Virus record (IMG/VR): IMGVR_UViG_3300022074_005559
DNA: 64,000 nt
Source of the DNA: a virus
Taxonomy: Duplodnaviria > Caudoviricetes
Strand: one strand, 5' to 3'
In this document: positions 1 to 64,000 of the stretch, piece after piece
How positions within the stretch are numbered: position 1 is the first letter of the stretch
Layout: each line of letters opens with the position of its first letter
Translations under genes and position numbers: made by a program
Notes under the pieces: model-generated
Databases searched by the model: none
Told to the model about the DNA's origin: nothing
What the model saw: the letters and a program-made list of their open reading frames with translations, nothing else

Positions 1-19
1 GAAACACTGAGACGGGCAA

Positions 20-232
20 ATGGCTAGACCTCAGTTTCCTAACTTAGATAGATTTGCACACAGTTGTATTAACCTGCGCAAAGACAGTTTGACTGTACCA
101 GCGCAGGATGCACGTGGTGTAGCAAACGATTACACCCGCCTACTTGAGTATATCACTGAACTACAAAACACTGTTATCGAACTTAAACTAAACGATACTA
201 TTACAGTAGAGTTAGACAATGGTGAGTTCTAA
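20..232 (+). CDS. small hypothetical phage protein (70 aa)
   Basis: ATG at 20 verified on +. It overlaps the next ORF and ends in an acidic ELDNGEF tail. No functional motif. Confidence 0.7.
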   Translation: MARPQFPNLDRFAHSCINLRKDSLTVPAQDARGVANDYTRLLEYITELQNTVIELKLNDTITVELDNGEF

Positions 233-959
233 ACATATACTACTGCATTTTCCTGGTCATCACGGAAACTTTCTCAGTAGAATGTTTGACTTTGCTAGTG
301 GGCGATCAGAACCGTTTGACATTTTCACAAACAACGGTACAGCTCACAACAACAAGAAAACAAACCCTCATAAAACTTTTAAGAATGCTCATCCAGGAGA
401 ACTTCTCGGAGAGTACGACAATGAGTTTGCACTAACAGGAAAAGACGTAAGTATCACTTATACTACAGACTTTGTATATGAGACAGTTTATCTACTGTTT
501 AAGGCAAACAGAGACAGAGGTATTGACTTATTAGATGATAATCAACTGCATTTGGCTACCGGTCTTACACTGGATAATCATGAAAATCGTAATATACTGG
601 TAGATCCAACTGCATTTGAAAATCATTGGGAATGGTTAATATATCAGTTTCATGTTGTAGCAGAACTACAACAGCATCACAAACCACTCGATTACTCATT
701 CAGTGTACACTGGATTTACAGCGACAACTTTGAAAACCAACTCAAACATTTGTTAGACTTTTATGGTGAAGAATACAAACATAGTGTTGCACATCATCAT
801 GCAAAGTTTTTAAAGTTAAGACAGCCTATGCTTGATACAAAAGGCAAAGTAGGTAGTATGTTTCAAAACGCATATCTAGCCTGGCAAAAGCAAACTCCTC
901 CAACAATAAATCCTGCTATCATAGGACCTAGATACAAAGACTCATTTAAAAATCATTAA
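219..959 (+). CDS. hypothetical protein, possibly degenerate sulfotransferase-like fold
   Basis: 246-aa ORF. The N-terminal HFPGHHGNFLSRMF loop loosely resembles the GxxGxFL start of phage sulfotransferase-like proteins; the functional call is weak. Confidence 0.55.
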   Translation: MVSSKHILLHFPGHHGNFLSRMFDFASGRSEPFDIFTNNGTAHNNKKTNPHKTFKNAHPGELLGEYDNEFALTGKDVSITYTTDFVYETVYLLFKANRDRGIDLLDDNQLHLATGLTLDNHENRNILVDPTAFENHWEWLIYQFHVVAELQQHHKPLDYSFSVHWIYSDNFENQLKHLLDFYGEEYKHSVAHHHAKFLKLRQPMLDTKGKVGSMFQNAYLAWQKQTPPTINPAIIGPRYKDSFKNH

Positions 960-974
960 ATACGCATATTTCTG

Positions 975-982
975 TATAAATA
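975..982 (+). promoter_or_regulatory. T4-type late promoter TATAAATA
   Basis: Exact TATAAATA in the intergenic gap, about 32 nt upstream of the ATG at 1015. Confidence 0.65.
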
Positions 983-1014
983 ATAGTAGCATATTACTAA
1001 GTGAGATCCAGAAA

Positions 1015-1302
1015 ATGAGTAGACCAAAACCTACGGTGTTGTTGGAAAAAGTCGAGAAAGAAACTTATAAAACAGAACAAGTGCTTCAGAGCGAAGGCAT
1101 TTGGGCAGTTTACTACAACAACAAACCAATCAATCTAAAAACATTCAATATGCTTATCAGTTACCCTGGACCAAAGTACAAAAAGGTATCCTTTAGTAAC
1201 CCTGGGCATGCTATTAACTTAGCCAAAAAACTCAACAAACAATATACCACAGATCAGTTCACAGTTGTACTATTAGACAAAGGCGAACAGATTTACCCAT
1301 GA
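1015..1302 (+). CDS. conserved hypothetical jumbo-phage protein (95 aa)
   Basis: Clean ORF behind a late promoter, with motifs MSRPKPTVLLE, WAVYY, KPINLK and PKYKKVSFSNPGHAINLAKKLN that I recall from large myoviruses. Confidence 0.8.
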   Translation: MSRPKPTVLLEKVEKETYKTEQVLQSEGIWAVYYNNKPINLKTFNMLISYPGPKYKKVSFSNPGHAINLAKKLNKQYTTDQFTVVLLDKGEQIYP

Positions 1303-1303
1303 C

Positions 1304-1675
1304 ATGCGCACTAAAGATGAATACACTGTAGCATTCATTGAAAATGATCCCAAAGAACCTAAAATGGGATTCGCTCAAGCATACAATCTCTGGTGGCAGA
1401 ACCAACGCAGAGACGGTGGCTTTAGACTTCATGCTCGTGGTTACAAACACTGTACATCTGCTCTAAAACTAGAACATTTTAACATAGCACTACCAGATGT
1501 AAGCATCACCAGTAGATTCTTATTAGATCTTGACAGATTCATCAAAACACCTTATTATATAAAGAACATTAACAAAAAGGATAAAAGCATAGTGTTATTT
1601 GATAAGAAAACATATTTTGCTTTGACCATGTACAACAACGACTTTGAGAAGTTTATTAATGCACACAAAGTTTAA
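1304..1675 (+). CDS. hypothetical protein (123 aa)
   Basis: ATG 1 nt after the previous stop; operon-like packing. Confidence 0.75.
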   Translation: MRTKDEYTVAFIENDPKEPKMGFAQAYNLWWQNQRRDGGFRLHARGYKHCTSALKLEHFNIALPDVSITSRFLLDLDRFIKTPYYIKNINKKDKSIVLFDKKTYFALTMYNNDFEKFINAHKV

Positions 1676-1922
1676 GCACTGGAATACACGAGAACTAAGC
1701 GACACACATTGGCGCTGGATCGTTACAGCAGAAGTGCCCAATCACACACCAAAAGAAAAGAAGAGATTTTTGAACTGGATGTACCAATATTTTGGAGAAC
1801 CAGGCAATCGTTGGAGCATACGTTGGAGTATGCTGGGCGTAGATATACGCTTTCACAAGCCCAAAGACTACTTTAAGTTTAAGATGTTTCACACTGTAGA
1901 ACCCGATAAAGACGATTTTTAA
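1659..1922 (+). CDS. hypothetical Trp/Arg-rich protein (ATG 1659 preferred over TTG 1644)
   Basis: In-frame ATG at 1659 overlaps the end of the previous gene, and the ORF ends just before a promoter. Confidence 0.6.
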   Translation: MHTKFKHWNTRELSDTHWRWIVTAEVPNHTPKEKKRFLNWMYQYFGEPGNRWSIRWSMLGVDIRFHKPKDYFKFKMFHTVEPDKDDF

Positions 1923-1932
1923 ACACTTTTTA

Positions 1933-1962
1933 GGTTGACACATTTGTATAGTGTGCTATGTT
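1933..1962 (+). promoter_or_regulatory. sigma70-type early promoter, GGTTGACA-N13-TGn-TATGTT
   Basis: TTGACA 1935-1940, TG 1954-1955, -10 1957-1962, then a GAGGAG RBS and ATG 1993. The same architecture recurs at 2515, 3688 and 5501. Confidence 0.7.
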
Positions 1963-1992
1963 TAATAGTAAGTTGTTTTTGAGGAGAGAGAC

Positions 1993-2145
1993 ATGATTAA
2001 GTATTTCATTATTACCGCTAATATGAAAAATGGTGATGCTTGGGAAACAAGGCGTCATACTAAAGCAGGTTTGGATACAGTAATCCAAGAAATCCTTAAA
2101 GATGAACAAGTTGAAAACTTCACAGTGGTTGAGGTAGGTGTATAA
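1993..2145 (+). CDS. 50-aa hypothetical protein (absent from ORF track)
   Basis: Translated by hand as MIKYFIITANMKNGDAWETRRHTKAGLDTVIQEILKDEQVENFTVVEVGV. It has a strong GAGGAG RBS and a TAATG overlap with the next gene. Confidence 0.75.
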   Translation: MIKYFIITANMKNGDAWETRRHTKAGLDTVIQEILKDEQVENFTVVEVGV

Positions 2146-2378
2146 TGGAAGTTGGTACAGTAGTCGTCCTAACTGGCATTAGTCGCCATGGTAAAAACCG
2201 CATTGAACAGCATGGTAATCCATGGACTGTAAACGCAATAGGCTCATTCAACGGCAATGATGCAGTGCGTATGCGCAGTGAAAATGAAACATTTAACCTA
2301 GGGCGAGGTCGTAAAATGCACGACGAACGCTGGGTGTTTTTAAAAGAAGATCCTAACTTTAGATATGAGGTAGTATAA
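2145..2378 (+). CDS. hypothetical protein (77 aa)
   Basis: TAATG coupling at both ends. Confidence 0.75.
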   Translation: MEVGTVVVLTGISRHGKNRIEQHGNPWTVNAIGSFNGNDAVRMRSENETFNLGRGRKMHDERWVFLKEDPNFRYEVV

Positions 2379-2533
2379 TGTATTGGTTAGAAATAGCAAT
2401 GCCTGACGGCGAACTAATGATTTGGGAATATATGGATGCCCAACAAATGATGTTTTTGCGTAATATGTATATGCAACAAAATCTACCTGTTCGTAGCGGA
2501 AAGCACGAAGAAAAGGTTGACAACGTAGCATAA
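2378..2533 (+). CDS. 51-aa Met-rich hypothetical protein (absent from ORF track)
   Basis: Translated by hand as MYWLEIAMPDGELMIWEYMDAQQMMFLRNMYMQQNLPVRSGKHEEKVDNVA; TAATG overlap with the previous gene. Confidence 0.6.
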   Translation: MYWLEIAMPDGELMIWEYMDAQQMMFLRNMYMQQNLPVRSGKHEEKVDNVA

Positions 2534-2544
2534 GATGTTACTAT
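2515..2544 (+). promoter_or_regulatory. sigma70-type early promoter, GGTTGACA-N13-TGn-TACTAT
   Basis: TTGACA 2517-2522, TG 2536-2537, TACTAT 2539-2544, upstream of the GGAG RBS and ATG 2577. Confidence 0.65.
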
Positions 2545-2576
2545 ATATTGTAAGTTAACAAAACGGAGAAGAGACT

Positions 2577-3686
2577 ATGTCAGCAGTTGATGCAAGAACA
2601 GTTACAGTAAAAGAGGCGATTAGCCGAGTAACCCGTGCTATTGAAAAAGATCGTCCATTGTTCCTTTGGGGACCTCCAGGTGTTGGTAAGAGTGAACTCT
2701 GCCAAGGCATTGTAGATAGTGGTGCGTTAGGTAAGGCAAAACTTATCGATATTCGTGCTAGTTTGTTGGATCCCACAGACGTTCGTGGTTTTCCGGCTCC
2801 TGATGTAGCAAACAACAGAATGGTTTGGTTACCACCTGTAGACTTTCCTACAGAAGAAGAAGCCGCACAATATGACACTATTCTCATCCTGTTTGATGAA
2901 CTTAACAGTGGTGCACAGGCTGTGCAAGCGGCACTATACCAGTTGATTCTTAACAAGCGTGTTGGTCAGTATGTACTGCCTAAGAATGTGCGTATTGTTG
3001 CCGCTGGCAACCGTGAGAGCGATAAAGGTGTTACATATCGTATGCCTACTCCGCTTGCTAACCGTTTTGTACACCTTGAGATCCGTGCAGACTTTGAAGC
3101 ATGGCTGGATTGGGCTGTGACTAACAAAGTCCATGAGGATGTAGTTGGTTACATTTCGTTTGCTAAGGCAGACTTGTTTGACTTTGATCCTCGCACTAGC
3201 GGGCATGCTTTTGCTACGCCTCGGGCTTGGACTTTTGTAAGCCAGTTCTGTGAAGATGATGACATCTTAGATGCTGAACTTACAGACTTGGTAGCAGGCA
3301 CTGTTGGCGAAGGCATTGCAGTGAAGTTTATGAATCACCGCAAGTTTGCTAAAGACATGCCTAATCCAGAAGACATCCTTAACGGCAAGGTTAAGGAGTG
3401 TAAGATCAAAGAGATCTCGGCACAGTATGCACTGACTATTGGCATGTGCTATGAACTGCAGGATCAGTTTGAGAAGATGGGCAAGGATGATGTTGATGGA
3501 TGGCACAAACTTGCTGATAACTTCTTCCGCTTTATGATGGACTTCTTCCCAACGGAGATGACTGTAATGGGTTGTCGTGTTGCTATCAACCAGTACAACC
3601 TTCCTTTCCAACCAGATAAGCTCAAGCATTTCGATGAGTTTTACGATCGCTTTGGCAAGTATGTTGCCGCTAGTAACGAAGACTAG
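2577..3686 (+). CDS. MoxR-family AAA+ ATPase
   Basis: Walker A GPPGVGKS, Walker B ILFDELN, sensor AAGNR and Arg-finger PLANRF. Confidence 0.9.
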   Translation: MSAVDARTVTVKEAISRVTRAIEKDRPLFLWGPPGVGKSELCQGIVDSGALGKAKLIDIRASLLDPTDVRGFPAPDVANNRMVWLPPVDFPTEEEAAQYDTILILFDELNSGAQAVQAALYQLILNKRVGQYVLPKNVRIVAAGNRESDKGVTYRMPTPLANRFVHLEIRADFEAWLDWAVTNKVHEDVVGYISFAKADLFDFDPRTSGHAFATPRAWTFVSQFCEDDDILDAELTDLVAGTVGEGIAVKFMNHRKFAKDMPNPEDILNGKVKECKIKEISAQYALTIGMCYELQDQFEKMGKDDVDGWHKLADNFFRFMMDFFPTEMTVMGCRVAINQYNLPFQPDKLKHFDEFYDRFGKYVAASNED

Positions 3687-3687
3687 C

Positions 3688-3717
3688 GGTTGACACATCC
3701 TTGTATGATGCTATACT
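3688..3717 (+). promoter_or_regulatory. sigma70-type early promoter, GGTTGACA-N13-TGn-TATACT
   Basis: TTGACA 3690-3695, TG 3709-3710, TATACT 3712-3717; GAGG RBS and ATG 3747. Confidence 0.75.
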
Positions 3718-3746
3718 ATATGTATAGTTAGAAGAGAGGACAAGAC

Positions 3747-4616
3747 ATGAACTACAGTTTCGCACTTGAAACCCGCATTGATGCCCTGCTCCAGAAGCGG
3801 GGTATCTTCGGTCATACTGCCGCAGATCGTTTTGTAGCAGATTTTAAAGCCTATCTCTGTTATTTTGCACACAAGTTTGATGCTAGTGCAGAAGCAACGG
3901 TTGCTCTGCTAGAAGATGATTCTAAACTAGTAAACAGTGAAATACTTAATAAAAACTTCCGTGCTACTTTTGCAGATCTGATTCCAGATGCACTGATGCA
4001 AGATCCTATTTTTCCTACATTGTTTAGACAGTTACTTGACAACAACGGTAAAGGCATTGGCATTGGCGAGTTGGTTCTTCCGTTGATTATGACTGACTAC
4101 AGTTTTAGTGTTGTAAGCGACGGAGAAATGGCAAACGGTGCTAAAGTTGAGATTAAAAAGAATGGTGCTAGTTTGAAGCCAGTTGCAACCGGACTGACTG
4201 ACAAAGGGCTAGTTGATAAACTTAATAAAAAATACTTTAATGGCACTGCACCCGGCAAGGTACAAAAGAAGCAGTTCGAACAGCATCTTGCAGAAGTAAA
4301 AGATCCTGCGACATATGCTGATTACTTCCGCGAACTGTATGTTGGCTGTGATACTACAGAACTTGCAGAGGAAGTACAAAAGGTGTACACTGATGCACAA
4401 GCATTTAACAAAGCAGTTGGCAAGTTTGCCCTTAAAAACTACCAGCGTGTAGATGGCTGGAACAACATCCTGTACATTGATGATAAGAAAATGACAGTGG
4501 TAAACATTGCTGACATTACTGACATTGATTCACTTGGTGTAAAGTTTAGTCCAAAGTTGTTGCGTGGTGGCGATACACAAGCCATTGCTGACGGATATGT
4601 GAACGTAAACATATGA
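3747..4616 (+). CDS. putative PD-(D/E)xK endonuclease (restriction-enzyme-like)
   Basis: GKGIGIGEL helix followed by SDGEMANGAKVEIKK (D...ExK catalytic pattern); ATGA-coupled to a DNA methyltransferase. Confidence 0.55.
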   Translation: MNYSFALETRIDALLQKRGIFGHTAADRFVADFKAYLCYFAHKFDASAEATVALLEDDSKLVNSEILNKNFRATFADLIPDALMQDPIFPTLFRQLLDNNGKGIGIGELVLPLIMTDYSFSVVSDGEMANGAKVEIKKNGASLKPVATGLTDKGLVDKLNKKYFNGTAPGKVQKKQFEQHLAEVKDPATYADYFRELYVGCDTTELAEEVQKVYTDAQAFNKAVGKFALKNYQRVDGWNNILYIDDKKMTVVNIADITDIDSLGVKFSPKLLRGGDTQAIADGYVNVNI

Positions 4617-5506
4617 TAAAGCCACTTTATATATGGGCAGGCGGTAAACGTAAAATGATTCCTCATTATACTAAATCGCCTACCATTCCACTGGACGGTT
4701 ATGACACTTATGTTGAACCGTTCTTTGGTGGTGGTGCTATGATGCTACACATTTATAATAACAATCCCACAGTCAAAAACTTTATTATGAATGACATCAA
4801 TCCAGAGATTGTTGGTATCTATACAGCCATTAAGACAGACGTGACTAACTTTCTTCAGCGCATGGATCAGCTACAAGCACACTACATGCCTTTAAATAAA
4901 GAAGATCGTAAAAAGTACTTTTATGAAATGCGTGAGCAGTATACTACTAACTGGCATGTTTGGTCACCAACTGAAGAAAGCGCAACTCTGTACTTTCTTA
5001 TGAAAACAGCATTTAACGGTATTTGGCAAGTCAATCAAAAAAGCAACGGACGTTTTGCTACTCCAAGTGGACTGTTAAATCAGAAGACAACCGTGTACGA
5101 CAATGAAAATGTTATGGCATGGCACGACTTCTTGCAACGTGTAGACATACGTTGCGGCGACTGGAGCAGTGCAGTACAAGATGTTTCGGGTCGTGCTTTT
5201 TACTTTTTAGATCCCCCCTATCGTGATAGTTTTACTACATACGGACAAAGCAATGCAGATCAAATGCAAGATGATATTATCGCATTTTGCAGAGACAGAG
5301 ATGCGGTTGGAGATATTGCTTGGTTTTGCGGCAGAGATAGCGGAGATGATTTTTACACCAGTAGACAAGGTAACCTAAGACTAGAAACCTACGATATAAA
5401 ATACACTGCTGGCAGACGTAAACGCGAAGATGATGGCGGGCATAGTGCCAAAAAAGCAACAGAAATATTGTTGCACAATACTATCCCTTTAATAGATTTT
5501 GGTTGA
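4613..5506 (+). CDS. D12/Dam-class N6-adenine DNA methyltransferase
   Basis: Motifs WAGGKRK, YVEPFFGGGA (SAM-binding), MNDINPE and catalytic LDPPY. Confidence 0.9.
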   Translation: MIKPLYIWAGGKRKMIPHYTKSPTIPLDGYDTYVEPFFGGGAMMLHIYNNNPTVKNFIMNDINPEIVGIYTAIKTDVTNFLQRMDQLQAHYMPLNKEDRKKYFYEMREQYTTNWHVWSPTEESATLYFLMKTAFNGIWQVNQKSNGRFATPSGLLNQKTTVYDNENVMAWHDFLQRVDIRCGDWSSAVQDVSGRAFYFLDPPYRDSFTTYGQSNADQMQDDIIAFCRDRDAVGDIAWFCGRDSGDDFYTSRQGNLRLETYDIKYTAGRRKREDDGGHSAKKATEILLHNTIPLIDFG

Positions 5507-5530
5507 CATTTCTCTAATGTGTGCTATATT
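5501..5530 (+). promoter_or_regulatory. sigma70-type early promoter, GGTTGACA-N13-TGn-TATATT
   Basis: TTGACA 5503-5508, -10 TATATT 5525-5530 preceded by TGC; AAGGAG RBS and ATG 5557. Confidence 0.75.
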
Positions 5531-5556
5531 AGTATAGTAACAGTAAGGAGTAGAAG

Positions 5557-6852
5557 ATGGCTAGAGGCACAGAAAACACAAAGAATATCGACCTCCCTGT
5601 AGGATTCGAAACTGATCCACGTGAGGACTATGAAGCTCGAGAAGCACTGACAACTGCTCGTGTTAAGATGTTGCTCAAGACCAGTTGGTTTGGCACAATG
5701 GCTACACGCCTGCCGCTAGTAAATGCTGATGCGTGGCTTGCTACTGCCGCTACCGATGGCAAGTATTTCTATTACAACTCCAAGTTCATCCTTATGCTCA
5801 AGCCTGGTGAACTTATTTTCCTATTTGGTCACGAAGTGTTACACAATGTCTACGAACACTTGGGGCGTAGTAAAGCACAAAAACACAATCCTATGTTGGC
5901 TAACATTGCCGCTGACTATTGTGTGAACCGTGACTTAAAAGAAAATCGCATTGGTACTTTTATTACTACTGTTCCTGCTCTGTACGATCGCAAGTATGAC
6001 GGCATGAGCATGGAAGAAGTGTATGACAGCCTTTATGAAAACGCTGACAAGATTGACATGGAGCAACTGTTGGACCAGTTGTTAGATGAACACTTGGATG
6101 ATGAAGGTGGCAACAGTTCCGGACAAGGCAACAGTGAGCCGCAAGAAGATGAAAACGGTAACCTTGTTAGTAAGAGCAAGCCAAGTTACACTAAAGAACA
6201 GCGTCAAGAGATTCGTGATCAGATCAAAGAAAGCCTGCTACAAAGTGCCGCTGGTGCTAGTGCTGGTGAGATGCCTGCAGGTGTAAAGCGCATTATAAGT
6301 GACCTTACTGAGCCTAAGATGCCTTGGCAAGAACTGCTTAACATGAGCATCCAAAGCACACTTAAAGGTGACTACAGTTTTATGAGCCGCAGTAAAAAAG
6401 GCTACTTCAGTGAAGTAGCACTGCCTGGCATGTTGCCTGAAAACACCATCGACATTGCACTTGCATTGGATATGAGTGGCAGTATATCAGACACACAAGG
6501 CAAAGAAATGCTGTCAGAAGTGCGTGGTATTATGGAACAGTTTCAGGACTTCCGTGTTAAGGTTTGGTGCTTTGATACAGATGTTTACAACTATAAAGAG
6601 TTTACACCGCAGAACATTGACGAGTTTGACGATTACGAACTTGCTGGCGGCGGCGGTACTGACTTTGATGCTAACTGGAAGTTTATGAAAGACAATGATC
6701 TTCATCCAGAACGCTTTATTATGTTTACGGATGGTTATCCGTGGAACTCGTGGGGTGATCCAGACTACTGCGACACAGTGTTTGTCATACATGGTAGTCA
6801 AGACATTAAACCGCCCTTTGGAAACTATGCCTACTATGATGAGGCTAAATAA
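5557..6852 (+). CDS. DUF2201-like metallopeptidase + C-terminal VWA domain protein (MoxR partner)
   Basis: HEVLH (HExxH), acidic linker, MIDAS DMSGS and GGGGTDF; WCFDT motif typical of this family. Confidence 0.88.
   Translation: MARGTENTKNIDLPVGFETDPREDYEAREALTTARVKMLLKTSWFGTMATRLPLVNADAWLATAATDGKYFYYNSKFILMLKPGELIFLFGHEVLHNVYEHLGRSKAQKHNPMLANIAADYCVNRDLKENRIGTFITTVPALYDRKYDGMSMEEVYDSLYENADKIDMEQLLDQLLDEHLDDEGGNSSGQGNSEPQEDENGNLVSKSKPSYTKEQRQEIRDQIKESLLQSAAGASAGEMPAGVKRIISDLTEPKMPWQELLNMSIQSTLKGDYSFMSRSKKGYFSEVALPGMLPENTIDIALALDMSGSISDTQGKEMLSEVRGIMEQFQDFRVKVWCFDTDVYNYKEFTPQNIDEFDDYELAGGGGTDFDANWKFMKDNDLHPERFIMFTDGYPWNSWGDPDYCDTVFVIHGSQDIKPPFGNYAYYDEAK
6846..6851 (+). promoter_or_regulatory. 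possible late promoter core TAAATA
   Basis: TAAATA overlapping the VWA stop, upstream of the AAGGAG RBS and ATG 6872. Short AT-rich motif, so weak evidence. Confidence 0.4.
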
Positions 6853-6871
6853 TATAATAAGGAGAAGTGCA

Positions 6872-7237
6872 ATGCTAAGAATACTTACTTTGGCTTGCGC
6901 TATTGCATTTTTACCAGTTAAATCTGTACTAGCACAACAGGCATTCTGGGCTCAAAAGCCTGTTCAGTGCGGACCATTGGAAGGTGCATTGAATATTACA
7001 CTTGAAAAAGGAATGGTTCCTATACTAGCAGGTAAGGGCTGGGCTAATAGTGCTAACTATGAAGACCCTATTCCAGTCAAAGTTGGGCTATACTTAAATC
7101 CAATATCACAAGAGTTTGCAGTCCTAGAGATAGACGTAGACATGGAAGAAGCATGCATTGTTGCATATGGCGAAGGTATTGAAGCATCAGCCGAAGGTAT
7201 CAATAACTTTTTATACAGTAACTCAAACCCGAGCTAA
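6872..7237 (+). CDS. putative secreted/periplasmic protein (start 6872, not 6695)
   Basis: AAGGAG RBS before ATG 6872. N-terminus MLRILTLACAIAFLPVKSVLA|QQ is signal-peptide-like, and the mature part has two Cys (KPVQCG, EACIVAYG). Confidence 0.7.
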   Translation: MLRILTLACAIAFLPVKSVLAQQAFWAQKPVQCGPLEGALNITLEKGMVPILAGKGWANSANYEDPIPVKVGLYLNPISQEFAVLEIDVDMEEACIVAYGEGIEASAEGINNFLYSNSNPS

Positions 7238-7266
7238 ATAGTTATAATAGCATATAATGATTTTGC

Positions 7267-7296
7267 TTGACATAACCCACTTCATGAACATATAAT
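7267..7296 (+). promoter_or_regulatory. sigma70 promoter TTGACA-N18-TATAAT
   Basis: TTGACA 7267-7272, TATAAT 7291-7296; AAGGAG RBS before ATG 7335. Confidence 0.65.
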
Positions 7297-7334
7297 AAAC
7301 AGAATAGATATATCTAATACACAAGGAGATTCGA

Positions 7335-7583
7335 ATGTCTGAAGAAACTACTCAGGCAGTGGAAGAAACTGCCGAAACAGTAGAAGCCCCTCAACTAGGT
7401 ATTGCTGACCTTAAACTTATGGCAAATATTATCGATGTTGTAAGTAATCGAGGCGCAATCAAAGCCAACGAAATGCAAGCGGTTGGTGGACTGTACAACA
7501 ACCTAATGACGTTCCTAGTTGCCAATGGCGCTATTGAACTACCTCAACCTGAGGCAGAAGAACAAGGAGAAAGCAATGATTAA
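7335..7583 (+). CDS. conserved hypothetical phage protein (82 aa)
   Basis: Strong RBS; core LGIADLKLMANIIDVVSNRGAIKANEMQAVGGLYNNL resembles a widespread T4-like small protein. Confidence 0.8.
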   Translation: MSEETTQAVEETAETVEAPQLGIADLKLMANIIDVVSNRGAIKANEMQAVGGLYNNLMTFLVANGAIELPQPEAEEQGESND

Positions 7584-8214
7584 ACATGTAGGCAGACACG
7601 GCGAGAAACGTGTTGCAGTAATATTTCGTGAGGTACCTGGCGAAGAACACATGGCATTGGTCACATACCCAGACCAACTAAAACAAAATCTGCATGATGA
7701 TCTAATGAATGCTATCCAAAGCAACAAAGGGCAAGAAGCAAATCACCTAGGCGAAGCACTGCATGGTATGACAGGCACAGACGGTCAAACATTGTTGAAC
7801 CTGCTGCACAAAGAAGGCTTTATGAAAAAAGTACGCACACAAGACGTAATCATGATGCCTCGTCCTAATACACCAGGCGCACGGTTAGATGAGATCAACG
7901 AAATCATCCGCGGGCTTGAAACTGGCAGTGATGCTGCACAGAAGATGGCAAAACTTGATGCTGAAAGTGGTATGGCTGATCCTGCTAAGAGAGCCAAAGG
8001 CATTGAAGCGGCTGCTAAAGTTGCTGGTGTACAAGCAGGTGTACTAGGTGATGCTGACATTGCACAAAACTTAGTAACACAAGCAGAGCAAATGAAAGCG
8101 CAAATGGCTACACTACAGGCTGAAGCAGAACGTCTCATGGAAGAAGCTGCTAGTTTAGATCCTAGTTTAGCACCAAAAAAGAAACGCGGACGTCCAGCAA
8201 AGGCTAAAGCATAA
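7576..8214 (+). CDS. conserved phage protein with coiled coil and C-terminal AT-hook-like tail (start 7576)
   Basis: AAGGAG RBS before ATG 7576; Ala/Glu-rich coiled coil; terminal KKKRGRPAKAKA. Confidence 0.8.
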   Translation: MIKHVGRHGEKRVAVIFREVPGEEHMALVTYPDQLKQNLHDDLMNAIQSNKGQEANHLGEALHGMTGTDGQTLLNLLHKEGFMKKVRTQDVIMMPRPNTPGARLDEINEIIRGLETGSDAAQKMAKLDAESGMADPAKRAKGIEAAAKVAGVQAGVLGDADIAQNLVTQAEQMKAQMATLQAEAERLMEEAASLDPSLAPKKKRGRPAKAKA

Positions 8215-8874
8215 ATGAAGTGTAAACTTATCAGTTACAGCCAACCTGCTGAGGATTTTGTAGCAGAGGGTATCGACAATGTGCAAGAACTTATTGCATA
8301 CTGTGCTCGTGTAAGTAATCCTAGCAATCAGATGAATACCGAAACAAGTGAAAAACTTATTAGGTATTTGGTTAAGCATGCGCACTGGTCACCGTTAGAA
8401 ATGGTCAGTGCTTGTCTTGAGATTGAAACTACTCGTGATATTGCACATCAGATTGTACGTCATCGTAGTTTCAGTTTTCAAGAGTTTAGCCAGCGTTATG
8501 CAAACCCTGTAGAGGACTTAGCGTTTGTTACTCGAGAAGCTCGTTTGCAAGACATGTCTAATAGACAAAACAGTATTGAAACAGATGATGATGAACTTGC
8601 TAAAGAATGGGCTATTCAACAAGACAAAGTTGTGCTACAGGCAGCAAAAGCATATGAATGGGCAACCAAAAACGGCATTGCTAAAGAACAAGCTCGTGTT
8701 GTTCTCCCAGAGGGACTTACTAAAACCCGTTTGTATATGAACGGTACACTTCGCAGTTGGGTACACTATATTGAACTGCGCGGTGCAAACGGAACACAAA
8801 AAGAGCATATGGAAATCGCTAAGGCGTGTGCCGAAGTTATTTCGACAATCTTTCCACTTGCTAAAACTCTCTAA
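8215..8874 (+). CDS. thyX: FAD-dependent thymidylate synthase
   Basis: HWSPLE, RHRSFSFQEFSQRY signature, EQARVVLP, and W-HY-LR near the C-terminus. Confidence 0.95.
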   Translation: MKCKLISYSQPAEDFVAEGIDNVQELIAYCARVSNPSNQMNTETSEKLIRYLVKHAHWSPLEMVSACLEIETTRDIAHQIVRHRSFSFQEFSQRYANPVEDLAFVTREARLQDMSNRQNSIETDDDELAKEWAIQQDKVVLQAAKAYEWATKNGIAKEQARVVLPEGLTKTRLYMNGTLRSWVHYIELRGANGTQKEHMEIAKACAEVISTIFPLAKTL

Positions 8875-8885
8875 AGGAGATTCCC

Positions 8886-9107
8886 ATGGGAGCAAAGCAT
8901 CCAATGGCTGTGGTAGCACAGCTCAATGCAAATAAAAACGAGTTCATTTTAGCGGCAAAACATTTGGTTCGGACTGGTGTAGTAAAATCAGCTGGAGATG
9001 CTATTAGGTACATGGAAGAAAACAATAGCAATGTAGATGATATCATAGAAGATATGATAAATGGATCATTGCAAAAACACAGTGTACAAGAAACAGAAGA
9101 TGAATAA
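8886..9107 (+). CDS. hypothetical protein (73 aa)
   Basis: AAGGAG RBS; overlaps the next start. Confidence 0.7.
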   Translation: MGAKHPMAVVAQLNANKNEFILAAKHLVRTGVVKSAGDAIRYMEENNSNVDDIIEDMINGSLQKHSVQETEDE

Positions 9108-10032
9108 TGTTTTAATCATTGGTGGATTAGGTTTTATCGGACATCACCTTGTAGGACAACTACAAGGTGATTTTCACGTTACAGTGGTGGATAGTCGTGC
9201 TAGTTACACTCCTTCGCAACTGTATACAGCCCGCAGAAATACAATCAAAACTATTGATGTACACAGCATGAACATTACAGATGTTGTAAGCACCGACTTC
9301 GAACAAGACTTTACAACAGTGGTGCACCTAGGCAGTTACCCAAACATTAAAGAGATCGAACGTAATCCTGCACTAGGCATCAGCAGTCTTACACATGGTG
9401 TATTTCACAGTATTGAACTAGCAAAGAAACTAGGCGCACAACGTTTTATTTACAGTTCAAGCAGCATGGTGTACGGAGACTTTACACAGAATCCTTGCCC
9501 AGAAACACACAGTAGAAATGCTAAAAGCATTTATGGTATTTACAAAAAAGCCGCGGAAGATTTGATAATCAGTCGTTGCGAAATGCTTGAAATGGATTAC
9601 ACTATTATACGTCCTATTGCAGTTTACGGTCCACGGGACAACGACAATCGTGTTATTAGCAAGTTCTTTAAACTTGCTAGAATGGGAGCAGAACTACCTG
9701 TGCGTGGTGATACTGCACTAGATGCTACTTATGTTATGGACACTGTACAAGGCTTTGAATGTGCAGTGCGTAGCAAAAACACAAACTTGATTGCAAACAT
9801 CAGCAGTGGCAAGAGTGTAACACTGCACAAAGTTGCAGAACATATTATTGATATAGTAGGCAGTGGAAGCATACAACAACTACCAAAAGATCCTATCTAT
9901 CCAAACAGAGGTGCGCTGGATATTACCACAGCAGAAACACTGTTAGATTACAAACCTCAGTACGACATCAAAAAAGGACTTAAAGCATATGATACCTTTT
10001 ACAGATCTACAGAGTCAGTATCAGGAATGTAA
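9100..10032 (+). CDS. NAD-dependent nucleotide-sugar epimerase/dehydratase (extended SDR); start 9100
   Basis: GGLGFIG Rossmann loop, YSSSSMVYG, catalytic YxxxK (IYGIYK / YKKAAE region) and IRPIAVYGP. Confidence 0.9.
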   Translation: MNNVLIIGGLGFIGHHLVGQLQGDFHVTVVDSRASYTPSQLYTARRNTIKTIDVHSMNITDVVSTDFEQDFTTVVHLGSYPNIKEIERNPALGISSLTHGVFHSIELAKKLGAQRFIYSSSSMVYGDFTQNPCPETHSRNAKSIYGIYKKAAEDLIISRCEMLEMDYTIIRPIAVYGPRDNDNRVISKFFKLARMGAELPVRGDTALDATYVMDTVQGFECAVRSKNTNLIANISSGKSVTLHKVAEHIIDIVGSGSIQQLPKDPIYPNRGALDITTAETLLDYKPQYDIKKGLKAYDTFYRSTESVSGM

Positions 10033-11068
10033 ACGTGAGATTGATGCGGCAATAGAACATTGTTTACGCAACAACAGTTTCATTACAGGCAAAGACACAC
10101 AAAGATTTGAAGAAGAAATAAAAGCATACACAGGTGCAGAAGCCTGTGCGGCATGCGGTAGCGGCACCACTGCACTACAGATTGCATTAAAAGCCTGTGG
10201 TATCGGAGCAGGCGATGAAGTTATTACTGTAAGTCATACGTTTGTAAGCACGCCGGAAGCAGTGTGTACAGTGGGCGCAACACCTGTATTTTGTGACGTC
10301 GATCCAGTAAATGCATGTATAGATATATCACTAGTAGAGACGCTCATAACAGATCGTACACGGGCAATACTATGGGTGGACTTATATGGGCAAACCCCCG
10401 ATGTAGATGCGCTGTTAGAACTTTGTCGCAAGCACGATCTCTATGCTATCGAAGATGCCGCACAGAGTTTTGGCTACCAATACAAAGGTCGTAGAGTAGG
10501 TAGCCTTGCTGACCTAACTTGTATTAGTTTTAATCCTGTTAAGAACTTAGGTGCTATCGGCGATGCAGGCTGCGTAACTGGTCGCAAAGACCTAGTTGAC
10601 CTTGCAAGAATGTATAGTAACCATGGACGTAACACAAAATATGTGTACGAACATTTAGGATACAATGCTCGTATTGATAATATTCAAGCACGGGTAGTAC
10701 AAGCAAAACTTCCTTATCTACAAGCCTGGCTTGACCGAAAACGTGAGATTGCACAGTACTATACAAAAGAACTAACTGGCTTGTATAACACACCAGTAGA
10801 AGAAGATTGGGGCAATCACAGTTACTATGTTTATGTGTTAGAGCATCCAGAACGAAATCAGATTAGGAAACAACTGTTAGAAGCAGGTATCCAAACAAAT
10901 GTTCATTATGAAAATCCTGCGCATTCCACACCTGCTTTTGAAAAATGGTATCGTAGTTTGCCTGTAACAGAACTCAAAAGTAAAGTTATCTTTAGTATTC
11001 CTGTTTTTCCTCATCTCAAGGACGAGCAAGTAGAGTACATTGCTCGAGAGGTAAAAAGACTAGCATGA
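9989..11068 (+). CDS. DegT/DnrJ/EryC1/StrS PLP-dependent sugar aminotransferase
   Basis: MIPFTDL start, SGTTALQIAL, GDEVIT, IEDAAQS, SFNPVKNLGAIGDAG (PLP Lys) and NARIDNIQA. Confidence 0.95.
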   Translation: MIPFTDLQSQYQECKREIDAAIEHCLRNNSFITGKDTQRFEEEIKAYTGAEACAACGSGTTALQIALKACGIGAGDEVITVSHTFVSTPEAVCTVGATPVFCDVDPVNACIDISLVETLITDRTRAILWVDLYGQTPDVDALLELCRKHDLYAIEDAAQSFGYQYKGRRVGSLADLTCISFNPVKNLGAIGDAGCVTGRKDLVDLARMYSNHGRNTKYVYEHLGYNARIDNIQARVVQAKLPYLQAWLDRKREIAQYYTKELTGLYNTPVEEDWGNHSYYVYVLEHPERNQIRKQLLEAGIQTNVHYENPAHSTPAFEKWYRSLPVTELKSKVIFSIPVFPHLKDEQVEYIAREVKRLA

Positions 11069-11958
11069 AGTTTTGGTTAGTAGGTGCTGGCTATTGGGGC
11101 AGTAAAGTCAAAGAAACATTGGAAAACATTAATGGCGTAACAGAAGTTGCAGTCATTGATGTTAAGAATGGTCAGACCATTGACGACATTGACACTGTAG
11201 ATCCTGTTATTCTAGCAACGCCACTTTGGCAACACTATGAACAAGCGAAGATATTGCTACAACGTGGACATGATGTTTATGTAGAGAAGCCAATGGCTGA
11301 AACATTGGAGCAGTGCAGAGAACTTAAGAGCTTACTTGTAGGCGATCAAGTGTTAATGGTTGGTCATATCTTTTTATACAATCCACTTTGCACCATGCTG
11401 AAAGAGTTTATTGAATGGGGCAGACTAGGAGACACTATTCACGTTGAAAGCCGTAGACTTAACTGGGGTATTAGACAAACACAAACAACTCCTTTGCTTA
11501 GTCTTGCACCACATGATGTTAGCATTATTAACTATCTAACAGAGCGTGTAGCACAGCCTACATGGGCAAGCAGTCAAAACCTTAGCTACAATAGTGTACC
11601 AGACATGATAGAGTTTGGCGGCTATAACTTTAACTGTAAAGTAAGTTGGTGGTGGCCCAAACGTGAACGCATTGTTACGGTTGTAGGCGATCGAGCTCAA
11701 GCAGTATGGGACGAAGATGCAAAAACACTAACTGTATACAATGGTCAAATGGAAGAAAAGTATCCTGTTAGAGAACTTAAAGGTACTGTGTATGGTGGGG
11801 ATGATTTAGTGTCTCACAAGTCACCGCTTGAAATAGAACTCGATCATTTTAGTGCTTGTTGTTTGCGCAGGCATCAACCTACCACAGGCATTGATAATGC
11901 TATTGAAGTTGCAACTGTGCTTGATCAGGTTGACAAACTTCTTCAAAATAACTCTTAA
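11065..11958 (+). CDS. Gfo/Idh/MocA family oxidoreductase
   Basis: GAGYWG, ATPLWQHYE, VYVEKPM, MVGHIFLYNP and LAPHD. Confidence 0.92.
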   Translation: MKFWLVGAGYWGSKVKETLENINGVTEVAVIDVKNGQTIDDIDTVDPVILATPLWQHYEQAKILLQRGHDVYVEKPMAETLEQCRELKSLLVGDQVLMVGHIFLYNPLCTMLKEFIEWGRLGDTIHVESRRLNWGIRQTQTTPLLSLAPHDVSIINYLTERVAQPTWASSQNLSYNSVPDMIEFGGYNFNCKVSWWWPKRERIVTVVGDRAQAVWDEDAKTLTVYNGQMEEKYPVRELKGTVYGGDDLVSHKSPLEIELDHFSACCLRRHQPTTGIDNAIEVATVLDQVDKLLQNNS

Positions 11959-13165
11959 GCCAATCCCACCTAAATGTTTTCTTTAGCTCAACGACGTTGT
12001 CTTTGTGCTGATTGTAAAACTCTACACCATGACGAGCGCCAGCAGTGCAATACTGTGCATAGTCGCCTTCTGCATGTTCACACCAAACTTTAAGTCTGTA
12101 GCGTGTTTCAATAGTGGGGGCTTCATCCATTTGCTGTGCTAGTTTGATTGTTTCTCTAAATGCAGCACGCCATGTTTCAAACGGACTTGTGTTGAACACA
12201 CCATAGCAACTTGTTTCAGGCACAACATCATGTCTGTGACTCATTGTGTAGTCTAGTCCTAGTTTCTCATAATCGTGACTGTCTAAGACCATTTGACGAT
12301 GGTAAAGTATAACGCCCATGTGTCCATACTCTAATCCATTCACTAGATTCTTACAGTTAAAGATATAGTGCTTGTCGCCCTGCAATCTATCTGGCAAGTA
12401 ACTAAAATCAAAGTCCTCGTGTAAACGTGTTTTGGCAAACACTGCAAAGAACCAATCTGTTTCGCTCATCACTGCCGCTTGATAAAGTGCATTTTCCATG
12501 CCTTCTACACCATGTAATCTCTTGGTGCGCGGATGCTTTTCTTTCAGTATATCATAGTTTAAATCGGCGTTTTTTTCGTCATAACTAATGAACACTACAT
12601 CTTGTGGTTTTTCATCCACATTCCAGTCGATATGACGCAATATGTATGGGTAGTCGTAGTGCTGAGTGCGAAAATGCGTTTTACAGTCGCGTGGCACCAA
12701 GAGTACACTACCGTTTGTACCAAAGGCATGTAAAATACGTTTTTCCCAAAGATTAGGATAGAACTCAAAACGTGCATCACTGTAATGATGCCAATCATAC
12801 ATGTTACCTAATGTAGTACGAGGTACACCGTCGCTGTGCCAGTTAATGTGTTCATACCAGCCCAATACCTTAAGGCCCTCTGCTTGACGCTTAAAAGCGT
12901 GTACAGGTACCAGAAAAGTATCGCCGTATTGTTGATCACCGCTTGCCCAGCAATGTATTTGATCCGCTTCCCAAGGTACAGGTTGCCAAGCAAAGTCAAA
13001 GTCTGTATAGTCACACAAGTCACTCACAATCCAAACATATTCTGTTGTAGCACGTTCTACAATACGTTTGATAGTTGCTAGATGCGTATTGTTATAGCGT
13101 GTGTATTTTGTGTGCGCAGGCAGGTCAGTTTTGCCACCCATTTGCATACAGTAAATGTCAAACAT
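11900..13165 (-). CDS. glycosyltransferase-like protein with degenerate N-terminal duplication (start 13165)
   Basis: TAATG coupling gives MFDIYC. The C-terminal half (DVVFISYDE, HGVEG, NGLEYG, WRAAFRE) is paralogous to 31008..31919. Confidence 0.7.
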   Translation of the reverse strand: MFDIYCMQMGGKTDLPAHTKYTRYNNTHLATIKRIVERATTEYVWIVSDLCDYTDFDFAWQPVPWEADQIHCWASGDQQYGDTFLVPVHAFKRQAEGLKVLGWYEHINWHSDGVPRTTLGNMYDWHHYSDARFEFYPNLWEKRILHAFGTNGSVLLVPRDCKTHFRTQHYDYPYILRHIDWNVDEKPQDVVFISYDEKNADLNYDILKEKHPRTKRLHGVEGMENALYQAAVMSETDWFFAVFAKTRLHEDFDFSYLPDRLQGDKHYIFNCKNLVNGLEYGHMGVILYHRQMVLDSHDYEKLGLDYTMSHRHDVVPETSCYGVFNTSPFETWRAAFRETIKLAQQMDEAPTIETRYRLKVWCEHAEGDYAQYCTAGARHGVEFYNQHKDNVVELKKTFRWDWLKSYFEEVCQPDQAQLQLQ

Positions 13166-14166
13166 TAGAATCCTCTGATAAGTTCTACGTCTATGTCTTG
13201 GTCTATTGCACTTAATATTTGATTGCATCTTGCGTGTAGTTCTACAAAATGTTGTCTATTTTTGTAGGCTCTTTTCATAACATCAGGTAATACTTTTGTA
13301 GTTGCGAGTCGCTTTATTTCTTTACAAAAAAGTTCTTGTCTTACATGACTTTCGTGTTGCAAATCATATGTAAAATCTACAATATCTCTGTAAATGTCAA
13401 ACCCAAGACTTTCCAAATAATGCATCATTCCTTGTTGTCCTAAACTCACAACAATCTTTCCCCAGAGAAATCCTTTATATCCTTTTTCACTTAGCCAAGG
13501 ATATTTTTCTCCTTGAAATGTTTCTGCATTAAAATCGAATAAAAAGTCTTGCTGTGGAAAATACCACTGCGCACTTCTTGGAGGATGATTATAGTCGTCG
13601 TTGTATTCAGGATCGTCAAAGTTTCTAAAAGTTTCACTGCCAATAGTAATCTGTGAGTGAATAGTTCCATCATCTTGCCTGTCTCTGAAACTGACGTATC
13701 CTAGGTGTACAAGATTTTCTTTCACCAAAAAATCATATATTGCAACTCTTTCTGGTGTGTTTCTATTACTTAGGTAGCAATAGGATTTATTTGGCTCGGT
13801 TATATCGGGTAGGTTATAGAGATCTAAATGTAATCCAACTTGTCCTAATGCTATCAAAGGCACACAACAATAGGTAAAGTTGTCATACTTTTGCAAAGCA
13901 ACAAACTCTTTGTCTGGTCTTCTTGCGCAGTAAAAATAAACCAGTTCTGTACATAAATTGTTATTATCTCTTTTATCTAGTAGGTTTTGTATGTGATTTG
14001 CCAGAGATTCGCTAGGAAATAAATCCAGTGCATGATGCACAAACATATGCACATTGCCTCGTTGTTTATAACAAACGCTGATGTTATTTTGTAGATCTAA
14101 AAGTCTAAATCCAGCATCATATAAAGGCGTAGGAATAGCACTTAAATGATAAGGATCTAACTGCAT
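13165..14166 (-). CDS. GT-B-like putative glycosyltransferase (ET...EKxxK family)
   Basis: C-terminal FDFNAETF...LSEKGYKG...LGFDIYRDIVDFTYD is shared with 20412..21368 and 30052..31014 and is reminiscent of GT10-like C-termini. Confidence 0.55.
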   Translation of the reverse strand: MQLDPYHLSAIPTPLYDAGFRLLDLQNNISVCYKQRGNVHMFVHHALDLFPSESLANHIQNLLDKRDNNNLCTELVYFYCARRPDKEFVALQKYDNFTYCCVPLIALGQVGLHLDLYNLPDITEPNKSYCYLSNRNTPERVAIYDFLVKENLVHLGYVSFRDRQDDGTIHSQITIGSETFRNFDDPEYNDDYNHPPRSAQWYFPQQDFLFDFNAETFQGEKYPWLSEKGYKGFLWGKIVVSLGQQGMMHYLESLGFDIYRDIVDFTYDLQHESHVRQELFCKEIKRLATTKVLPDVMKRAYKNRQHFVELHARCNQILSAIDQDIDVELIRGF

Positions 14167-15641
14167 ACCTTAACACCGTATCTTTCCTCGAAGCGATCTG
14201 CGTCACTGCGATTGTTTACCATGGGTTCGCCTTTGATGTTAAGACTGGTATTCAGCAACATAGGACAGCCTGTCATAAAGTACCACTTCTCAAGCAGTGC
14301 TCTTACTCCTGGGTGATCGTTTTTACCTACTGTTTGCACACGACTTGTGCCATCTTTGTGTACAATAGCAGGAAACAGTTCTGGGTTTTTGCAAATATAT
14401 GTTCCTTGCATGTATGGATTTTTATCATCCAGTAGATTACTAAAGTGTTCTGTAAAGTGTTCTTCTAATATCATGGGTGCAAATGGACGAAACTTTTGTC
14501 TGCGTTTAATATCATTTACACGATCCTTGATGTCCTCGCCACGTGGATCTGCAAGTAGACTGCGAGTGCCTAATGCTCTAGGACCAAACTCTGCACGACC
14601 AGTAGCAACACCCACAATCTTTTCAGTCATTAGTTCGCCTATTACAGCATCAACAGGATATTCGCCGCCCATGTCATGTCCTAGATAAGGACCTTGCCAG
14701 TTAAGACGTTTACCATAACGCAATGCCGCGCTGCCTAAACTACTGCCACAGTCACCTGGATTAGGCATAATCCACATATCAGCAACTTCTTTGCGTATCT
14801 TACTGTTAGCAACACAGTTAAGAGCAACACCGCCCATGAACACAAGATTGCGATTTCTGCCGCAGTGTGTTTTCACAAGATTCATAAGCAACTGTTCAAC
14901 GACTTTTTGTGCTCCTGCCGCTAGATCATACTTGCTAAGTCCAGTGCCTGCAAAGTAGTCCCCTGGTAAGCCAGCATGCATGTTTTCTGTAAATGTACAA
15001 CGTTCAGCATCATCCACAAGTTTACCAACTTCTTCAAATGCTGTTAAGTAAGGTTTGCCATATGCCGCCATGCCCATGAGGATGTATTCATCTTCCATGG
15101 GCTTTAATCCAACATAGTCTGTGATTGCACTGTACATTAATCCAATACTGTGAGGATACTTCTGCCCCCATACTTTTTGGTACTGCGCATATCCTTCTGC
15201 ATCATAATGTGCGTCCCATACAGAGATTGTATCCCACTCTCCAATAGCATCTACTACTAGTACAGTAGCAGTGTCGTAAGGACTTGTTTGGAATCCTGCT
15301 GCGGCATGTGTAAGGTGATGATTGTGATAGGCTATGTGCATATCGAAATCAAAGTATTCATGTGCAGCACTGATTTGACGTTCTGGACTTGGTGTCGAAA
15401 ATATTTTACGCCATTCGCCACTGCGCAACTGACGTATTTGTTTTATTAGTGGACGTTCATACCAACTAATATCACTAGGCTCGCCGTAACTCAGTGCATC
15501 ATCTAACAGTGCATGGTTAAGATTGGCATCGTTTTTAACACCACTGTATCTTTCAGCATGTCCCGCGAATAGTATGTTTCCGTTTAAGTCGATTACTGTT
15601 GCGCCAGCATCGTGAAATCCTGCGCTAAGTCCTAGATACAA
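14157..15641 (-). CDS. NodU/CmcH/TobZ-family carbamoyltransferase (probable TTG start 15641; ORF open to 15698)
   Basis: GFHDAG, HHLTHAAAG, VDAIGEW, EYILMGMAAYG, GGVALNCVAN, EFGPRALGTRSLLADPR, RPFAP, VHKDGTSRVQTV and LLNTSLN. Confidence 0.95.
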   Translation of the reverse strand: MYLGLSAGFHDAGATVIDLNGNILFAGHAERYSGVKNDANLNHALLDDALSYGEPSDISWYERPLIKQIRQLRSGEWRKIFSTPSPERQISAAHEYFDFDMHIAYHNHHLTHAAAGFQTSPYDTATVLVVDAIGEWDTISVWDAHYDAEGYAQYQKVWGQKYPHSIGLMYSAITDYVGLKPMEDEYILMGMAAYGKPYLTAFEEVGKLVDDAERCTFTENMHAGLPGDYFAGTGLSKYDLAAGAQKVVEQLLMNLVKTHCGRNRNLVFMGGVALNCVANSKIRKEVADMWIMPNPGDCGSSLGSAALRYGKRLNWQGPYLGHDMGGEYPVDAVIGELMTEKIVGVATGRAEFGPRALGTRSLLADPRGEDIKDRVNDIKRRQKFRPFAPMILEEHFTEHFSNLLDDKNPYMQGTYICKNPELFPAIVHKDGTSRVQTVGKNDHPGVRALLEKWYFMTGCPMLLNTSLNIKGEPMVNNRSDADRFEERYGVKVCS

Positions 15642-16344
15642 AAGCCCGCTCCTGTACAAAAGTTCCGGCTGTCTTCTTATTTCCTTCTTCCCATCCATTG
15701 TTGGTGAGAAGTTGTTTTACATCGTTATTGAAACCCATGCTACCACAAATCATTACTTTGTCTTTGCTAGCAACACTGTCTGTCATCAATGTTCCCTGTT
15801 TGATCATTGTGGTAATACGTTGATTGCAACCAGTCCATTCTCTGTCCTGAGTTACAATAGGTGTGTAGTCAATGGGCAACTCTTGTAGAAACTCATGATA
15901 ACTGTGTAGCTCTGCAGGTGTTCTCACACTCCAAGCAACATGTATTTTATCAAAACTATCAAACGTTTCTGGATCACGCAGTAAACTTATAAAAGGCGCA
16001 ATGCCTGTGCCTGTTGCTAGCATCCATAAGTTGCCGCCCAGTTCTAAGTTTGCAAGTGTTAGTGTACCCGTAGGTTTGTTGCCTACTTCAATAGTATCTC
16101 CAACACGAATGTGTTGCAGTCTACTTGTAAGCGGCCCATCTTGAACTTTAATACTGTAGAACTCTATATAGTCATCATACGGACCGCTTGTGTAACTGTA
16201 CGCTCTATTAATGTCATCATCACCCATGCCAATCATAGTAAACTGTCCAGCAGTGTATCTATAACTTACAGGACGTTCAGTGCGTATTCTAAAAAGCGTA
16301 TCTGTGTAGTGCTCTACTTCAATAACTTTTAAAAAATCACTCAT
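15625..16344 (-). CDS. fpr: ferredoxin/flavodoxin-NADP+ reductase
   Basis: RAYS FAD motif, GPLTS, ATGTGIAPF, MICGS and terminal ERAF. Confidence 0.92.
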   Translation of the reverse strand: MSDFLKVIEVEHYTDTLFRIRTERPVSYRYTAGQFTMIGMGDDDINRAYSYTSGPYDDYIEFYSIKVQDGPLTSRLQHIRVGDTIEVGNKPTGTLTLANLELGGNLWMLATGTGIAPFISLLRDPETFDSFDKIHVAWSVRTPAELHSYHEFLQELPIDYTPIVTQDREWTGCNQRITTMIKQGTLMTDSVASKDKVMICGSMGFNNDVKQLLTNNGWEEGNKKTAGTFVQERAFVSRT

Positions 16345-16451
16345 TTGTATATAAAAGGATCCCGTTTTTTAAGTTCTTTTAAACGCTTGCGGTAGCGTAG
16401 TTCCATTTTAATTTTATTATAAATCTTTTTAAACCAGTTAACCACTGACAT
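16341..16451 (-). CDS. 36-aa basic peptide (absent from ORF track)
   Basis: Translated by hand as MSVVNWFKKIYNKIKMELRYRKRLKELKKRDPFIYK. ATGA-coupled to fpr, with a GAGG RBS upstream. Confidence 0.75.
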   Translation of the reverse strand: MSVVNWFKKIYNKIKMELRYRKRLKELKKRDPFIYK

Positions 16452-16623
16452 ATATTTCCTCATCCTCAGGTCTGTACCAAACTTTTTGGTGATAAAACTT
16501 TCCGAGAAGTTCTTGTACTTCTTTAGCTCTATTAGGCTGTGTTTGCTGATAACTTATTAAACTCATTTCAATAAGTGCAAGTTCTTTTACTGTTAGTTTA
16601 AAATCTTCATTGGGTTTAACCAT
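16438..16623 (-). CDS. small conserved hypothetical protein (61 aa)
   Basis: Fits the operon packing; ELLGKFYHQKVWYRP...YVSG tail. Confidence 0.7.
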   Translation of the reverse strand: MVKPNEDFKLTVKELALIEMSLISYQQTQPNRAKEVQELLGKFYHQKVWYRPEDEEIYVSG

Positions 16624-17037
16624 TTATAGTTCACCGTCCTCTCTCATTTTTGCTCTAATATTTGTAGCACTAATATTATGTATGTCAGCACCTAAGTCAT
16701 GTTCTGTGAATGTGTAGCCTACACCTCTGCCGTAACTAATGTCTACAATATTTGGTACACGCATAATGATGTACTCTCGTGCATATTCATACCCTGCAGC
16801 ACTTAGTCCTTCTTTAATATTCTTAAACACTGTTTCTTGGTCAAATGGATTATCAGTTTGTGCGGCTGTGCGTCCTGCGCCAGCGTCATTGCCTACGATA
16901 CCGCCTACGTCACGCACCATAATACATACTTGTCCTGTTTCTGCAAGTGCCCGTTCGAACAGTGCAGTGTGTCCATCATGCCATGGTTGCCATCTACCTA
17001 GCATTTCTGTTGTAGGCTTTTGCCAATCAAAACTCAT
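16624..17037 (-). CDS. HxGH nucleotidyltransferase (cytidylyltransferase/NadM-like)
   Basis: MLGRWQPWHDGHTALF, ISYGRGVGY and ISATNIR (KMSKS-like position). Confidence 0.8.
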   Translation of the reverse strand: MSFDWQKPTTEMLGRWQPWHDGHTALFERALAETGQVCIMVRDVGGIVGNDAGAGRTAAQTDNPFDQETVFKNIKEGLSAAGYEYAREYIIMRVPNIVDISYGRGVGYTFTEHDLGADIHNISATNIRAKMREDGEL

Positions 17038-17513
17038 TATATTCTCTCCGTTGGTTTATTTTGCATTCTTAACATATAGTTGTTTACTACTTTACATAGT
17101 TCAGCATGTGTGTCATTGAACCATTCTGCTACATGATAGTCGCACAGTGGCGGTGCTTCAAACATTTTATTTGTTTGTTCAAATGTACTGCCTGGTGCGG
17201 CTGGTCCGTTCACACTTTGTGATTCTTTTACTGTGTCCATCCATACTGTAAAGTCTGGATCAAACTGTGCTCTTGCTGCTTCTGTTGGACATACAAAGTC
17301 TGCTACAGCAATTTTACCTGCCATTACAACTCCATCGCTAAGAAAGCGCATACGCAGTGCCTGTCTCATCCTGCCTTCTGGAGTAAAGTCCCAATCATCG
17401 TAATGGGTGCGTACTTTATCTGCATTGATCCATACAGCGCCTAATAGTTCTGCAAGTGGTTCGGCAAGTGTGCTTTTACCACTGCCTGGTAGCCCAAATA
17501 TTAATATTTTCAT
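17037..17513 (-). CDS. adenylylsulfate-kinase-like P-loop kinase
   Basis: GLPGSGKST, INADKVR, DWDFTPEGRMRQA, ADFVCP and FEAP. Confidence 0.8.
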   Translation of the reverse strand: MKILIFGLPGSGKSTLAEPLAELLGAVWINADKVRTHYDDWDFTPEGRMRQALRMRFLSDGVVMAGKIAVADFVCPTEAARAQFDPDFTVWMDTVKESQSVNGPAAPGSTFEQTNKMFEAPPLCDYHVAEWFNDTHAELCKVVNNYMLRMQNKPTERI

Positions 17514-18598
17514 GATAAACTCTCGATTTGTCTTTGTTCGTGATCTGCGTTACTCCAGTGATAATCAAAAGTTGCACTGACTGTGTCGCATTCGATCTTG
17601 TAAATGTCTAGGAAGTCGCCCAGTTTTTGCCAAATCTCTTCGGCAGTGTCTGTTCCAAAACTATTTAGCAAGTCAACTTGACCTATGTTTAAATAACCAC
17701 TGCTAAGGCTAGGATCGTCTGGATTAAAATCATTTGCTGTAAGCCAACTTCTAAATGCATCTATTTCATCTACAAACCAACTTTGTTGAGGATTGTAAGT
17801 AATGCTGTTGCCCCATTCAATGTCAAACTCTCCACTGTAATACTGCAAGTGTGTAATAGCTTCGCATACAGTAGCAGTAAGTTCTGGGGCATGCTCGTCT
17901 CTGAATACTTCAATAAGTGTTTTACCTATTTGACACCAATGCATGTACACACCGCCTAGCACACGGTCATAGCCATTTTCTACAAAGCCCAATCTGTGTT
18001 CATCTGTAAGTGTGCGTCTTGGGCAACGAAGAAATGTTGTGATCTGACTAGGGCGTACCCATTGCGGTGCTTGTATGATTTTACGTCTACTTAAACACAG
18101 TGTTTCCATTTCGTGGCAAATATTGTTTAACTGACGCACTGCATGACGTACACTTGGTGACATGTGTTCAGTGTATTCACTTGGATTTTCAACTGTGCCT
18201 TCCAGCACTTCAAAATGATTGTGCAGTTTATTCATTACTTCGTGTTTAACTTGGCGTCCTTTATTAAGCGGACTATCATCCATTCTGCCCACAGGATATT
18301 CATCGCCGAATGTAACCACGTCTGGGGCAAACCATTCTTCAATCATATAGTCTAAACCGCTTTGATTTATTGTAAAGATATGACGATTAAGTTCTTTGCA
18401 TAAAAAATCTAAACTGCGTTGTGTATAAGGAAAACCGTGAAAGCAATAGTTCTTTTCTAGGTGCAAACTTTTTAGCAGTACATCTTGCTTGAGTGCTATA
18501 ATCCAGTCTTGCGCAAGTTGATTGTCTGCCGGGTGTATATTATAATCCAACAGTTCTCCGGTTTTATAGTTACGCAGCACTACTTTAACAGATTTCAT
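17510..18598 (-). CDS. hypothetical protein (362 aa) inside the radical SAM block
   Basis: Long ORF with ATGA-type overlaps at both ends; no recognised motif. Confidence 0.8.
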   Translation of the reverse strand: MKSVKVVLRNYKTGELLDYNIHPADNQLAQDWIIALKQDVLLKSLHLEKNYCFHGFPYTQRSLDFLCKELNRHIFTINQSGLDYMIEEWFAPDVVTFGDEYPVGRMDDSPLNKGRQVKHEVMNKLHNHFEVLEGTVENPSEYTEHMSPSVRHAVRQLNNICHEMETLCLSRRKIIQAPQWVRPSQITTFLRCPRRTLTDEHRLGFVENGYDRVLGGVYMHWCQIGKTLIEVFRDEHAPELTATVCEAITHLQYYSGEFDIEWGNSITYNPQQSWFVDEIDAFRSWLTANDFNPDDPSLSSGYLNIGQVDLLNSFGTDTAEEIWQKLGDFLDIYKIECDTVSATFDYHWSNADHEQRQIESLS

Positions 18599-19862
18599 TC
18601 CACCATTCCTTCACTTTACTGTCCATGAGTGTATCCTCAAAGCGCATACCTCCTCTGAGATTATCCATTGCTTGCATACGCCACTTGCCACTTATACGAG
18701 CTTTGGCATATTCATCTGGATATTGTTCTTCAAAGACAGGACGCTCAAGTAAACTCTTAAGCATGTTTCTTATTGTAACATTGTCTACGCCAGTAGTCAA
18801 TAACAGTTGGTTTACTACAAAGTCTAAATGTTTGCGTGGAAGGAAAAGAGGACTCATTGCAATATCTGGAGTAAAGGCAAATGTTACTTTTGCTAATATG
18901 TCTGCATCGTACTTTTTTGCAAGGTCACAGATGAAAGGTATTTCCCAAAGCCCAGGCAGTGTTAGTGTAAAGTCAATGCGCATTTTTCTTCTGTCGTTGC
19001 CCGCATATTCTCTGCCTTGTGCAAAATATTCTTCCCACTGCACCCAGTCTAATCCTGTGCGGATGTATTCACCCACTGCACCTGTGCCATCTATACTAGC
19101 ACATACTTGCCAATCTCTTACATGTGCAAGTATGTCCTTATAAAGATTAACGCCTTTGTAATCAACGCGACTGAGATTAGTGTTATACCGTGCATAGAGA
19201 TTAGGACCATCGCCTAGTTCAACAATGCGGCGCATGTAACGCCAATGTTGCTCATACATAAGTGGCTCTCCGCCTACCCAGTATACTTCTTCAATACGAT
19301 GCTGCTCAACAGCATCACTAAACTCTTGCTCTACTACATCTGCTTGAAAAGTTTCAATAGCCTTTTTTACAGGCTTTTCCATCCAAGGTTCAACTTTGCC
19401 TTGCTTGCGAGCTTCTGTTTCCCAACTACTACTTAACATTGGACCGCACATACGACATTTAAAGTTGCACAAGTTACTGAAACGATAATCCCAACTAACA
19501 GGTTTCATTGTTGTGTACCCGTCCCAGTCTGTGTGTGCTACGACATCTTCGTATTTGTGTGAAAACAAATGATTGAAATAATCTCTGTATACGTCTTGGT
19601 TAAGCAGTCTTTTATCGCATACTTGACATGCATCTGGCACTTCGTTGCGCAACATCTGCATGCGTATATTGCGTATGTGTTCACCATTCCACCATTCATC
19701 CAGTGTTTGTGGTTTGTACTCGTTAGTGCCTTCTGCTGTGTCGATGTACTGTTTAAAGTTTTGTGCTGGCTCGCGGCTGGCGCAACACAGTCTGCGTTCA
19801 CTTTGTGGACTTAGATAAGTGTGCGTCCATGGTGCCATGCATAGGTTATCTGGTTTGTTCAT
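18585..19862 (-). CDS. radical SAM protein with N-terminal twitch-like domain (strand corrected to -)
   Basis: The reverse complement at 19862 reads ATGAACAAACCA, and TTA at 18585-18587 is the stop. Motifs CNFKCRMC, GGEPL and YNTN; N-terminal CMAPW...CC...CQVC. Confidence 0.93.
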   Translation of the reverse strand: MNKPDNLCMAPWTHTYLSPQSERRLCCASREPAQNFKQYIDTAEGTNEYKPQTLDEWWNGEHIRNIRMQMLRNEVPDACQVCDKRLLNQDVYRDYFNHLFSHKYEDVVAHTDWDGYTTMKPVSWDYRFSNLCNFKCRMCGPMLSSSWETEARKQGKVEPWMEKPVKKAIETFQADVVEQEFSDAVEQHRIEEVYWVGGEPLMYEQHWRYMRRIVELGDGPNLYARYNTNLSRVDYKGVNLYKDILAHVRDWQVCASIDGTGAVGEYIRTGLDWVQWEEYFAQGREYAGNDRRKMRIDFTLTLPGLWEIPFICDLAKKYDADILAKVTFAFTPDIAMSPLFLPRKHLDFVVNQLLLTTGVDNVTIRNMLKSLLERPVFEEQYPDEYAKARISGKWRMQAMDNLRGGMRFEDTLMDSKVKEWWNEIC

Positions 19863-20415
19863 GATAATACTCTGCTACTTGGTTGTGTATGTTTTGATCA
19901 TCAATATGAAAACAAGGAACAAACTTCAAACTATCTCCATAGTCCCAAAGATTATATTTACTTCTATGCGAATCATAATATGTAAAATATCGTTGTGTTA
20001 CTCCCCATTTAGGATGTTCGAATCCTCCTTGGTCAAACAAGAATGGAATACCACTTTGATCTAATCTAGACAACACACCTTCAATGATACATTTATTTTT
20101 GTATATTTCTCTATCTAAATCAAAAAACTCCGCTGTCCAACTTTTAATAATGTCTCGTTGTACACTGTTTAATCCGCTGGTGATAAGATTTTGTATTGTG
20201 TAAGGTCCCGATTCATGCTCGTAACGGCAACTGCTGGTAAACAAAACAATGACGAACTCCGCTCGTTGTTCTATAGCAATGTCTACTTGCTTACTAATCA
20301 TAACATTGCTAGCACATACTTCGCCAAGACTCGTACAGTCTAATAGTTCATGCCATGGAGTTATATCACTACGGGGATCACTGCTTGCAAAACTATCTCC
20401 ACATACATATATCAT
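19846..20415 (-). CDS. SGNH/GDSL-like protein
   Basis: N-terminal VCGDSF (block I), ASN and a C-terminal FH motif. Confidence 0.55.
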   Translation of the reverse strand: MIYVCGDSFASSDPRSDITPWHELLDCTSLGEVCASNVMISKQVDIAIEQRAEFVIVLFTSSCRYEHESGPYTIQNLITSGLNSVQRDIIKSWTAEFFDLDREIYKNKCIIEGVLSRLDQSGIPFLFDQGGFEHPKWGVTQRYFTYYDSHRSKYNLWDYGDSLKFVPCFHIDDQNIHNQVAEYYHEQTR

Positions 20416-21368
20416 GATTCTATAAACTCCATTAATGGATCAACAAGTTGTTCAACAAACAACTGTTTTACAATGCTGGGATTGTAAAAATGTTTTTTAT
20501 TATGTACAAGTATACGCTGAGTTTCACTATCTGTAAAGATAGTTTTGTCGGCAATGATATCTTTTACTACTGTGTGTATCATATCCAGTCTGACTTGTTC
20601 ATCAGATTCTGTGTCGTACCCTTCGTCGATAGCATGAGAGAAAGTTTCAAACCCTAGTCTCTGCATTTCAGCTAGTGTGCCTTGTTGTCCATAAACAACA
20701 TAAGCATGCTCGAATGCCATTGGTTTAAATATTTTTTCACTGACATGTATCCAGTTTCTACTGCGGTCTTGTACGCTTACATCTTTTACTGTGCTTTCAC
20801 TTACTAAACTAAAGCGTGTATCTCTATACCAGTCTGGGTTTATATGCCGTTGCCAGTTTTCATCGTAAGGTGCATCCACAGCATTTTGTAATGTTATGTC
20901 GTTGCCTACATAACTGTAAATATTATCATCTAGTACACTATAAAACTTTCTATATAAATCATTTCTCCATCCAGTGCGCATATGCATCAAACAAATAAAA
21001 TCTCGAGTTGGATTATGCTCAACGGGTTTATTATACCCTAGTGCAGTGTACCAAATACTTTCATGCCAACGTATAAAATCACGTGGACGTAATGTGTAAT
21101 CTGCCGCAAAGTCTAGATGTCCATCCCAGCAGTCCCAGCACTTGTCAATGATTAATCTCATGCCTCTGTCTCTGAGTGCAAGTTCGTCCTGTGCATTGCC
21201 AGTACAAAACTCATGATAATCAACGACTACCACTGTGTTTTTTACATCATAGTATTTTGCAGTGTCTAGTAGTTCAACGTTAAAATATTCAGCAAGATGA
21301 TCTTCCATAAACCAGTTACTGAATATAGTTTTGTCTTGACTTATTAGCAGTGTAGGTTTACAGTTCAT
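20412..21368 (-). CDS. GT-B-like putative glycosyltransferase (ET...EKxxK family)
   Basis: FSLVSES...VSEKIFKPM...LGFETFSHAIDEGYD; paralog of 13165..14166 and 30052..31014. Confidence 0.55.
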   Translation of the reverse strand: MNCKPTLLISQDKTIFSNWFMEDHLAEYFNVELLDTAKYYDVKNTVVVVDYHEFCTGNAQDELALRDRGMRLIIDKCWDCWDGHLDFAADYTLRPRDFIRWHESIWYTALGYNKPVEHNPTRDFICLMHMRTGWRNDLYRKFYSVLDDNIYSYVGNDITLQNAVDAPYDENWQRHINPDWYRDTRFSLVSESTVKDVSVQDRSRNWIHVSEKIFKPMAFEHAYVVYGQQGTLAEMQRLGFETFSHAIDEGYDTESDEQVRLDMIHTVVKDIIADKTIFTDSETQRILVHNKKHFYNPSIVKQLFVEQLVDPLMEFIES

Positions 21369-22539
21369 ATCCTATAACCTTTGCCATCTTAGCGTGGCTT
21401 TCTGCAAAGTTTTGATTGCGATATAAATCTGTTAGTCTTAGTTTTGTGTGCAACCCTTGTGCATCTTGCGTTCTGCTATGCATGACTAACTCTTTTATAC
21501 TGTGAATGTCTTGTGCATACTTTGCCCATTTCACTTGACATTTTTGCAAGTATAACATTAATACACTTTGCGCACTGTTGGGTGTGTTAACAATACTGAA
21601 CTCCCAAGGGTCATGCATTAGGTTAAAATGCACACTGTCAAAGTCCATGGTTTCTGCCCAAGTTAATACTTCGTCCATATAGTATACATTTTGTAGATTC
21701 CATGTTACACATAACTGTGTAGTAATAGGGTAACCTTGATCTCTAAGTTGATTTACTTTTTTAATATTATTATTTGCAGTACGCCACTTAGCACCGTAGC
21801 GTTCATATTCAAAACGTTTACCTGTGTTGTCCACACTGAATGCTATTTGCACATGTTTAAAATGTTGCCATATTGTAGGATCTTTTGGATATTGTGTTGC
21901 GTTTGTATTATAATGAATATCAATATCTTTTGCATAACCACGATCCACTGCACCTTGTAGTAAATCAAAATGCTGTTTAATCATCCATGGCTCACCACCA
22001 GTAAACTCAAAATACTTTATTTGCGGTAACAGTTCGTCCATGTTATCCCAGAATGTTTTACTCTTTCTGGGCCATTGTCCATCTTTTAACCATTTGTATG
22101 CACTGTGTTCTTTTGCAGGGATTTGATCAGCAACATAATCTATTTCTTCCTGTGCCCACTTACTACTGCTCCAACTACCACAGATACGACATTTAAGATT
22201 ACATATGTTGCCTAGTTTTAAATCTATAAACTGTAGTTCGTGTCCCGTTTCAACTGCGTCCCAGTCTACTTCTATGTGCTTGAACTTTTCCAACATATAC
22301 TGACGTTTGCTTTTCTTACCAGCACCTTCTTCACGCCAGCAGTTACGACACTGCCCTGGTTCTTTGTTGTCTCTAAATGCTGCACGGAGATTCTGCATAT
22401 ACTCGCTGTTAAAGCCGTCTTGCAGTGTGTGCGTTTTAAGATTCATATCCGGTATTTCATTAGTGGTTAAACAACAAGGACGCATTGTTCCCAATGGCGT
22501 TGTTTCAATGCTGATCCATGGCAGTATACATTTAGGCAT
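21358..22539 (-). CDS. radical SAM protein with N-terminal twitch-like domain
   Basis: CNLKCRIC, FTGGEP and YNTNAT; N-terminal CILPW...PCC...CRNC. Confidence 0.93.
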   Translation of the reverse strand: MPKCILPWISIETTPLGTMRPCCLTTNEIPDMNLKTHTLQDGFNSEYMQNLRAAFRDNKEPGQCRNCWREEGAGKKSKRQYMLEKFKHIEVDWDAVETGHELQFIDLKLGNICNLKCRICGSWSSSKWAQEEIDYVADQIPAKEHSAYKWLKDGQWPRKSKTFWDNMDELLPQIKYFEFTGGEPWMIKQHFDLLQGAVDRGYAKDIDIHYNTNATQYPKDPTIWQHFKHVQIAFSVDNTGKRFEYERYGAKWRTANNNIKKVNQLRDQGYPITTQLCVTWNLQNVYYMDEVLTWAETMDFDSVHFNLMHDPWEFSIVNTPNSAQSVLMLYLQKCQVKWAKYAQDIHSIKELVMHSRTQDAQGLHTKLRLTDLYRNQNFAESHAKMAKVIGYEL

Positions 22540-23848
22540 ATTTGCGCAACCTTTCTAGTTCTGGAAATACTGTCCAAAAACTTTCATCCCTGAACCCGTC
22601 CATTTCGTCATTTTTTTCTACAAACTGCGGTAATAAATGACTGTTGTCTGCGCTATTCATGAATGTCATTGCACTGCGAAATCCATTTGTTGCACGAGTA
22701 AGATAGTCACCTTCTGTAGCAATCCATGCAATGTGTTCGTTGTATAGTTGTTCAAGTTCTGCTTTCATGTCTGCAGGCAATATGTCTAATCTAAAACGAT
22801 CAGGGTCTTGCAGTATGTTAACATTAAAATCTTCTGCTTTAATCAATCCTAGCTCAACCCATTCTTTATGGAAGTCTAGTATATTGTAAGCATTCATAAC
22901 ACTTAGCGTAGCACTTATATAAAAGTCTACTGTAGGACAAACTTCAAGCATACGCCGGCGGTTCTCTACAACTTGATTCCAATCTGTGCCTTTGCGCATA
23001 AGTTCGCCACGAGCATGATTAGCATCTAGACTGGCACCAATACTTACTACATCAAACTTATTCCATAAGTCAAGTACGTCTTGTTGTTTAAACACTAGCT
23101 CTGTAAAGTTTGTGTTATAGTTAAGACGTACATCTGTTCTACCTCGTTCAATAAGTGCATTAAGTAGATTATAATGCTCTTTCATCATAAGTGGTTCGCC
23201 GCCCGCAAAATAAACATTTTCAATACTGTCTAGATGTGGCTGTAGTTGTTCCCACATATCCATTTCATAACGACCTGTATAACTTACGTTAGGATGATCT
23301 TTTGCTAGCCAACCATATTTTTTTGCTTCTTTTACCCAGTTACTACTAAAAATATCACCGCAGGTTCTGCAACTTAGATTACACAAGTTACTAAAGCGAA
23401 TGTCATAGTAAGTTAGTTTAAACTCATCGAGGCTTCCGTCTGTGTTTGTTGCATCTGCTTTTCCAATGTGATGTCCGTGATTTTTATTTGCACTGTAGCG
23501 CATGCTTACAAAACCGCTGCTTTCTTGTTCATAGCATTTAGTACACTGACTGCATGGTTTATCTTGCAGCATGTTTACACGCATCTGTTTAAGATCATCA
23601 CTGTTCCATATTTCTTCCATTGTGCTTTCTCTGAGTGTGCCCAATGGCTGATCCATTCGTGCAAGACAGCAAGGATATGCTTCGCCTGTAGGAAATGCAT
23701 GCAAATGTACCCAAGGTAGAATACAAAAACTTTCGCTTGTAAGTAATCTGTCTCGCTGTGTATCTGTTAAATCTTCGACATCTATATACACAGGTTTACG
23801 AGTATGATAGTCATAGTTTTTGTAGTAGTTTGCTATATCATCGGTCAT
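22532..23848 (-). CDS. radical SAM protein with N-terminal twitch-like domain (ATG 23848 by ATGA coupling)
   Basis: CNLSCRTC, FAGGEPL and YNTNFT; N-terminal FCILPW...PCC...CTKC. Confidence 0.93.
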   Translation of the reverse strand: MTDDIANYYKNYDYHTRKPVYIDVEDLTDTQRDRLLTSESFCILPWVHLHAFPTGEAYPCCLARMDQPLGTLRESTMEEIWNSDDLKQMRVNMLQDKPCSQCTKCYEQESSGFVSMRYSANKNHGHHIGKADATNTDGSLDEFKLTYYDIRFSNLCNLSCRTCGDIFSSNWVKEAKKYGWLAKDHPNVSYTGRYEMDMWEQLQPHLDSIENVYFAGGEPLMMKEHYNLLNALIERGRTDVRLNYNTNFTELVFKQQDVLDLWNKFDVVSIGASLDANHARGELMRKGTDWNQVVENRRRMLEVCPTVDFYISATLSVMNAYNILDFHKEWVELGLIKAEDFNVNILQDPDRFRLDILPADMKAELEQLYNEHIAWIATEGDYLTRATNGFRSAMTFMNSADNSHLLPQFVEKNDEMDGFRDESFWTVFPELERLRKYA

Positions 23849-25221
23849 AGGTTTTCGTACCATTCTGCTAGTTCCGGAAATGTAATCGGAAAGTTTTTAT
23901 TACGTCTTACATCATACTGCTGGTAAAACTTTTTAAAATCGTTATGTAGTTTAGGCATGTCAAAACCTTCACTGTGAGGCTTGTTTACTACTTGTAAATA
24001 CTCGATGAGTCTGTCCAGTTGTCCTAGTTCAAACTCGTGAAAGTCCAAGCCTGCGTTGCGTAGTTCTGTAAGCCGTTGTGCATGACGCTGTCGCTGCTCT
24101 GTTGGCAACACCAGTGCGCTTTGAAAACTAGGGAAACGCAGTATATTAAAACTCATTACACAGAATCTATTACCGCCATATTGTTCGCGCTTTGCCATAA
24201 TACGATGTACAAGCTCTGGCAGTGTTTCTAAACACAGTGCATTCACTGTCATCATACAGTGTGTATCAATGTCTGCTTCATGCAAGCGTTGCACATTTTC
24301 CCACCATTGTTTAAACACCATGCCATCTCTAATATATTCTGCGGCACCGTCTATTGCTTCTGCACTTGTATATACACCCAAACTAGGCAAACGTTCTCGC
24401 ACATTTACCAGTCTATCAATAAGTTCTGGCTTTGCTACTAGGTTACTGTTAATAGCAAGACTGGTTTGTGTCTTATCGCCATTTTGTTCAAACCATTCAA
24501 TAAGTCTCCATAAACTGTCACTCATTAATGGCTCGCCACCCGTAACACGCAACTGCCTCAGTGTTTTGTGTAGGTCAGTTTCCCACCATTTAAAAAACGC
24601 TTCTACATATGGATTTGTTTGATCCCGTTTAAACAGTTGACTGCTGTTGTGCGGATGTATAAAGTGACCTCTGCCATCACTGACAAGGTCTTTGTATGCA
24701 CCATTTTGTTTGAGGTCTTTTACCCAAGTACTCGAAAATGCAGGGTTGCAATAACTGCAAGCAAAGTTACATGTTCTGTCAAAGGCGATCTCAAGACTTC
24801 TGAGGTCAAAATCGTCTCTGTAATCTGATTCAAATGCATCTGTTAGTTCCTCATTAGTATATATCCAACTTTTGTAAACACGGTCACTGATATGCTCTGC
24901 TCCCATGTCCTCAATCTTCCAACAATATTCACAGCCTTGTGGTCGTTCTCCGCACTGCATCTGATGTCTTTGTTGTTTTTTCTGCGGAGTGTTGTGCAGT
25001 AGTTTAGGATTTTTTGTAACTTCTACTGGATCAATCTTATGTGGCAGAGGATGGTGACAACTTGTAGTCATGCCACTGCCTAACCACACTGTGGCATTAT
25101 ACCATTTAGCACCACAAAAACTAGCACTGCGAGTGTCTAGGTGTTCACGTTTAAAATCATGCGGCGGTAGTGTATTTTGCAGTACTGCTTCTAAGTGATT
25201 ATTTGGATTGCCTTCGCTCAT
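23845..25221 (-). CDS. radical SAM protein with N-terminal Cys-rich domain (second subfamily)
   Basis: CNFACSYC, VTGGEPL and INSNL; N-terminal FCGAKW...SCHHP...CEYC. Confidence 0.93.
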   Translation of the reverse strand: MSEGNPNNHLEAVLQNTLPPHDFKREHLDTRSASFCGAKWYNATVWLGSGMTTSCHHPLPHKIDPVEVTKNPKLLHNTPQKKQQRHQMQCGERPQGCEYCWKIEDMGAEHISDRVYKSWIYTNEELTDAFESDYRDDFDLRSLEIAFDRTCNFACSYCNPAFSSTWVKDLKQNGAYKDLVSDGRGHFIHPHNSSQLFKRDQTNPYVEAFFKWWETDLHKTLRQLRVTGGEPLMSDSLWRLIEWFEQNGDKTQTSLAINSNLVAKPELIDRLVNVRERLPSLGVYTSAEAIDGAAEYIRDGMVFKQWWENVQRLHEADIDTHCMMTVNALCLETLPELVHRIMAKREQYGGNRFCVMSFNILRFPSFQSALVLPTEQRQRHAQRLTELRNAGLDFHEFELGQLDRLIEYLQVVNKPHSEGFDMPKLHNDFKKFYQQYDVRRNKNFPITFPELAEWYENL

Positions 25222-25526
25222 GACAGTTTCCTTTTCAATATTTGTTTGACATCATCTTCTGTAAACTTGATATGCCATGTGCCATTAAAAGACACAAAAT
25301 CAACATTTGTTAAGTGTGCATAATCATGATTGTCTGTTGCCATTGTTGTGTATTCAAACAGTTCAGGCAGTGTTAAATCTTTGTACCTAATAGTGTTTAT
25401 TTTTATATAACTATTAGGATCTGTGCGATAGTCTTTGCCATAAAAGTGTAGTTTTAGTTCTGTAGGCGATATATTTTCACGTTTTATATAAAATGCACCC
25501 ACTGTTTCAAACTTAAAATCTATCAT
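25218..25526 (-). CDS. hypothetical protein (102 aa)
   Basis: ATGA overlaps at both ends. Confidence 0.65.
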   Translation of the reverse strand: MIDFKFETVGAFYIKRENISPTELKLHFYGKDYRTDPNSYIKINTIRYKDLTLPELFEYTTMATDNHDYAHLTNVDFVSFNGTWHIKFTEDDVKQILKRKLS

Positions 25527-26158
25527 TTAAATCTCGTTAATATTAGAACACTACTGCGAGGATACTTACCACTAAAGTTAGCACTGACATGAAAACGTTT
25601 TCTGGGCCAAGTCATTGCTGTACCTAGCCTCCAACAGTGTATACGGTCCACTGTAAAGCCTGCTAGTTTATCATAGTCTAAGTGCGTAAGTAATCCATAA
25701 TCAGTTCGGTCAAATGGTGTGTCGTCTAGTCCGTATTCTTCTCTGGTAGTCTGTTTATAAGTTGTAATACCTTTACTGCCCAATCCTGTCTCAGCATTAA
25801 ATGTGATAGCTCTGTCACTGCTCTGTTTGAACACCAGTGTATAATAAGCCTCTTCGCCTGTGTACCTAATAGGTATTAGATAACTGTTTGCAATATCGTC
25901 ATCTTTATCATGATCCAAATAGCCGTCGCTGTGTATACCGCCTGCACCATAATCATGATTGATGTTTACTGTGGTAATCTCTTCATTTGCAGGCAGTTTT
26001 GCTTGCAGTTGTGCTAGTTTATGTGCAAAGAAAGGCTGCGCATAATGACACATGGTTTGGTAGCGCAGTCCGTTGTCTCGAGTTTCCGGTAGCACAGTGT
26101 CATACCATAAAAACCAATCGCATTCTTCCTGCGTAAAAAAGTTGTCAATCTGTTTCAT
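25523..26158 (-). CDS. putative 2-oxoglutarate/Fe(II) dioxygenase (double-stranded beta-helix fold)
   Basis: IDNFFTQEEC start, HxD in GIHSDG, distal His in RFHVS, then R..VLI. Confidence 0.6.
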   Translation of the reverse strand: MKQIDNFFTQEECDWFLWYDTVLPETRDNGLRYQTMCHYAQPFFAHKLAQLQAKLPANEEITTVNINHDYGAGGIHSDGYLDHDKDDDIANSYLIPIRYTGEEAYYTLVFKQSSDRAITFNAETGLGSKGITTYKQTTREEYGLDDTPFDRTDYGLLTHLDYDKLAGFTVDRIHCWRLGTAMTWPRKRFHVSANFSGKYPRSSVLILTRFK

Positions 26159-26657
26159 TAGCAAAATATTCTTTTATTTGTGTTAGCACTGTGCGTGTAC
26201 TTTCCTGTCCTTCTTGTGTGTCTTGGCGTACACCCAGTCTACGTTGTATATCCAGTAGCAAAGGATTATCGAACTTCCAAACTATTGTTCCGTTATGACC
26301 AAGGTATGTATTGCCTTGTTGTGTGAAAGGTTCGTCCCAGGGTGCAACAATAGGATACTGTGTACATTCCCATAATATGTTTTTAAGGTCAATGTTGTTA
26401 ACATGTATATCAGTAACTTCTATAAACTTATCATGTTCATTATACATGTTTTTTCCATAATGTTCAACCGTTAACTTGCTTGTGCCATCAGGTTTAGGTA
26501 ACACTATAAACTCTACACTGTCTCCGTCTGCTTTAAAGTTTGCCACTTGTTCACCATCCCATAACACTCTGCACAAGGGCCAGCCATGAAAAGGATCGTG
26601 TTCACTATGAGTGTAGGATATCTTTAAAGTGATAGGTATTTTGTTTAATACGCTCAT
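26145..26657 (-). CDS. hypothetical protein (170 aa)
   Basis: Co-oriented, overlapping ORF; no motif recognised. Confidence 0.7.
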   Translation of the reverse strand: MSVLNKIPITLKISYTHSEHDPFHGWPLCRVLWDGEQVANFKADGDSVEFIVLPKPDGTSKLTVEHYGKNMYNEHDKFIEVTDIHVNNIDLKNILWECTQYPIVAPWDEPFTQQGNTYLGHNGTIVWKFDNPLLLDIQRRLGVRQDTQEGQESTRTVLTQIKEYFANETD

Positions 26658-28104
26658 AACTTGCTTTAAGTCTTTTTAGTTGATGGTCGCCATTCCATAC
26701 AGTGTAGCCCAGGTCCATGAGCAACTCTTGTAGGTCTATTCGTCGATTGATGCGTTCAAGCAGTGTTAGTTTAGGATTGTCTTTACTGGTCCAGTCTAGT
26801 CCAAATAATTCTGTGTCATCTTCTTGTGTAGGACTAAGTCCGTAGTGTATACTGTCTTGGTGCAATGGACTGCCCTCATCAATACTTAGTGTGCCTCCGA
26901 GGTTAACACCAAATATAGTTCCGTCCATTGCATAGCCTTGGTATTTTGTAAACTGTTGCATAGTTTCTAAATGATGATCTTCAGTCTCTGTAGGGTATCC
27001 AACAATCATTAAGAAGTAACAGTTAACATTATTTAACCTAAACTGCTCCAAGGTGTAATCCAAGTCAGCATTGGTAAAGCCTTTGTTCATGTCTATGCGT
27101 ATTTGTTCGCTAAGACTTTCCACACCCATTGCCAGACCATTCATGCCACTTTGTGCGGCAAAACGATAATCCTCAGGTGTGAGTTGTTTTGCTGTTCGTA
27201 CAATCCATTGCCCGCCCCAACTAAAAAACTTGTCTGGTAGATTGTTTGCACGATAGTAGTCTACCAGGCTGCGACTAAGGTCACGGAAACTTTTTAGACT
27301 ACCATTAATCAAACTGTCTGTAAAAAAGAAATCAGTAACACCATGTTTTTCATAATGGTGTATCATTTCCTGTGCTACATTGTCACCGTCACGGTATGTA
27401 TACTTTTTCCAAAACGCATGTATATCACAAAAACTACAGCGTCTTACACAGCCGCGACTTGTGGTTACTGGCAACTGTGTGCGTCCAATAGCATAATGAT
27501 ATTTGTAATCTATAACATCATCGTAGTCTGGAAACGCAACACTGTTTAGATCCTCAATCTGTACATAGTTGTCATTGTTTACACCTGGCCCTGCATTATC
27601 TACAAGTATGTCTAATAGTGCATACTCTCCTTCGCCTCTTACATAGTAGTCCACAAGTCCGACATTTTTTAGTGCATTACCAAAGTCATTGGTCTGTGTA
27701 GCAATACCTGTGGTGCTCAGACCTGCACCCCCTATGATAATCTTGCCTTTATAGTGCGGACGAAGAAGTTTACATAGTTCTTGCGTGGCACGTTGACATT
27801 CAAATGTAAACACACTGATGCCAACAAAGCGAGGATTAACATCTAGCACATAGTCTACTACCTCTGCATACCATGTGTCAATGATTGTTTTACAACGGTC
27901 GTTTAGTTCGCTGTTAGGAATAGTAAAATAGTTTGTGATCGTTTCAAAGTCATCTTCGTCTTTAATGCTGTCCAGCAGTTCAAAGTTTGTGTCTTTTACA
28001 GTGCATGTAAAGCCGTTTTCTTGCACGACACCTTTTAGCAAACTAGTGCCTGCAGGAGGGTACACTAAACTAATGCGTGGTACATTAAGTAGCAATAAGT
28101 CCAT
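26605..28104 (-). CDS. cobalamin (B12)-binding-domain radical SAM protein (start 28104)
   Basis: N-terminal PPAG..LLKG, FVGISVF and KIIIGG (B12-binding Rossmann-like), TSRGCVRRCSFC, FTDSLIN, GVESLS and FLMIVGYPTET. Confidence 0.9.
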   Translation of the reverse strand: MDLLLLNVPRISLVYPPAGTSLLKGVVQENGFTCTVKDTNFELLDSIKDEDDFETITNYFTIPNSELNDRCKTIIDTWYAEVVDYVLDVNPRFVGISVFTFECQRATQELCKLLRPHYKGKIIIGGAGLSTTGIATQTNDFGNALKNVGLVDYYVRGEGEYALLDILVDNAGPGVNNDNYVQIEDLNSVAFPDYDDVIDYKYHYAIGRTQLPVTTSRGCVRRCSFCDIHAFWKKYTYRDGDNVAQEMIHHYEKHGVTDFFFTDSLINGSLKSFRDLSRSLVDYYRANNLPDKFFSWGGQWIVRTAKQLTPEDYRFAAQSGMNGLAMGVESLSEQIRIDMNKGFTNADLDYTLEQFRLNNVNCYFLMIVGYPTETEDHHLETMQQFTKYQGYAMDGTIFGVNLGGTLSIDEGSPLHQDSIHYGLSPTQEDDTELFGLDWTSKDNPKLTLLERINRRIDLQELLMDLGYTVWNGDHQLKRLKASYERIKQNTYHFKDILHS

Positions 28105-28723
28105 TTGCGTAGTATTCCCAACTGTGTGTATCTTTGTAGTCCCAATGACATCTATGCCACTGTGTATATATTTGTTTTGCACGAATGTAGTCTATGTCTA
28201 CAAGCCATCTTGTGTCATGATAAAAATGATCAAAGTGCCCTTGGTATAAACTGTCTGTATAAATCACATCAACGCCACTAGTCTCCATTGCGCACTTGCG
28301 ATCATACATTATTTCGTGCATGTTAAGTATGTTTTCTTCTCGTGTACTGCCGCCAAAATCCAGTATGTTACCTGCTTTTTCTATGTAAGCTCTGACTTGC
28401 CAATCAAATGCCATGCGACTTTTTGGTAGCACTGCTACACAATGTCCTAGTGTTTGTAGTTTTTTGAAGTCTTTGGTGTTGTGGAAAGCACTGTGGTTTA
28501 CATACAAGTTTGACTCTAAACTGTCTATGTTTACACTATCTGCTACTATGTTTATTCTTGTTGTGCGTTCCTTTTCTATCCAACTGTTAAACGTACCATC
28601 ATACAGTGTGTTTACCAAGTTATAATCGAAAGGACAGGTGTAGCGATTGTCTAGTAAGAAAAGGTTTTTAACTAGATTTGTTCCTGCTCCTAAATCACCT
28701 AACAGTATTAGACTATCTTGCAT
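28085..28723 (-). CDS. putative sulfotransferase-like / P-loop protein
   Basis: N-terminal LGDLGAGTNLVKN resembles a 5'-phosphosulfate-binding loop; weak evidence. Confidence 0.45.
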   Translation of the reverse strand: MQDSLILLGDLGAGTNLVKNLFLLDNRYTCPFDYNLVNTLYDGTFNSWIEKERTTRINIVADSVNIDSLESNLYVNHSAFHNTKDFKKLQTLGHCVAVLPKSRMAFDWQVRAYIEKAGNILDFGGSTREENILNMHEIMYDRKCAMETSGVDVIYTDSLYQGHFDHFYHDTRWLVDIDYIRAKQIYTQWHRCHWDYKDTHSWEYYANGLIAT

Positions 28724-30068
28724 GATACTTGCACTGGTTCCAAAAACTTGCCATCTCCGGAAAGGTTGCTAAAAAGTCTGTGCCTCTCCGACGATCGTGT
28801 TCATTAAAGAATCTATAAAAATCAGCACGTTTGCGTTCTACGTCTGAAGTGCCTTGTAACATCCAATCTAAATCACGTTGCATTTTTTGAACTTCATAGT
28901 CTTTAAAGCCATGCATTTCGTCTAAGTTATCTTGCATATATCTAATACAATCCTGCAAAACTAACTGATATTCTCCAGGCAGTATTTGCATGCTTTGCCA
29001 TTCTGGAGTATACAATAGTGGAGTATCAAACCATACACGTTGATATGTATCAGTGTAAGTTTTACGCAAGTATACAATATGCTCTAGCAACCGTTGTAAA
29101 CCAAGTATGCTGAGATTGTTCATTGTAATGATAAATGTAAGACTACTGCGTCTTGGGATGTCTCGAATAAACTCTTCACATCTATTTATCGCCAGGTCAA
29201 AGTCCAGTCCATGTCGGATATATTCTGCTTGCGCACCCCAAGTGTCTAGACTTACAAACTGCATGAAGTGTTCAATGTTTTCTCCATCACATAGTCGCTG
29301 TACATAAGTTTTGTACTTGTTCCACACTGTGGGATCAACACTGAAGTTACTAGTGACGTTTAAATGCAAGTCTTGCTTGGGATTGTCTAACACATAATCA
29401 AACACACGATATGTGTTAGGATCCATAGTAGGCTCGCCGCCTGTCATTCTAAAGTGTTGTAACGATGGGTAAAGGTCGGGCCACCATTTCCAGAACGCTT
29501 CTCGGTAGGGGTTGTCTTCTCTGTTAGGTATAGCCCTGCGTTCTCCGGAAAAGTGTTCTGGGGCATTGTGCGGTACACTTGTGGGCCATGCTCCGTGTTC
29601 GTTGGATTCACGAGTCCACATGCTGCTAAACTGAGGACTGCAATAACTGCACTTAAGATTACATACATTATTAAAGTTTACCTCCATGTAACTTGGGTTA
29701 ATATCTGCTAAAGGACGATTTATTATCTCATCAAAACTATTCATAGCCCATGGCTCACCACTGCGATAATGTCTATCGCTGATATTGCCTTGACTTTCTA
29801 TATTCCAACAATACTTGCAATCCGTACACTTGATGCCTGCCATCATTTCTGCACGACTTGCTTTTTTGTGTGCAGTGTTGTGCAGTGCGCTTGGATTAGT
29901 TGCTAATGGTTCAACTGGTATTCGATGCAGTGGCGGATGATAGCAACTGTTTGTGTGTCCGGTTGTAAGATGCAAACTAACTTGTTTCCACTTAGCCAAA
30001 CAAAAACTATCGCTGACTGTTGCTAGTTTATCTTTGGCTGCTAGTGCATCTTTATAGTAATCGCTCAA
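28713..30068 (-). CDS. radical SAM protein with N-terminal Cys-rich domain (second subfamily; TTG start)
   Basis: CNLKCSYC, MTGGEP and VTSNF; N-terminal FCLAKW...SCYHP...CKYC; paralog of 23845..25221. Confidence 0.92.
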   Translation of the reverse strand: MSDYYKDALAAKDKLATVSDSFCLAKWKQVSLHLTTGHTNSCYHPPLHRIPVEPLATNPSALHNTAHKKASRAEMMAGIKCTDCKYCWNIESQGNISDRHYRSGEPWAMNSFDEIINRPLADINPSYMEVNFNNVCNLKCSYCSPQFSSMWTRESNEHGAWPTSVPHNAPEHFSGERRAIPNREDNPYREAFWKWWPDLYPSLQHFRMTGGEPTMDPNTYRVFDYVLDNPKQDLHLNVTSNFSVDPTVWNKYKTYVQRLCDGENIEHFMQFVSLDTWGAQAEYIRHGLDFDLAINRCEEFIRDIPRRSSLTFIITMNNLSILGLQRLLEHIVYLRKTYTDTYQRVWFDTPLLYTPEWQSMQILPGEYQLVLQDCIRYMQDNLDEMHGFKDYEVQKMQRDLDWMLQGTSDVERKRADFYRFFNEHDRRRGTDFLATFPEMASFWNQCKYHAR

Positions 30069-31014
30069 AATCTTTATCCATCATTTCATTTAGTAGTGTT
30101 TGATTTGCTTGTAATCTATCTTTAAGAGTATTACAGTCCGTGTCACTTTGCATAAACTTTTTCAGACTTGCATACATCATGTCAATCCTAATATAGTCTG
30201 ATTGTGTGTCATAACTCTTATCCAATATGTCATCGAAAATATCAAAGCCCATATCTTTAAGACGTTGCTCACAGTCTTTACTGCCTGCTATCATAAACAG
30301 TCTTCCATATTGAATAGGTCTCCACGTTTTTTCTGTGATATACATTGTATTGTCTGTGGTTACAGTTTCGTATGCAAGTTCAATACTAACAGTTTTATAT
30401 ACACTAGTCCAAAAATCTACATCATACTGATTTCCTAAGTTGATAGGATGTTTTCCATATGTTTTTTGAAAATCGCTGTAAGGAAGATCTTCTAATATAT
30501 TTTTATACTCATTGATATATTCTAATGCAAACTCCTGAACAGGTGTAACTTTGTATGCCATTGGGTCATGATGAAAAGTAGTTACACTTCTATCCTTGAA
30601 TAAAAAGTTTTTGTGTTTAAGATACCCGTACATTCTATTATTATCAGCTCTGCCTAACAGTTGACAATAAGTATGTTGTTTTGGAAAACCGATATCTGCC
30701 GGTATTTTTAACCCTTTCATTGCAACCAATGCCTCATTCCAGCCTATATATTTGCATTCAAATATATCACTTTTAGCAAGCATATCATTTGTAATAAAAC
30801 TAATAGTTTCATACGGAATGCTTAAATGATCTGCAATATTTTTTACGGCTAATTCTAGTCCGTTGTGCGTTATATCAAACCCTTCATTATTCAAACTTAA
30901 ACATATTTTTTGGTCAATGCTGTTATGGAAATGTTTTGCTATTTCACATGCTAATATTTCAATGTCGAGGGTAGAAGCGGTAGTGCAATAAGGAGTTACA
31001 TCAATAGTTACCAT
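30052..31014 (-). CDS. GT-B-like putative glycosyltransferase (ET...EKxxR family)
   Basis: IELAYET...YITEKTWRPI...MGFDIFDDILDKSYD. Confidence 0.55.
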   Translation of the reverse strand: MVTIDVTPYCTTASTLDIEILACEIAKHFHNSIDQKICLSLNNEGFDITHNGLELAVKNIADHLSIPYETISFITNDMLAKSDIFECKYIGWNEALVAMKGLKIPADIGFPKQHTYCQLLGRADNNRMYGYLKHKNFLFKDRSVTTFHHDPMAYKVTPVQEFALEYINEYKNILEDLPYSDFQKTYGKHPINLGNQYDVDFWTSVYKTVSIELAYETVTTDNTMYITEKTWRPIQYGRLFMIAGSKDCEQRLKDMGFDIFDDILDKSYDTQSDYIRIDMMYASLKKFMQSDTDCNTLKDRLQANQTLLNEMMDKDFERLL

Positions 31015-31919
31015 CCTTCATGCCTTCTAATCATGTCTATTTCCAAACTCATGGGATCACTAGGACAGTAGGTTTCAGCATAGTATTTTTTGAAAAACTT
31101 ACTACTGTAAGTATCTAAGTTTAACATAGGCAAACCTAATCTACTTAGTAGCGCACCGTTTATTTCCGGCATTTGTAAAACATCAAACTCGTTGAAAATG
31201 CGTTCTAAGTTTTCGAACCATTGTACTTCTGTATGATCCCAGTCTGTAAGCATGGTCATGTATGTACCAAGTCTTGCTCCGTTTATAGCAAACTCGCCAT
31301 GCTCTGCATCTCTGCCTACATTATGCCAAATGCTCAGTCTATCGAAGTTTGATTTATGCACCATATCCTCAAACTCTTGCAAGGTAGGTTTAGTGCCATT
31401 GCGTAAGCACATCTTTACACCTTCACGAAAGCCAGCTCTAAATGCATGCTTGTTGCTGCCATTTGGATAGGTTGTACTGTAAACATTATTCATTGCTAGG
31501 TACTTAGGATCGTAGCAAAACTCTACTGCCGTTTCATCACTACCGTCGCTGTGTTCGTGTGTGCGCATGTTGTATACAAAGTCTTTTGTCCAGCAACTTA
31601 ATCCTCCATTGCCGTACATAAGTCCGTTGATGTCATTTACTGCTTTCCAACGGAATACACAATCCTCATGCTTGTCCTCAATGTCTAGTGTAACATCAAA
31701 AAACTCTGAGAAGGGCATGTTGTCGCCATCAATGAGAATAAAGCGTTCTGTGTCACTTGCATCTGCTGCCGCTTTATGAGCCGCATCACTGCCTTCTACG
31801 CCATCAACACGCTTTGCCCAAGGCACCATGTTTTGGATCTTTACCCAAAACTCTTCTTTTTTTGGCTCATCGTAACTTAGATAAACACAGTCTAAGTCTG
31901 CTACATCAACTTTTAACAT
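31008..31919 (-). CDS. GT-A-like glycosyltransferase
   Basis: DCVYLSYDEP, VDGVEGSDAAH, ILIDGDN (DxD), NGLMYGNGG and FRAGFREGVKM. Confidence 0.7.
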   Translation of the reverse strand: MLKVDVADLDCVYLSYDEPKKEEFWVKIQNMVPWAKRVDGVEGSDAAHKAAADASDTERFILIDGDNMPFSEFFDVTLDIEDKHEDCVFRWKAVNDINGLMYGNGGLSCWTKDFVYNMRTHEHSDGSDETAVEFCYDPKYLAMNNVYSTTYPNGSNKHAFRAGFREGVKMCLRNGTKPTLQEFEDMVHKSNFDRLSIWHNVGRDAEHGEFAINGARLGTYMTMLTDWDHTEVQWFENLERIFNEFDVLQMPEINGALLSRLGLPMLNLDTYSSKFFKKYYAETYCPSDPMSLEIDMIRRHEGW

Positions 31920-32199
31920 ATGGATTTCTTTCTAGTTCCTGTTGCGTTAGGTTCCAAGTACGTTGCTTGGGGGGAGTGAATACAAGTTCATTTTCTATAA
32001 CAGTGTAGTCTTGTAGTTTTTGATAGCAAGCATCATATTGTTCTTGTGTGATTTCAATGTGTTGCCCTTGTGCAATCTTGTTTATTGTTATGTTAAGTAT
32101 ACTACCATCTTCGGCAAAATACAATCTATACACAGTGCTCGTGCGTGTAGTATCTATAACCTGTGCAACATCAAAAAATGTGCTATAGTCCTTGCTCAT
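31906..32199 (-). CDS. hypothetical protein (97 aa)
   Basis: Co-oriented overlapping ORF. Confidence 0.7.
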   Translation of the reverse strand: MSKDYSTFFDVAQVIDTTRTSTVYRLYFAEDGSILNITINKIAQGQHIEITQEQYDACYQKLQDYTVIENELVFTPPKQRTWNLTQQELERNPYVKS

Positions 32200-32992
32200 A
32201 TCTTTGTATTAACTCCTGTGTACAAAAATCTTTGTGAAAATAATGAAATGGTATTGTTTGTGCATATCCGTTGACACAAAAAATCATATCATCTGTTAGT
32301 GCCCAGTGGCAAGCATCACGCCAGTCATCTGTGCTAAAGTTGTTTATGTGTTGCTTCATATGCGTAAATCTAGGATAATCTAGTGTAGGCACATGATATT
32401 GGTCACTGCCAAGTTCTGTAGCTGCGATGCTCATGAAAACATCTGTATCGGCATATTCATGTCTACAGTTTTTAAGCACACTGTTCTTATATACATCAAA
32501 GTTGCTGCGTACACGTTCGCATGTTTCAAAAAACTGTTTTGTTTCAACACAATGCCTAAAATACATAAATCCATTGTACGCACTTAGCAGATTGTTTTCC
32601 TGCCACATCTTTCTGTGATGTATATCTTCTACTACTTCACCTCTATAGTTGCACACACTTGTTGTAAAGGTGACATTGCGAAGTCTTAGTCCTGCCCACC
32701 AATGATCTATGTTACTGGTGATTAACATGTCACTTTCTACTTTTATCGTTTCTTTAAACGGAGTAAGTTCCCATGCTAGGCATTCGTTAGCAAACACAGG
32801 CATAGTAGGAATGCTAATGACTTCATCAAATGCAGCTCGCATGTGTTCGGGTACTTCACAGTCTGTGACAACTGCAAATGTATTGATTTTACAGTAAGTC
32901 TTGACACTGAGTGCAAGCAAGTATGCGCATTGCAAATACTGCGCACCTTGTGCAAAAGTCAAATAGCCTTGTTCACGAGTTTTTGGTCTCAT
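32183..32992 (-). CDS. GT8-like glycosyltransferase (ATG 32992 by ATGA coupling)
   Basis: GYLTFAQ, AYLLALS, TPFKETIKVESDML, YNGFMYF and DVFMSIA; paralog of the neighbouring gene. Confidence 0.65.
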   Translation of the reverse strand: MRPKTREQGYLTFAQGAQYLQCAYLLALSVKTYCKINTFAVVTDCEVPEHMRAAFDEVISIPTMPVFANECLAWELTPFKETIKVESDMLITSNIDHWWAGLRLRNVTFTTSVCNYRGEVVEDIHHRKMWQENNLLSAYNGFMYFRHCVETKQFFETCERVRSNFDVYKNSVLKNCRHEYADTDVFMSIAATELGSDQYHVPTLDYPRFTHMKQHINNFSTDDWRDACHWALTDDMIFCVNGYAQTIPFHYFHKDFCTQELIQRYEQGL

Positions 32993-33786
32993 CCTATACT
33001 GTTCCAAAGTTTTGTATAAACATCTGTGTCTGCATCTAATATACTGCGTTTGTTCATTACATGCAAATCACCTTTGTACCTCAGTACATTATGACTGTCT
33101 TTGTGTTCGTACTTGCACAGCCAACGACCATTTGCGTAATCCAACACACTGTCACTACTGCTAAGTGCAGGCAGTGCATAGTCAAATGTTGCTGTGTTTG
33201 CATATCCGTTACATATTTGATGTGCAATACTCATTGCAAAGTCGTTGCGGAATGGTGCCTTACTAAATCCAAACAGTTCTGCATAGTAAGCATAGTTTTC
33301 ATACACCATCTTCCATGCATCAAATATACGCTTTGCGTGTTGTGACTTTTTAAAATACACAACTGTTGCCCAGCGCATACTAAAGCAGTTTTTTGTCATG
33401 TAAAGATCATGTCTAAATACATCGTTGCCTGATATATCCCAACTGAGGTTATGACAAATAAAATCATGCTTGCTACCAAAATAGTTAGCCAACGTATCAC
33501 ACTGGACAAAATAGTCACTGTCAATAAGTATTGTTTCATCAAACGGAGATATTGCGTAAGCATCAAAGCGTCCTATGTTGTTCCATTCTGTGCCTTCTAG
33601 TTCTCCACCGGGATAACGAAAAGTTCTAAAGTTTTTTTGCTTGGGTTGTATTGCTTCTATGTGAATAGGAACTTTTAAGTACCAGTTTGCAAGCCGACCA
33701 CACAGATGTGCCAAGCGTTCATAGTTAATCTGCGCACTTGGACTGTATAATATCAGTATGCCTCGTTTTTTTGTGCCTCTACGCAC
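32989..33786 (-). CDS. GT8-like glycosyltransferase (GTG/TTG start)
   Basis: SPFDETILIDSDY (DxD), WATVVYFKK, RNDFAMSIA and HVMNK. Confidence 0.65.
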   Translation of the reverse strand: MRRGTKKRGILILYSPSAQINYERLAHLCGRLANWYLKVPIHIEAIQPKQKNFRTFRYPGGELEGTEWNNIGRFDAYAISPFDETILIDSDYFVQCDTLANYFGSKHDFICHNLSWDISGNDVFRHDLYMTKNCFSMRWATVVYFKKSQHAKRIFDAWKMVYENYAYYAELFGFSKAPFRNDFAMSIAHQICNGYANTATFDYALPALSSSDSVLDYANGRWLCKYEHKDSHNVLRYKGDLHVMNKRSILDADTDVYTKLWNSIG

Positions 33787-34123
33787 CAACGTCTTTTACT
33801 CTGCGTTTTATCTTTAGTTCTTCGTATTCGTTGTACCAGTCGTTGTGTACTTCATTCCAACGTTCCTCGCACAAGCGCACTAGCTCAACAACATCTACTT
33901 TGATCGGAGTATCATAACTGTCAGGAAGTATGCATTCTGTGCTTTGCTGAAACAATCCTGCATTTGCATTTTTCATATACAAATAGTTAAGCAGTGTCAT
34001 ATCCACACGGAATAGACCACCATTGTATGTAACACTAAGACGTTGCTGTTGTTGTTCTTTGAGGGTTTGTTTTTGTCTATTGAGCTCGAATCGCTCTTTA
34101 GCGTAAGTTTCTAGGTTTTCCAT
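33779..34123 (-). CDS. hypothetical protein, first gene of the modification operon (ATG 34123)
   Basis: ATG lies 7 nt after the TATAAT element, so it may be leaderless. The 34159 start in the ORF track lies inside the promoter. Confidence 0.7.
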   Translation of the reverse strand: MENLETYAKERFELNRQKQTLKEQQQQRLSVTYNGGLFRVDMTLLNYLYMKNANAGLFQQSTECILPDSYDTPIKVDVVELVRLCEERWNEVHNDWYNEYEELKIKRRVKDVGA

Positions 34124-34130
34124 ACTTGAT

Positions 34131-34159
34131 ATTATAACAGGACCCGTAGGTCCTGTCAA
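34131..34159 (-). promoter_or_regulatory. consensus sigma70 promoter TTGACA-N17-TATAAT with palindromic spacer
   Basis: The minus strand reads TTGACAGGACCTACGGGTCCTGTTATAAT. Inverted repeat ACAGGACC (34137-34144) / GGTCCTGT (34149-34156). Confidence 0.85.
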
Positions 34160-34183
34160 TGTTTTTATTTACTAGGTTAGTTA

Positions 34184-35086
34184 TTAACTACCTGTTGCTG
34201 TGCCTGTTACAGTGATTGTGCCACCGTTGTCCGCAACATAAGTTGTGTCATGCTTTTCATAACCAAATGTCATTCTATGTGTACCTTCAACACGGTCTTG
34301 GTTAGTATAGATTGACTTGTTCCAACTACTATCAGCCGCCGCATCAACCCATATACAACTTGCTTCAACACTTGCACCACTGTCCTGTGTGCGTAGTTGC
34401 CACTGTATATAGTTTGCTGTATACGGACCAGTATCTTCGTACTGCTTTAATACTGTTACATATGAACTTGTTAGGTCATAGTAGCCTTTGTCAGTTTCGT
34501 TTGTACTCGGTGAGCCTGAGCCGCCACTCTTGCCTGATGCTTGTGCAGTTACCTGATATGTGCCTGCTTCTGTAAGCAAGTTTGCCCACTGGTTGCCTTT
34601 ACTGTCCGAACCGTGTCCACTTTGTGTACCACTAATACTTAGACGTCCGCCTGCGTTGAAGAAGTAACGAGCTTGGTTTTCACTACCCCATGCCCACTTG
34701 TGAGTAAATGTAAGTGTGCCTGTAAATGTGTTTGTGTTATCTCTGTTTGTGTTCGCTGCTGCTTGACGTGTTGCCGGTGTAAGTCTATTTGTATCAATAG
34801 TGGCAATGTTCGTGCTCAGTGCAGTGTATGCACTAATAACATCTGCAGCACTTGGATTCGAGATAGCAGTAATAGTTGATCCTTGATGATCTTTCATACT
34901 GTTAATACGAGTTAATAGTGTTGTCCACTGAGTAGCAGTAATAGTAGCACCAGCACTTACACTACTAACCGTTGTTGATTCTCCATAGCCACGATCACTT
35001 GTCCCAGTACCCCATAGTGCATTTACACTAGTAGCAAAATCATTATAGTGATCATCGAGGATAGTATCGCCAGTTGCGTATGCCAT
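34184..35086 (-). CDS. virion structural / tail-associated protein (Thr/Ser-rich)
   Basis: MAYATGDTILDDHYN start, ITATQW, ARYFFNAGG; located in the structural module. Confidence 0.75.
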   Translation of the reverse strand: MAYATGDTILDDHYNDFATSVNALWGTGTSDRGYGESTTVSSVSAGATITATQWTTLLTRINSMKDHQGSTITAISNPSAADVISAYTALSTNIATIDTNRLTPATRQAAANTNRDNTNTFTGTLTFTHKWAWGSENQARYFFNAGGRLSISGTQSGHGSDSKGNQWANLLTEAGTYQVTAQASGKSGGSGSPSTNETDKGYYDLTSSYVTVLKQYEDTGPYTANYIQWQLRTQDSGASVEASCIWVDAAADSSWNKSIYTNQDRVEGTHRMTFGYEKHDTTYVADNGGTITVTGTATGS

Positions 35087-35101
35087 TTATTATTTCTCCG
35101 A

Positions 35102-36556
35102 TTAGTTAATAGTCACAAAGGCTTCAACTGTGCCTTCTTCTATTGTTGTTTTAGTTTGGATGGCTCTTCCGATAACATTGAATGCGTTGATTGATTCATC
35201 TTCGCTAGCTGCTCTTGCAAGTCCGTTGCCTGCACTAACAAGTCTATCACCTTTATTTACCATTCCAAGAACTCTTACAGGAACACGACCTGCGACCGCT
35301 ACTGGAGCGCCGCCTGTTTGCGCACTGTTCATTAGGTATGCTGGTCTATCACTAATAACACCAAATACTTTGTTTGAAAGTTCATCATTTACTGCTGTAA
35401 TCTCTTCTGCACCACCTAGTGCAACTACTGTGCCCGGTGCATAACTGTTATCTGGACGGAAGTTTTCTGCCAAGTCAGCGTATTGTGCAGCACTTGCTGT
35501 ACCGTTAAATGTTGTTGCAAACACTTCGTTGATTCTGTTGCCACTGCTACCAAAGTCTACTGTACCACTAACAAGAATGTCTCCTGACATTGTACCACCA
35601 GTTACTAGTAAGCCGCCGCTTCCTGACACTGAACTATCAACATATGCCTTTGTTGCAGCATGTAGGTTGTCTGTTGGTGCACCTGCTAGACTTACACGGC
35701 TTGTTGCGCCATCTACTGTTAGTGCAGTAGTTGTTACACCACCGTCATTAACCTTAATAAGAATATCACCATCTGATGTTGTATTTGCAATACTGATATC
35801 ACTGCCACTTACACCAACTGTGAAGTCACTGTCAACACCAACAACTAGACCTGTGTCATTTAGTACACTAAGCACACCACTTGTTGAATCACTAGCGTTA
35901 CTGCGCAAATAGTTTGCAGCCGCTACGCCACCAAGTGCATCTGAATCTGTTGCTGTACCTTGAAACTTGTTACCTGTGATTGCGGTTGAAAGTTGAATAC
36001 CTGGCTTAATAGTAGCAAAACCTGACAATGCACTCTGCGGAGTAAATGTTGCATCTTTGCTTACTGTGCCAACTAGTGTGTTATTTGTAAACAGTTTCAC
36101 AACAACGTGGTCTGTTGCACCACTGTCTGTTACTGTTTCAACAATAGCACCTGAAGTACCTGTACCTGAAGTAAATGATGGACCAATAGTTGTAAAACTT
36201 GATCCGTTGTAAACTTTCAACTGTCCGTTTGTTGTATCCCACCAAAGGTCACCAGTAACACTACTGCTAGGAGTACTTGCACTTGCTGTACTACTACTAA
36301 CAGTTTTAAATGTTGTGCCGTTATAAACTTTAAGTAGGTTGTTTGTTTTATCCCACCACATTTGACCTGCTAGTGGTGAACTAGGTGCTGAAGTGTTAGC
36401 AAAGTTTTCGAGAAGTTTTACTAAGTTCTCGTTGAAAAACTCGCCGTAACCAGCATAGTTCTTACCAATAAGTGTAAGGTCTGTGGTTGTATCAATAGTA
36501 CCGTCTGCTACTGTGCTTAGAATAGTACCGTCGGTTTTATTAACTGTATAAGCCAT
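35102..36556 (-). CDS. tail fibre / baseplate-attached protein with C-terminal intramolecular-chaperone (peptidase G2-like) domain
   Basis: MAYTVNK, LIGKNYAGYGE..NEN.VKLLENF, GQMWWD; C-terminal AQYADLAE...GTVV..GG...PAYLMN...GRVPVRV.G.V.KGD. Confidence 0.8.
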   Translation of the reverse strand: MAYTVNKTDGTILSTVADGTIDTTTDLTLIGKNYAGYGEFFNENLVKLLENFANTSAPSSPLAGQMWWDKTNNLLKVYNGTTFKTVSSSTASASTPSSSVTGDLWWDTTNGQLKVYNGSSFTTIGPSFTSGTGTSGAIVETVTDSGATDHVVVKLFTNNTLVGTVSKDATFTPQSALSGFATIKPGIQLSTAITGNKFQGTATDSDALGGVAAANYLRSNASDSTSGVLSVLNDTGLVVGVDSDFTVGVSGSDISIANTTSDGDILIKVNDGGVTTTALTVDGATSRVSLAGAPTDNLHAATKAYVDSSVSGSGGLLVTGGTMSGDILVSGTVDFGSSGNRINEVFATTFNGTASAAQYADLAENFRPDNSYAPGTVVALGGAEEITAVNDELSNKVFGVISDRPAYLMNSAQTGGAPVAVAGRVPVRVLGMVNKGDRLVSAGNGLARAASEDESINAFNVIGRAIQTKTTIEEGTVEAFVTIN

Positions 36557-36588
36557 TTCTTATTTGCTCCGCATATATTCGTTAGTAT

Positions 36589-36595
36589 TATTTAT
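36589..36595 (-). promoter_or_regulatory. late promoter ATAAATA
   Basis: Minus-strand GATAAATA in the gap, about 33 nt upstream of ATG 36556. Confidence 0.55.
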
Positions 36596-36616
36596 CCAAA
36601 TGATTAACTATGTATA

Positions 36617-37279
36617 TTATATACTGCTCAAGTTAGTCAAAGTTTGGATTCTAACTGTATAATCAATCTGTATAAGTCTGTTAAGACTTTTTTGTACCGG
36701 GTGAAATACAACATGTGTTAGTAGTTTGCCCGTGTTAACTGTGCCTGTCCATGAACGTAAGCCCAGTTCGTCGAATGTGTATGTGTCGTTGAAGTTACTA
36801 GTGTTGTCAAACGCCGCTTGGCTGTTTGGCTCACCGTAATCAAGCAAACAACTTACAACAATATCTGTGTAAATCTCACCTGCAGTATGACTTACTGTAA
36901 GTTTGTTTCTAGCAGTGTCTGTGTTCAAACTACTGTTATCATCTACAACTTTATAGTATGTTTGGTTGTAAAGGTTAGCGTTTGCTCCGCTGCTGTTTGC
37001 AGGTAGATATGTAATAACACCTGTTGGGTCAACACTTGTGCCGCCATTACCAAATGCCATTTCATGTATAAACCCGTTTGTTTTATTTGCTACGCTGAGT
37101 GCAAGTGCTTCACTCATGTTTTCGTAGTGAATTGCATTGCGCTTGTTTACATAATCTTCACCTGTCTCTGGATCAAAAATACGAATATGACCTTCCATCA
37201 TAACGCCACTAGTATCTTTAATAGCACTTTCAGGCTGTTGTGGTTGTTCAATATCTTTTTTCATGTCTTTCTTTTCCAT
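36617..37279 (-). CDS. conserved virion structural protein
   Basis: EGHIRIFDP, KRNAIHYENMS, FDELGL and LLTHVVFHPVQKSLNR.IQIDYT.R, as recalled from jumbo myovirus baseplate regions. Confidence 0.75.
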   Translation of the reverse strand: MEKKDMKKDIEQPQQPESAIKDTSGVMMEGHIRIFDPETGEDYVNKRNAIHYENMSEALALSVANKTNGFIHEMAFGNGGTSVDPTGVITYLPANSSGANANLYNQTYYKVVDDNSSLNTDTARNKLTVSHTAGEIYTDIVVSCLLDYGEPNSQAAFDNTSNFNDTYTFDELGLRSWTGTVNTGKLLTHVVFHPVQKSLNRLIQIDYTVRIQTLTNLSSI

Positions 37280-37282
37280 AGT

Positions 37283-39232
37283 TTATACCTTAAGTAAACA
37301 TTCTACACTCTTTTCGTCTAAATCGCTATTTGTTTCTAATGCGATTCCAACGATTGGACCTTGTCCGTTTGCACTTGCTTTGCCGTGGTATGTTGCAAAT
37401 ACTGCCTCACCCTTATTTATGGACCCTACAACACGCACTGGTACACGACCTACTAGGGCAACTGCTTCGCCGTCTACTGCACTGTTCATCAAGTATGCTG
37501 GTGCAGTTGAGATAACACCTGCTAGATATTGTGCATCCGGTCCTGCTGTAGTAATCTCTGCTTCGCCGCCAACTACAACTACTGTACCTGGTACTAGTTC
37601 TTTATCTGCTACATAAATCTCTGCCAAGTCAGCATACTGTGCGCTTGTTGCTATACCTTGAAACTCTGTTGCACTTACGTTGCCTATTACAGCAACTTTA
37701 CCTGTGCCTGCAGGATCTAGTACAATATCATCGTTGGTTCTACTGCTTGTTATGTTATTGTCAACAATAGTCAAACCATCTGTGGTAAATGTGTCAGCGT
37801 CTATAGTGCCACTACTTGTTAAACTTGTAAGCGTACCAACACTGGTAATATTTGCTTGTGCCGCTGTTTGTAGTGTGCCTGCTACACTTGTTGCTTCTAG
37901 TGTGTGCAACTGTAGTGTGCTTGCACTTGCGCCACTGATGTCCATTGTAATGTTGCCAGTGTCTGCGGCTGTGTTTGTTGTAGTACCTACTACAAACTTA
38001 TCAGTACTTTCATCAAAAATGATTGCAGCGTTTGCACCTGTAGTGCCACGCTCCATAATCAAGCCTAGATCGTTTGTGTTAGGATTAGCACCTAAACTGT
38101 TTTGCAATCCAATCAGTGCATCGTCCACTTGTAGTGTCGCAGTGTTTATTGTAGTGGTTGTTCCGCTAACTGTCAAGTTTCCTGTAACAGTAAAATCACC
38201 CCCAGCAGTAAGATCTCCTGCCACATCTACGTTTGTTGGCAAACCAATACTTACTTGGTTGTCGGTTACTGTTGTTTCTACTTCGTTTGCTGTGCCTGCA
38301 AATGTCAATGTGTCTGAACCAACAGTTACGTTGTCAGTTGCACTACCGTCGCTGATTGTTAGCGTTGTACTTAAACTACTTACTTCGCCATCCACATATG
38401 CTTTTGTTGCGGCATCTGTACCAGAGACTGGAGTGCCTAGTCCTGTAACTTTGTTTGTACCCATTGCAAGATTGCCACTCATTGTGCCGCCTGCGTCTGC
38501 AACAAAGTTAGTGTCTACATAGTTTTTAGTGGCTGCATCTTGTGCGCCACTTGGATCACTTACACTAACAATGCGCTGTGTGCCCATGTTAAGAGCGCCG
38601 CTCATAGTACCGCCTGCTAGTGGCAAGAAGTCATCAACATAGTTTTTAGTAGCGGCATCTTGTGCGTTGGTTGGATCTACAACATTAATAATCTTTTGTG
38701 TGTTATTATTAACATCTGCACTTGGAGCAAATGTAAGGGTAATATCATTTGTGTTCTCTGTAGCAACAATAGGTGCTGTGCCAATAATGCGTCTAAACTG
38801 TAGATCCTGTCCAACTTTACTGCTGAACACTTGTGCGCCAGTTGACCCCAGATTGTTACCATTGTTTGCTTCACCGCCGCCTAATCCAGGAGGTGCAGCA
38901 CTAACCCAACTATCCCCATCCCATGTTAACACATGGTTAGTAGTTGGTGTACCGCTGTAGTCAACGTTGCTTAAATCTGTAATATCTGCGGCTGCAATAC
39001 GAGCATCTGCTCTAGTATTTGTGTAGTAAAGGTTGGTGCTGCCCTCGCCAATATCATCGGTATCAAGTGTTACTGCTCCACTACTTGGTGTGTTACTATT
39101 AATGCTCTTGACAACGCTATTGTCCAGTGTGCTTTTATTTGCTGTTACACGAGTGTCTAGATCGGTAAAGTTTCCATCTAGTTCTGCATGTGTAAGCGCC
39201 TGGCTCTTATTGCCTCTAAGTGTTATTGCCAT
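37283..39232 (-). CDS. tail fibre protein with DAATKxYVD repeats and C-terminal chaperone domain
   Basis: LTHAELDGNF start, three DAATK(N/A)YVD repeats, C-terminal AQYADLAE...GRVPVRV. Confidence 0.85.
   Translation of the reverse strand: MAITLRGNKSQALTHAELDGNFTDLDTRVTANKSTLDNSVVKSINSNTPSSGAVTLDTDDIGEGSTNLYYTNTRADARIAAADITDLSNVDYSGTPTTNHVLTWDGDSWVSAAPPGLGGGEANNGNNLGSTGAQVFSSKVGQDLQFRRIIGTAPIVATENTNDITLTFAPSADVNNNTQKIINVVDPTNAQDAATKNYVDDFLPLAGGTMSGALNMGTQRIVSVSDPSGAQDAATKNYVDTNFVADAGGTMSGNLAMGTNKVTGLGTPVSGTDAATKAYVDGEVSSLSTTLTISDGSATDNVTVGSDTLTFAGTANEVETTVTDNQVSIGLPTNVDVAGDLTAGGDFTVTGNLTVSGTTTTINTATLQVDDALIGLQNSLGANPNTNDLGLIMERGTTGANAAIIFDESTDKFVVGTTTNTAADTGNITMDISGASASTLQLHTLEATSVAGTLQTAAQANITSVGTLTSLTSSGTIDADTFTTDGLTIVDNNITSSRTNDDIVLDPAGTGKVAVIGNVSATEFQGIATSAQYADLAEIYVADKELVPGTVVVVGGEAEITTAGPDAQYLAGVISTAPAYLMNSAVDGEAVALVGRVPVRVVGSINKGEAVFATYHGKASANGQGPIVGIALETNSDLDEKSVECLLKV
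38385..38665 (-). repeat. three protein-level repeats DAATK(N/A)YVD...GGTMSG
   Basis: QDAATKNYVDDF, QDAATKNYVDTN and TDAATKAYVDGE, spaced about 40 aa apart. Confidence 0.85.
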
Positions 39233-39253
39233 TCTTTAAACTCCGCGATGTTA

Positions 39254-39260
39254 TATTTAT
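39254..39260 (-). promoter_or_regulatory. late promoter ATAAATA
   Basis: Minus-strand GATAAATA, followed by a GGAG RBS and ATG 39232. Confidence 0.55.
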
Positions 39261-39266
39261 CGTTCA

Positions 39267-42200
39267 TTATAAGAGCTCTTCTACATAATCATCTTCTACA
39301 TAGTCTGCTACCATGTAAAGTTTTTCATTAAGTTCAAGTCTATAGTTAGGTACTTGTGCTTCTTTCTCTCTCAAGAAGTTTGCATTTGTAGTTGTGCTTT
39401 GTTGTAGTCCAAGCCCATCTGCGGCTGTGCTTTCACCTAAGTCATACCATGTCTTAGTGTGTGTATTATTGTCAGGCAAGTATTGATCTCTACTACCATC
39501 AACAACTAAAAACCCTGGGGCAATGCTAGTGTAGATTTGTGTACCTGCTGTACCTCGACGCAATCCACTTATATAGTTGTCATCTCTGCTTACCACTGTA
39601 TATGTTACACGTTCGTTGCCAATAAACACAACACCTGGATGTTCACTACTAGCAGTAACAAAAGGCAGTTTACTTACATCGTCTACATAAATCTTAGTGT
39701 CGCCTTTATCCACTGTTTCTGTAGTGAATGTGGTTGCATCTTTTGCAAGTCTTAGATATTCAACTTCGCCATTCATGTCTTGGAAGATTCTAAAGCCTGT
39801 GCTTGGCTGGATTCTATTTTCACTGATGTGTGTAATGACTACAACACTTGTGCCGTCAATGGCATCACGCTGTGCAGTACTCATAATCAAATCTGTACCA
39901 CTTACTTCATAGTCTCCAGGGTGCAGTCTGACGCCATCTACAGTTACCCAGAAGTTATTAACATTAGTAACAGTTCTATCAAGACTATATGTACCTGTAA
40001 TACCTGTAGTTGATTCTCTATCAAATCCTCCACTATCAAACAAAACTTCATCAAAAGCATCTTCAGTAACAATACTTCCTGTGCCTTTACCAACATGTAC
40101 TTTTGTTTGAATACGCACTGGATCATGATTTGCAAATGTTGTCACTCTTAATACACTACTGCTATTGAATGTAACATCACCAGCAATAGTAATCTGGTCG
40201 CCTGCGCCATCAATAAAGTATTCAGCGTCTGTTGTATTATAAACAATCACTGTATCACCATCTGCAGGTGCAGTGTTTAGTGTTACAAAATCATCACCGT
40301 TTACAATAGTATAATCTTGGTCTTTGATCATGTTTGTTGTTTGATTGTCGCTCTTTTTAATAAGTGCAACACCAAAGTTATTAAAGTTACCGATAGTGGT
40401 TTCACCACTAGTAGTACTAATAGCAAACTGGGTAGTACTGCCATCGCCTGTGTGATACTTACTGTTAGCAGGGCGTAGTCTAACACCATCTAAGTCTACA
40501 ACTACATTTGCACTAAACGGTTGTGCATAGTTGACTGTGTTATCAAGGTCATATGTGCTAGTGCCTGCTGTTAGGTTAACAGTTTGTAATGCTACTTTGC
40601 TTGGAGCATCTCTGCCTTCTGCTTGATTATACACAGTAACATGAATGTGTGCACCATTCACCGGTATGTTAGTTGCAGGAAACTTAATAACACTTCTAGC
40701 GTCTTGACTACCAACTGATATTGTAGTTTCTACACCGTCGACATATACTAAAGTTTGCTGAGTAACATCAGGAGTGTTTGCTAACACAAAGTTCGCTGTG
40801 CTGCCATCACCTGTAAATGTATATTCGCCTACAATCTTTTCACCAGTTACTCCATATGCATAAATGTGTAGAACATCTGTACCACTTAGTGGTGTGGCTA
40901 ATATAACATTTTTATTATTAAAGTCTATTGTAAAGTCATATACTCTTGTTGTATTTTTATAAACTAAAATGTATTCAAAATCATCAGCACTTTTTGCAGG
41001 ATCGCCATAACTGAATACTGATCTATCGCCATCTGTGTAACTGATGTAGTTTATTACAGGTGCATTGCCGTCTTTTTCATAGTCCTGACTTGCATGTGTG
41101 TATACTTCCATGTCCAGTGTATCGTAAACTCTGCCTGGAACTAGTTCTTCTGGAGCGTGACTGTTGTAAGTATCTACAAACTTACCGCCGTCTACATTAA
41201 TATCTTCTGGTCGTGTACCTAGTGCTAGATCCGTAAACAAACTACTGATGTTTGTATCAATCAATCCACCAAGCACTTCTAGTCCATCTTCGTCTGTTTC
41301 AAGTGCATCAAACGCTACAGTATCAAAGTTACCGCTATCAAAACCTGGATTTTGATCAAACCCTGCACCAAGAACTTTGTTACCTAAGTAACCTGTGCCT
41401 TTTTGTAGCAGTTCTAGATCATCACCGATCATGCCAGTTGTTGGATAATAATATGCAGCTATCCTGTCTGCTGTATTAGTAAAGTCAGCATCTGCTTTTA
41501 CTGTAAGCACTGTAATACCGCTGGCATTTTCAACACTGAATGTTGTGCCACTTGTAAATGTTTGTGCTACAGTATAAACTTCTTGAGTTTTAGTTTTTGT
41601 ATTTTGATATGCAACAATGTCACCTGCGGTGTATGCAGTGTTTGCTGCCCAGTCTTTGATGCTACTACTGTAGGTAATACGGTCAAACTTAATAGTTGTG
41701 TCAAAACTTCTTGTGGTAGAGTTTGTAAGTCTAGGGCTTACAATACATCCTGTGCCACTGCCTGTAATAGTAATCGTTGGATTTTGTGTATACCCACTGC
41801 CTTTGTTTGTAACAGTAATGCTTACAATAGTGTCTCCATTTGACTTTGCTGTAGCAACTGCTTGTATTCCGCCTGCAAGTTGAGGAGCACTTATTGTCAC
41901 TATTGGATCATCAATATATCCACTACCTGCATTTACAAGTACAATATCGTCTAGTCTATAACCATAGTTTTCGCCCCATGGCTTGTTAAGTCCTTGTGTA
42001 CGAGTAATCTCATCACCTGCATATTCACCACTTGGCTTACGGAAATATCCTAGGTCTTCATCATAGAAAGGATGAATATCAAAGTCTGTTGTATCGCCTT
42101 CAAAAGGATCTATCTTATCATATTTGCTGATATATTCACGGATCTTTGTTTTGTATGGTTTTACTTCTTCAATGAAATCTTCAATAAAGTTTGTGTTGTC

Positions 42201-45200
42201 GTACTTGAATGTATTGTACTGATCCAAACTACGGATTTTATGCGCTACACTTAGGAAACTAGTTTTGAAAATCCAATCCTGTGTAAATGTAGTTTCATTT
42301 AATGCATATTCCATAAGTCTAAAGAACAGTTCGTTCATGTTTGTTGCGAAAGTATCAATAAACAAATCTTCTTTGATTGCTTTGATTATTTGTCTAATCT
42401 CATCTGCAGGAATCTTATCATATGGTGCAAAGTCAAAACCGTCATTGTCAAATCCAGTTGCATGCAATGCAGTGCTCAAAGCAGCAAAACTATACAAACT
42501 TGCATTCAATGCAAGAGTTCCACGCTCAATAATAACTTCATCCCAGCCTGTGTCTTTCTTACAGAACATACTGAAGTTACCTTCGTCATTGCTGGTTACT
42601 TTTGCAATATCCCCCGTTACTGCTTGAGTAAGAGTTAGAAGATCTGCTTCCAGTGTGACTTGGTATTTTGGTACAGTAGTGCTATCGTATCCTGATGAGT
42701 AATAAGTTTTGTAACTCCAATAGTCTTGTGTATTATAACCTTGGATATTAGCAAGTAGCCAAGTCTTGTCACTTTGCAGTTCGTAGATTGTCCAATAATC
42801 ACTATTTGTGCTATCCTCAAGCACTAGTACTTTGTACCCTGTGCTTAATGTAGCAGTGTTTAAGAAATCTCTTTCTTCAATATTATCAACACTTATGTTG
42901 TACTCGCCACTGTTTACAGTTGGAATATTCTCACTGCTTAATAGTTTTGATAGGTCTGCGTTTCTTGCAAATGGTGCTGTAGCAAAAATACTATTACAAT
43001 ATTGTACTAAAACTTTTAATGCACTTGCACGATTTACAAACATGCCTTGACGTGGTTGTGTAAGCACACCGTACTTTTCTACTTCGCTTAGGAACGGATC
43101 AGGTACAATGTTGCCTACACTATCACTGCCTGCTAGACTGTCTACTAGTTTATTGTATATTCTAGTAGGTATACTTTGATCTATGTTGCCTCTGCCATAT
43201 AGTTCAAACTCACTATGTAGTACACCTTCGTTTTTAACTACATCATAGTTAACACTTAGCACAACATCTTTGTCTGCAAAATATTGTTTACAGTTAAACA
43301 ATGCTATAGCATCTGTGTCTAAAAATGCTGCATAAGGAAGACCTTGTGCTTTCGGATCCTCAATAAGTGCTTTTACACTGTCTGCACTCAATGTGCGGAA
43401 CCCTGCTTCTGCAGGTATACTAGTACGTCCACCTACCCAGAAGAACCAATGCTGTCTTGTGTGATTGTGTTTTGGATCATACACAATAGCAGTAGTAAAC
43501 TTGCTTAGATCTTTTACAAAACCTTCACCGTTATACTGATCCGGTGGTACATCACTCATCATCCATTCGTAGATGTCAATGCTGCTACCAGGAAATGATT
43601 GAGCCCAGTAGTTTGTACGGAAATCAATATTTCCCTGCTCAGCATTAAGATAATGCACAGTGCTTGTATCCCACCATAATCTATATTCTTGCTTGTAGTT
43701 CCAAATGTTGTTATCATACAAGCATGGATCATTATGACTAATATAGTCAAGTTCTGCTTTAGCTACACCAGCAATCTTGCCTTTTGCAGGATCAATATAA
43801 TCTAGGAATACACTGATTTCTCCTGACTTTTTATTGTAAAGTGCAACACGATTAATCTGATCTACATCAACTCTGTTGCCCTCACTGCGTAAAACCTGCC
43901 AACTTGCAGTACGCAGGTTGTTGTTAAACTCATAAACGCTGCCGCTATTTTGTAGATTGGTTGTGCCTCTGGTTGTATCATCACCTGGGCTACCAACAAA
44001 TACTCTATTGTCGCTGAATGCTACACTTGCACCAAACTGATCAATAGCATTGACGTTAGTGCTGGTTAACTGCTGTCCAAATACAAGTTTACTAGGATTA
44101 GTTGCGCTTTCATTGTAGGCATTCATTAGCTCGTAAATGTAAGCTGCGCCACTTTGTGTACGTCTATCTGTGAATGTTGTACCATTACCATCATATGTTG
44201 TAGTTGCCGACAAATAGTTCTCACTGTTACTGTTGTCCTCAACGTCAAATCCTACTGCTAGCATAGTACTAGCACGGTCACTGCTGATAACAAGATTGCG
44301 TGTACCAGGGAATGAATCTGTACCTACACCAATGTGCTTGTCAAATGCCAGTGCGTTACCAAAGTTTTCGTTTTCAAATCCTTGTGGATGATTAATCTTT
44401 TGTGTAAATGTGAACGGTGCAATGACTGTGTCTCTAATAAACATTTGACCAGTGCCACTAACAAGACGAAGTTTAGTTTCCAACTCATCGCTAGTGCTGG
44501 AAATCACTAAACTGCCTACACTGTTTACACTGGCTGTAACAAGCGGAATATTTGCATCGTTAATGTCTGCTTTAAGATCATTAGCATCTGAGCTTGTGTC
44601 TCCAACTACGACTTTGTATCCGTTAATATAGAGAATATCACCTGCAGTTTGCGTATGATTACTACTACCAGTTACTGAACCATAGTTTTTACCTGTATCT
44701 TGGAATACAAAAACACTGCCTGTGTTAGGATTAGTTTCATCTTCACCTGGGCTGCCGACAGCAACAATACCGCCTTTACTGTCAATGGCAATGCTGTGTC
44801 CAAAACGCTCGCCTTCTGTAATAGTGTCTCCGGCAGTGGTTTGAGTAAGTCTTTGCTTTTCTGTAAACGTACCGGTGCACACTTTAATACTACTTCCGTT
44901 AGTTGGTGTGAACTTAAATGTAATAGTGTTACCACTGCGTGTGTAGAATCCTTGTGTACTACCTTCGTTGTCTGTGCCGGTGTCTGTGTTATCTGTTTCA
45001 ACTTGCAATACACCATCTACTTCTACAAAAATCTTTGCTTGTAAATCGTTGCCTGTGGTGTATACTTTTGTACTGCCATTGCCTACAAAAGTTTCTACTA
45101 CCTGTGAAAATACATATGCTTCACCTGCTTCACCAAGCACAGTACTAGTTGTGTTCGGTACTGCGGCTTGCGGAGCACCAACTGCAACTGTTTCGCCAGT

Positions 45201-48200
45201 GTAGTCAGCATCTAAACTAAATCCAAAGTTGTCGCCTATTAGGCTATCGTGTCCTGAGAAACTTGAAACCTGTGCAAAATAATCTTGTTGTCTAACAACA
45301 ATATCTAATCCACTAGCAGGTGTGCTTGTGAATGTTATTTCATCGTGACTCAGTGTAAAGTCTTTGTTAGGCAAATATACTTTACCATTTTCGTCAACAA
45401 TGTTCAGTGCTTGTAAACTTTGCGGAACAAAGTCTAAACTGTAAGTTGCAGCACCTGTGGTAGAGATTGTAAAGCTCTTTTCTAAACTTGTTGGAATATC
45501 TACAAATGCATAAGCATATACTTTGTTTGCACCCGGAGCACTTGCAAATAGATATCTGCCATTACCTGTAAGCACTACTCTAGTACCAAACTTATCATTT
45601 ACAGTGATGTCACTTGGACGTATGCTTGGACGTCTGTTGAATGTGCCTGCACTGTCGATGTAATACAAGAATACAGCACCTGCATCACTTTGTGTTTCTG
45701 ATGCACCTACTGCAACATATTCATCGCCAGCAGCAACACTTGCGCCAAATCCATCTACACTATCACCAATAGTGGTTACTGTAACACTGTTGCTTTCTAA
45801 CAGTGTCCCGCCTTCACTGCGTACATAAGGAGTAATCAATCCTGTTCCATAGTTTGGTGCACCTACAACTGCAAGAGTAGAACCTTTGTTAACTGCTACA
45901 CTTGTGCCTAAGTTATCGTTAGCAGTAACACTTGCGTTTGTTTTTGTACCTGTTGTAGTCCATGGTCTGCTGTTTTGTAGTACACTCCAGTCGCCGTTGG
46001 TGTCTTTGTCTACCCAGACAAGTTCTTTGTTGTCCCAACCACTTACTGGTGTATAACTAGCCATGTCACTTGCTTGTGTAAATCTCACATTGCTAAGTTT
46101 GTACATTGGAAGTGAAACGTCTTGTATATCTGCATCAGTTGTAGCATCTGCAATAGTAAACTTATTAGGAGCATCTACACTGTAAATCTTTGCAACTTTT
46201 CCAATAGGCTGTTGTGCTCGAATAATAACATAATCATCTTTCACCAATCCATGATTGATGTCTGTTGTATACACAAGGTACCCGTTACCTGAACTTGCTA
46301 CACTGGTAACACTGCTTAACACTTCGTCTATTCTTCTAACAGCCCAAGTATTTGTTGTGTCTGTAGCAACCCAAATCTTTTTGCCTTTACCAAGTATTCC
46401 GATTTGACCGCTTAGTGATTCTAACTGATCACCACCGAAGGCAGTAAAGTCTACATCATCTAAACGTGCATATCCTGCACTGTCTAAATCCTTAAGTGTT
46501 ACACCGTTTGTACCACGTTTTGCAAATACATGACCTGTGTAGTTTTCTGGTGTCTTGTATAAATCTTTTCTTTGTACATGATAATGAGTAATATTATCAT
46601 CGGCAGGTAAGTCACCATCAGCATGGAAATGCAGTACAAATGGATTATTAGTTGCTTGTTCTTCAGGGATAATAGTTTCAATAACTTGGTTACTGCTGAT
46701 ACTGCCGTACTCGCCAACACGGAATGCCCACTCTTCAAAGAAGTCAATGGTCTGATCTAGGTTAGTAAGTTCTGCATCAATAAGTTTATTAATAGCAGTG
46801 CTTGTACCTTTTTGTTTAATCATGCCTTGATAGAACTTGACCTGACTTACATCATCTAGTCCTAGTCCTGCAAGATAGCTCTTATTGTTAAAGCCAATAA
46901 TACCCTTGCCTAGTTTATCTACACCATCTTCAAGGTTTAGATTATCTAGTTCAAAATAGTTTGTAAACTCGTTAGCCTTGTTGCTGAGATTTTTAACCAT
47001 GCCTGTCTGCATGTTGTCTGCAACTGTCCAGTCATTGTAATCAAATGTTTTACTACCTGCTACACTGTACTTTGCTACATAGGTTTTAGATTGGAAACTA
47101 ACTATATCACCTTTTTTGTAATCAGTGTAAGTTTCCCATATATTGATTTTATCTTCATTAATAAAGAAACCTGGAGCATGCATTGTGCCATTCCAGTCTC
47201 CACTCTTACTTCCAACAAGTTTAAGTCTACTGTGTCTGTTGCCTAGTTCAGGCTGATAAATGATATCATTAAAGATTGTTTTGTTATTGAACACAAGCAC
47301 ATGTTCGTATTGTACAGGATCTAACTGCACTGAATATAGTTGAGTTGCTTCTGGATCAATGTTAATAGTTGTAATATTGTCACTGCGAGTAACATCATAA
47401 TATTTTGGATTTATTGTAGCACTGTTGGCATCTTTAATATTGCCTTTGTTTACAATATCATCCACAGTGGTAAATGCTCTGTTAAGTGTAAGGTTTTCAC
47501 TGTATGGACTTATTACAATAACACTACCTTCTTGCCATTTTTGATCTGTCCAAAATGCAAACTCTTTTCCTGCACTAACAAAGTCATTCTTTTCACCTGT
47601 GCCTGTTGTACCATCGAATACAAATCCTCTACTAAGAAGATATCTCTGATATGCAACTAGGAAATCAAATACTTGCTGTCTTGCAGGAATAACAGTTCCA
47701 TATGGGACACTGATGATTTTGTTTTCGAACTCTGTATATTCAAAGTAAGTTGTCTCTCCAACTTGTATAACTTTAGGATCATTACCTCTTGCACTAGGTA
47801 TAACTTTAAAGAATGGATTTTCTGTATCGTAACCTTGTATTTCATAACCATCTGCTCTGCGAATAATCTGCACACCACTGTATACTACTCGTTCTAGAGG
47901 CAAACTTTTTTTCATATACAAAAACAAATCTTCATCTGGAATAAAGATATTTTCTGTTTCTGCACTTGGCGTAATACTTTCTGCAATGACTTTAAGATAT
48001 TTCTTATCACTAAAGCCTGCTAGTCCATAGCAAAGATTAAGTTCTAGGTTATTGATTTTTGTAATAGCATCGTCAATACTAAATCCAGTGCTTCTCAAAT
48101 ATTCTGCAATAAACTGATTATAACCTTCTACTCTTATAATGTCGCCATCGCCATCACTTTGTCCGTGCATTTTAAAATCAGCAATACCCGGTCTGTAACT

Positions 48201-51200
48201 TTTGCCTTTTTGCAGTATTTGGTCATACGCACTGTTGTACTCATTCAAGTTTGTATCAAACATCAATGTGCCGTACTTGGCTGGCTGTAAGTTAAGTGCC
48301 ATAATCTGTAAAACAAATGGATATTCACTGCTGCGGACCCATGCTGTTTCTGCTGGGCTACCATCGCTGTATGCCCAGCCATCCTTGATGTTGGTCTTGT
48401 TGCTGTCCTCCATCAAAAACTCACCAGGAGCAAGCAAGTTACCTTGTGCATCAACTGGGATAATGCTCATTAGATCTGGGCGTGTACGATTTAGTTTCAC
48501 TGTGTGTGTTGTGCTTGTGGCATCTGTATGGATCTTACCATCACGGATGTCTTCCCACATCACTGTGTTACCACCAGTATAAGGTGCTTCACCATAACGT
48601 GCGTCCCACCAACTTGGTTTAGTGCTAAGTCCAAGCATTTCCCATGGAGTAGTGTGAGGTGTGTCTGTGTCATAGAACCAACGGTATATTGCTCTCCAAT
48701 ATCCTGGTACACGTTGCTTGTTAAGTTTGTTTACTCCGTTGCGATAGTTCCAAGTAAACGGATCGTTACCGTCTGCTATTGCATTAGGCTGTGTGCGTAC
48801 ACGATTTCTTAGTGCCCACTCACCATAGTAACCACGTGTGATATTGTTTGCTTCTGCAAGAAAGTCTAGTGTTGCTCTAAAGTAACCTGGAATGAAATCA
48901 CAGAAATCAAACAAGTCTCTGTTGTACTGTGTTTTAATATTATTGTATACACGCTTTTCGTATTCAAACAGTACATCATCACGTAGATCACCCCACCCTA
49001 CATACTTACTACCATCATGTCCTTGAATAACAGTTTTAGCAGTTTTATATGTTGTGTCAGTGTACTTGCGTGGTTCAAACTTGTAATAGATACCCATCAC
49101 TGATGGAGTTGGTGGAGCAAAACTACCATTTGTATCTGTATATTCTACAATCTTTATAGTGTCGTTTACAGCAATACCAATGCGACTTGTACCCAAGTTG
49201 TTTACTGTTAAATGTATTTTTGCTTCTTCGGTATCAAAAGTATAATCTTTGCCTTCTATCAGCAGTGTAGTGTTATGATAAACTAGCACGCCTTGATTAC
49301 TAATGCTTGTTAAATCAAACTGTGTAGCAAACTCAAAATCTGTTTCTGTAACATCGTCAATGGTATAAACAAGTTGCGACTTTTGTGTGCCCCAAGGCAA
49401 CATATCACTGTAGTAGAATGGGAAACTACTGGTTTTCTTTCCTGCCATAAATGTAATGATATCATCTACACATTTTGCAGGGTCCGTTAAGTCTAGATCT
49501 AGTTTATCAATGTTGTCAATAAACTTATTTTTAAACTTTGAATATTCGTTTTTAACAAACACCATTGCCTTAATAGCATTAGTAGTTTCGTTGCTCATTG
49601 CATACATGGGCAGTTTCATACCTGCACTGTGTTGCATGATGTTGCCTGGATATGCCTTAAAGTTTTTATCTCTGAGGTTGCTCTTACCTGGAGCAACACC
49701 TGTTAAATCTTTAATATGTTGACTTAGTGTAACAGTATGGTTACGCACTTGTCCAAGTGTCAGTGTGTCAAAAGTTGCGTTGCCGGCATTGTTTTCCAAG
49801 TTTTTAGGAACTTCGTAAAAACTATTTGCTGCTTTTTGTGTGCTATAAAACTTAATAGTAATAGTATCATTTACTGTGCGGCTGTTAGTAAACACAATGT
49901 ATTCTCTGCCATACTGCACTAAGTGAGTATACTGTGATTTAGGAATAAACTTACCGTTAGCAAATACTTGCAAAGGCTCAATAGTTCTGTTAGTATCTAC
50001 GCTTGCACCAATCTCAAAACTATAAAGCTCAGTGTCCTTGACATCATGACTTACAATCTGATATTGGAAACTAGGATCTAATACTTTTGTCCAGCCATTG
50101 TACAATGTTCTTGCACCTTGTGCATCAAACTGATGAACGTGACCACTACGCACAATAACATTTACATTTCCTATTGATTTAGTGTATTGGAAAGTATCTT
50201 TGTCAAAGTTATTTTCAAAAACAATATCACCTAGTGTGCTAAAGTTTTGATATGTTAGTCCAAAACTCAACACACTGTCTGGGCTTGCATTGTTGTTACG
50301 CTTGTAACTGAACAGTTTACTTCCTGTAAAGTTACTGCTAGGATATTTTGTAATGTTACTGAAACTTACATGGTCTGGATCAAACACATCAAATAGTGGA
50401 TCTTGATTGATTTTTGTTTTCTGTTGTGCCGCTGTCCAAGTACCATCTTCTAGCCAATATTGGAGACCTTGATTATTACTACCATAAGAACTTAGTACAC
50501 AGTTTCCATCTACAATGTCAGTTATTGCTACAAGGTTAATAATAGGATTTGTACTAATGCTGCTGTCTTGGTCAATGAAATCTACACGATAAACTTTGTT
50601 TCTTACATCAGCGTCTGTATCAGCAGTGAATACAACTGTATTACCTTGTTGCAAATCAATGCCATCTGCAAAGTAACCTGTAGTACCATTTACGTTACTC
50701 AGTGCATCTGTTTCGCTAGTGTCTACCACAGTCACAGGCGCAACTGCACTAGTGCCCATGTTAAACAGTTCTAGTCCAAACGCAAACTCAACAATAGGAC
50801 GCTTTGCTCTAGCATCACCATCAATAGTGACTGTGTAGCCATTATATGCCGCGGTTGCTTCAATAACTTCTCTATGGAACCAACGGTTGCCTCGACTCCA
50901 AGCATTACGATCTGGACTTGCACGATTAATAACAATATAATCCTGTGTAGTAGGCGCATTAAGTGTGCCGTCCCAGCCGCCTGTATCATATGCTACAGTA
51001 TCAAACCCATCACTGCTGCTTGTTGTATAAGTTTCAGCAGTAACCAGTTCATCTACAGGTGTTAAACTAATACCTTGTGGTTGCCCTACGCCTTCAATAT
51101 AATATTCTCTGTCGGCATACATGCTAGGAGTTACATCACTGTTAAACTCCACTTTCAGTCCATTGGTAAATGTTACACCGTTACTACTTGTAAATCTCTG

Positions 51201-52499
51201 CTTGCCTATAATGTCATCATTCACATCAACAGGAGCAATAGTATCAATCTCAACAAGTTTGATTCTTCCAAATCTGTTTGCATCGTTACCGTCTTGATAG
51301 TATAATACATCTACGCCTGCTGTGTAAGGTGCAATCAGTTTTGGCACACCGCTAGCATCTTTAAAGAACTCTCTGTTGCCATAACCGTCACCTTGTTTGA
51401 TTTTTACTTTTTCGCCAACGGGCCAATCTGCACTGCGACGTAGTTGAATAGTGTCAACTCCGCCAATAGTGTTTACTTCGATTGCATATACATCATAACG
51501 TATACTCATGTCCAGCACAGTGGTTTCATCAAACGGATTATTGTCATCATCAAATCCATATGCATCAAACAGTGCGCCTTGATCCCAAGCATCTTCATCT
51601 GTAGTAGTATTAACAAACACCAATGACTTGCCATCTATGATTGTTTGTTTGTCAATACCGCCATGCTCTGTAATAAATGTTGAATAAGGCTGGTTGTGTA
51701 TTTGTCTATATGTTAGTGTTGTAGCAAAGTCAGGATTTGCAGCAAGTGTTGCATTAATCTCATCGTTTTGTGCATCTGCTGTTGGAACAACAAATGTAAT
51801 AGTGCCGTTGTCATCACCGTTATTAGTAACACCTAATACTTCTCTTGTACTAGTGCTTGAGCTATAACTGCTGATACCGCTAGTGCCTTGCTCTGTTTGA
51901 ATCCAAAATGGGTTGCCGTTTTGTTGCACTTCAAATGTATATGTGCCACCTCTTGCAAGGATAAGTGTGGGGTTAGGATCGGCGTCAGCACTATCAAACT
52001 CAAAACTGCTTTGCAAACCGTTTCTAAATACGGTGTAATCTCGTTCTGTGTCTACAATACTGTTGAATACTTGTACGCTGTCAGGTCCTGCAGGCAACCA
52101 AAAGTATTCGCCGTAGTTTACAAGTTTATCTAAATCAACAAAACCACTGTAGTTATAATAATCTTGGTTAAACAGATCACTATGACTGGCTGTATCTACG
52201 TTGTTGTATTTTAACAGGTTGACAAAATCTTGATAGCCTGTTAGACTTTCAATCTGTTTGTTAGGTGTTTTGTATACTACAGCAGGTTCCAACTGATAGT
52301 TTTGTCTGTCAGTTGTTGACTCTTGGATGTAACCATCACCTACTGTAAAGTTTGGTGCAAACTTGCGTCCAATAAAACTACTAACACGTTGTAGATTTGG
52401 TTCACTGATTAACTGATCAAGAGTTGCGTTTAAAAACTTTTTGTTTTTATCAGTTTGAAATAAGGAAGGTAATAGTTTTGAACTTTTACGAATAGCCAT
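39267..52499 (-). CDS. giant (4410 aa) baseplate wedge / structural protein
   Basis: Uninterrupted ORF directly downstream of the gp6-like gene. N-terminus LLPSLFQTDKNKKFLNATLDQL, FG-GAP-like repeats, and GFD/FD repeats. Confidence 0.85.
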   Translation of the reverse strand: MAIRKSSKLLPSLFQTDKNKKFLNATLDQLISEPNLQRVSSFIGRKFAPNFTVGDGYIQESTTDRQNYQLEPAVVYKTPNKQIESLTGYQDFVNLLKYNNVDTASHSDLFNQDYYNYSGFVDLDKLVNYGEYFWLPAGPDSVQVFNSIVDTERDYTVFRNGLQSSFEFDSADADPNPTLILARGGTYTFEVQQNGNPFWIQTEQGTSGISSYSSSTSTREVLGVTNNGDDNGTITFVVPTADAQNDEINATLAANPDFATTLTYRQIHNQPYSTFITEHGGIDKQTIIDGKSLVFVNTTTDEDAWDQGALFDAYGFDDDNNPFDETTVLDMSIRYDVYAIEVNTIGGVDTIQLRRSADWPVGEKVKIKQGDGYGNREFFKDASGVPKLIAPYTAGVDVLYYQDGNDANRFGRIKLVEIDTIAPVDVNDDIIGKQRFTSSNGVTFTNGLKVEFNSDVTPSMYADREYYIEGVGQPQGISLTPVDELVTAETYTTSSSDGFDTVAYDTGGWDGTLNAPTTQDYIVINRASPDRNAWSRGNRWFHREVIEATAAYNGYTVTIDGDARAKRPIVEFAFGLELFNMGTSAVAPVTVVDTSETDALSNVNGTTGYFADGIDLQQGNTVVFTADTDADVRNKVYRVDFIDQDSSISTNPIINLVAITDIVDGNCVLSSYGSNNQGLQYWLEDGTWTAAQQKTKINQDPLFDVFDPDHVSFSNITKYPSSNFTGSKLFSYKRNNNASPDSVLSFGLTYQNFSTLGDIVFENNFDKDTFQYTKSIGNVNVIVRSGHVHQFDAQGARTLYNGWTKVLDPSFQYQIVSHDVKDTELYSFEIGASVDTNRTIEPLQVFANGKFIPKSQYTHLVQYGREYIVFTNSRTVNDTITIKFYSTQKAANSFYEVPKNLENNAGNATFDTLTLGQVRNHTVTLSQHIKDLTGVAPGKSNLRDKNFKAYPGNIMQHSAGMKLPMYAMSNETTNAIKAMVFVKNEYSKFKNKFIDNIDKLDLDLTDPAKCVDDIITFMAGKKTSSFPFYYSDMLPWGTQKSQLVYTIDDVTETDFEFATQFDLTSISNQGVLVYHNTTLLIEGKDYTFDTEEAKIHLTVNNLGTSRIGIAVNDTIKIVEYTDTNGSFAPPTPSVMGIYYKFEPRKYTDTTYKTAKTVIQGHDGSKYVGWGDLRDDVLFEYEKRVYNNIKTQYNRDLFDFCDFIPGYFRATLDFLAEANNITRGYYGEWALRNRVRTQPNAIADGNDPFTWNYRNGVNKLNKQRVPGYWRAIYRWFYDTDTPHTTPWEMLGLSTKPSWWDARYGEAPYTGGNTVMWEDIRDGKIHTDATSTTHTVKLNRTRPDLMSIIPVDAQGNLLAPGEFLMEDSNKTNIKDGWAYSDGSPAETAWVRSSEYPFVLQIMALNLQPAKYGTLMFDTNLNEYNSAYDQILQKGKSYRPGIADFKMHGQSDGDGDIIRVEGYNQFIAEYLRSTGFSIDDAITKINNLELNLCYGLAGFSDKKYLKVIAESITPSAETENIFIPDEDLFLYMKKSLPLERVVYSGVQIIRRADGYEIQGYDTENPFFKVIPSARGNDPKVIQVGETTYFEYTEFENKIISVPYGTVIPARQQVFDFLVAYQRYLLSRGFVFDGTTGTGEKNDFVSAGKEFAFWTDQKWQEGSVIVISPYSENLTLNRAFTTVDDIVNKGNIKDANSATINPKYYDVTRSDNITTINIDPEATQLYSVQLDPVQYEHVLVFNNKTIFNDIIYQPELGNRHSRLKLVGSKSGDWNGTMHAPGFFINEDKINIWETYTDYKKGDIVSFQSKTYVAKYSVAGSKTFDYNDWTVADNMQTGMVKNLSNKANEFTNYFELDNLNLEDGVDKLGKGIIGFNNKSYLAGLGLDDVSQVKFYQGMIKQKGTSTAINKLIDAELTNLDQTIDFFEEWAFRVGEYGSISSNQVIETIIPEEQATNNPFVLHFHADGDLPADDNITHYHVQRKDLYKTPENYTGHVFAKRGTNGVTLKDLDSAGYARLDDVDFTAFGGDQLESLSGQIGILGKGKKIWVATDTTNTWAVRRIDEVLSSVTSVASSGNGYLVYTTDINHGLVKDDYVIIRAQQPIGKVAKIYSVDAPNKFTIADATTDADIQDVSLPMYKLSNVRFTQASDMASYTPVSGWDNKELVWVDKDTNGDWSVLQNSRPWTTTGTKTNASVTANDNLGTSVAVNKGSTLAVVGAPNYGTGLITPYVRSEGGTLLESNSVTVTTIGDSVDGFGASVAAGDEYVAVGASETQSDAGAVFLYYIDSAGTFNRRPSIRPSDITVNDKFGTRVVLTGNGRYLFASAPGANKVYAYAFVDIPTSLEKSFTISTTGAATYSLDFVPQSLQALNIVDENGKVYLPNKDFTLSHDEITFTSTPASGLDIVVRQQDYFAQVSSFSGHDSLIGDNFGFSLDADYTGETVAVGAPQAAVPNTTSTVLGEAGEAYVFSQVVETFVGNGSTKVYTTGNDLQAKIFVEVDGVLQVETDNTDTGTDNEGSTQGFYTRSGNTITFKFTPTNGSSIKVCTGTFTEKQRLTQTTAGDTITEGERFGHSIAIDSKGGIVAVGSPGEDETNPNTGSVFVFQDTGKNYGSVTGSSNHTQTAGDILYINGYKVVVGDTSSDANDLKADINDANIPLVTASVNSVGSLVISSTSDELETKLRLVSGTGQMFIRDTVIAPFTFTQKINHPQGFENENFGNALAFDKHIGVGTDSFPGTRNLVISSDRASTMLAVGFDVEDNSNSENYLSATTTYDGNGTTFTDRRTQSGAAYIYELMNAYNESATNPSKLVFGQQLTSTNVNAIDQFGASVAFSDNRVFVGSPGDDTTRGTTNLQNSGSVYEFNNNLRTASWQVLRSEGNRVDVDQINRVALYNKKSGEISVFLDYIDPAKGKIAGVAKAELDYISHNDPCLYDNNIWNYKQEYRLWWDTSTVHYLNAEQGNIDFRTNYWAQSFPGSSIDIYEWMMSDVPPDQYNGEGFVKDLSKFTTAIVYDPKHNHTRQHWFFWVGGRTSIPAEAGFRTLSADSVKALIEDPKAQGLPYAAFLDTDAIALFNCKQYFADKDVVLSVNYDVVKNEGVLHSEFELYGRGNIDQSIPTRIYNKLVDSLAGSDSVGNIVPDPFLSEVEKYGVLTQPRQGMFVNRASALKVLVQYCNSIFATAPFARNADLSKLLSSENIPTVNSGEYNISVDNIEERDFLNTATLSTGYKVLVLEDSTNSDYWTIYELQSDKTWLLANIQGYNTQDYWSYKTYYSSGYDSTTVPKYQVTLEADLLTLTQAVTGDIAKVTSNDEGNFSMFCKKDTGWDEVIIERGTLALNASLYSFAALSTALHATGFDNDGFDFAPYDKIPADEIRQIIKAIKEDLFIDTFATNMNELFFRLMEYALNETTFTQDWIFKTSFLSVAHKIRSLDQYNTFKYDNTNFIEDFIEEVKPYKTKIREYISKYDKIDPFEGDTTDFDIHPFYDEDLGYFRKPSGEYAGDEITRTQGLNKPWGENYGYRLDDIVLVNAGSGYIDDPIVTISAPQLAGGIQAVATAKSNGDTIVSITVTNKGSGYTQNPTITITGSGTGCIVSPRLTNSTTRSFDTTIKFDRITYSSSIKDWAANTAYTAGDIVAYQNTKTKTQEVYTVAQTFTSGTTFSVENASGITVLTVKADADFTNTADRIAAYYYPTTGMIGDDLELLQKGTGYLGNKVLGAGFDQNPGFDSGNFDTVAFDALETDEDGLEVLGGLIDTNISSLFTDLALGTRPEDINVDGGKFVDTYNSHAPEELVPGRVYDTLDMEVYTHASQDYEKDGNAPVINYISYTDGDRSVFSYGDPAKSADDFEYILVYKNTTRVYDFTIDFNNKNVILATPLSGTDVLHIYAYGVTGEKIVGEYTFTGDGSTANFVLANTPDVTQQTLVYVDGVETTISVGSQDARSVIKFPATNIPVNGAHIHVTVYNQAEGRDAPSKVALQTVNLTAGTSTYDLDNTVNYAQPFSANVVVDLDGVRLRPANSKYHTGDGSTTQFAISTTSGETTIGNFNNFGVALIKKSDNQTTNMIKDQDYTIVNGDDFVTLNTAPADGDTVIVYNTTDAEYFIDGAGDQITIAGDVTFNSSSVLRVTTFANHDPVRIQTKVHVGKGTGSIVTEDAFDEVLFDSGGFDRESTTGITGTYSLDRTVTNVNNFWVTVDGVRLHPGDYEVSGTDLIMSTAQRDAIDGTSVVVITHISENRIQPSTGFRIFQDMNGEVEYLRLAKDATTFTTETVDKGDTKIYVDDVSKLPFVTASSEHPGVVFIGNERVTYTVVSRDDNYISGLRRGTAGTQIYTSIAPGFLVVDGSRDQYLPDNNTHTKTWYDLGESTAADGLGLQQSTTTNANFLREKEAQVPNYRLELNEKLYMVADYVEDDYVEELL

Positions 52500-55400
52500 T
52501 AGTAACCATATCCTCCGCTTGATCCACTGCCGCTTGATCCACTGCCGCTTGATCCACTGCCGCTTGATCCACTACTGCCTGAACTGCTTGTTGTTGTAGT
52601 GCTAATATTATTTGTAACTGTATTTACTGCTGAGCTACTACTGCCTGCTGAGACACTTTCACTTGCTAAACTGGTTGAAGTAGTGTTTGTTACTGTACCG
52701 CTTGCTTGCAAACTATTTGCTGTGATAACATCAATCACTTCAATATCATTAACAGTCGCTGCGCTTACAAGTATTTCATCACGTTGACTTTGTATCTGGA
52801 ACAAACTACCAAAGTTACTGGTTGCTAGTTTTGGTACAATAATAATACTCAATACATCTGGTGCAAGTGCATTGTACAAATATGCAGCAAGTTCACTGAA
52901 GAAAAATGTATCACCAAAGTCCCAGTTTTCAATAGCAAAATAATCATTAATAGCTCTTATTACTCGTTCTTTGATTTCACTGTCACTGACCAATGTGCTG
53001 TTATTCTTAACAACTTTAAATGTTGCTTGCAACTCTTCATCTGCTTTGTCGCCAAACAATGGTCTAAATGTGATACCATTAAAGATTAGTGTGTCACTTA
53101 CACTTTTATACTGCTCAAGTTCTCCAAATGCATCACGCAACTCGTTGGTTGTTGGATTATTTGGTTTAGGCACATTGCTTGTTATGTCTGTTACATAGTT
53201 TCTGTAATCTGTGTTATACTGTCTTGTTAACAAGAACACATCAATAATATTACTTGGACTTGGATCAATGCGTCTATTGTTAGGACTGTTGTGTGTGTAT
53301 TGGAACAACAAATCTGCACGACCTGTACGCTTTACATAGTCTGTGGTTTGTGCAATACTTTTAACATTTGCACCACTTACACTGAGAATATAAAACTTGT
53401 CATCACTGCTTGCATAAAATATTTGTCCACTGGTGAACTGAGCTAGAACTTCTTGTATTGTTGCTTGTGTAGTATAACGCTGTTCAATGACTGTACTGTC
53501 TACAGGAGTATAAGTTAAGTATCCGCCACTGCTGGTTTCTGTTTTATAGAATACAATCTTTGTAGAACTGCCTACAGTAGGAGCAACAACAATATCAAAT
53601 ACTTCCGGATTATCAACAACGCCGTCGCTGTCAATATCTGGGAACGTTACTTTAATTCTATTTGTTAAAATATAACCATCCGTTTCAGTAATCACATCAT
53701 CAACTTGCATTGCATAATCTACAGCAAGACTGCTTGTACTGTCTGGTAGTGCGTTAACTTTTAGAATGTTAATTTTATCTTTGATTGTTTTGCCTGTGCG
53801 TGGATCAAAAATAGTCAAGTCTTTATCAAAGTAAAAACGTGTTTCTAGTTTGCTTTCAAAAATATAACTTGTACTGCGATAGTTCACAGTATATGTAGAT
53901 CCATCATTGGTAAACTTGAACCACCAACTGTTGTCTAGACTTGTGTTACTGGTATTGCCAGCATTTGTCAAACTAAATGTATTTGCTTGGTTAAGATTTA
54001 AACTTTCAATGATTGCCCACGATTGTGTATCTCTATCATAGCGCAACCCAAATGTTTTATAATCGCCTACTGCTTGAATGACTGCGTTTCTAACAGTACT
54101 ACCCAGTGTTGTAACCCATGGAGCAATAACTTCTTTTAGCACTGCATCTGCTGGAATAACTTCACTAAGTGTCACAGGACCGGAACCGTCGTCAAGATTT
54201 CCTTTTCCTTGATTAGTTCCATCTGTTATCACTGTTGTGATACTAGCCCAAATAAAGTCTCTAGTATTAATCGTACCACTAGTGCCATTAATAAGGTTAT
54301 TGTTAATGTCAAAAACTTTGCCACCTGGCGCAATAAACTTTAGTAGACTGCCTACTTTTGCATATTTCAAGTTACTACTGGTAAACTGTCCAATCTTTTG
54401 TGCAGCATCTACGTCATTTTTAAAATAACCAGTACATGTGCCTGTAGTAGTGGTTGTGAGATTCCAATCAATGTTTAGTCCCTCTACATTAATACCACCA
54501 TAGTTTTTAAGGTAGAAATGCAAACTATCGTTTTTAAGAATGTTCTTTTCTACTTGCTGTGCAATAACATTACTGATGTCACTGTCAGTGATAAACGTAA
54601 ACTGAAACTTTTGCAAGTCTTCTGTACGATAGAAAATACCATCTTCAGCAACAATGTTTGTACTACCATATTTTCCAGTTGTATCACGCACATCCAAGTA
54701 ACGACTAATACCACTAGCAGTTCTGTTGATTGCTTTGCTTTTAATAATATTACTGAACTTTGTGTAAGGCAAAACTTGGTAGTCTTCACCAGTAATCATA
54801 CGATCCTGTGTGTAGTACTGTTGCTGTGCTTTTTGCTTTACATCTATTAAACTTTCTCTGCCGCTTGCATTTGCAATAGTGCTTTGCAGTGTTAGATTAA
54901 TAGTTAAGTTTTCAATCTGATTGACATGACTGATATAGGGCATAACAATCTGTATGTTAGCCATGTCATCTGGAATAATCTTATATGTAGTACCTGCGCC
55001 TGTGCGGAAATATACACGGAACGAACCTGTTGGAATATTAGAGAATACGTCATCTCCAAACACCAAACTGATTTGATCATCTGCACGACTGCGCACTGTG
55101 AATAAGTTTTTATTGTTTACACTAAGACTGTTGTAGATAACATTGTTGCCACTGATTGCTGGTACTTTGTCCCAGCGTGTAGTTTCGTTTCCTCTATCAT
55201 CCAGTTGATACAACCATACATCATTATTGTCAACATTGTTTATATCAATATCTACTGTACGGTTAGGTAGTTTTTCAGCAATGCTAAAGTCTGCACTTTG
55301 CAAGTTACCTTGTTTAAAGTAGAAAAAGAAGCCGTTGTTGGCACTGTTGAATCCGCGGTTGTCGTTGCGATAAATGATGTTTGTTGTTGAGCTTGGCTGA

Positions 55401-56089
55401 GGTGATGCTTCATACAAGTAGTCTGTACCGCTGTATGTACCTTTTACAAGTTCAAAGTCCAGTGTTTGCGCACCTACATTGTTTTGAAAATCATATACAG
55501 GCACAGTGCCTTCGCCGATTCTAATATTATATTCTTCAATATTGATACCACCAATGGTTGTCTTCAGTCCAGGATTACCAAACTGTTGTGTGCTAACCAT
55601 TGCAGCATTTAGTATTGTTGTAAACTGTTCTAAGAAGTCACTGTTAGTAGGATCGCCCCAAGTGATTTCTTGGTCACGCAGATTGTTACCATTACTGTCT
55701 GATATATCTTCTGTGGTCTGTACGCTGGTTACTTTAAGTAAGCCTCTAGCAATCTGCTGACGCTTTGGATAATAGTTAAGCATGCGAGCCAAGCGTAGTA
55801 TGCTGTCTCTGCGTTCTGCTGTTTCTAAAAAGTTCTCACGAGCGTTTAAGTCTGCACGGAAACTTAGGCTTTGCCCAAGAAATGCAATAAGGTCAATGAG
55901 TGCAATATACTCACTGCTTTCAATAAAATCGTTGAAATCTTCTGGGTAGTATGTGCGGATATAATCCACCATACTTTTACGAATAGTTTCGTAATCATAA
56001 CTTTGAAAGTCTGCTTCACGAAAGGTTTGGTATACTTTTTTCCAATCTTCAGCAGCGAATAAGTTTGCTTGTCTTGTGCTTGCAGCCAT
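52499..56089 (-). CDS. baseplate wedge subunit, T4 gp6-like
   Basis: DFQSYDYETIRKSM, SSEYIALIDLIAF, NARENFLETAERRDSILRLA, QDRMITGEDY; adjacent to the gp25-like gene. Confidence 0.88.
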   Translation of the reverse strand: MAASTRQANLFAAEDWKKVYQTFREADFQSYDYETIRKSMVDYIRTYYPEDFNDFIESSEYIALIDLIAFLGQSLSFRADLNARENFLETAERRDSILRLARMLNYYPKRQQIARGLLKVTSVQTTEDISDSNGNNLRDQEITWGDPTNSDFLEQFTTILNAAMVSTQQFGNPGLKTTIGGINIEEYNIRIGEGTVPVYDFQNNVGAQTLDFELVKGTYSGTDYLYEASPQPSSTTNIIYRNDNRGFNSANNGFFFYFKQGNLQSADFSIAEKLPNRTVDIDINNVDNNDVWLYQLDDRGNETTRWDKVPAISGNNVIYNSLSVNNKNLFTVRSRADDQISLVFGDDVFSNIPTGSFRVYFRTGAGTTYKIIPDDMANIQIVMPYISHVNQIENLTINLTLQSTIANASGRESLIDVKQKAQQQYYTQDRMITGEDYQVLPYTKFSNIIKSKAINRTASGISRYLDVRDTTGKYGSTNIVAEDGIFYRTEDLQKFQFTFITDSDISNVIAQQVEKNILKNDSLHFYLKNYGGINVEGLNIDWNLTTTTTGTCTGYFKNDVDAAQKIGQFTSSNLKYAKVGSLLKFIAPGGKVFDINNNLINGTSGTINTRDFIWASITTVITDGTNQGKGNLDDGSGPVTLSEVIPADAVLKEVIAPWVTTLGSTVRNAVIQAVGDYKTFGLRYDRDTQSWAIIESLNLNQANTFSLTNAGNTSNTSLDNSWWFKFTNDGSTYTVNYRSTSYIFESKLETRFYFDKDLTIFDPRTGKTIKDKINILKVNALPDSTSSLAVDYAMQVDDVITETDGYILTNRIKVTFPDIDSDGVVDNPEVFDIVVAPTVGSSTKIVFYKTETSSGGYLTYTPVDSTVIEQRYTTQATIQEVLAQFTSGQIFYASSDDKFYILSVSGANVKSIAQTTDYVKRTGRADLLFQYTHNSPNNRRIDPSPSNIIDVFLLTRQYNTDYRNYVTDITSNVPKPNNPTTNELRDAFGELEQYKSVSDTLIFNGITFRPLFGDKADEELQATFKVVKNNSTLVSDSEIKERVIRAINDYFAIENWDFGDTFFFSELAAYLYNALAPDVLSIIIVPKLATSNFGSLFQIQSQRDEILVSAATVNDIEVIDVITANSLQASGTVTNTTSTSLASESVSAGSSSSAVNTVTNNISTTTTSSSGSSGSSGSGSSGSGSSGSGSSGGYGY
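52515..52573. repeat. 15-bp tandem repeat CCGCTTGATCCACTG, about 4 copies (encodes SGSSG)
   Basis: Perfect units at 52515, 52530 and 52545, plus a 14/15 unit at 52560. Confidence 0.95.
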
Positions 56090-56120
56090 TTTCCTACAAT
56101 CCTAATTCTTTGTATTGCAG

Positions 56121-56127
56121 TATTTAT
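56121..56127 (-). promoter_or_regulatory. late promoter ATAAATA
   Basis: Minus-strand ATAAATA in the 60-nt gap, about 31 nt upstream of ATG 56089. Confidence 0.55.
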
Positions 56128-56148
56128 TAACTGTATAATATAGGTATA

Positions 56149-56526
56149 TTATTCAAGTTCTCTATCTGGTCTACTAAAGTTAACAATCATGTTTTCAACT
56201 TGATTATTGTGAACATAACGAACTTGCATTTCGATTTGTAGTCCATTACCAAACTCGTCTAGCACTACACCTTGACTAACAATGCGAGGATCGGCGGCTA
56301 TAACAGCATCTACTTCTTGGACGATTCTGCCTTTTATTTCTTCTGTAAGAGGATCAAACAGTAAATCTTGTATTGAAGTACCAAAGTCGCCATTCATAAG
56401 TTTTTCTCCCTTACGAATCGCAAAATGATTCAATAAATCACGTTTAATCAAATCAGTATCAGTTAACTTTGAACTACCAAAGTTATTACCTACTGTGCTG
56501 AATCCTTTGTATGTTGCAACTGCCAT
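56149..56526 (-). CDS. baseplate wedge subunit, gp25/GPW-like
   Basis: YKGFST, LIKRDLLNHF.IRKGEKLMN.DFGT.I..LLFDPL and DPRI; GGAGG RBS. Confidence 0.92.
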   Translation of the reverse strand: MAVATYKGFSTVGNNFGSSKLTDTDLIKRDLLNHFAIRKGEKLMNGDFGTSIQDLLFDPLTEEIKGRIVQEVDAVIAADPRIVSQGVVLDEFGNGLQIEMQVRYVHNNQVENMIVNFSRPDRELE

Positions 56527-56534
56527 AACTGTAT

Positions 56535-59441
56535 TTAACCTCCTTTTTGTAGTTGATCACGCAAGGCATAAAGTCTTATAAGTTGATCATTGAACTGTTT
56601 GCGTTGTTGAGGACTTAACTTACCCTCAAAATCAAGGTCAAACTTTTGAGCGTCTATTTGTGCAATCTGGTCGTCAATCTGTTTGATCTTGCCGCCATTC
56701 TTACCACTGTACGGATCATAAGGTTTTGCTGTAGTTGTTTCACCTCCTGTTACAGGAGTTGTTGTAGTTGTACTTCCGCCGCCAGTGGTGCTAACAATAC
56801 TTTGCTCATTAATCGTTGTATCTCCAATTACTGTAGTGCTTGTAGTAGTGGTTGTTTTTGCTGGTTCTTTTATCTTTGTAACACGCTCTGCGGCTGCCGC
56901 GCCTGTTGATATAGCATCTTTAACTTTACTTGAAACATCAATACCATTCGGAATATTAGTAGTATTTCGTATTACACCTTGGAAATCTTGTCTACCTTGC
57001 CTTACTGCGCTAGCAACTTCTGTACTAGATATATTTGCCGCTGTTAACATACCCATAACTTCTTTTGGACCATCTGTAACTTGAATAGCACCATCGTTAA
57101 GCATTTTTTGGTAGTCACTAGCAACTACTTGTTGCATTACTTGTTCTTGTAATCCACCATTGCCTAAAAACTTGCCAAGACTGTTTGCTCCGCCTTTGCC
57201 TGTCCATACACTTGGATCTGCAAGTTGGTCATTAAATATTGCTTCAGGTCTGACAAGCCCTTGTGATTTAAGTTGATCAACGTTAAATCCATATTTGCCA
57301 ACACTTTTAGTTGCAGCGTCCACAAAAGCATTATTGTTGAGACTGCCTACTTGTTGTACAACAGCAGCATTTAATCCTTGCATGTCTAGGCTGTCAAGGA
57401 CACCTATACTAAATCCTGTGTCAAGCTGCTGAACAATGTCTGTGACAGGAAACTGTTTAAGTACAGGACTGTCTAATAAAGCAGGCAATGAATCATTAAG
57501 TTGAGGTACAACTTTGCCTAATGCAGGACCAAACTCTTGTGCTAGTCCTGGAAGTTGTGCGTCTAATGCGCCAGTAATATTCGTAATCTTACCAGTTGCA
57601 TCTGTAACTAGTTTTCCAAAATCAGCTCCTTGAAGTTGACTTGTGGCACTACCAATAGCACCTTGAATATCTTCTATAGGCAAGTTGCTGGTTATTTGTG
57701 ACAAGTCACTAGAGATTGCACCAAAGTCTAGCCCGCCAAGAGCGTCGCCTAAACCTGCCTCACCGAGAACGTTTGTAAAATCTCCTGTTAAGAAGTCTCC
57801 ACCCAAGTTACCTGCAATATCACCAAAGCCGCCGCCGAATGAAGTACCAAAAAAGTCCCCTGCACTACCTCCTAGTGTTCCACCTAAGCCAGTTGCTAAA
57901 CCACCGCTAGAACCTAACGCACCAGCGACTGCACCTAAGCCGCCAGCAGCGCCTGCTCCAGCAGCAATCGGGCCGGCAATAGGACCAATCACACCAAATG
58001 CTCCGCCTGCTAATCCACCGCCGCCGCCTGCTAATCCACCTGTATAAGGACTAGGCGTATTGTTCTTACCGTGATCTACAAATGGCTCATGTGTTGTAGG
58101 TCTGTCTACTGTTGTTTGCAAAGGTGCAGGTGCTGTGGTAAACTGTCCTGCTCCTCGGTCAAAGTCAACTTCTTCTTTGCTTAATACATTTACACTCTTA
58201 GCACTTTTAGCAGGTGTTTTAGGACCTTGTAGCAACACAAGACTGCCTGCAATACTCATAACACCGCCACAGTTAATAAAGGCTTGACTTTTTGCTGTTG
58301 CATTTAAACTACCGCCACTGTCTAAGTGTAGTCCCGATTTACCTGTAATACCTGCTTCACCTTCAGTGGTCATTACAAGTTGTTCTTTGCCTTCTACATG
58401 CATTTGTTTTTCACTAACAAACTGCGTGTAGCCTTTGCTGTGAAACTTGATATTTTGATCGGCATGAAAGTTTAAGTTTTTACTGCGGAAGTTTATACTA
58501 TCATTGGCATACACATCCATAGTGCCTGTGTTGTTGAGTTCAATCCAAACACTGCCTTCTGCATTGCCTACATAAATCAACCCTTCAGTGTCATTCATTA
58601 ATATTTGATGACCTGTGCTGGTTCTTAATCTTATTTGATTGCTGTTGCCATCAACATCGCCATCATCAAGTGCAATACTGTGACCTTTGCGTCTACCATA
58701 TGGACCAAGCAATCCATCTAACACATGTTTGTTTGTTGTATTCTTATCTTTGAGTTGGCTGTTATATTTTACAGTAAAGTCTAATCCATCAGTATCAACA
58801 CGTCGCCCTTTACTACTGATGCCTATTATTTCACTAGGACTTTCACGCATGTAACCGCTGCTGTTCAATCCACGTGTCTTGTCTTGATCCAATCCTTGTG
58901 TTACACTGGCTTGTTGTGTAAAGAAATCTTCTGGTCTGTTTTGTGATTTCCAGTTTGTGACTGCCTTGGTGTCTTTGTCGCCTTGTGGAATATCATTAAA
59001 CTCACCTGATGCTACATCGTTGAATAATGTTGGCTCAGGCAGTGTTTGCATCATAAATGTGTCTGGAACACACGCAAAATAATAACCTTCAGCATTGCGT
59101 CCTTCTGGGAAGAAGCACAGCACCTTAGTGCCTAGGTCTGGCGGAGGAGTAACAATGCCTGCAGGAACTTTTGTGCCAGCATAAGTGTCGCCAACGCCTT
59201 GATTGTCTACACGACTGTAAAAAGGACTACAGTAACGCACTGTGCGCCACTGTGCTTTGTCTTTTGGATCATTACTAAATGTTGGAATCCATACTTGAAT
59301 CACACCCATGTGTGCACCATGTACATTGGCTTTTACAATGCCAGTAACAATGCCACGTTCTTCTCTTACACCCCTTAACTGGGAGGTATCATATTGCTGG
59401 TCGCCACCTTTAGCGCCTTGTTTCGATATATCTACTGCCAT
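56535..59441 (-). CDS. baseplate central spike/hub, gp5/VgrG-like, with Gly-rich and lysozyme-like C-terminal extension
   Basis: N-terminal OB-fold (GIV..N...G.IQVWIP; PPDLGTKVLCFF), GHSIALDD, IRLRTSTGHQILMND and VWIELNNTG.MDVYA beta-helix. Confidence 0.85.
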   Translation of the reverse strand: MAVDISKQGAKGGDQQYDTSQLRGVREERGIVTGIVKANVHGAHMGVIQVWIPTFSNDPKDKAQWRTVRYCSPFYSRVDNQGVGDTYAGTKVPAGIVTPPPDLGTKVLCFFPEGRNAEGYYFACVPDTFMMQTLPEPTLFNDVASGEFNDIPQGDKDTKAVTNWKSQNRPEDFFTQQASVTQGLDQDKTRGLNSSGYMRESPSEIIGISSKGRRVDTDGLDFTVKYNSQLKDKNTTNKHVLDGLLGPYGRRKGHSIALDDGDVDGNSNQIRLRTSTGHQILMNDTEGLIYVGNAEGSVWIELNNTGTMDVYANDSINFRSKNLNFHADQNIKFHSKGYTQFVSEKQMHVEGKEQLVMTTEGEAGITGKSGLHLDSGGSLNATAKSQAFINCGGVMSIAGSLVLLQGPKTPAKSAKSVNVLSKEEVDFDRGAGQFTTAPAPLQTTVDRPTTHEPFVDHGKNNTPSPYTGGLAGGGGGLAGGAFGVIGPIAGPIAAGAGAAGGLGAVAGALGSSGGLATGLGGTLGGSAGDFFGTSFGGGFGDIAGNLGGDFLTGDFTNVLGEAGLGDALGGLDFGAISSDLSQITSNLPIEDIQGAIGSATSQLQGADFGKLVTDATGKITNITGALDAQLPGLAQEFGPALGKVVPQLNDSLPALLDSPVLKQFPVTDIVQQLDTGFSIGVLDSLDMQGLNAAVVQQVGSLNNNAFVDAATKSVGKYGFNVDQLKSQGLVRPEAIFNDQLADPSVWTGKGGANSLGKFLGNGGLQEQVMQQVVASDYQKMLNDGAIQVTDGPKEVMGMLTAANISSTEVASAVRQGRQDFQGVIRNTTNIPNGIDVSSKVKDAISTGAAAAERVTKIKEPAKTTTTTSTTVIGDTTINEQSIVSTTGGGSTTTTTPVTGGETTTAKPYDPYSGKNGGKIKQIDDQIAQIDAQKFDLDFEGKLSPQQRKQFNDQLIRLYALRDQLQKGG

Positions 59442-62363
59442 TTATTCGCCATCCAACTCGCCATCTCGGAATATTTCTACGATTACACCCGGAGGATCAA
59501 CTTCCGGTAATGTGCGTTGTATCCTTGAACTTCTTAGTATTGCATCATCATATTGTGGTTTAGCAGGTTTTCCAAATGCTTCGTATTCGTAGTCATTTAC
59601 ATTTGCTCCTGTTGAAAACTCTCCTGCACTGCCAATGTTATAAGCATCGTCCGTATTGCTTGCAACACTAGCATTACCAAAAGTTCTAGGACCTGCTCGT
59701 TGATCTCTAAGTATTTGATCTTGATAAGTGTTGCGTTCAGTGTTAGTTTGATTTGCTTGTCGTTGCACACCGCCGCCTGCTTGAGGTTGCAGTGGCTCTC
59801 TGATACCATTTAGCCGTTGTTGAAACACACCACCACTAAATGTATTGTCAATACTAGTTAGTCTGTATATACCACTAAAGGCACTGTTTCCATGTTTAAA
59901 AGGAAAAGCAAGTCCTGTATTTTCATCATAGTCAGTGGGTGTGCGCAGATTAACTTGTACATATGGTGGACTAATATTGTAGTTAATCGTTCCATCAGGC
60001 ATAAATGCCTCTGTATAACTTTGTCCACGTCTAACTTTATCTTGCCAGTATGCGTCACTGGTAGGAATAAATGCAGGATCTCCTAGTATTTGCATGTCTA
60101 GTTCAACCATGTCAACACCGTCACTCATTACACTGCTGAACAAATCTTTTGCACGATTGCGTGTTAAAGTATTTGGACCATTAACTGTATTTCCTTCTAC
60201 ACTTTGCGGCACTTCTTTTACAACTGGAGCAAAATGACTATTGCTGCTTTTATTTGCAAAAGGACTACCTGTACCTGCCGTCATCACCTGCATGAATGCA
60301 GCTCTAAACTTCATGTTGAAATCTAACACTTCAGTGTTATTACCTTCAAACATATAGTTGTATATCTTATGCACTCCTTCGCCTACTGGTTTGGATTTTT
60401 TAGCCCAAGGAAAATCACTGTAATAGATATTGTTTTTTTCTACAGCATATGCAATGTTGTATTTCATTCTTCCATCTTTTTGATCATATCCTTTGCCAGG
60501 GCCTTCTGAGCTCATAAACACAGGTCGTATTTTAAACCATTTAATAGGATCACCACTACTTGCATATTGATCAGGATTGTCTACAACATTTTGATCCATG
60601 TAATCACTGTGCATGATCACAAGGTTGATCAGTTTTGTTATATCAGTACCAGCATTGATTTTAAACGTAGAAGTTCCTTTATCTAACGTAACTCCAGTTG
60701 CAAGACCTTGGACATATGCTTCGAACTGACTTTTGTCTCCTGCATCTTTAGTTTTCTTCTCACCTTCTGTAGGAGACGGTGTGTTTAGTGCATCATACAG
60801 ACTGTCCATGTTCAGTTTTGCATTGGCTATTTCTGCCGCAATCAAAAACTCGTAAGTATCATAACCCTCTGCTGCTGGCGGCACAACGGTTTCAGATACT
60901 GCAAAATCTGCTTCTCTTAACACTGTGCGTGGTTTGGTACGGTCTTTTTGCACTCCTGTCAGTATTTCTGCTAGGTTTTTAGACTTTTCTTTTACAGTGG
61001 TTTTTTTAATATGTTCTACTTCACTGTCATCGCCTTCGTCAATGATTAGTTCTCTTTCTTCGATTACTCTTTCTTTAATGACTCCTGCACTGAAGATATC
61101 GCCCACTGTTTTTGCTTTTACTTCTACGTTAAATGGAATAGTACTCATTATACTACCCATAATAGTGTTAGCAAAAGGAATAGCAGTTACACGATATTGT
61201 GTACCTGCTGTGGTAACATCAAACTGCATGTCTGTGATTCTAATAGGAATGTACTTTGGTAAACTTGGTGCAACTACAGGCGTACCATTTTCATCATAGC
61301 CTTTGAAACTTATTTCCAACAAATAAGGAGCATGAATATAACGCTCTCTAGTACTGGCTAACACTGAGCCTGCTAGTCTTTGCAGTCTTTCCAACAGTGT
61401 AACACCACGTGGCTCTGTGATTGTAAATCTTACATCTGTAGCATTTGTATTTTGTTTAAACTTGTTTGGTCCTACTGCAATGTTTGTTACTTCTAAATCG
61501 TCGATAAAAAACTCATCAAACCATTCAGATCCTTGATTGTCTAATCCAACACCACCACTGCGCATAAGCAAAAATGCGTTAGGAGGACTAAGTGCTTCCT
61601 GCGGTGTGCGAGGTTGATTTGTAATATCAATATAACTTCTACTGTTCATCATATACAGTGCAATGTTATAAGTGTAACTTGCAATGTTGTTCAGTTCATT
61701 TAATCGAGGATTGATCTGTAGTTTTGTAATATCCTCCATGAAAGGACCTGTGTTAAGAGCAGTAGGATCTTTTACATTGCTGATTTTTGTTTTTGTTCGA
61801 GCACTTTCGTTAAGTCCTATAGGAGGTCCTGTTTCTCCATCGCTGCGTGTCACTTGTCCATTATGCTGTGCATCCAAGTCGTCATCGTACTCATCTTCCA
61901 TGCCATAGATAACTTGTTCTGGTGCATCACTGCTTACAGTTTTACCTGAACTTCCTCGGTCTAGTTTTTTATTATTCCAAATGCCTTCACCATATGCACC
62001 TGTGCTAGCACCTTGATAATCCTGTCTGCCACGTCTATCTCCATCATCTATGCCAGGCACAGTTGTACTTTGATTTTGCGTTACTCTAATAGGATCTGGT
62101 TCTACATTAAAAAGACTGGTGTCTTGAGGTGCTGGATTGCTAGTCTGTGTTCTTTGTCCATACCCTTGTCTGTAAAACTTATTATAGTTTGGATTATAAA
62201 CAGGAGAGTTGGGATCTGAGTCGCCTACTCTGTCAATAGCATATCCCGCGGAGCGAAGTTGTTGTAATGTTTCTGGTGGTAAGCCGTCTGTAGAACTTGC
62301 ATCTTTACCTTGGAACGAGTCTATATATTCTTGTTGAAATGGATTTTTAGTGTTGCCAGCCAT
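59442..62363 (-). CDS. baseplate hub-like structural protein (gp27/late control D-like, tentative)
   Basis: Position between LysM and gp5-like genes; SYTYNIAL, FTITEPRG, PYLLEISFKGYD, ILGDPAFI and FSGIYRL..I.NTFSGG.FQQ.L. Confidence 0.7.
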   Translation of the reverse strand: MAGNTKNPFQQEYIDSFQGKDASSTDGLPPETLQQLRSAGYAIDRVGDSDPNSPVYNPNYNKFYRQGYGQRTQTSNPAPQDTSLFNVEPDPIRVTQNQSTTVPGIDDGDRRGRQDYQGASTGAYGEGIWNNKKLDRGSSGKTVSSDAPEQVIYGMEDEYDDDLDAQHNGQVTRSDGETGPPIGLNESARTKTKISNVKDPTALNTGPFMEDITKLQINPRLNELNNIASYTYNIALYMMNSRSYIDITNQPRTPQEALSPPNAFLLMRSGGVGLDNQGSEWFDEFFIDDLEVTNIAVGPNKFKQNTNATDVRFTITEPRGVTLLERLQRLAGSVLASTRERYIHAPYLLEISFKGYDENGTPVVAPSLPKYIPIRITDMQFDVTTAGTQYRVTAIPFANTIMGSIMSTIPFNVEVKAKTVGDIFSAGVIKERVIEERELIIDEGDDSEVEHIKKTTVKEKSKNLAEILTGVQKDRTKPRTVLREADFAVSETVVPPAAEGYDTYEFLIAAEIANAKLNMDSLYDALNTPSPTEGEKKTKDAGDKSQFEAYVQGLATGVTLDKGTSTFKINAGTDITKLINLVIMHSDYMDQNVVDNPDQYASSGDPIKWFKIRPVFMSSEGPGKGYDQKDGRMKYNIAYAVEKNNIYYSDFPWAKKSKPVGEGVHKIYNYMFEGNNTEVLDFNMKFRAAFMQVMTAGTGSPFANKSSNSHFAPVVKEVPQSVEGNTVNGPNTLTRNRAKDLFSSVMSDGVDMVELDMQILGDPAFIPTSDAYWQDKVRRGQSYTEAFMPDGTINYNISPPYVQVNLRTPTDYDENTGLAFPFKHGNSAFSGIYRLTSIDNTFSGGVFQQRLNGIREPLQPQAGGGVQRQANQTNTERNTYQDQILRDQRAGPRTFGNASVASNTDDAYNIGSAGEFSTGANVNDYEYEAFGKPAKPQYDDAILRSSRIQRTLPEVDPPGVIVEIFRDGELDGE

Positions 62364-62364
62364 A

Positions 62365-62664
62365 TTAGATTCCTAACGCTGAGTCGATTACATCCTTTTT
62401 TGGAATATAAAACTTCTGACCTACACGGAAATCCCAAATAGGATCTTCAAATGCATTTGGATTTCTTGCAATAAAAACCCACCACAGGTTACTGTTACCA
62501 TACAAGTCATAGGCTAGCAGATCAGGTCTGTATTCATGAACTTGTGTTATGGTATGCAAAATATCATCTAGACGTGGAGGGATGCGTCTAGGCACTAGTA
62601 CATCTAAATAACTGCTGTATGTATTTGTGTTAGCGTATGGACTATCACTGCGATAAGTTGCCAT
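62365..62664 (-). CDS. LysM/tail-X-like baseplate protein
   Basis: YEYRPDLLAYDLYG-type motif (HEYRPDLLAYDLYGNSNLWWVF..RN) and FYIPK. Confidence 0.88.
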   Translation of the reverse strand: MATYRSDSPYANTNTYSSYLDVLVPRRIPPRLDDILHTITQVHEYRPDLLAYDLYGNSNLWWVFIARNPNAFEDPIWDFRVGQKFYIPKKDVIDSALGI

Positions 62665-63503
62665 TACAAGTGTCCTCCACCTCTGCCAGGCTTGCCAATC
62701 AACTGCCCGCTTGCAAACTTCTGTAAACTAAAGTTACCGATTTGATTTTTGGTATAGATAGGTGATAGGCTCAGTGTAACAGCCATGTAACTAGGTATCA
62801 TAGTTTTTGTTGCTACATCAGGTGATGCCGCTAAAGGAACTTCAATATAATCTCTGTCTGATGGCATAATTTCTGTAAAGTTTGTCAGCACACACGGCAC
62901 ACTGTTGTAGTTGAATGGACCATAGCCGCTAAGTCTTAGAACCGGCGGCGGTGTGCCTCTGAGACTGTCTGAACCATAAAACATTTTGTAAGCACTACGA
63001 AGAAAATGCAGAACTGCAAAAACATAACGTGCTTCATCACCTGTGTTTGCTGTAAAATATCCATCAAGGCTGATAACATCAACACTGCTGGCATTATAGC
63101 TGTGCTGAATGTAGTTACTGTGTGTAGGATGTGTGCCTGTGTAACTTGCACTGTGACTCACACTGATTGTCGGTGTGTAAGGAAATAGTATGCCGTCTGT
63201 GTCCTGCAAAGGTTCAAGTAGTTTACTGCTTGATCTATACAAGATGTTAGCAGCTCCAGGACTAAGACTGAGTCTAACACGAGTGTCGTTGTCTCTAAAA
63301 GTAGTTGTTGCAATATCCTGCAAAAATGGAAAACGTTCTGTTGCGGCGTTAAGCCCAGCACCAAGCAACCTGTTAGCACTTGCACCTAGTATGTTACGTC
63401 CAATCTTACTGAGAGGATCGTTACCAGGAAGTGCTTTGCCGATTTTACCATCTACAAAACTGTTTGCTTTTCTAAGAAACTTACTACCTAAGTTAAAGGG
63501 CAT
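62664..63503 (-). CDS. tail-tube initiator / baseplate cap-like protein
   Basis: GILFPYTPTI, HSNY, FTANT..EARY, GTPPPVLRLSGYG and VPCVLTNF; first gene of the baseplate operon. Confidence 0.75.
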   Translation of the reverse strand: MPFNLGSKFLRKANSFVDGKIGKALPGNDPLSKIGRNILGASANRLLGAGLNAATERFPFLQDIATTTFRDNDTRVRLSLSPGAANILYRSSSKLLEPLQDTDGILFPYTPTISVSHSASYTGTHPTHSNYIQHSYNASSVDVISLDGYFTANTGDEARYVFAVLHFLRSAYKMFYGSDSLRGTPPPVLRLSGYGPFNYNSVPCVLTNFTEIMPSDRDYIEVPLAASPDVATKTMIPSYMAVTLSLSPIYTKNQIGNFSLQKFASGQLIGKPGRGGGHL

Positions 63504-63526
63504 TTTAAAAATCCTATATTTTTTTC

Positions 63527-63555
63527 TTGCTAAGTATATTTATAGGTTGTATAAT
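63527..63555 (+). promoter_or_regulatory. sigma70 promoter TTGCTA-N17-TATAAT for the rightward gene
   Basis: TTGCTA 63527-63532, TATAAT 63550-63555 with TG immediately upstream; AAGGA RBS and ATG 63583. Confidence 0.7.
63537..63544 (-). promoter_or_regulatory. T4-type late promoter TATAAATA for the baseplate operon
   Basis: Plus-strand TATTTATA 63537-63544, 33 nt upstream of ATG 63503. Confidence 0.7.
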
Positions 63556-63582
63556 ATACGCATATAAAAGGAATCTCATTAC

Positions 63583-64000
63583 ATGATCAAAAGGAAAAAC
63601 TACCTCAACAATCGCGATTTGTTGAAAGAAATACACTTATCTAAGAACAGTTACTCTAGTTATGTGAACGAAGGTGACAATGTCTACGATATTATCCTTC
63701 CAAATGTTGACAAAATCAATATTAGAACTATCGCACAAGCAAAACGCAATCAAGCCGATCGCATACAAAAACAAAACTATGAAGCAGCTAGAATGCGCGG
63801 CGAAAAGGTCAAACAAGCAGATTTTGCAGTCGACTGGAAAAAAATCAACAAAACTGAAGTTGTATTTCGCATTATGACACATGACCATATCCCACTACAC
63901 CCTGGTCGTAAGAAAAATCCAAAAACTGTCGCCGATCATCATGTGCAGTGCAACTTCCCTCCATATCAACACTTTAGATTCAATCAAGAAGATGAACTAG
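63583..64000 (+). CDS. probable gp55-like late-transcription sigma factor, N-terminal part (truncated by window; absent from ORF track)
   Basis: Open from ATG 63583 to the window end with no stop. MIKRKNYLNNRDLLKEIHLSK resembles the NYVNNKELL N-terminus of T4 gp55; the sigma core would lie beyond the window. Confidence 0.6.
   Translation, partial: MIKRKNYLNNRDLLKEIHLSKNSYSSYVNEGDNVYDIILPNVDKINIRTIAQAKRNQADRIQKQNYEAARMRGEKVKQADFAVDWKKINKTEVVFRIMTHDHIPLHPGRKKNPKTVADHHVQCNFPPYQHFRFNQEDEL

Follow-up and report, generated by a model that had tools for sequence, protein, structure and literature searches.

We analysed a viral DNA of 64,000 nucleotides (the window), in which an intact gene for a bacterial-type ferredoxin/flavodoxin-NADP+ reductase, fpr (15625..16344, minus strand), is inserted into a radical SAM (rSAM) operon, between a 36-aa micro-ORF and a carbamoyltransferase gene that in related phages form a unit without it. 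Since the unit existed before fpr was inserted, the presence of fpr is no proof that the cluster forms one pathway. Our best reading, which we hold with moderate confidence, is that fpr is an accessory NADPH-driven electron-supply gene that would work with host carriers and be co-expressed with the rSAM operon, and is not an obligatory part of it.

The fpr gene and its product

The fpr reading frame runs uninterrupted from ATG to TAG and encodes 239 aa. As originally predicted, the product is an intact bacterial-type Fpr, on which the ORF, the PDB matches, the fold model and the cofactor motifs agree. Pfam detects NAD_binding_1 (5e-9), with FAD_binding_6 marginally below cut-off, and a phmmer search of the PDB matched the protein to 15 FNR/Fpr sequences from bacteria, led by 4f7d and 2bgi; for 10 of the 15 the E-value lies between 1.5e-54 and 1e-43. 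The AlphaFold2 model (pLDDT 89.4, pTM 0.89) predicts the two-domain FNR fold, with an FAD-binding beta-barrel and an NADP-binding alpha/beta domain, and Foldseek matched it to 13 subclass-I structures at TM 0.86-0.93, with values of 0.91-0.93 for 2vnk, 6rr3 and 1a8p, which include the Rhodobacter and Brucella FPRs.

Both FAD-binding motifs are intact (R47-A-Y-S50 and G70-P-L-T-S74), and the NADP(H)-binding motifs comprise G112-T-G-I-A-P-F118, R141 (the 2'-phosphate Arg of S-x-R) and C200-G201. The C-terminus, E-R-A-F-V-S-R-T (E232-x-A-F-V), aligns with the termini of 2bgi and 4f7d and is of the subclass-I type, with no terminal stacking Tyr or Trp. Across 30 relatives the motif residues are invariant, with P71, S74 and the last residue of AFV nearly so. 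Sequence comparison and structure prediction confirm the ORF as a compact subclass-I bacterial-type Fpr and predict a working FAD enzyme, and its motif residues suggest that it would prefer NADPH over NADH. The protein falls below the curated equivalog cut-off of NCBIfam PRK10926 (126 bits versus a cut-off of 390). As PRK10926 is a model of the subclass-II enzyme of E. coli, the miss reflects divergence of subclass and clade and not the loss of family features. No Fer2 domain fused to Fpr was found with Pfam or NCBIfam, the 239 aa being the FNR module alone; matches to BenC-type proteins are weak (PDB 1krh, E 3e-6) and confined to the FNR part.

On viral contigs, Fpr homologs share 55-79% identity with the window protein, and its closest database homologs share 84-91%, while the best bacterial match among 400 sampled Pseudomonadota genomes reaches 50-51%. 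A supported long branch (95-100 SH-aLRT) splits the phage Fprs from the bacterial ones. By its sequence, the window protein belongs to a compact phage-specific clade, whose members are about 55-91% identical to one another and which is scattered through uncultured marine jumbo myophages. A 'Legionellales MAG' match, the sole match on a genome contig, was rejected as a cellular donor, as it is a misbinned syntenic phage contig. Fpr-bearing GenBank 'phage' records, found by tblastn among 50,697 phage records, were also rejected as real phage cases: three of 12 matches were examined and none was sound, the three being a 232-kb 'Acinetobacter phage MD-2021a' contig, a Salmonella genome contig and an unannotated unverified record. 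A megablast search of the operon against isolate phages returned no match.

Operon members and gene junctions

All window genes given here with coordinates lie on the minus strand. The operon to which fpr belongs also contains, in the same orientation, the carbamoyltransferase gene, a B12-rSAM gene and five genes for N-twitch rSAM proteins. The ATG of fpr overlaps the TGA of the micro-ORF (16341..16451) in an ATGA junction. At its other end fpr meets the NodU/TobZ-type carbamoyltransferase gene (14157..15641; Pfam Carbam_trans_N and Carbam_trans_C), which probably starts at TTG 15641 and would then overlap fpr by 17 nt. This start was chosen from the M-x-(I/L)-L-G-L-S N-termini of the L040-L042 homologs and from an AGGAG Shine-Dalgarno sequence ~9 nt upstream, inside fpr; alternatively, the longest carbamoyltransferase ORF, from ATG 15698, would overlap fpr by 74 nt. 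The translational coupling of fpr within the operon that was originally proposed is borne out by both overlaps, but it does not extend to the preceding 61-aa gene (16438..16623), which has no overlap with the fpr ATG. Over positions 13500-19000, promoter-like and terminator-like sites occur at chance level.

The micro-ORF encodes a basic peptide and normally stands directly before the carbamoyltransferase gene. It had 89 matches in the examined loci, which amounts to nearly every rSAM-array locus, and its C-terminal DPFIYK is invariant except for the last Lys. Among 80 unique DNAs, variation at its three codon positions is 0.22, 0.125 and 0.39, a pattern that marks the micro-ORF as coding. The 61-aa ORF upstream of it, of unknown function and without a Pfam match, has copies 88% identical in contigs L295 and L296. 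Further upstream lie a small HxGH nucleotidyltransferase gene (NMNAT-like; 16624..17037), recognised by weak Pfam and NCBIfam matches, and an APS-kinase-like P-loop kinase gene (17037..17513; Pfam APS_kinase 2.7e-7, PDB 2yvu 2.7e-5); the two are paired, 77 of the 80 loci with the kinase also having the nucleotidyltransferase. In the PolA-type phage contig L037, a 61% identical kinase copy is found two genes upstream of fpr.

The N-twitch rSAM paralogs all match NCBIfam NF033640. Paralog 1 (18585..19862; 1.2e-89), which has a CxxxCxxC motif, is a possible electron client of Fpr, and is followed by paralogs 2 (21358..22539; 2.7e-93), 3 (22532..23863; 3.1e-118), 4 (23845..25221; 8e-90) and 5 (28713..30068; 1.9e-93). 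Between the last two lies the gene for a B12-binding rSAM protein of class B, methyltransferase-like (26605..28182; Pfam B12-binding and Radical_SAM, NCBIfam PhpK-like 1.2e-26). The original observation that the window has no ferredoxin or flavodoxin gene holds: no coding-strand ORF of the window contains a ferredoxin Cys motif, and none of the scanned window ORFs matches Pfam flavodoxin or Fer2/Fer4.

Distribution of fpr among rSAM arrays and other contexts

If fpr and the rSAM genes formed one functional pathway, as originally proposed, they would be expected to co-occur across phages. We found fpr within 10 kb of an rSAM array in only 2/80 array loci, and of 50 long viral contigs bearing the same array just three have it anywhere, which leaves its presence largely uncorrelated with the arrays. 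Among three near-complete genomes with the array, one has fpr; the other two, G001 (93% complete, 17 rSAM hits) and G002 (95% complete, 14 rSAM hits), contain neither Fpr nor a 7Fe ferredoxin. In L043, the closest relative lacking fpr, the operon is the same and the micro-ORF is joined directly to the carbamoyltransferase gene, and many other array loci likewise have nothing between these two genes. Most rSAM arrays work without fpr, so that carriers from the host are normally enough, and the gene is no marker of a single-pathway cluster. Nor can rSAM genes on Fpr-bearing contigs discriminate between readings, because such genes are common throughout this phage group: the checked Fpr-bearing contigs of at least 48 kb have 20, 17, 9, 5, 3 and one weak PF04055 hit.

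These counts bear most directly on the possibility that Fpr is the dedicated electron source of the operon, reducing its rSAM [4Fe-4S] clusters with the help of a host carrier, or else directly by way of the N-terminal twitch clusters, so that the position of fpr marks one pathway. Besides the co-oriented, overlapping genes, this explanation can draw on the diverged relatives L040, L041, L042, L295 and L353, which keep fpr at the same operon position at just 58-67% Fpr identity, on L351, where fpr lies between two distant N-twitch-like rSAM genes, and on G003, where a B12-rSAM gene lies 5 kb from a ferredoxin-Fpr pair. We nevertheless consider it unlikely, given the 47 array-bearing contigs and two near-complete genomes without fpr, the intact operon of L043, and the fact that an N-twitch rSAM gene lies within 3.5 kb of fpr in just 4/102 distinct loci. 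Moreover, in G006 and G007, with 20 and 17 Radical_SAM-domain hits that are mostly N-twitch, fpr adjoins PolB and is over 40 kb away from the arrays. As for the operon site itself, the tree suggests independent capture of fpr with at least two origins, while an AU test did not reject a single clade for the operon-site genes (p 0.235).

Most phage fpr genes are found beside PolB or near RNR, QueD/FolE or IscA genes instead of near rSAM genes. Among the 102 distinct loci, fpr adjoins PolB in 40, is near QueD in 16, near FolE in five and near NrdA/NrdB/Grx in five, and has IscA-like genes within 4 kb in 17. The gene neighbourhood could be taken to mean that Fpr serves nucleotide and DNA metabolism, sustaining class Ia RNR (whose NrdB diferric-tyrosyl cofactor would be kept up via a YfaE-like ferredoxin) or else QueE or other replication-linked redox enzymes, with its place in the operon incidental. 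However, the PolB adjacency reflects one lineage, in which fpr is present in 46/54 close relatives and in 0/21 distant ones, in keeping with an accessory gene, and the immediate neighbours of fpr in the PolB-, Que- and RNR-linked loci are mixed (a BMP-like binding protein, UvsE, ClpP and a ligase) and include no QueE or QueC. As the window also contains no RNR gene, we regard such a role as distinctly improbable. Membership of fpr in a queuosine operon was rejected, its immediate neighbours being unrelated genes.

In G003, a 7Fe FdxA gene lies 2 kb upstream of fpr and an Fe/Mn superoxide dismutase (SOD) gene overlaps it downstream; L348 and L354 have the same FdxA/fpr/SOD arrangement, the SOD gene of L354 also overlapping the fpr end, and the fpr and SOD pair recurs in L355. 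Together with the IscA-like genes, this arrangement could indicate a SoxRS-like role in redox homeostasis, in which Fpr would consume NADPH, keep ferredoxin and flavodoxin pools reduced and so shield Fe-S proteins against oxidative damage in the course of infection. SOD adjacency is nonetheless seen in just 2-3 loci and not in the window, and we think this explanation very unlikely as the main role. A function in redox homeostasis is compatible with an accessory electron supply, in favour of which we count these redox-related neighbours as well. Flavodoxin was not found in five Fpr-bearing phage contigs.

A further context is a recurrent operon consisting of a micro-ORF, a carbamoyltransferase-like gene, a gene for a 480-aa protein, the GNAT-like gene u150 and fpr, which is found in L283, L289, L345 and L350 and probably in L360 and L362, where fpr was detected by tblastn alone with no ORF called. 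This group includes the closest relatives of the window Fpr with known context. The fpr neighbours in L283 and L345 include the 480-aa protein and a 249-aa protein. Over all, u150 is directly upstream of fpr in 23/166 loci; as a flavodoxin-like carrier it was rejected, having a GNAT/malonyl-CoA-decarboxylase (MCD)-like fold. This operon suggests instead that Fpr might be the reductase partner of a tailoring enzyme, for example an oxygenase, a sugar deoxygenation system of the E1/E3 type or the module of micro-ORF and carbamoyltransferase. We hold this to be highly implausible: Fpr lacks the Fer2 domain that E3/AscD and BenC carry, u150 is not a redox protein and is absent from the window, and the DegT protein of the window is truly an aminotransferase (7b0d 3.9e-99 versus E1 3bb8 2.9e-26), on which ground the E1/E3 role was rejected. 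In a few other phages, then, fpr stands next to rSAM genes (L351) or carbamoyltransferase genes (the L283/L345 type).

Proposed role and known systems

Radical SAM enzymes depend on a low-potential electron donor. We propose that Fpr takes hydride from NADPH and would hand single electrons to a small carrier, either a flavodoxin or a 7Fe or 2Fe ferredoxin, which may come from the host or be encoded elsewhere in the phage genome. In the subclade of this phage fpr was inserted between the micro-ORF and the carbamoyltransferase gene, and because it lies behind the micro-ORF, fpr would be translated by coupling to it and expressed with the rSAM/tailoring operon. Fpr would most likely raise the low-potential electron supply of the infected cell, to the probable benefit of the many Fe-S and radical enzymes of the phage, among them the five N-twitch rSAMs and the B12-rSAM, and so act as a booster of the array, not as an obligatory subunit. 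The original proposal that the phage supplies its own electron-delivery step therefore survives in part: an intact enzyme of the right class is encoded in a co-oriented, overlapping position that relatives keep, but it is not dedicated to the operon. The kept position, together with L351 and the L283/L345-type contexts, could mean that the link to these pathways is more specific than a general booster.

A bolder view, which we find doubtful, is that marine jumbo phages with large rSAM complements (9-20 Radical_SAM-domain hits per contig, up to 19 of the N-twitch family) carry a private kit for low-potential electron supply, to which, besides the compact Fpr, SOD, an IscA-like carrier and a 7Fe ferredoxin sometimes belong. 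In the subclade of this phage, Fpr would be wired into the micro-ORF-led translational unit and the viral rSAM pathway powered directly from NADPH, perhaps even with direct electron transfer to the N-terminal twitch clusters.

The compact Fpr clade is common yet optional in uncultured marine giant phages, and it is a candidate for studying the electron supply of viruses that have a dozen or more rSAM enzymes. What the cluster makes may be better indicated by the near-universal micro-ORF before the carbamoyltransferase gene, and by the GNAT-like gene to which other phages couple fpr, than by fpr itself.

The predicted two-domain fold is that of the FPRs of Rhodobacter capsulatus (2bgi/2vnk), Azotobacter vinelandii (1a8p), Pseudomonas aeruginosa (FprA, 2qdx) and Brucella ovis (6rr3), at TM 0.89-0.93. 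With bacterial subclass-I FPRs the phage enzyme shares 36-43% identity, all FAD and NADP motifs, the A-F-V and a short tail; in contrast to them it is ~17 residues shorter in the core, with loop deletions in the NADP domain, and is phage-encoded in a separate phage-only clade.

In E. coli, the Fpr/flavodoxin (FldA) system activates radical SAM enzymes and MetH. By analogy, the phage enzyme could support the same route in principle, from NADPH through FAD and a one-electron carrier to an rSAM [4Fe-4S] cluster or cob(II)alamin. The E. coli Fpr is of subclass II (E 5e-29 to the phage Fpr), unlike the subclass-I phage enzyme, and it is served by FldA, whereas the window, like the five Fpr-bearing contigs searched, has no flavodoxin gene.

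Among phages, the cyanophage ferredoxin PetF is an electron carrier annotated as an auxiliary metabolic gene. In the jumbo cyanophage PhiMa05, a ferredoxin and an FNR are annotated (PMC8093824). This annotation was the sole phage FNR mention that we found, and we found no published description of the present clade; the PhiMa05 FNR gave no match to the phage Fpr among the 50,697 phage records searched by tblastn. The Fpr clade differs from the cyanophage carriers in that its reductase is not of the cyanobacterial type and has no link to photosynthesis. In this phage, as in PhiMa05 and the PetF cyanophages, a piece of a host-type electron-transfer chain is encoded by the virus.

The operon around fpr

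The window derives from an uncultured marine jumbo myophage, and its baseplate wedge (52499–56089), hub, gp25 and gp53 homologs match T4-type PHROGs, with the wedge protein sharing ∼35% identity with those of Atu_ph07, GAP32 and XaC1. Between tail-fibre-like genes and the wedge gene lies a single 4410-aa ORF (39267–52499, minus strand). A DNA-level search of the operon against isolate phages returned none with the same operon. The fpr gene (15625–16344, minus strand, 239 aa) belongs to a minus-strand gene run from ∼34 kb down to 11.9 kb, which also contains five NF033640 ‘N-twitch’ radical SAM (rSAM) genes (rS1–rS5), a B12-binding rSAM gene, an APS-kinase-like kinase with a small HxGH nucleotidyltransferase (16624–17513), a carbamoyltransferase directly 3′ of fpr, and several genes without assigned function.

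The translational coupling in the original prediction is seen at both junctions. The ATG of fpr overlaps the stop codon (TGA) of a 36-aa micro-ORF (16341–16451, minus strand), and the carbamoyltransferase, whose probable start is the TTG at 15641 judging by homolog N-termini, with an AGGAG ahead of it inside fpr, would then overlap fpr by 17 nt. Promoter and terminator matches across 13.5–19 kb showed no excess over shuffled sequence. As had also been claimed, no ferredoxin or flavodoxin gene was found in the 64-kb window.

The micro-ORF product (∼35 aa, basic) had 89 matches in the loci examined (L041–L120, L139, L143, L164, L172, L173, L177, L197 and L200) and is more conserved than the surrounding enzymes; in its C-terminal DPFIYK the first five residues are invariant and the last Lys nearly so. 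It sits directly ahead of a carbamoyltransferase even in loci without an N-twitch array, as judged by tblastn with the window rSAMs. The codon-position pattern indicates that it is translated, and it could be a small subunit or a peptide serving as scaffold, precursor or leader. In 77 of 80 viral loci (L121–L200), the kinase and nucleotidyltransferase are tightly paired; most of these loci lack rSAM arrays, and thyX lies within 10 kb in 12.

Co-occurrence of fpr and the rSAM array

Among 80 IMG/VR loci chosen by closest rSAM gene, nearly all share the set of rS1–rS5, u362 and carbamoyltransferase, while fpr lies within 10 kb in only two (L041 and L042). On whole contigs, fpr was present on 3 of 50 array contigs (∼17 genome-equivalents by CheckV completeness). 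The proposal of an fpr dedicated to the rSAM pathway, or diagnostic of it, thus failed the co-occurrence test that came with the original prediction; an electron-delivery step supplied by the phage through Fpr is plausible. Of three near-complete genomes, G001 (93% complete, 17 PF04055 matches) and G002 (95%, 14 matches) have neither Fpr nor a 7Fe ferredoxin, and in G003 (91%, 9 matches) Fpr is ∼200 kb away from the array.

Many array loci run from u362 through the micro-ORF to the carbamoyltransferase without an intervening gene, whereas this stretch has taken up the kinase, nucleotidyltransferase and fpr in the window's subclade. In L043, the kinase and nucleotidyltransferase are followed by the micro-ORF and, immediately after it, the carbamoyltransferase, with no fpr anywhere on the 44.7-kb contig. 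Since the micro-ORF/carbamoyltransferase unit exists uninterrupted in other phages, fpr is an insertion into it.

Among small fragments, an rSAM gene was found on 1 of 20 bearing Fpr and on 14 of 40 that bear the kinase and lack fpr within the 10-kb flanks examined. Long Fpr-bearing contigs are rich in rSAM genes (20 matches in G006, 17 in G007, 14 N-twitch matches in G526), but because Fpr-free contigs of the group are rSAM-rich as well, this richness does not discriminate. By NF033640, these partial jumbo-phage contigs of 150–198 kb (carrying loci L011, L018 and L232, respectively) have 13–19 matches; the window has only five.

Neighbours of fpr in other phages

Protein searches with Fpr found 39 viral loci and 80 metagenome loci sharing 55–79% identity, and many relatives of 232–241 aa at 66–91% identity, some on 200–343-kb contigs. 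Across 102 distinct loci, fpr adjoins PolB in 40 and SOD in two, and has the GNAT-like gene u150 directly upstream in 21. An IscA-like gene lies within 4 kb in 17 and RNR within 5 kb in five; within 3.5 kb are QueD (16), carbamoyltransferase (10), FolE (5), N-twitch rSAM (4) and 7Fe FdxA (3). In the PolB lineage, fpr occurs in 46 of 54 close relatives and none of 21 distant ones.

G003 has a 106-aa Azotobacter-type 7Fe ferredoxin (FdxA, with DUF3470) 2 kb and a B12-rSAM 5 kb upstream of fpr, whose end is overlapped by an Fe/Mn SOD. This locus (L206, G003:C1:292000-308000, of a 316-kb jumbo phage) holds B12-rSAM, FdxA, u152, Fpr, SOD and a cupin within 9 kb, a stretch resembling a viral cluster for redox/Fe-S support. 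An FdxA...u158-Fpr arrangement recurs in L348 and L354, SOD also overlaps fpr in L354 and L355, and in L351 two distant N-twitch-like rSAMs flank fpr. A second operon type, which includes the closest relatives of the window Fpr with readable context, consists of a micro-ORF, a carbamoyltransferase-like gene, a 480-aa protein, u150 and, last, Fpr.

The u150 protein is conserved at 141–158 aa (e.g. L206:8633-9091, L283:3243-3677, L345:7543-7995 and L351:1918-2394). Of 166 Fpr loci, 23, drawn from at least three gene contexts, have its gene immediately upstream of fpr with a gap of ≤10 nt; three loci have the gene but no fpr, and the 64-kb window lacks it. The protein has a predicted GNAT/malonyl-CoA-decarboxylase-like fold and is not an electron carrier. 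None of these links (FdxA, SOD, rSAM or the u150 operon) is constant across loci; together they are consistent with a general role in supplying reducing power for Fe-S and radical chemistry, with recruitment into tailoring operons at times.

L037 (IMGVR_UViG_3300001460_006830) is of a different phage type, with NAD-dependent ligase, DnaB-like helicase, primase and PolA, and its replication module includes a kinase, a small cupin and Fpr. Its kinase is 61% and its Fpr 55% identical to those of the window, which suggests that a segment with both genes moved between phage types.

Origin and identity of the phage Fpr

Phage Fprs form a clade apart from bacterial Fprs (95–100 SH-aLRT). The best cellular match among 400 sampled Pseudomonadota genomes reached 50–51% identity, a figure that does not rest on the one unpublished genome in the sample (G499). 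Fprs encoded within the operon are interspersed among the others in the tree, which would need at least two changes; a single clade of them is not rejected by the AU test (p 0.235). Searching 185,579 species genomes gave a single match to the phage Fpr, on a contig binned into a Legionellales MAG, which we rejected as cellular because the contig is a syntenic phage contig. This 42.7-kb contig (L040; PBLX01000002.1, ‘MAG: Legionellales bacterium SP228’) shares rS3, rS2, rS1, u362, kinase, nucleotidyltransferase, fpr and carbamoyltransferase with the window operon. We likewise set aside three fpr-carrying GenBank/INPHARED ‘phage’ records: CAKLQH020000004.1 (232 kb, labelled ‘Acinetobacter phage MD-2021a’) looks bacterial, AGRM01000004.1 is a contig of a Salmonella genome, and OQ572413.1 is unverified and carries no annotation. 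Such misfiled records can lead surveys of phage metabolic genes astray.

A literature search found no description of this clade, the sole mention of a phage FNR being an annotation in PhiMa05 (PMC8093824). The window Fpr is a new addition to an already known kind of enzyme. It matched 15 bacterial FNR/Fpr sequences of solved structure, 10 of them at E 1.5e-54 to 1e-43, and its AlphaFold2 model (pLDDT 89.4) superposes on subclass-I FNR/Fpr structures with TM 0.86–0.93. RAYS, GPLTS, GTGIAPF, R141, CG and the C-terminal ExAFV are all present and (nearly) invariant in 30 relatives. Structure matches, modelled fold and cofactor motifs thus agree with the predicted intact bacterial-type Fpr, and on sequence and model the enzyme is intact, with no sign of decay. 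The best structure matches are subclass-I enzymes of Burkholderia, Rhodobacter, Brucella, Xanthomonas, Azotobacter and Pseudomonas, whereas the E. coli-type subclass II matches more weakly (E 5e-29); over the same core, the window Fpr is ∼17 residues shorter than bacterial homologs.

Follow-up and report, generated by a model that had tools for sequence, protein, structure and literature searches.

Five N-twitch radical SAM paralogs in a putative glycan-tailoring module behind the tail-fibre genes of uncultured marine phages

Introduction

Why a phage should carry five related radical SAM enzymes in one gene array, and on what these enzymes might act, is the question raised by the locus described here. 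It lies in a viral DNA stretch of 64,000 nucleotides, referred to as the window. An earlier note had read the five genes as a tandem expansion of sugar-editing enzymes in two subfamilies. The proteins were compared with their relatives and with characterised radical SAM enzymes, and the array was compared with related viral contigs.

The five radical SAM paralogs

All five CxxxCxxC open reading frames were found on the minus strand and encode proteins of 393-458 aa (Table 1). Each matches the NCBIfam model NF033640 (N_Twi_rSAM, N-terminal twitch radical SAM) over nearly the whole of its 398 positions, with 301-395 bits at a cut-off of 170 bits. This model describes a purely bioinformatic subfamily with no reaction assigned, and no paper naming it was found in the literature. 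It has the same permuted order as the five proteins, with a Cys-rich twitch-like domain first and the CxxxCxxC core second. Seven cysteines are invariant in the alignment of the five paralogs, namely the triad C161/C165/C168 (A3 numbering) and four residues N-terminal to it, C47, C66, C107 and C110. The auxiliary cysteines thus precede the SAM domain, as the earlier note had proposed, and the five proteins are true paralogs of one family. In A1, A2 and A3 a Pfam SPASM-type match (residues 8-83 in A1) precedes the Radical_SAM match; a separate SPASM match was not found in B1 and B2 by the Pfam scan.

The two subfamilies are real, and form separate clades in a phylogeny of 248 leaves; the division into two main clades holds for the family as sampled in this tree. 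The motifs quoted for each subfamily are present in the sequences, and each set marks its own large clade. The A-type motifs CxxPW, CC and CxxxCRxC occur in 111, 124 and 120 of 131 clade members, and the B-type motifs CxAKW, SCxHP and CxxxCSYC in 91, 81 and 70 of 101.

Table 1. Features of the module and its surroundings in the window.
Feature	Position	Strand	Evidence
Convergent NDP-amino-sugar genes	9061..11958	+	SDR 4,6-dehydratase/epimerase-like, PseC/LegC-like aminotransferase, UDP-GlcNAc 3-dehydrogenase-like
q442 and q333, distal module end	11900..14166	-	C-terminal half of q442 paralogous to o303, E 4.8e-11
NodU/CmcH-type carbamoyltransferase	14157..15698	-	Pfam Carbam_trans_N E 6e-37, Carbam_trans_C E 1.9e-49; NodU model E 9e-36, below cut-off
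Fpr-like ferredoxin/flavodoxin-NADP reductase	15625..16344	-	Pfam FAD_binding_6, NAD_binding_1; NF008178 E 1.3e-36, below cut-off
PEP, basic 36-aa peptide	16341..16451	-	Invariant C-terminus (ends KRDPFIYK); stop overlaps start of next gene
Accessory small HxGH nucleotidyltransferase	16624-17037	-	Pair with P-loop kinase (16624..17513)
Accessory APS-kinase-like P-loop kinase	17037-17513	-	Pair with nucleotidyltransferase
o362, conserved orphan between A1 and peptide	17510..18598	-	17 orthologues, 53% mean column identity
A1, N-twitch radical SAM, subfamily A (425 aa)	18585..19862	-	NF033640 E 1.2e-89; clade support 100
o189 (probable SGNH/GDSL-like) and o318	19846..21368	-	Insertion separating A2 from A1
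A2, N-twitch radical SAM, subfamily A (393 aa)	21358..22539	-	NF033640 E 2.7e-93; SPASM residues 4-68; clade support 99
A3, N-twitch radical SAM, subfamily A (443 aa)	22532..23863	-	NF033640 E 3.1e-118; Pfam SPASM residues 47-110, E 1.5e-11
B1, N-twitch radical SAM, subfamily B (458 aa)	23845..25221	-	NF033640 E 8e-90; clade support 85
Accessory cassette	25218-28723		Insertion separating B2 from B1
B12-binding radical SAM (525 aa)	26605..28182	-	Pfam B12-binding and Radical_SAM; weak PhpK-family match E 1.2e-26, below cut-off
B2, N-twitch radical SAM, subfamily B (451 aa)	28713..30068	-	NF033640 E 1.9e-93; clade support 98
o303, GT2-like (GT-A) glycosyltransferase	31008..31919	-	19 orthologues, 64% mean column identity, invariant DGDN
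o274, GT8-like glycosyltransferase	32183..33007	-	18-orthologue profile vs glycogenin-1 E 1.4e-8, nucleotide-binding half
o266, weak o274 paralog, probably GT-A too	32989..33789	-	BLASTP E 0.001 across DxD-like region; synteny conserved
Tail-fibre-like genes	34184..39232	-	Directly upstream, same orientation; PHROG tail fibre families; syntenic in relatives

Age and distribution of the array

The view of the array as a tandem expansion was not borne out. The copies are only 22-31% identical to each other, and each belongs to its own orthologue clade (supports 100, 99, 98, 85 and 64). The gene order B2-B1-A3-A2-A1 is kept in more than 40 loci on marine viral contigs, with per-copy orthologues that are about 50-80% identical (55-80% for B2, which holds the same position in the relatives). 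The five copies are old, anciently diverged paralogs and not the product of a recent expansion. Possession of five paralogs, which had been called unusual, is so only in comparison with cultured phages, since related contigs carry 5-10 copies; five copies are the norm for this phage lineage and no oddity of one genome. Homologues of A3 are numerous in metagenomes (7173 at E <= 1e-10), and the best 120 of these 7173 are 51-81% identical. The array comes from an uncultured phage lineage that is abundant and widespread in the sea. For A2, A3 and the carbamoyltransferase, short contigs with exact matches are also present in three marine RNA libraries, a thin signal that possibly reflects DNA carry-over.

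Related genes are present in other phages. Of the Vibrio phages K566/K567, K566 encodes five proteins with a substantial match of NF033640 type; two exceed the cut-off and four are clustered, but the K566 copies are only 23-25% identical to those of the window. The Ralstonia jumbo phage RsoM2USA has two NF033640-type genes, one of which (RsoM2USA_202) is 48% identical to B1 and is grouped with the peptide gene PEP, DUF6071/SGNH-like genes and the carbamoyltransferase. Both K566 and RsoM2USA are without the full five-paralog module, and the array genes of K566/K567 and RsoM2USA are annotated as hypothetical or generic radical SAM proteins. Marine T4-like pelagimyophages and cyanomyophages harbor radical SAM cassettes and GT8 genes in a host-recognition cluster (PMC7029224). 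This is the same kind of site, a variable region with tail-fibre genes, but the cassettes are only mentioned there; their family, the five-paralog set, the conserved order and the partner genes are not described. Beyond the NF033640 entry, the window shows a fixed five-paralog set, drawn from both main clades, inside a phage module.

Gene content of the module

The conserved module consists of tail fibres, two GT8-like and one GT2-like glycosyltransferases, the five radical SAM proteins, o362, a peptide of 33-36 aa and the NodU-type carbamoyltransferase. Its most conserved gene outside the radical SAM genes is o303, whose Atlas neighbours carry the name 'Glycosyltransferase 2-like' and which is also found in distant arrays (L009, L041 and L049). 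In relatives the genes for o362, the peptide and the carbamoyltransferase follow immediately downstream of A1, and orthologues of q442 form the module end. The AF2 model of o362 (pLDDT 86) was assigned by VIA a cyclophilin-like barrel with a helical insert, at Z 7-9 only, and Foldseek found no PDB match for it. For most module genes (o362, o126, o97, q333, o318 and o320) the searches found no recognisable family; o318, o320 and q333 are three paralogs with pairwise E values of 1e-8 to 1e-10. The earlier note had assumed a phage FNR, and the Fpr-like reductase indeed lies in the same operon as the radical SAM genes; a FeS_assembly_P protein is additionally present in relatives.

Other genes are accessory or lie inserted in the array. 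Roughly half of the relatives have the kinase and nucleotidyltransferase pair, and its position varies among them. A profile of the SGNH-like gene that relatives carry between PEP and the carbamoyltransferase matches o189 with E 1e-5. The B12-binding protein is a sixth radical SAM within the array, unrelated to the five, and the cassette that holds it was seen among relatives in L010, L011 and L014 only.

The sugar-related context of the array is evident from the GT8-like, GT2-like and NodU-type genes and the adjacent NDP-amino-sugar genes. It extends to loci elsewhere: the protein P0203 is itself a fusion of radical SAM and GT2, and its locus holds some eight radical SAM genes along with several GT2 genes. 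A minimal cassette (L067) is flanked by a GT7+ConA-like protein on one side and by a sulfotransferase, an NDP-sugar epimerase and RmlC on the other.

Comparison with characterised enzymes

The AF2 model of A3 (pLDDT 92) shows an N-terminal hairpin-plus-helix domain followed by a six-stranded partial barrel. Among its nearest solved folds by Z are SkfB (12.6), CteB (12.5), BlsE (12.4), anSME (11.5) and DesII (10.8). BtrN, DesII, BlsE and AprD4, which belong to sugar pathways, likewise combine one auxiliary four-Cys cluster domain with a partial-barrel SAM core, but no significant sequence similarity to the five proteins was found for any of the four. BtrN is a 2-deoxy-scyllo-inosamine dehydrogenase whose auxiliary domain is C-terminal, whereas that of the phage proteins is N-terminal. 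The SPASM peptide maturases SkfB, CteB, SuiB and anSME are top structural neighbours (Z 11.3-12.6), and Pfam SPASM also matches the N-terminal domain of A1-A3. However, SPASM comprises a seven-Cys two-cluster set, while the phage proteins have four invariant auxiliary cysteines, sufficient for one cluster. Unlike in SPASM maturase systems, no RRE domain was found and no precursor peptide tracks the phage enzymes. Sequence and fold searches did not separate sugar-acting from peptide-acting relatives, with SkfB, CteB and SuiB level with BlsE and DesII; no close solved structure was found, and PDB sequence matches were weak. The case for a sugar substrate therefore comes entirely from the gene neighbourhood.

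Possible substrates

The small peptide gene PEP initially resembled a RiPP precursor. It is a genuine gene: KRDPFIYK ends 117 of 121 protein sequences examined, the last 17 codons show 1998 synonymous versus 658 non-synonymous codon differences, and a GAGGA precedes the ATG at a distance of 5 nt. PEP tracks the carbamoyltransferase rather than the radical SAM genes. In the loci examined the carbamoyltransferase never occurs without PEP. Among 120 viral contigs found via PEP alone, the carbamoyltransferase is present in 99 and lies downstream of PEP in 62 of 69 judged, whereas radical SAM genes are present in 34, and only 24 of 76 have an N-twitch gene in the 3 kb upstream. In mycofactocin biosynthesis a radical SAM-SPASM enzyme forms the product from a peptide, and a GT2 then glycosylates it. 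PEP could similarly, in the manner of mycofactocin or PQQ, be a substrate or scaffold whose invariant C-terminal residues are processed by the radical SAM enzymes, glycosyltransferases and carbamoyltransferase. The strong conservation of PEP within the module would fit such a pathway, as would the B-type radical SAM gene that overlaps the PEP start in L067. Given this co-occurrence, the 12 radical SAM arrays that lack PEP and the absence of an RRE/PqqD domain from every protein scanned, this pathway is highly improbable.

GT8 enzymes are typical of LPS synthesis, and the same chemistry might be directed at an envelope glycan of the infected host, either the LPS O-chain or the capsule, and so serve superinfection exclusion. 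Such a role has been proposed for glycosyltransferases of the pelagimyophage host-recognition cluster, and modification of the O-chain was suggested where radical SAM cassettes and GT8 genes were reported in this cluster (PMC7029224). Against this, no TM-like hydrophobic segment was scored in the 31 proteins encoded from 11900 to 39232, no polyprenyl-phosphate transferase, flippase, polymerase or exporter was recognised among the module proteins, and all relatives keep the module behind tail-fibre genes; a host target is thus unlikely. The constant proximity to fibre genes would suit radical SAM enzymes that introduce epimerisations, crosslinks or hydroxylation-like changes directly into the adjacent tail-fibre or giant fibre proteins, with the glycosyltransferases acting separately, and peptide maturases (SkfB, CteB, SuiB) are among the nearest solved folds. 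These score no better than BlsE or DesII, though, the proteins scanned gave no match to an RRE or any other domain for peptide recognition, and the family is also found at sites away from fibre genes, both in arrays with GT2 genes and as a GT2 fusion, which makes direct protein modification quite unlikely. The models for viperin, QueE and MoaA give weak matches that stay below the cut-off and might point to a nucleotide, DNA base, lipid or other small metabolite, but these matches span the generic radical SAM core only and the conserved partner genes are glycosyltransferases. Such a substrate is very unlikely.

Proposed role of the module

Sugar tailoring is the best-supported reading, held here with about even confidence, because the array sits within a conserved module with a sugar-enzyme context. 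Each enzyme would carry two [4Fe-4S] clusters, a SAM-cleaving one at CxxxCxxC and an auxiliary one at the four N-terminal cysteines, and both would receive their electrons from the Fpr-like reductase of the phage by way of a flavodoxin or ferredoxin of the host. The 5'-deoxyadenosyl radicals would abstract hydrogen atoms from an NDP-sugar or from a residue of a growing oligosaccharide, and the auxiliary cluster may accept an electron, leading to oxidation, epimerisation, dehydration or C-C chemistry, with a different step for each paralog. The glycan would be built from phage-made NDP-amino-sugars by the GT8-like pair together with one or two GT2-like transferases, and the NodU-type enzyme would O-carbamoylate it. 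Since no membrane protein, flippase or polymerase is encoded in the module, the acceptor would be soluble; a structural protein of the phage is the most likely candidate, for instance the tail fibres encoded next to the module. The five radical SAM enzymes, three of clade A and two of clade B, may thus, with a roughly even chance, form the fixed tailoring set of a cytoplasmic glycan-building module behind the tail-fibre genes.

Family membership and cysteine architecture

The five radical SAM paralogs add new members to NF033640 (N_Twi_rSAM, "twitch domain-containing radical SAM protein"), which is catalogued as a family but uncharacterised. All are encoded on the minus strand between positions 18585 and 30068, comprise 393-458 aa and score above the curated cut-off of 170 bits (A1 301, A2 313, A3 395, B1 302 and B2 314 bits; E-values from 1e-89 to 1e-118), with nearly all of the 398 model positions covered in each case. 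In A1, A2 and A3 the Pfam match to Radical_SAM is preceded by one to a SPASM-type Fe-S domain, and Radical_SAM is the sole Pfam match of B1 and B2. Seven cysteines are invariant in the five-way alignment, namely C47, C66, C107, C110 and the triad C161-x3-C165-x2-C168 (A3 numbering). The triad is followed in all five proteins by an invariant GGEP (G221-G222-E223-P224), a SAM-binding motif, and the combination of CxxxCxxC, GGEP and a partial TIM barrel places the proteins in the radical SAM superfamily, whose solved folds match the A3 model at Z 10-12.6. The family scores and the four invariant N-terminal cysteines bear out the earlier note, which had described five radical SAM paralogs with a cysteine cluster ahead of the SAM core.

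SPASM enzymes possess a seven-cysteine motif and two auxiliary clusters, whereas a search of the five-way alignment for this set revealed only four invariant auxiliary cysteines; A3 and B2 each contain one or two extra cysteines. Because of this number, the N-terminal cysteines fit a single predicted auxiliary cluster of the twitch type rather than the two-cluster SPASM arrangement. The BtrN-type sugar dehydrogenases carry their twitch domain C-terminal to the SAM core, whereas the auxiliary cysteine domain of the window enzymes is N-terminal, and the C-terminal 80 residues are helical without conserved cysteines. In the AlphaFold2 model of A3 (27 sequences, mean pLDDT 92), residues 49-137 fold into a beta-hairpin and helices; a partial barrel of six strands comes next, and the C-terminal region is helical. 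The radical SAM protein of the B12 cassette is unrelated to the five; it harbors a B12-binding domain and shows weak similarity, below the cut-off, to PhpK-type methyltransferases.

Features of the radical SAM module and its surroundings (nucleotide positions in the window)
Feature	Position	Strand	Remark
q442 and q333	11900-14166		ORFs
q333, o318, o320	13165-14166, 20412-21368, 30052-31014	-	three dispersed paralogs; about 90 aa in common at the C-terminus (E 1e-8 to 1e-10)
Carbamoyltransferase	14157-15698	-	NodU/CmcH-type
Reductase	15625-16344	-	Fpr-like
PEP	16341-16451	-	36-aa ORF after o362; GAGGA five nt upstream; stop overlaps reductase start
P-loop protein and nucleotidyltransferase	16624-17513	-	APS-kinase-like protein and 137-aa HxGH protein; pair travels together
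o362	17510-18598	-	conserved orphan between A1 and PEP
A1	18585-19862	-	radical SAM paralog
o189/o318	19846-21368		insertion
A2	21358-22539	-	radical SAM paralog
A3	22532-23863	-	radical SAM paralog
B1	23845-25221	-	radical SAM paralog
B12 cassette	25218-28723	-	five genes between B2 and B1 (o212, B12-binding radical SAM, o170, o213, o102)
B12-binding radical SAM	26605-28182	-	member of the B12 cassette
B2	28713-30068	-	radical SAM paralog
o303	31008-31919		ORF
o274	32183-33007		ORF
o266	32989-33789		ORF
Tail-fibre genes	34184-39232		
4,410-aa ORF	39267-52499	-	upstream of tail-fibre genes; FG-GAP repeats, weak CBM5/12 match

Two subfamilies inherited in a fixed order

Identity among the paralogs is 27-30% within subfamily A and 31% within subfamily B, and falls to 22-26% across the two subfamilies. 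For comparison, 41 loci from IMG/VR, found with A3 as the query, and six metagenome loci were analyzed. Each window paralog has its own orthologue in these relatives at approximately 50-80% identity, the order is always B2-B1-A3-A2-A1, and according to the family HMM every locus covering the region carries 5-10 family copies. In a FastTree phylogeny of 248 leaves, a check that had been proposed earlier, the window paralogs fall into separate orthologue clades (support 100 for A1, 99 for A2, 98 for B2, 85 for B1 and 64 for A3). Subfamily A corresponds to a large clade with 131 leaves and subfamily B to another with 101, and both also contain many unrelated representatives. The motifs CxxPW (111 of 131 leaves), CC (124) and CxxxCRxC (120) mark the A clade and are almost never present in B, and CxAKW (91 of 101 leaves), SCxHP (81) and CxxxCSYC (70) mark the B clade and never occur in A. 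Since the motif sets track the two clades, the division into two subfamilies that the note had drawn is real and general.

Two further points of the note did not hold. It took the array for a tandem expansion, and the identities of 22-31% and the orthologue clades in fixed order speak against a recent one; it also considered five paralogs unusual, whereas the relatives carry at least as many. The array is an ancient diversification that was inherited as a fixed set. The retention of all five orthologues in the same order across the lineage argues that each enzyme performs a distinct, required step. Variation among relatives is found in insertions such as o189/o318 and the B12 cassette; the latter is a mobile accessory unit within the module, as only three relatives (L010, L011 and L014) carry it. 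The paralogous ORFs q333, o318 and o320 have no recognisable family and differ in copy number and position among relatives.

Gene content and sugar context of the module

Synteny among the relatives runs from two tail-fibre genes (484 and 300 aa) through o126, o266, o274, (o97) and o303 to B2, B1, A3, A2, A1, o362, the peptide, the carbamoyltransferase and then q442. Most of the module proteins lack a Pfam or PHROG family. A profile of the o274 orthologues matches glycogenin (GT8; E 1.4e-8) over the nucleotide-binding half, and o266 is a weak paralog of o274. The best-conserved module gene apart from the radical SAM genes is o303 (64% mean column identity, invariant DGDN), whose Atlas neighbours carry GT2-like names and to which the C-terminal half of q442 is paralogous. 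The carbamoyltransferase contains both domains of the NodU/CmcH type. The reductase of 239 aa, corresponding to the phage FNR of the earlier note, resembles the ferredoxin/flavodoxin-NADP reductase of the E. coli type (E 1.3e-36, below the cut-off), and some relatives additionally harbor a FeS_assembly_P protein. The P-loop kinase and small nucleotidyltransferase are located before the peptide or after the carbamoyltransferase, in some relatives between the latter and q442, and may function in activating sulfate or nucleotides for the glycan. Plus-strand genes converging on the module encode an SDR 4,6-dehydratase/epimerase-like protein, a PseC/LegC-like aminotransferase and a UDP-GlcNAc 3-dehydrogenase-like protein. 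With glycosyltransferases, a carbamoyltransferase and NDP-amino-sugar-type genes in or beside the module, the sugar-related context holds.

Sugar genes also accompany family members elsewhere. Homologues of o303 occur in the distant arrays L009, L041 and L049, and the protein P0203, a radical SAM-GT2 fusion, comes from a locus in which GT2 genes alternate with approximately eight genes for radical SAM proteins. A minimal distant cassette (L067) encodes a GT7+ConA-like protein, a B-type radical SAM enzyme, the peptide, an SGNH-like protein, the carbamoyltransferase, a sulfotransferase, an NDP-sugar epimerase and RmlC, and is another sugar setting. On the 28.9-kb L009 contig (JGI 3300048881), about eight family radical SAM genes are interleaved with four or five GT2 genes; one gene of this locus encodes a radical SAM-GT2 fusion of 794 aa, and a homologue of o303 is also present.

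The orphan o362 directly follows A1 in most relatives covering that position and precedes the peptide. It has no relative in Pfam, PHROG or the Atlas and no sequence match in the PDB. Foldseek searches with its confident model (pLDDT 86) returned no PDB match, and the AlphaFold DB clusters that matched have either no name or a dubious one. VIA-align listed many cyclophilin-fold chains at middling Z values of 7-8.6, with a discontinuous barrel and a four-helix insert; this resemblance of the model is a lead, not an assignment. The 4,410-aa ORF and the ORFs of 1196, 968 and 973 aa that follow it, which have no Pfam family, probably encode giant fibre or baseplate proteins.

A small peptide linked to the carbamoyltransferase

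The 36-aa basic peptide (PEP) has orthologues of 33-36 aa in nearly all related loci, in the cultured Ralstonia jumbo phage RsoM2USA and on 11 MAG contigs; individual copies lie in L001 at about 17243, at L003:15272-15373 and at L067:2999-3103. The C-terminal end KRDPFIYK is present in 117 of 121 PEP proteins examined, and the preceding nine residues are almost as constant. This conservation, together with 1998 synonymous versus 658 non-synonymous codon differences in the last 17 codons, shows that PEP is a protein-coding gene under purifying selection. The peptide has a net charge of +10 and an amphipathic N-terminal half.

As PEP resembled a RiPP precursor by its position beside SPASM-like enzymes, its co-occurrence partner was tested. 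Among the A3-anchored loci, PEP accompanies the carbamoyltransferase wherever the latter occurs (47 of 47), and neither gene is present in 12 radical SAM arrays. A search of IMG/VR with the PEP DNA pattern alone gave at least 120 contigs. Of the 69 cases judged, 62 have the carbamoyltransferase no more than 2.5 kb downstream, but only 24 of 76 have an N-twitch radical SAM gene no more than 3 kb upstream. Over whole loci, a carbamoyltransferase occurred in 99 of 120 and a radical SAM gene in 34 of 120. In 53 of 101 pairs the stop codon of PEP and the ATG of the carbamoyltransferase gene overlap by 4 nt, and in 13 more the two are at most 30 nt apart. Many relatives carry one SGNH/GDSL-like gene between the two (DUF6071 in RsoM2USA), of which o189 is the probable window counterpart. 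Thus, PEP is a translationally coupled companion of one group of NodU-type carbamoyltransferases that forms a phage clade. It is not a signature substrate for the radical SAM enzymes of the array, and a role as their substrate was rejected as the main reading. It could act as a carbamoyltransferase subunit, substrate or carrier, or as a coupled or arrest-type leader peptide.

PEP is absent beside the Nol-like carbamoyltransferases of the cultured cyanophages and pelagiphages S-SSM7, P-SSM2, HTVC008M and C48C1, which are more distant than the PEP-linked clade. On genome contigs the DNA pattern gave 17 matches, about the chance expectation. Eleven were real on inspection, all on MAG contigs, and those with enough flank carry phage-module genes. 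The soil jumbo phage RsoM2USA (L001) has a reduced cassette at positions 125-130 kb, in which PEP and the carbamoyltransferase are accompanied by one B1-like radical SAM protein and three paralogs with DUF6071 (SGNH-like); the cassette genes are annotated as hypothetical and PEP is unannotated. The literature searched for the PEP motif contained no mention of it.

Proposed role of the five enzymes

Searches for characterised relatives returned generic matches. The family profile matched PDB sequences weakly over the generic core (SkfB E 5e-6, TigE 1e-5), and the N-terminal domain alone had no match among PDB sequences. The solved folds nearest to the A3 model by VIA were SkfB (Z 12.6), CteB (12.5), BlsE (12.4) and anSME (11.5), followed by MoaA (11.4), SuiB (11.3) and DesII (10.8), a ranking that amounts to a tie. 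Foldseek agreed in finding generic radical SAM cores only, and the Atlas returned only viral relatives of NF033640. As neither sequence nor structure searches give a reaction, the assignment must rest on gene context. That context is consistently of the sugar type, so a sugar substrate was chosen, and it is about an even bet that the five enzymes form a radical tailoring battery for a cytoplasmic, carbamoylated glycan on a soluble acceptor. The glycan would be assembled in the cytoplasm, tailored by the five radical SAM enzymes and carbamoylated, and would be carried by a soluble acceptor, for which the products of the fibre genes immediately upstream are the likeliest candidates. The interpretation in the earlier note is supported in part: family, subfamily division, reductase and sugar context are retained, and expansion as a recent event and the rarity of five copies are given up.

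A glycan of this kind could instead be destined for the host envelope. This is unlikely: none of the 31 proteins encoded between 11900 and 39232 has a TM-like hydrophobic segment, and the module contains no recognisable flippase, polymerase or polyprenyl-phosphate transferase. Direct protein modification by the radical SAM enzymes is a further rival, for which the chances appear poor, and a non-sugar metabolite as the substrate is very improbable. A peptide-derived product, suggested by the position of PEP, is the least probable of these readings. PEP co-occurs with the carbamoyltransferase rather than with radical SAM genes (99 versus 34 of the 120 loci), Pfam, NCBIfam and PHROGs revealed no RRE/PqqD domain in any radical SAM protein or neighbour, and no precursor peptide co-occurring with the radical SAM genes was found, as PEP follows the carbamoyltransferase and 12 arrays lack it.

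It is also conceivable, at long odds, that the module product is a peptide-anchored glycoconjugate with the invariant C-terminal residues of PEP (DPFIYK) as the acceptor. A glycogenin-like GT8 would then, for example, O-glycosylate the tyrosine of PEP, and the glycan would be rebuilt by the five radical SAM enzymes and subsequently carbamoylated. In a weaker variant PEP would be a carbamoyltransferase-specific substrate, carrier or ribosome-arrest leader. If true, the peptide-anchored version would represent a phage-made glycopeptide or cofactor-like molecule without a described counterpart.

Distribution and significance

NF033640 is a very large family, in which multi-copy arrays and even tandem fusions are characteristic. 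With the five-paralog profile, 19,818 cluster representatives matched at E <= 1e-3, of which 5,660 remain at E <= 1e-30, and A3 has 7,173 homologues at E <= 1e-10, the best 120 of which share 51-81% identity. Many top family matches (P0121-P0152) are 800-1,400 aa long with two or three matched stretches or full copies of the N-twitch radical SAM unit; adjacent paralogs are thus sometimes fused in tandem, or else gene calls have run together. No members above the cut-off were found in 14 model prokaryotes. In cultured phages, family matches occur in RsoM2USA, which has two, and in Vibrio phage K566, which has five substantial ones, two of them above the cut-off and four clustered; the 11.5-kb array gave no megablast match to cultured phages. 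The genotype of the stretch 14157-23863 recurs almost unchanged, with at least 95% of its sampled words, in 17 sequencing runs of seawater or viral metagenomes, which belong to about nine studies. Short exact contigs of the carbamoyltransferase, the kinase, o318, A2 and A3 in three marine RNA libraries are weak evidence for transcription of the module genes, because DNA carry-over is possible in such libraries. Literature searches with the family name, the peptide motif and phage SPASM radical SAMs yielded only PMC7029224, which briefly mentions such cassettes without analysis, and no description of a five-paralog phage module with this partner set.

The compact five-enzyme set and its partners (three or four glycosyltransferases, the carbamoyltransferase, PEP and the reductase for electron supply) offer a practical entry to NF033640 chemistry. 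With this module one can also ask whether the fibres of abundant marine phages are glycosylated by the phages themselves with sugars tailored by radical chemistry; if true, this would be relevant to host recognition and to oxygen-sensitive enzymology during infections in the surface ocean.
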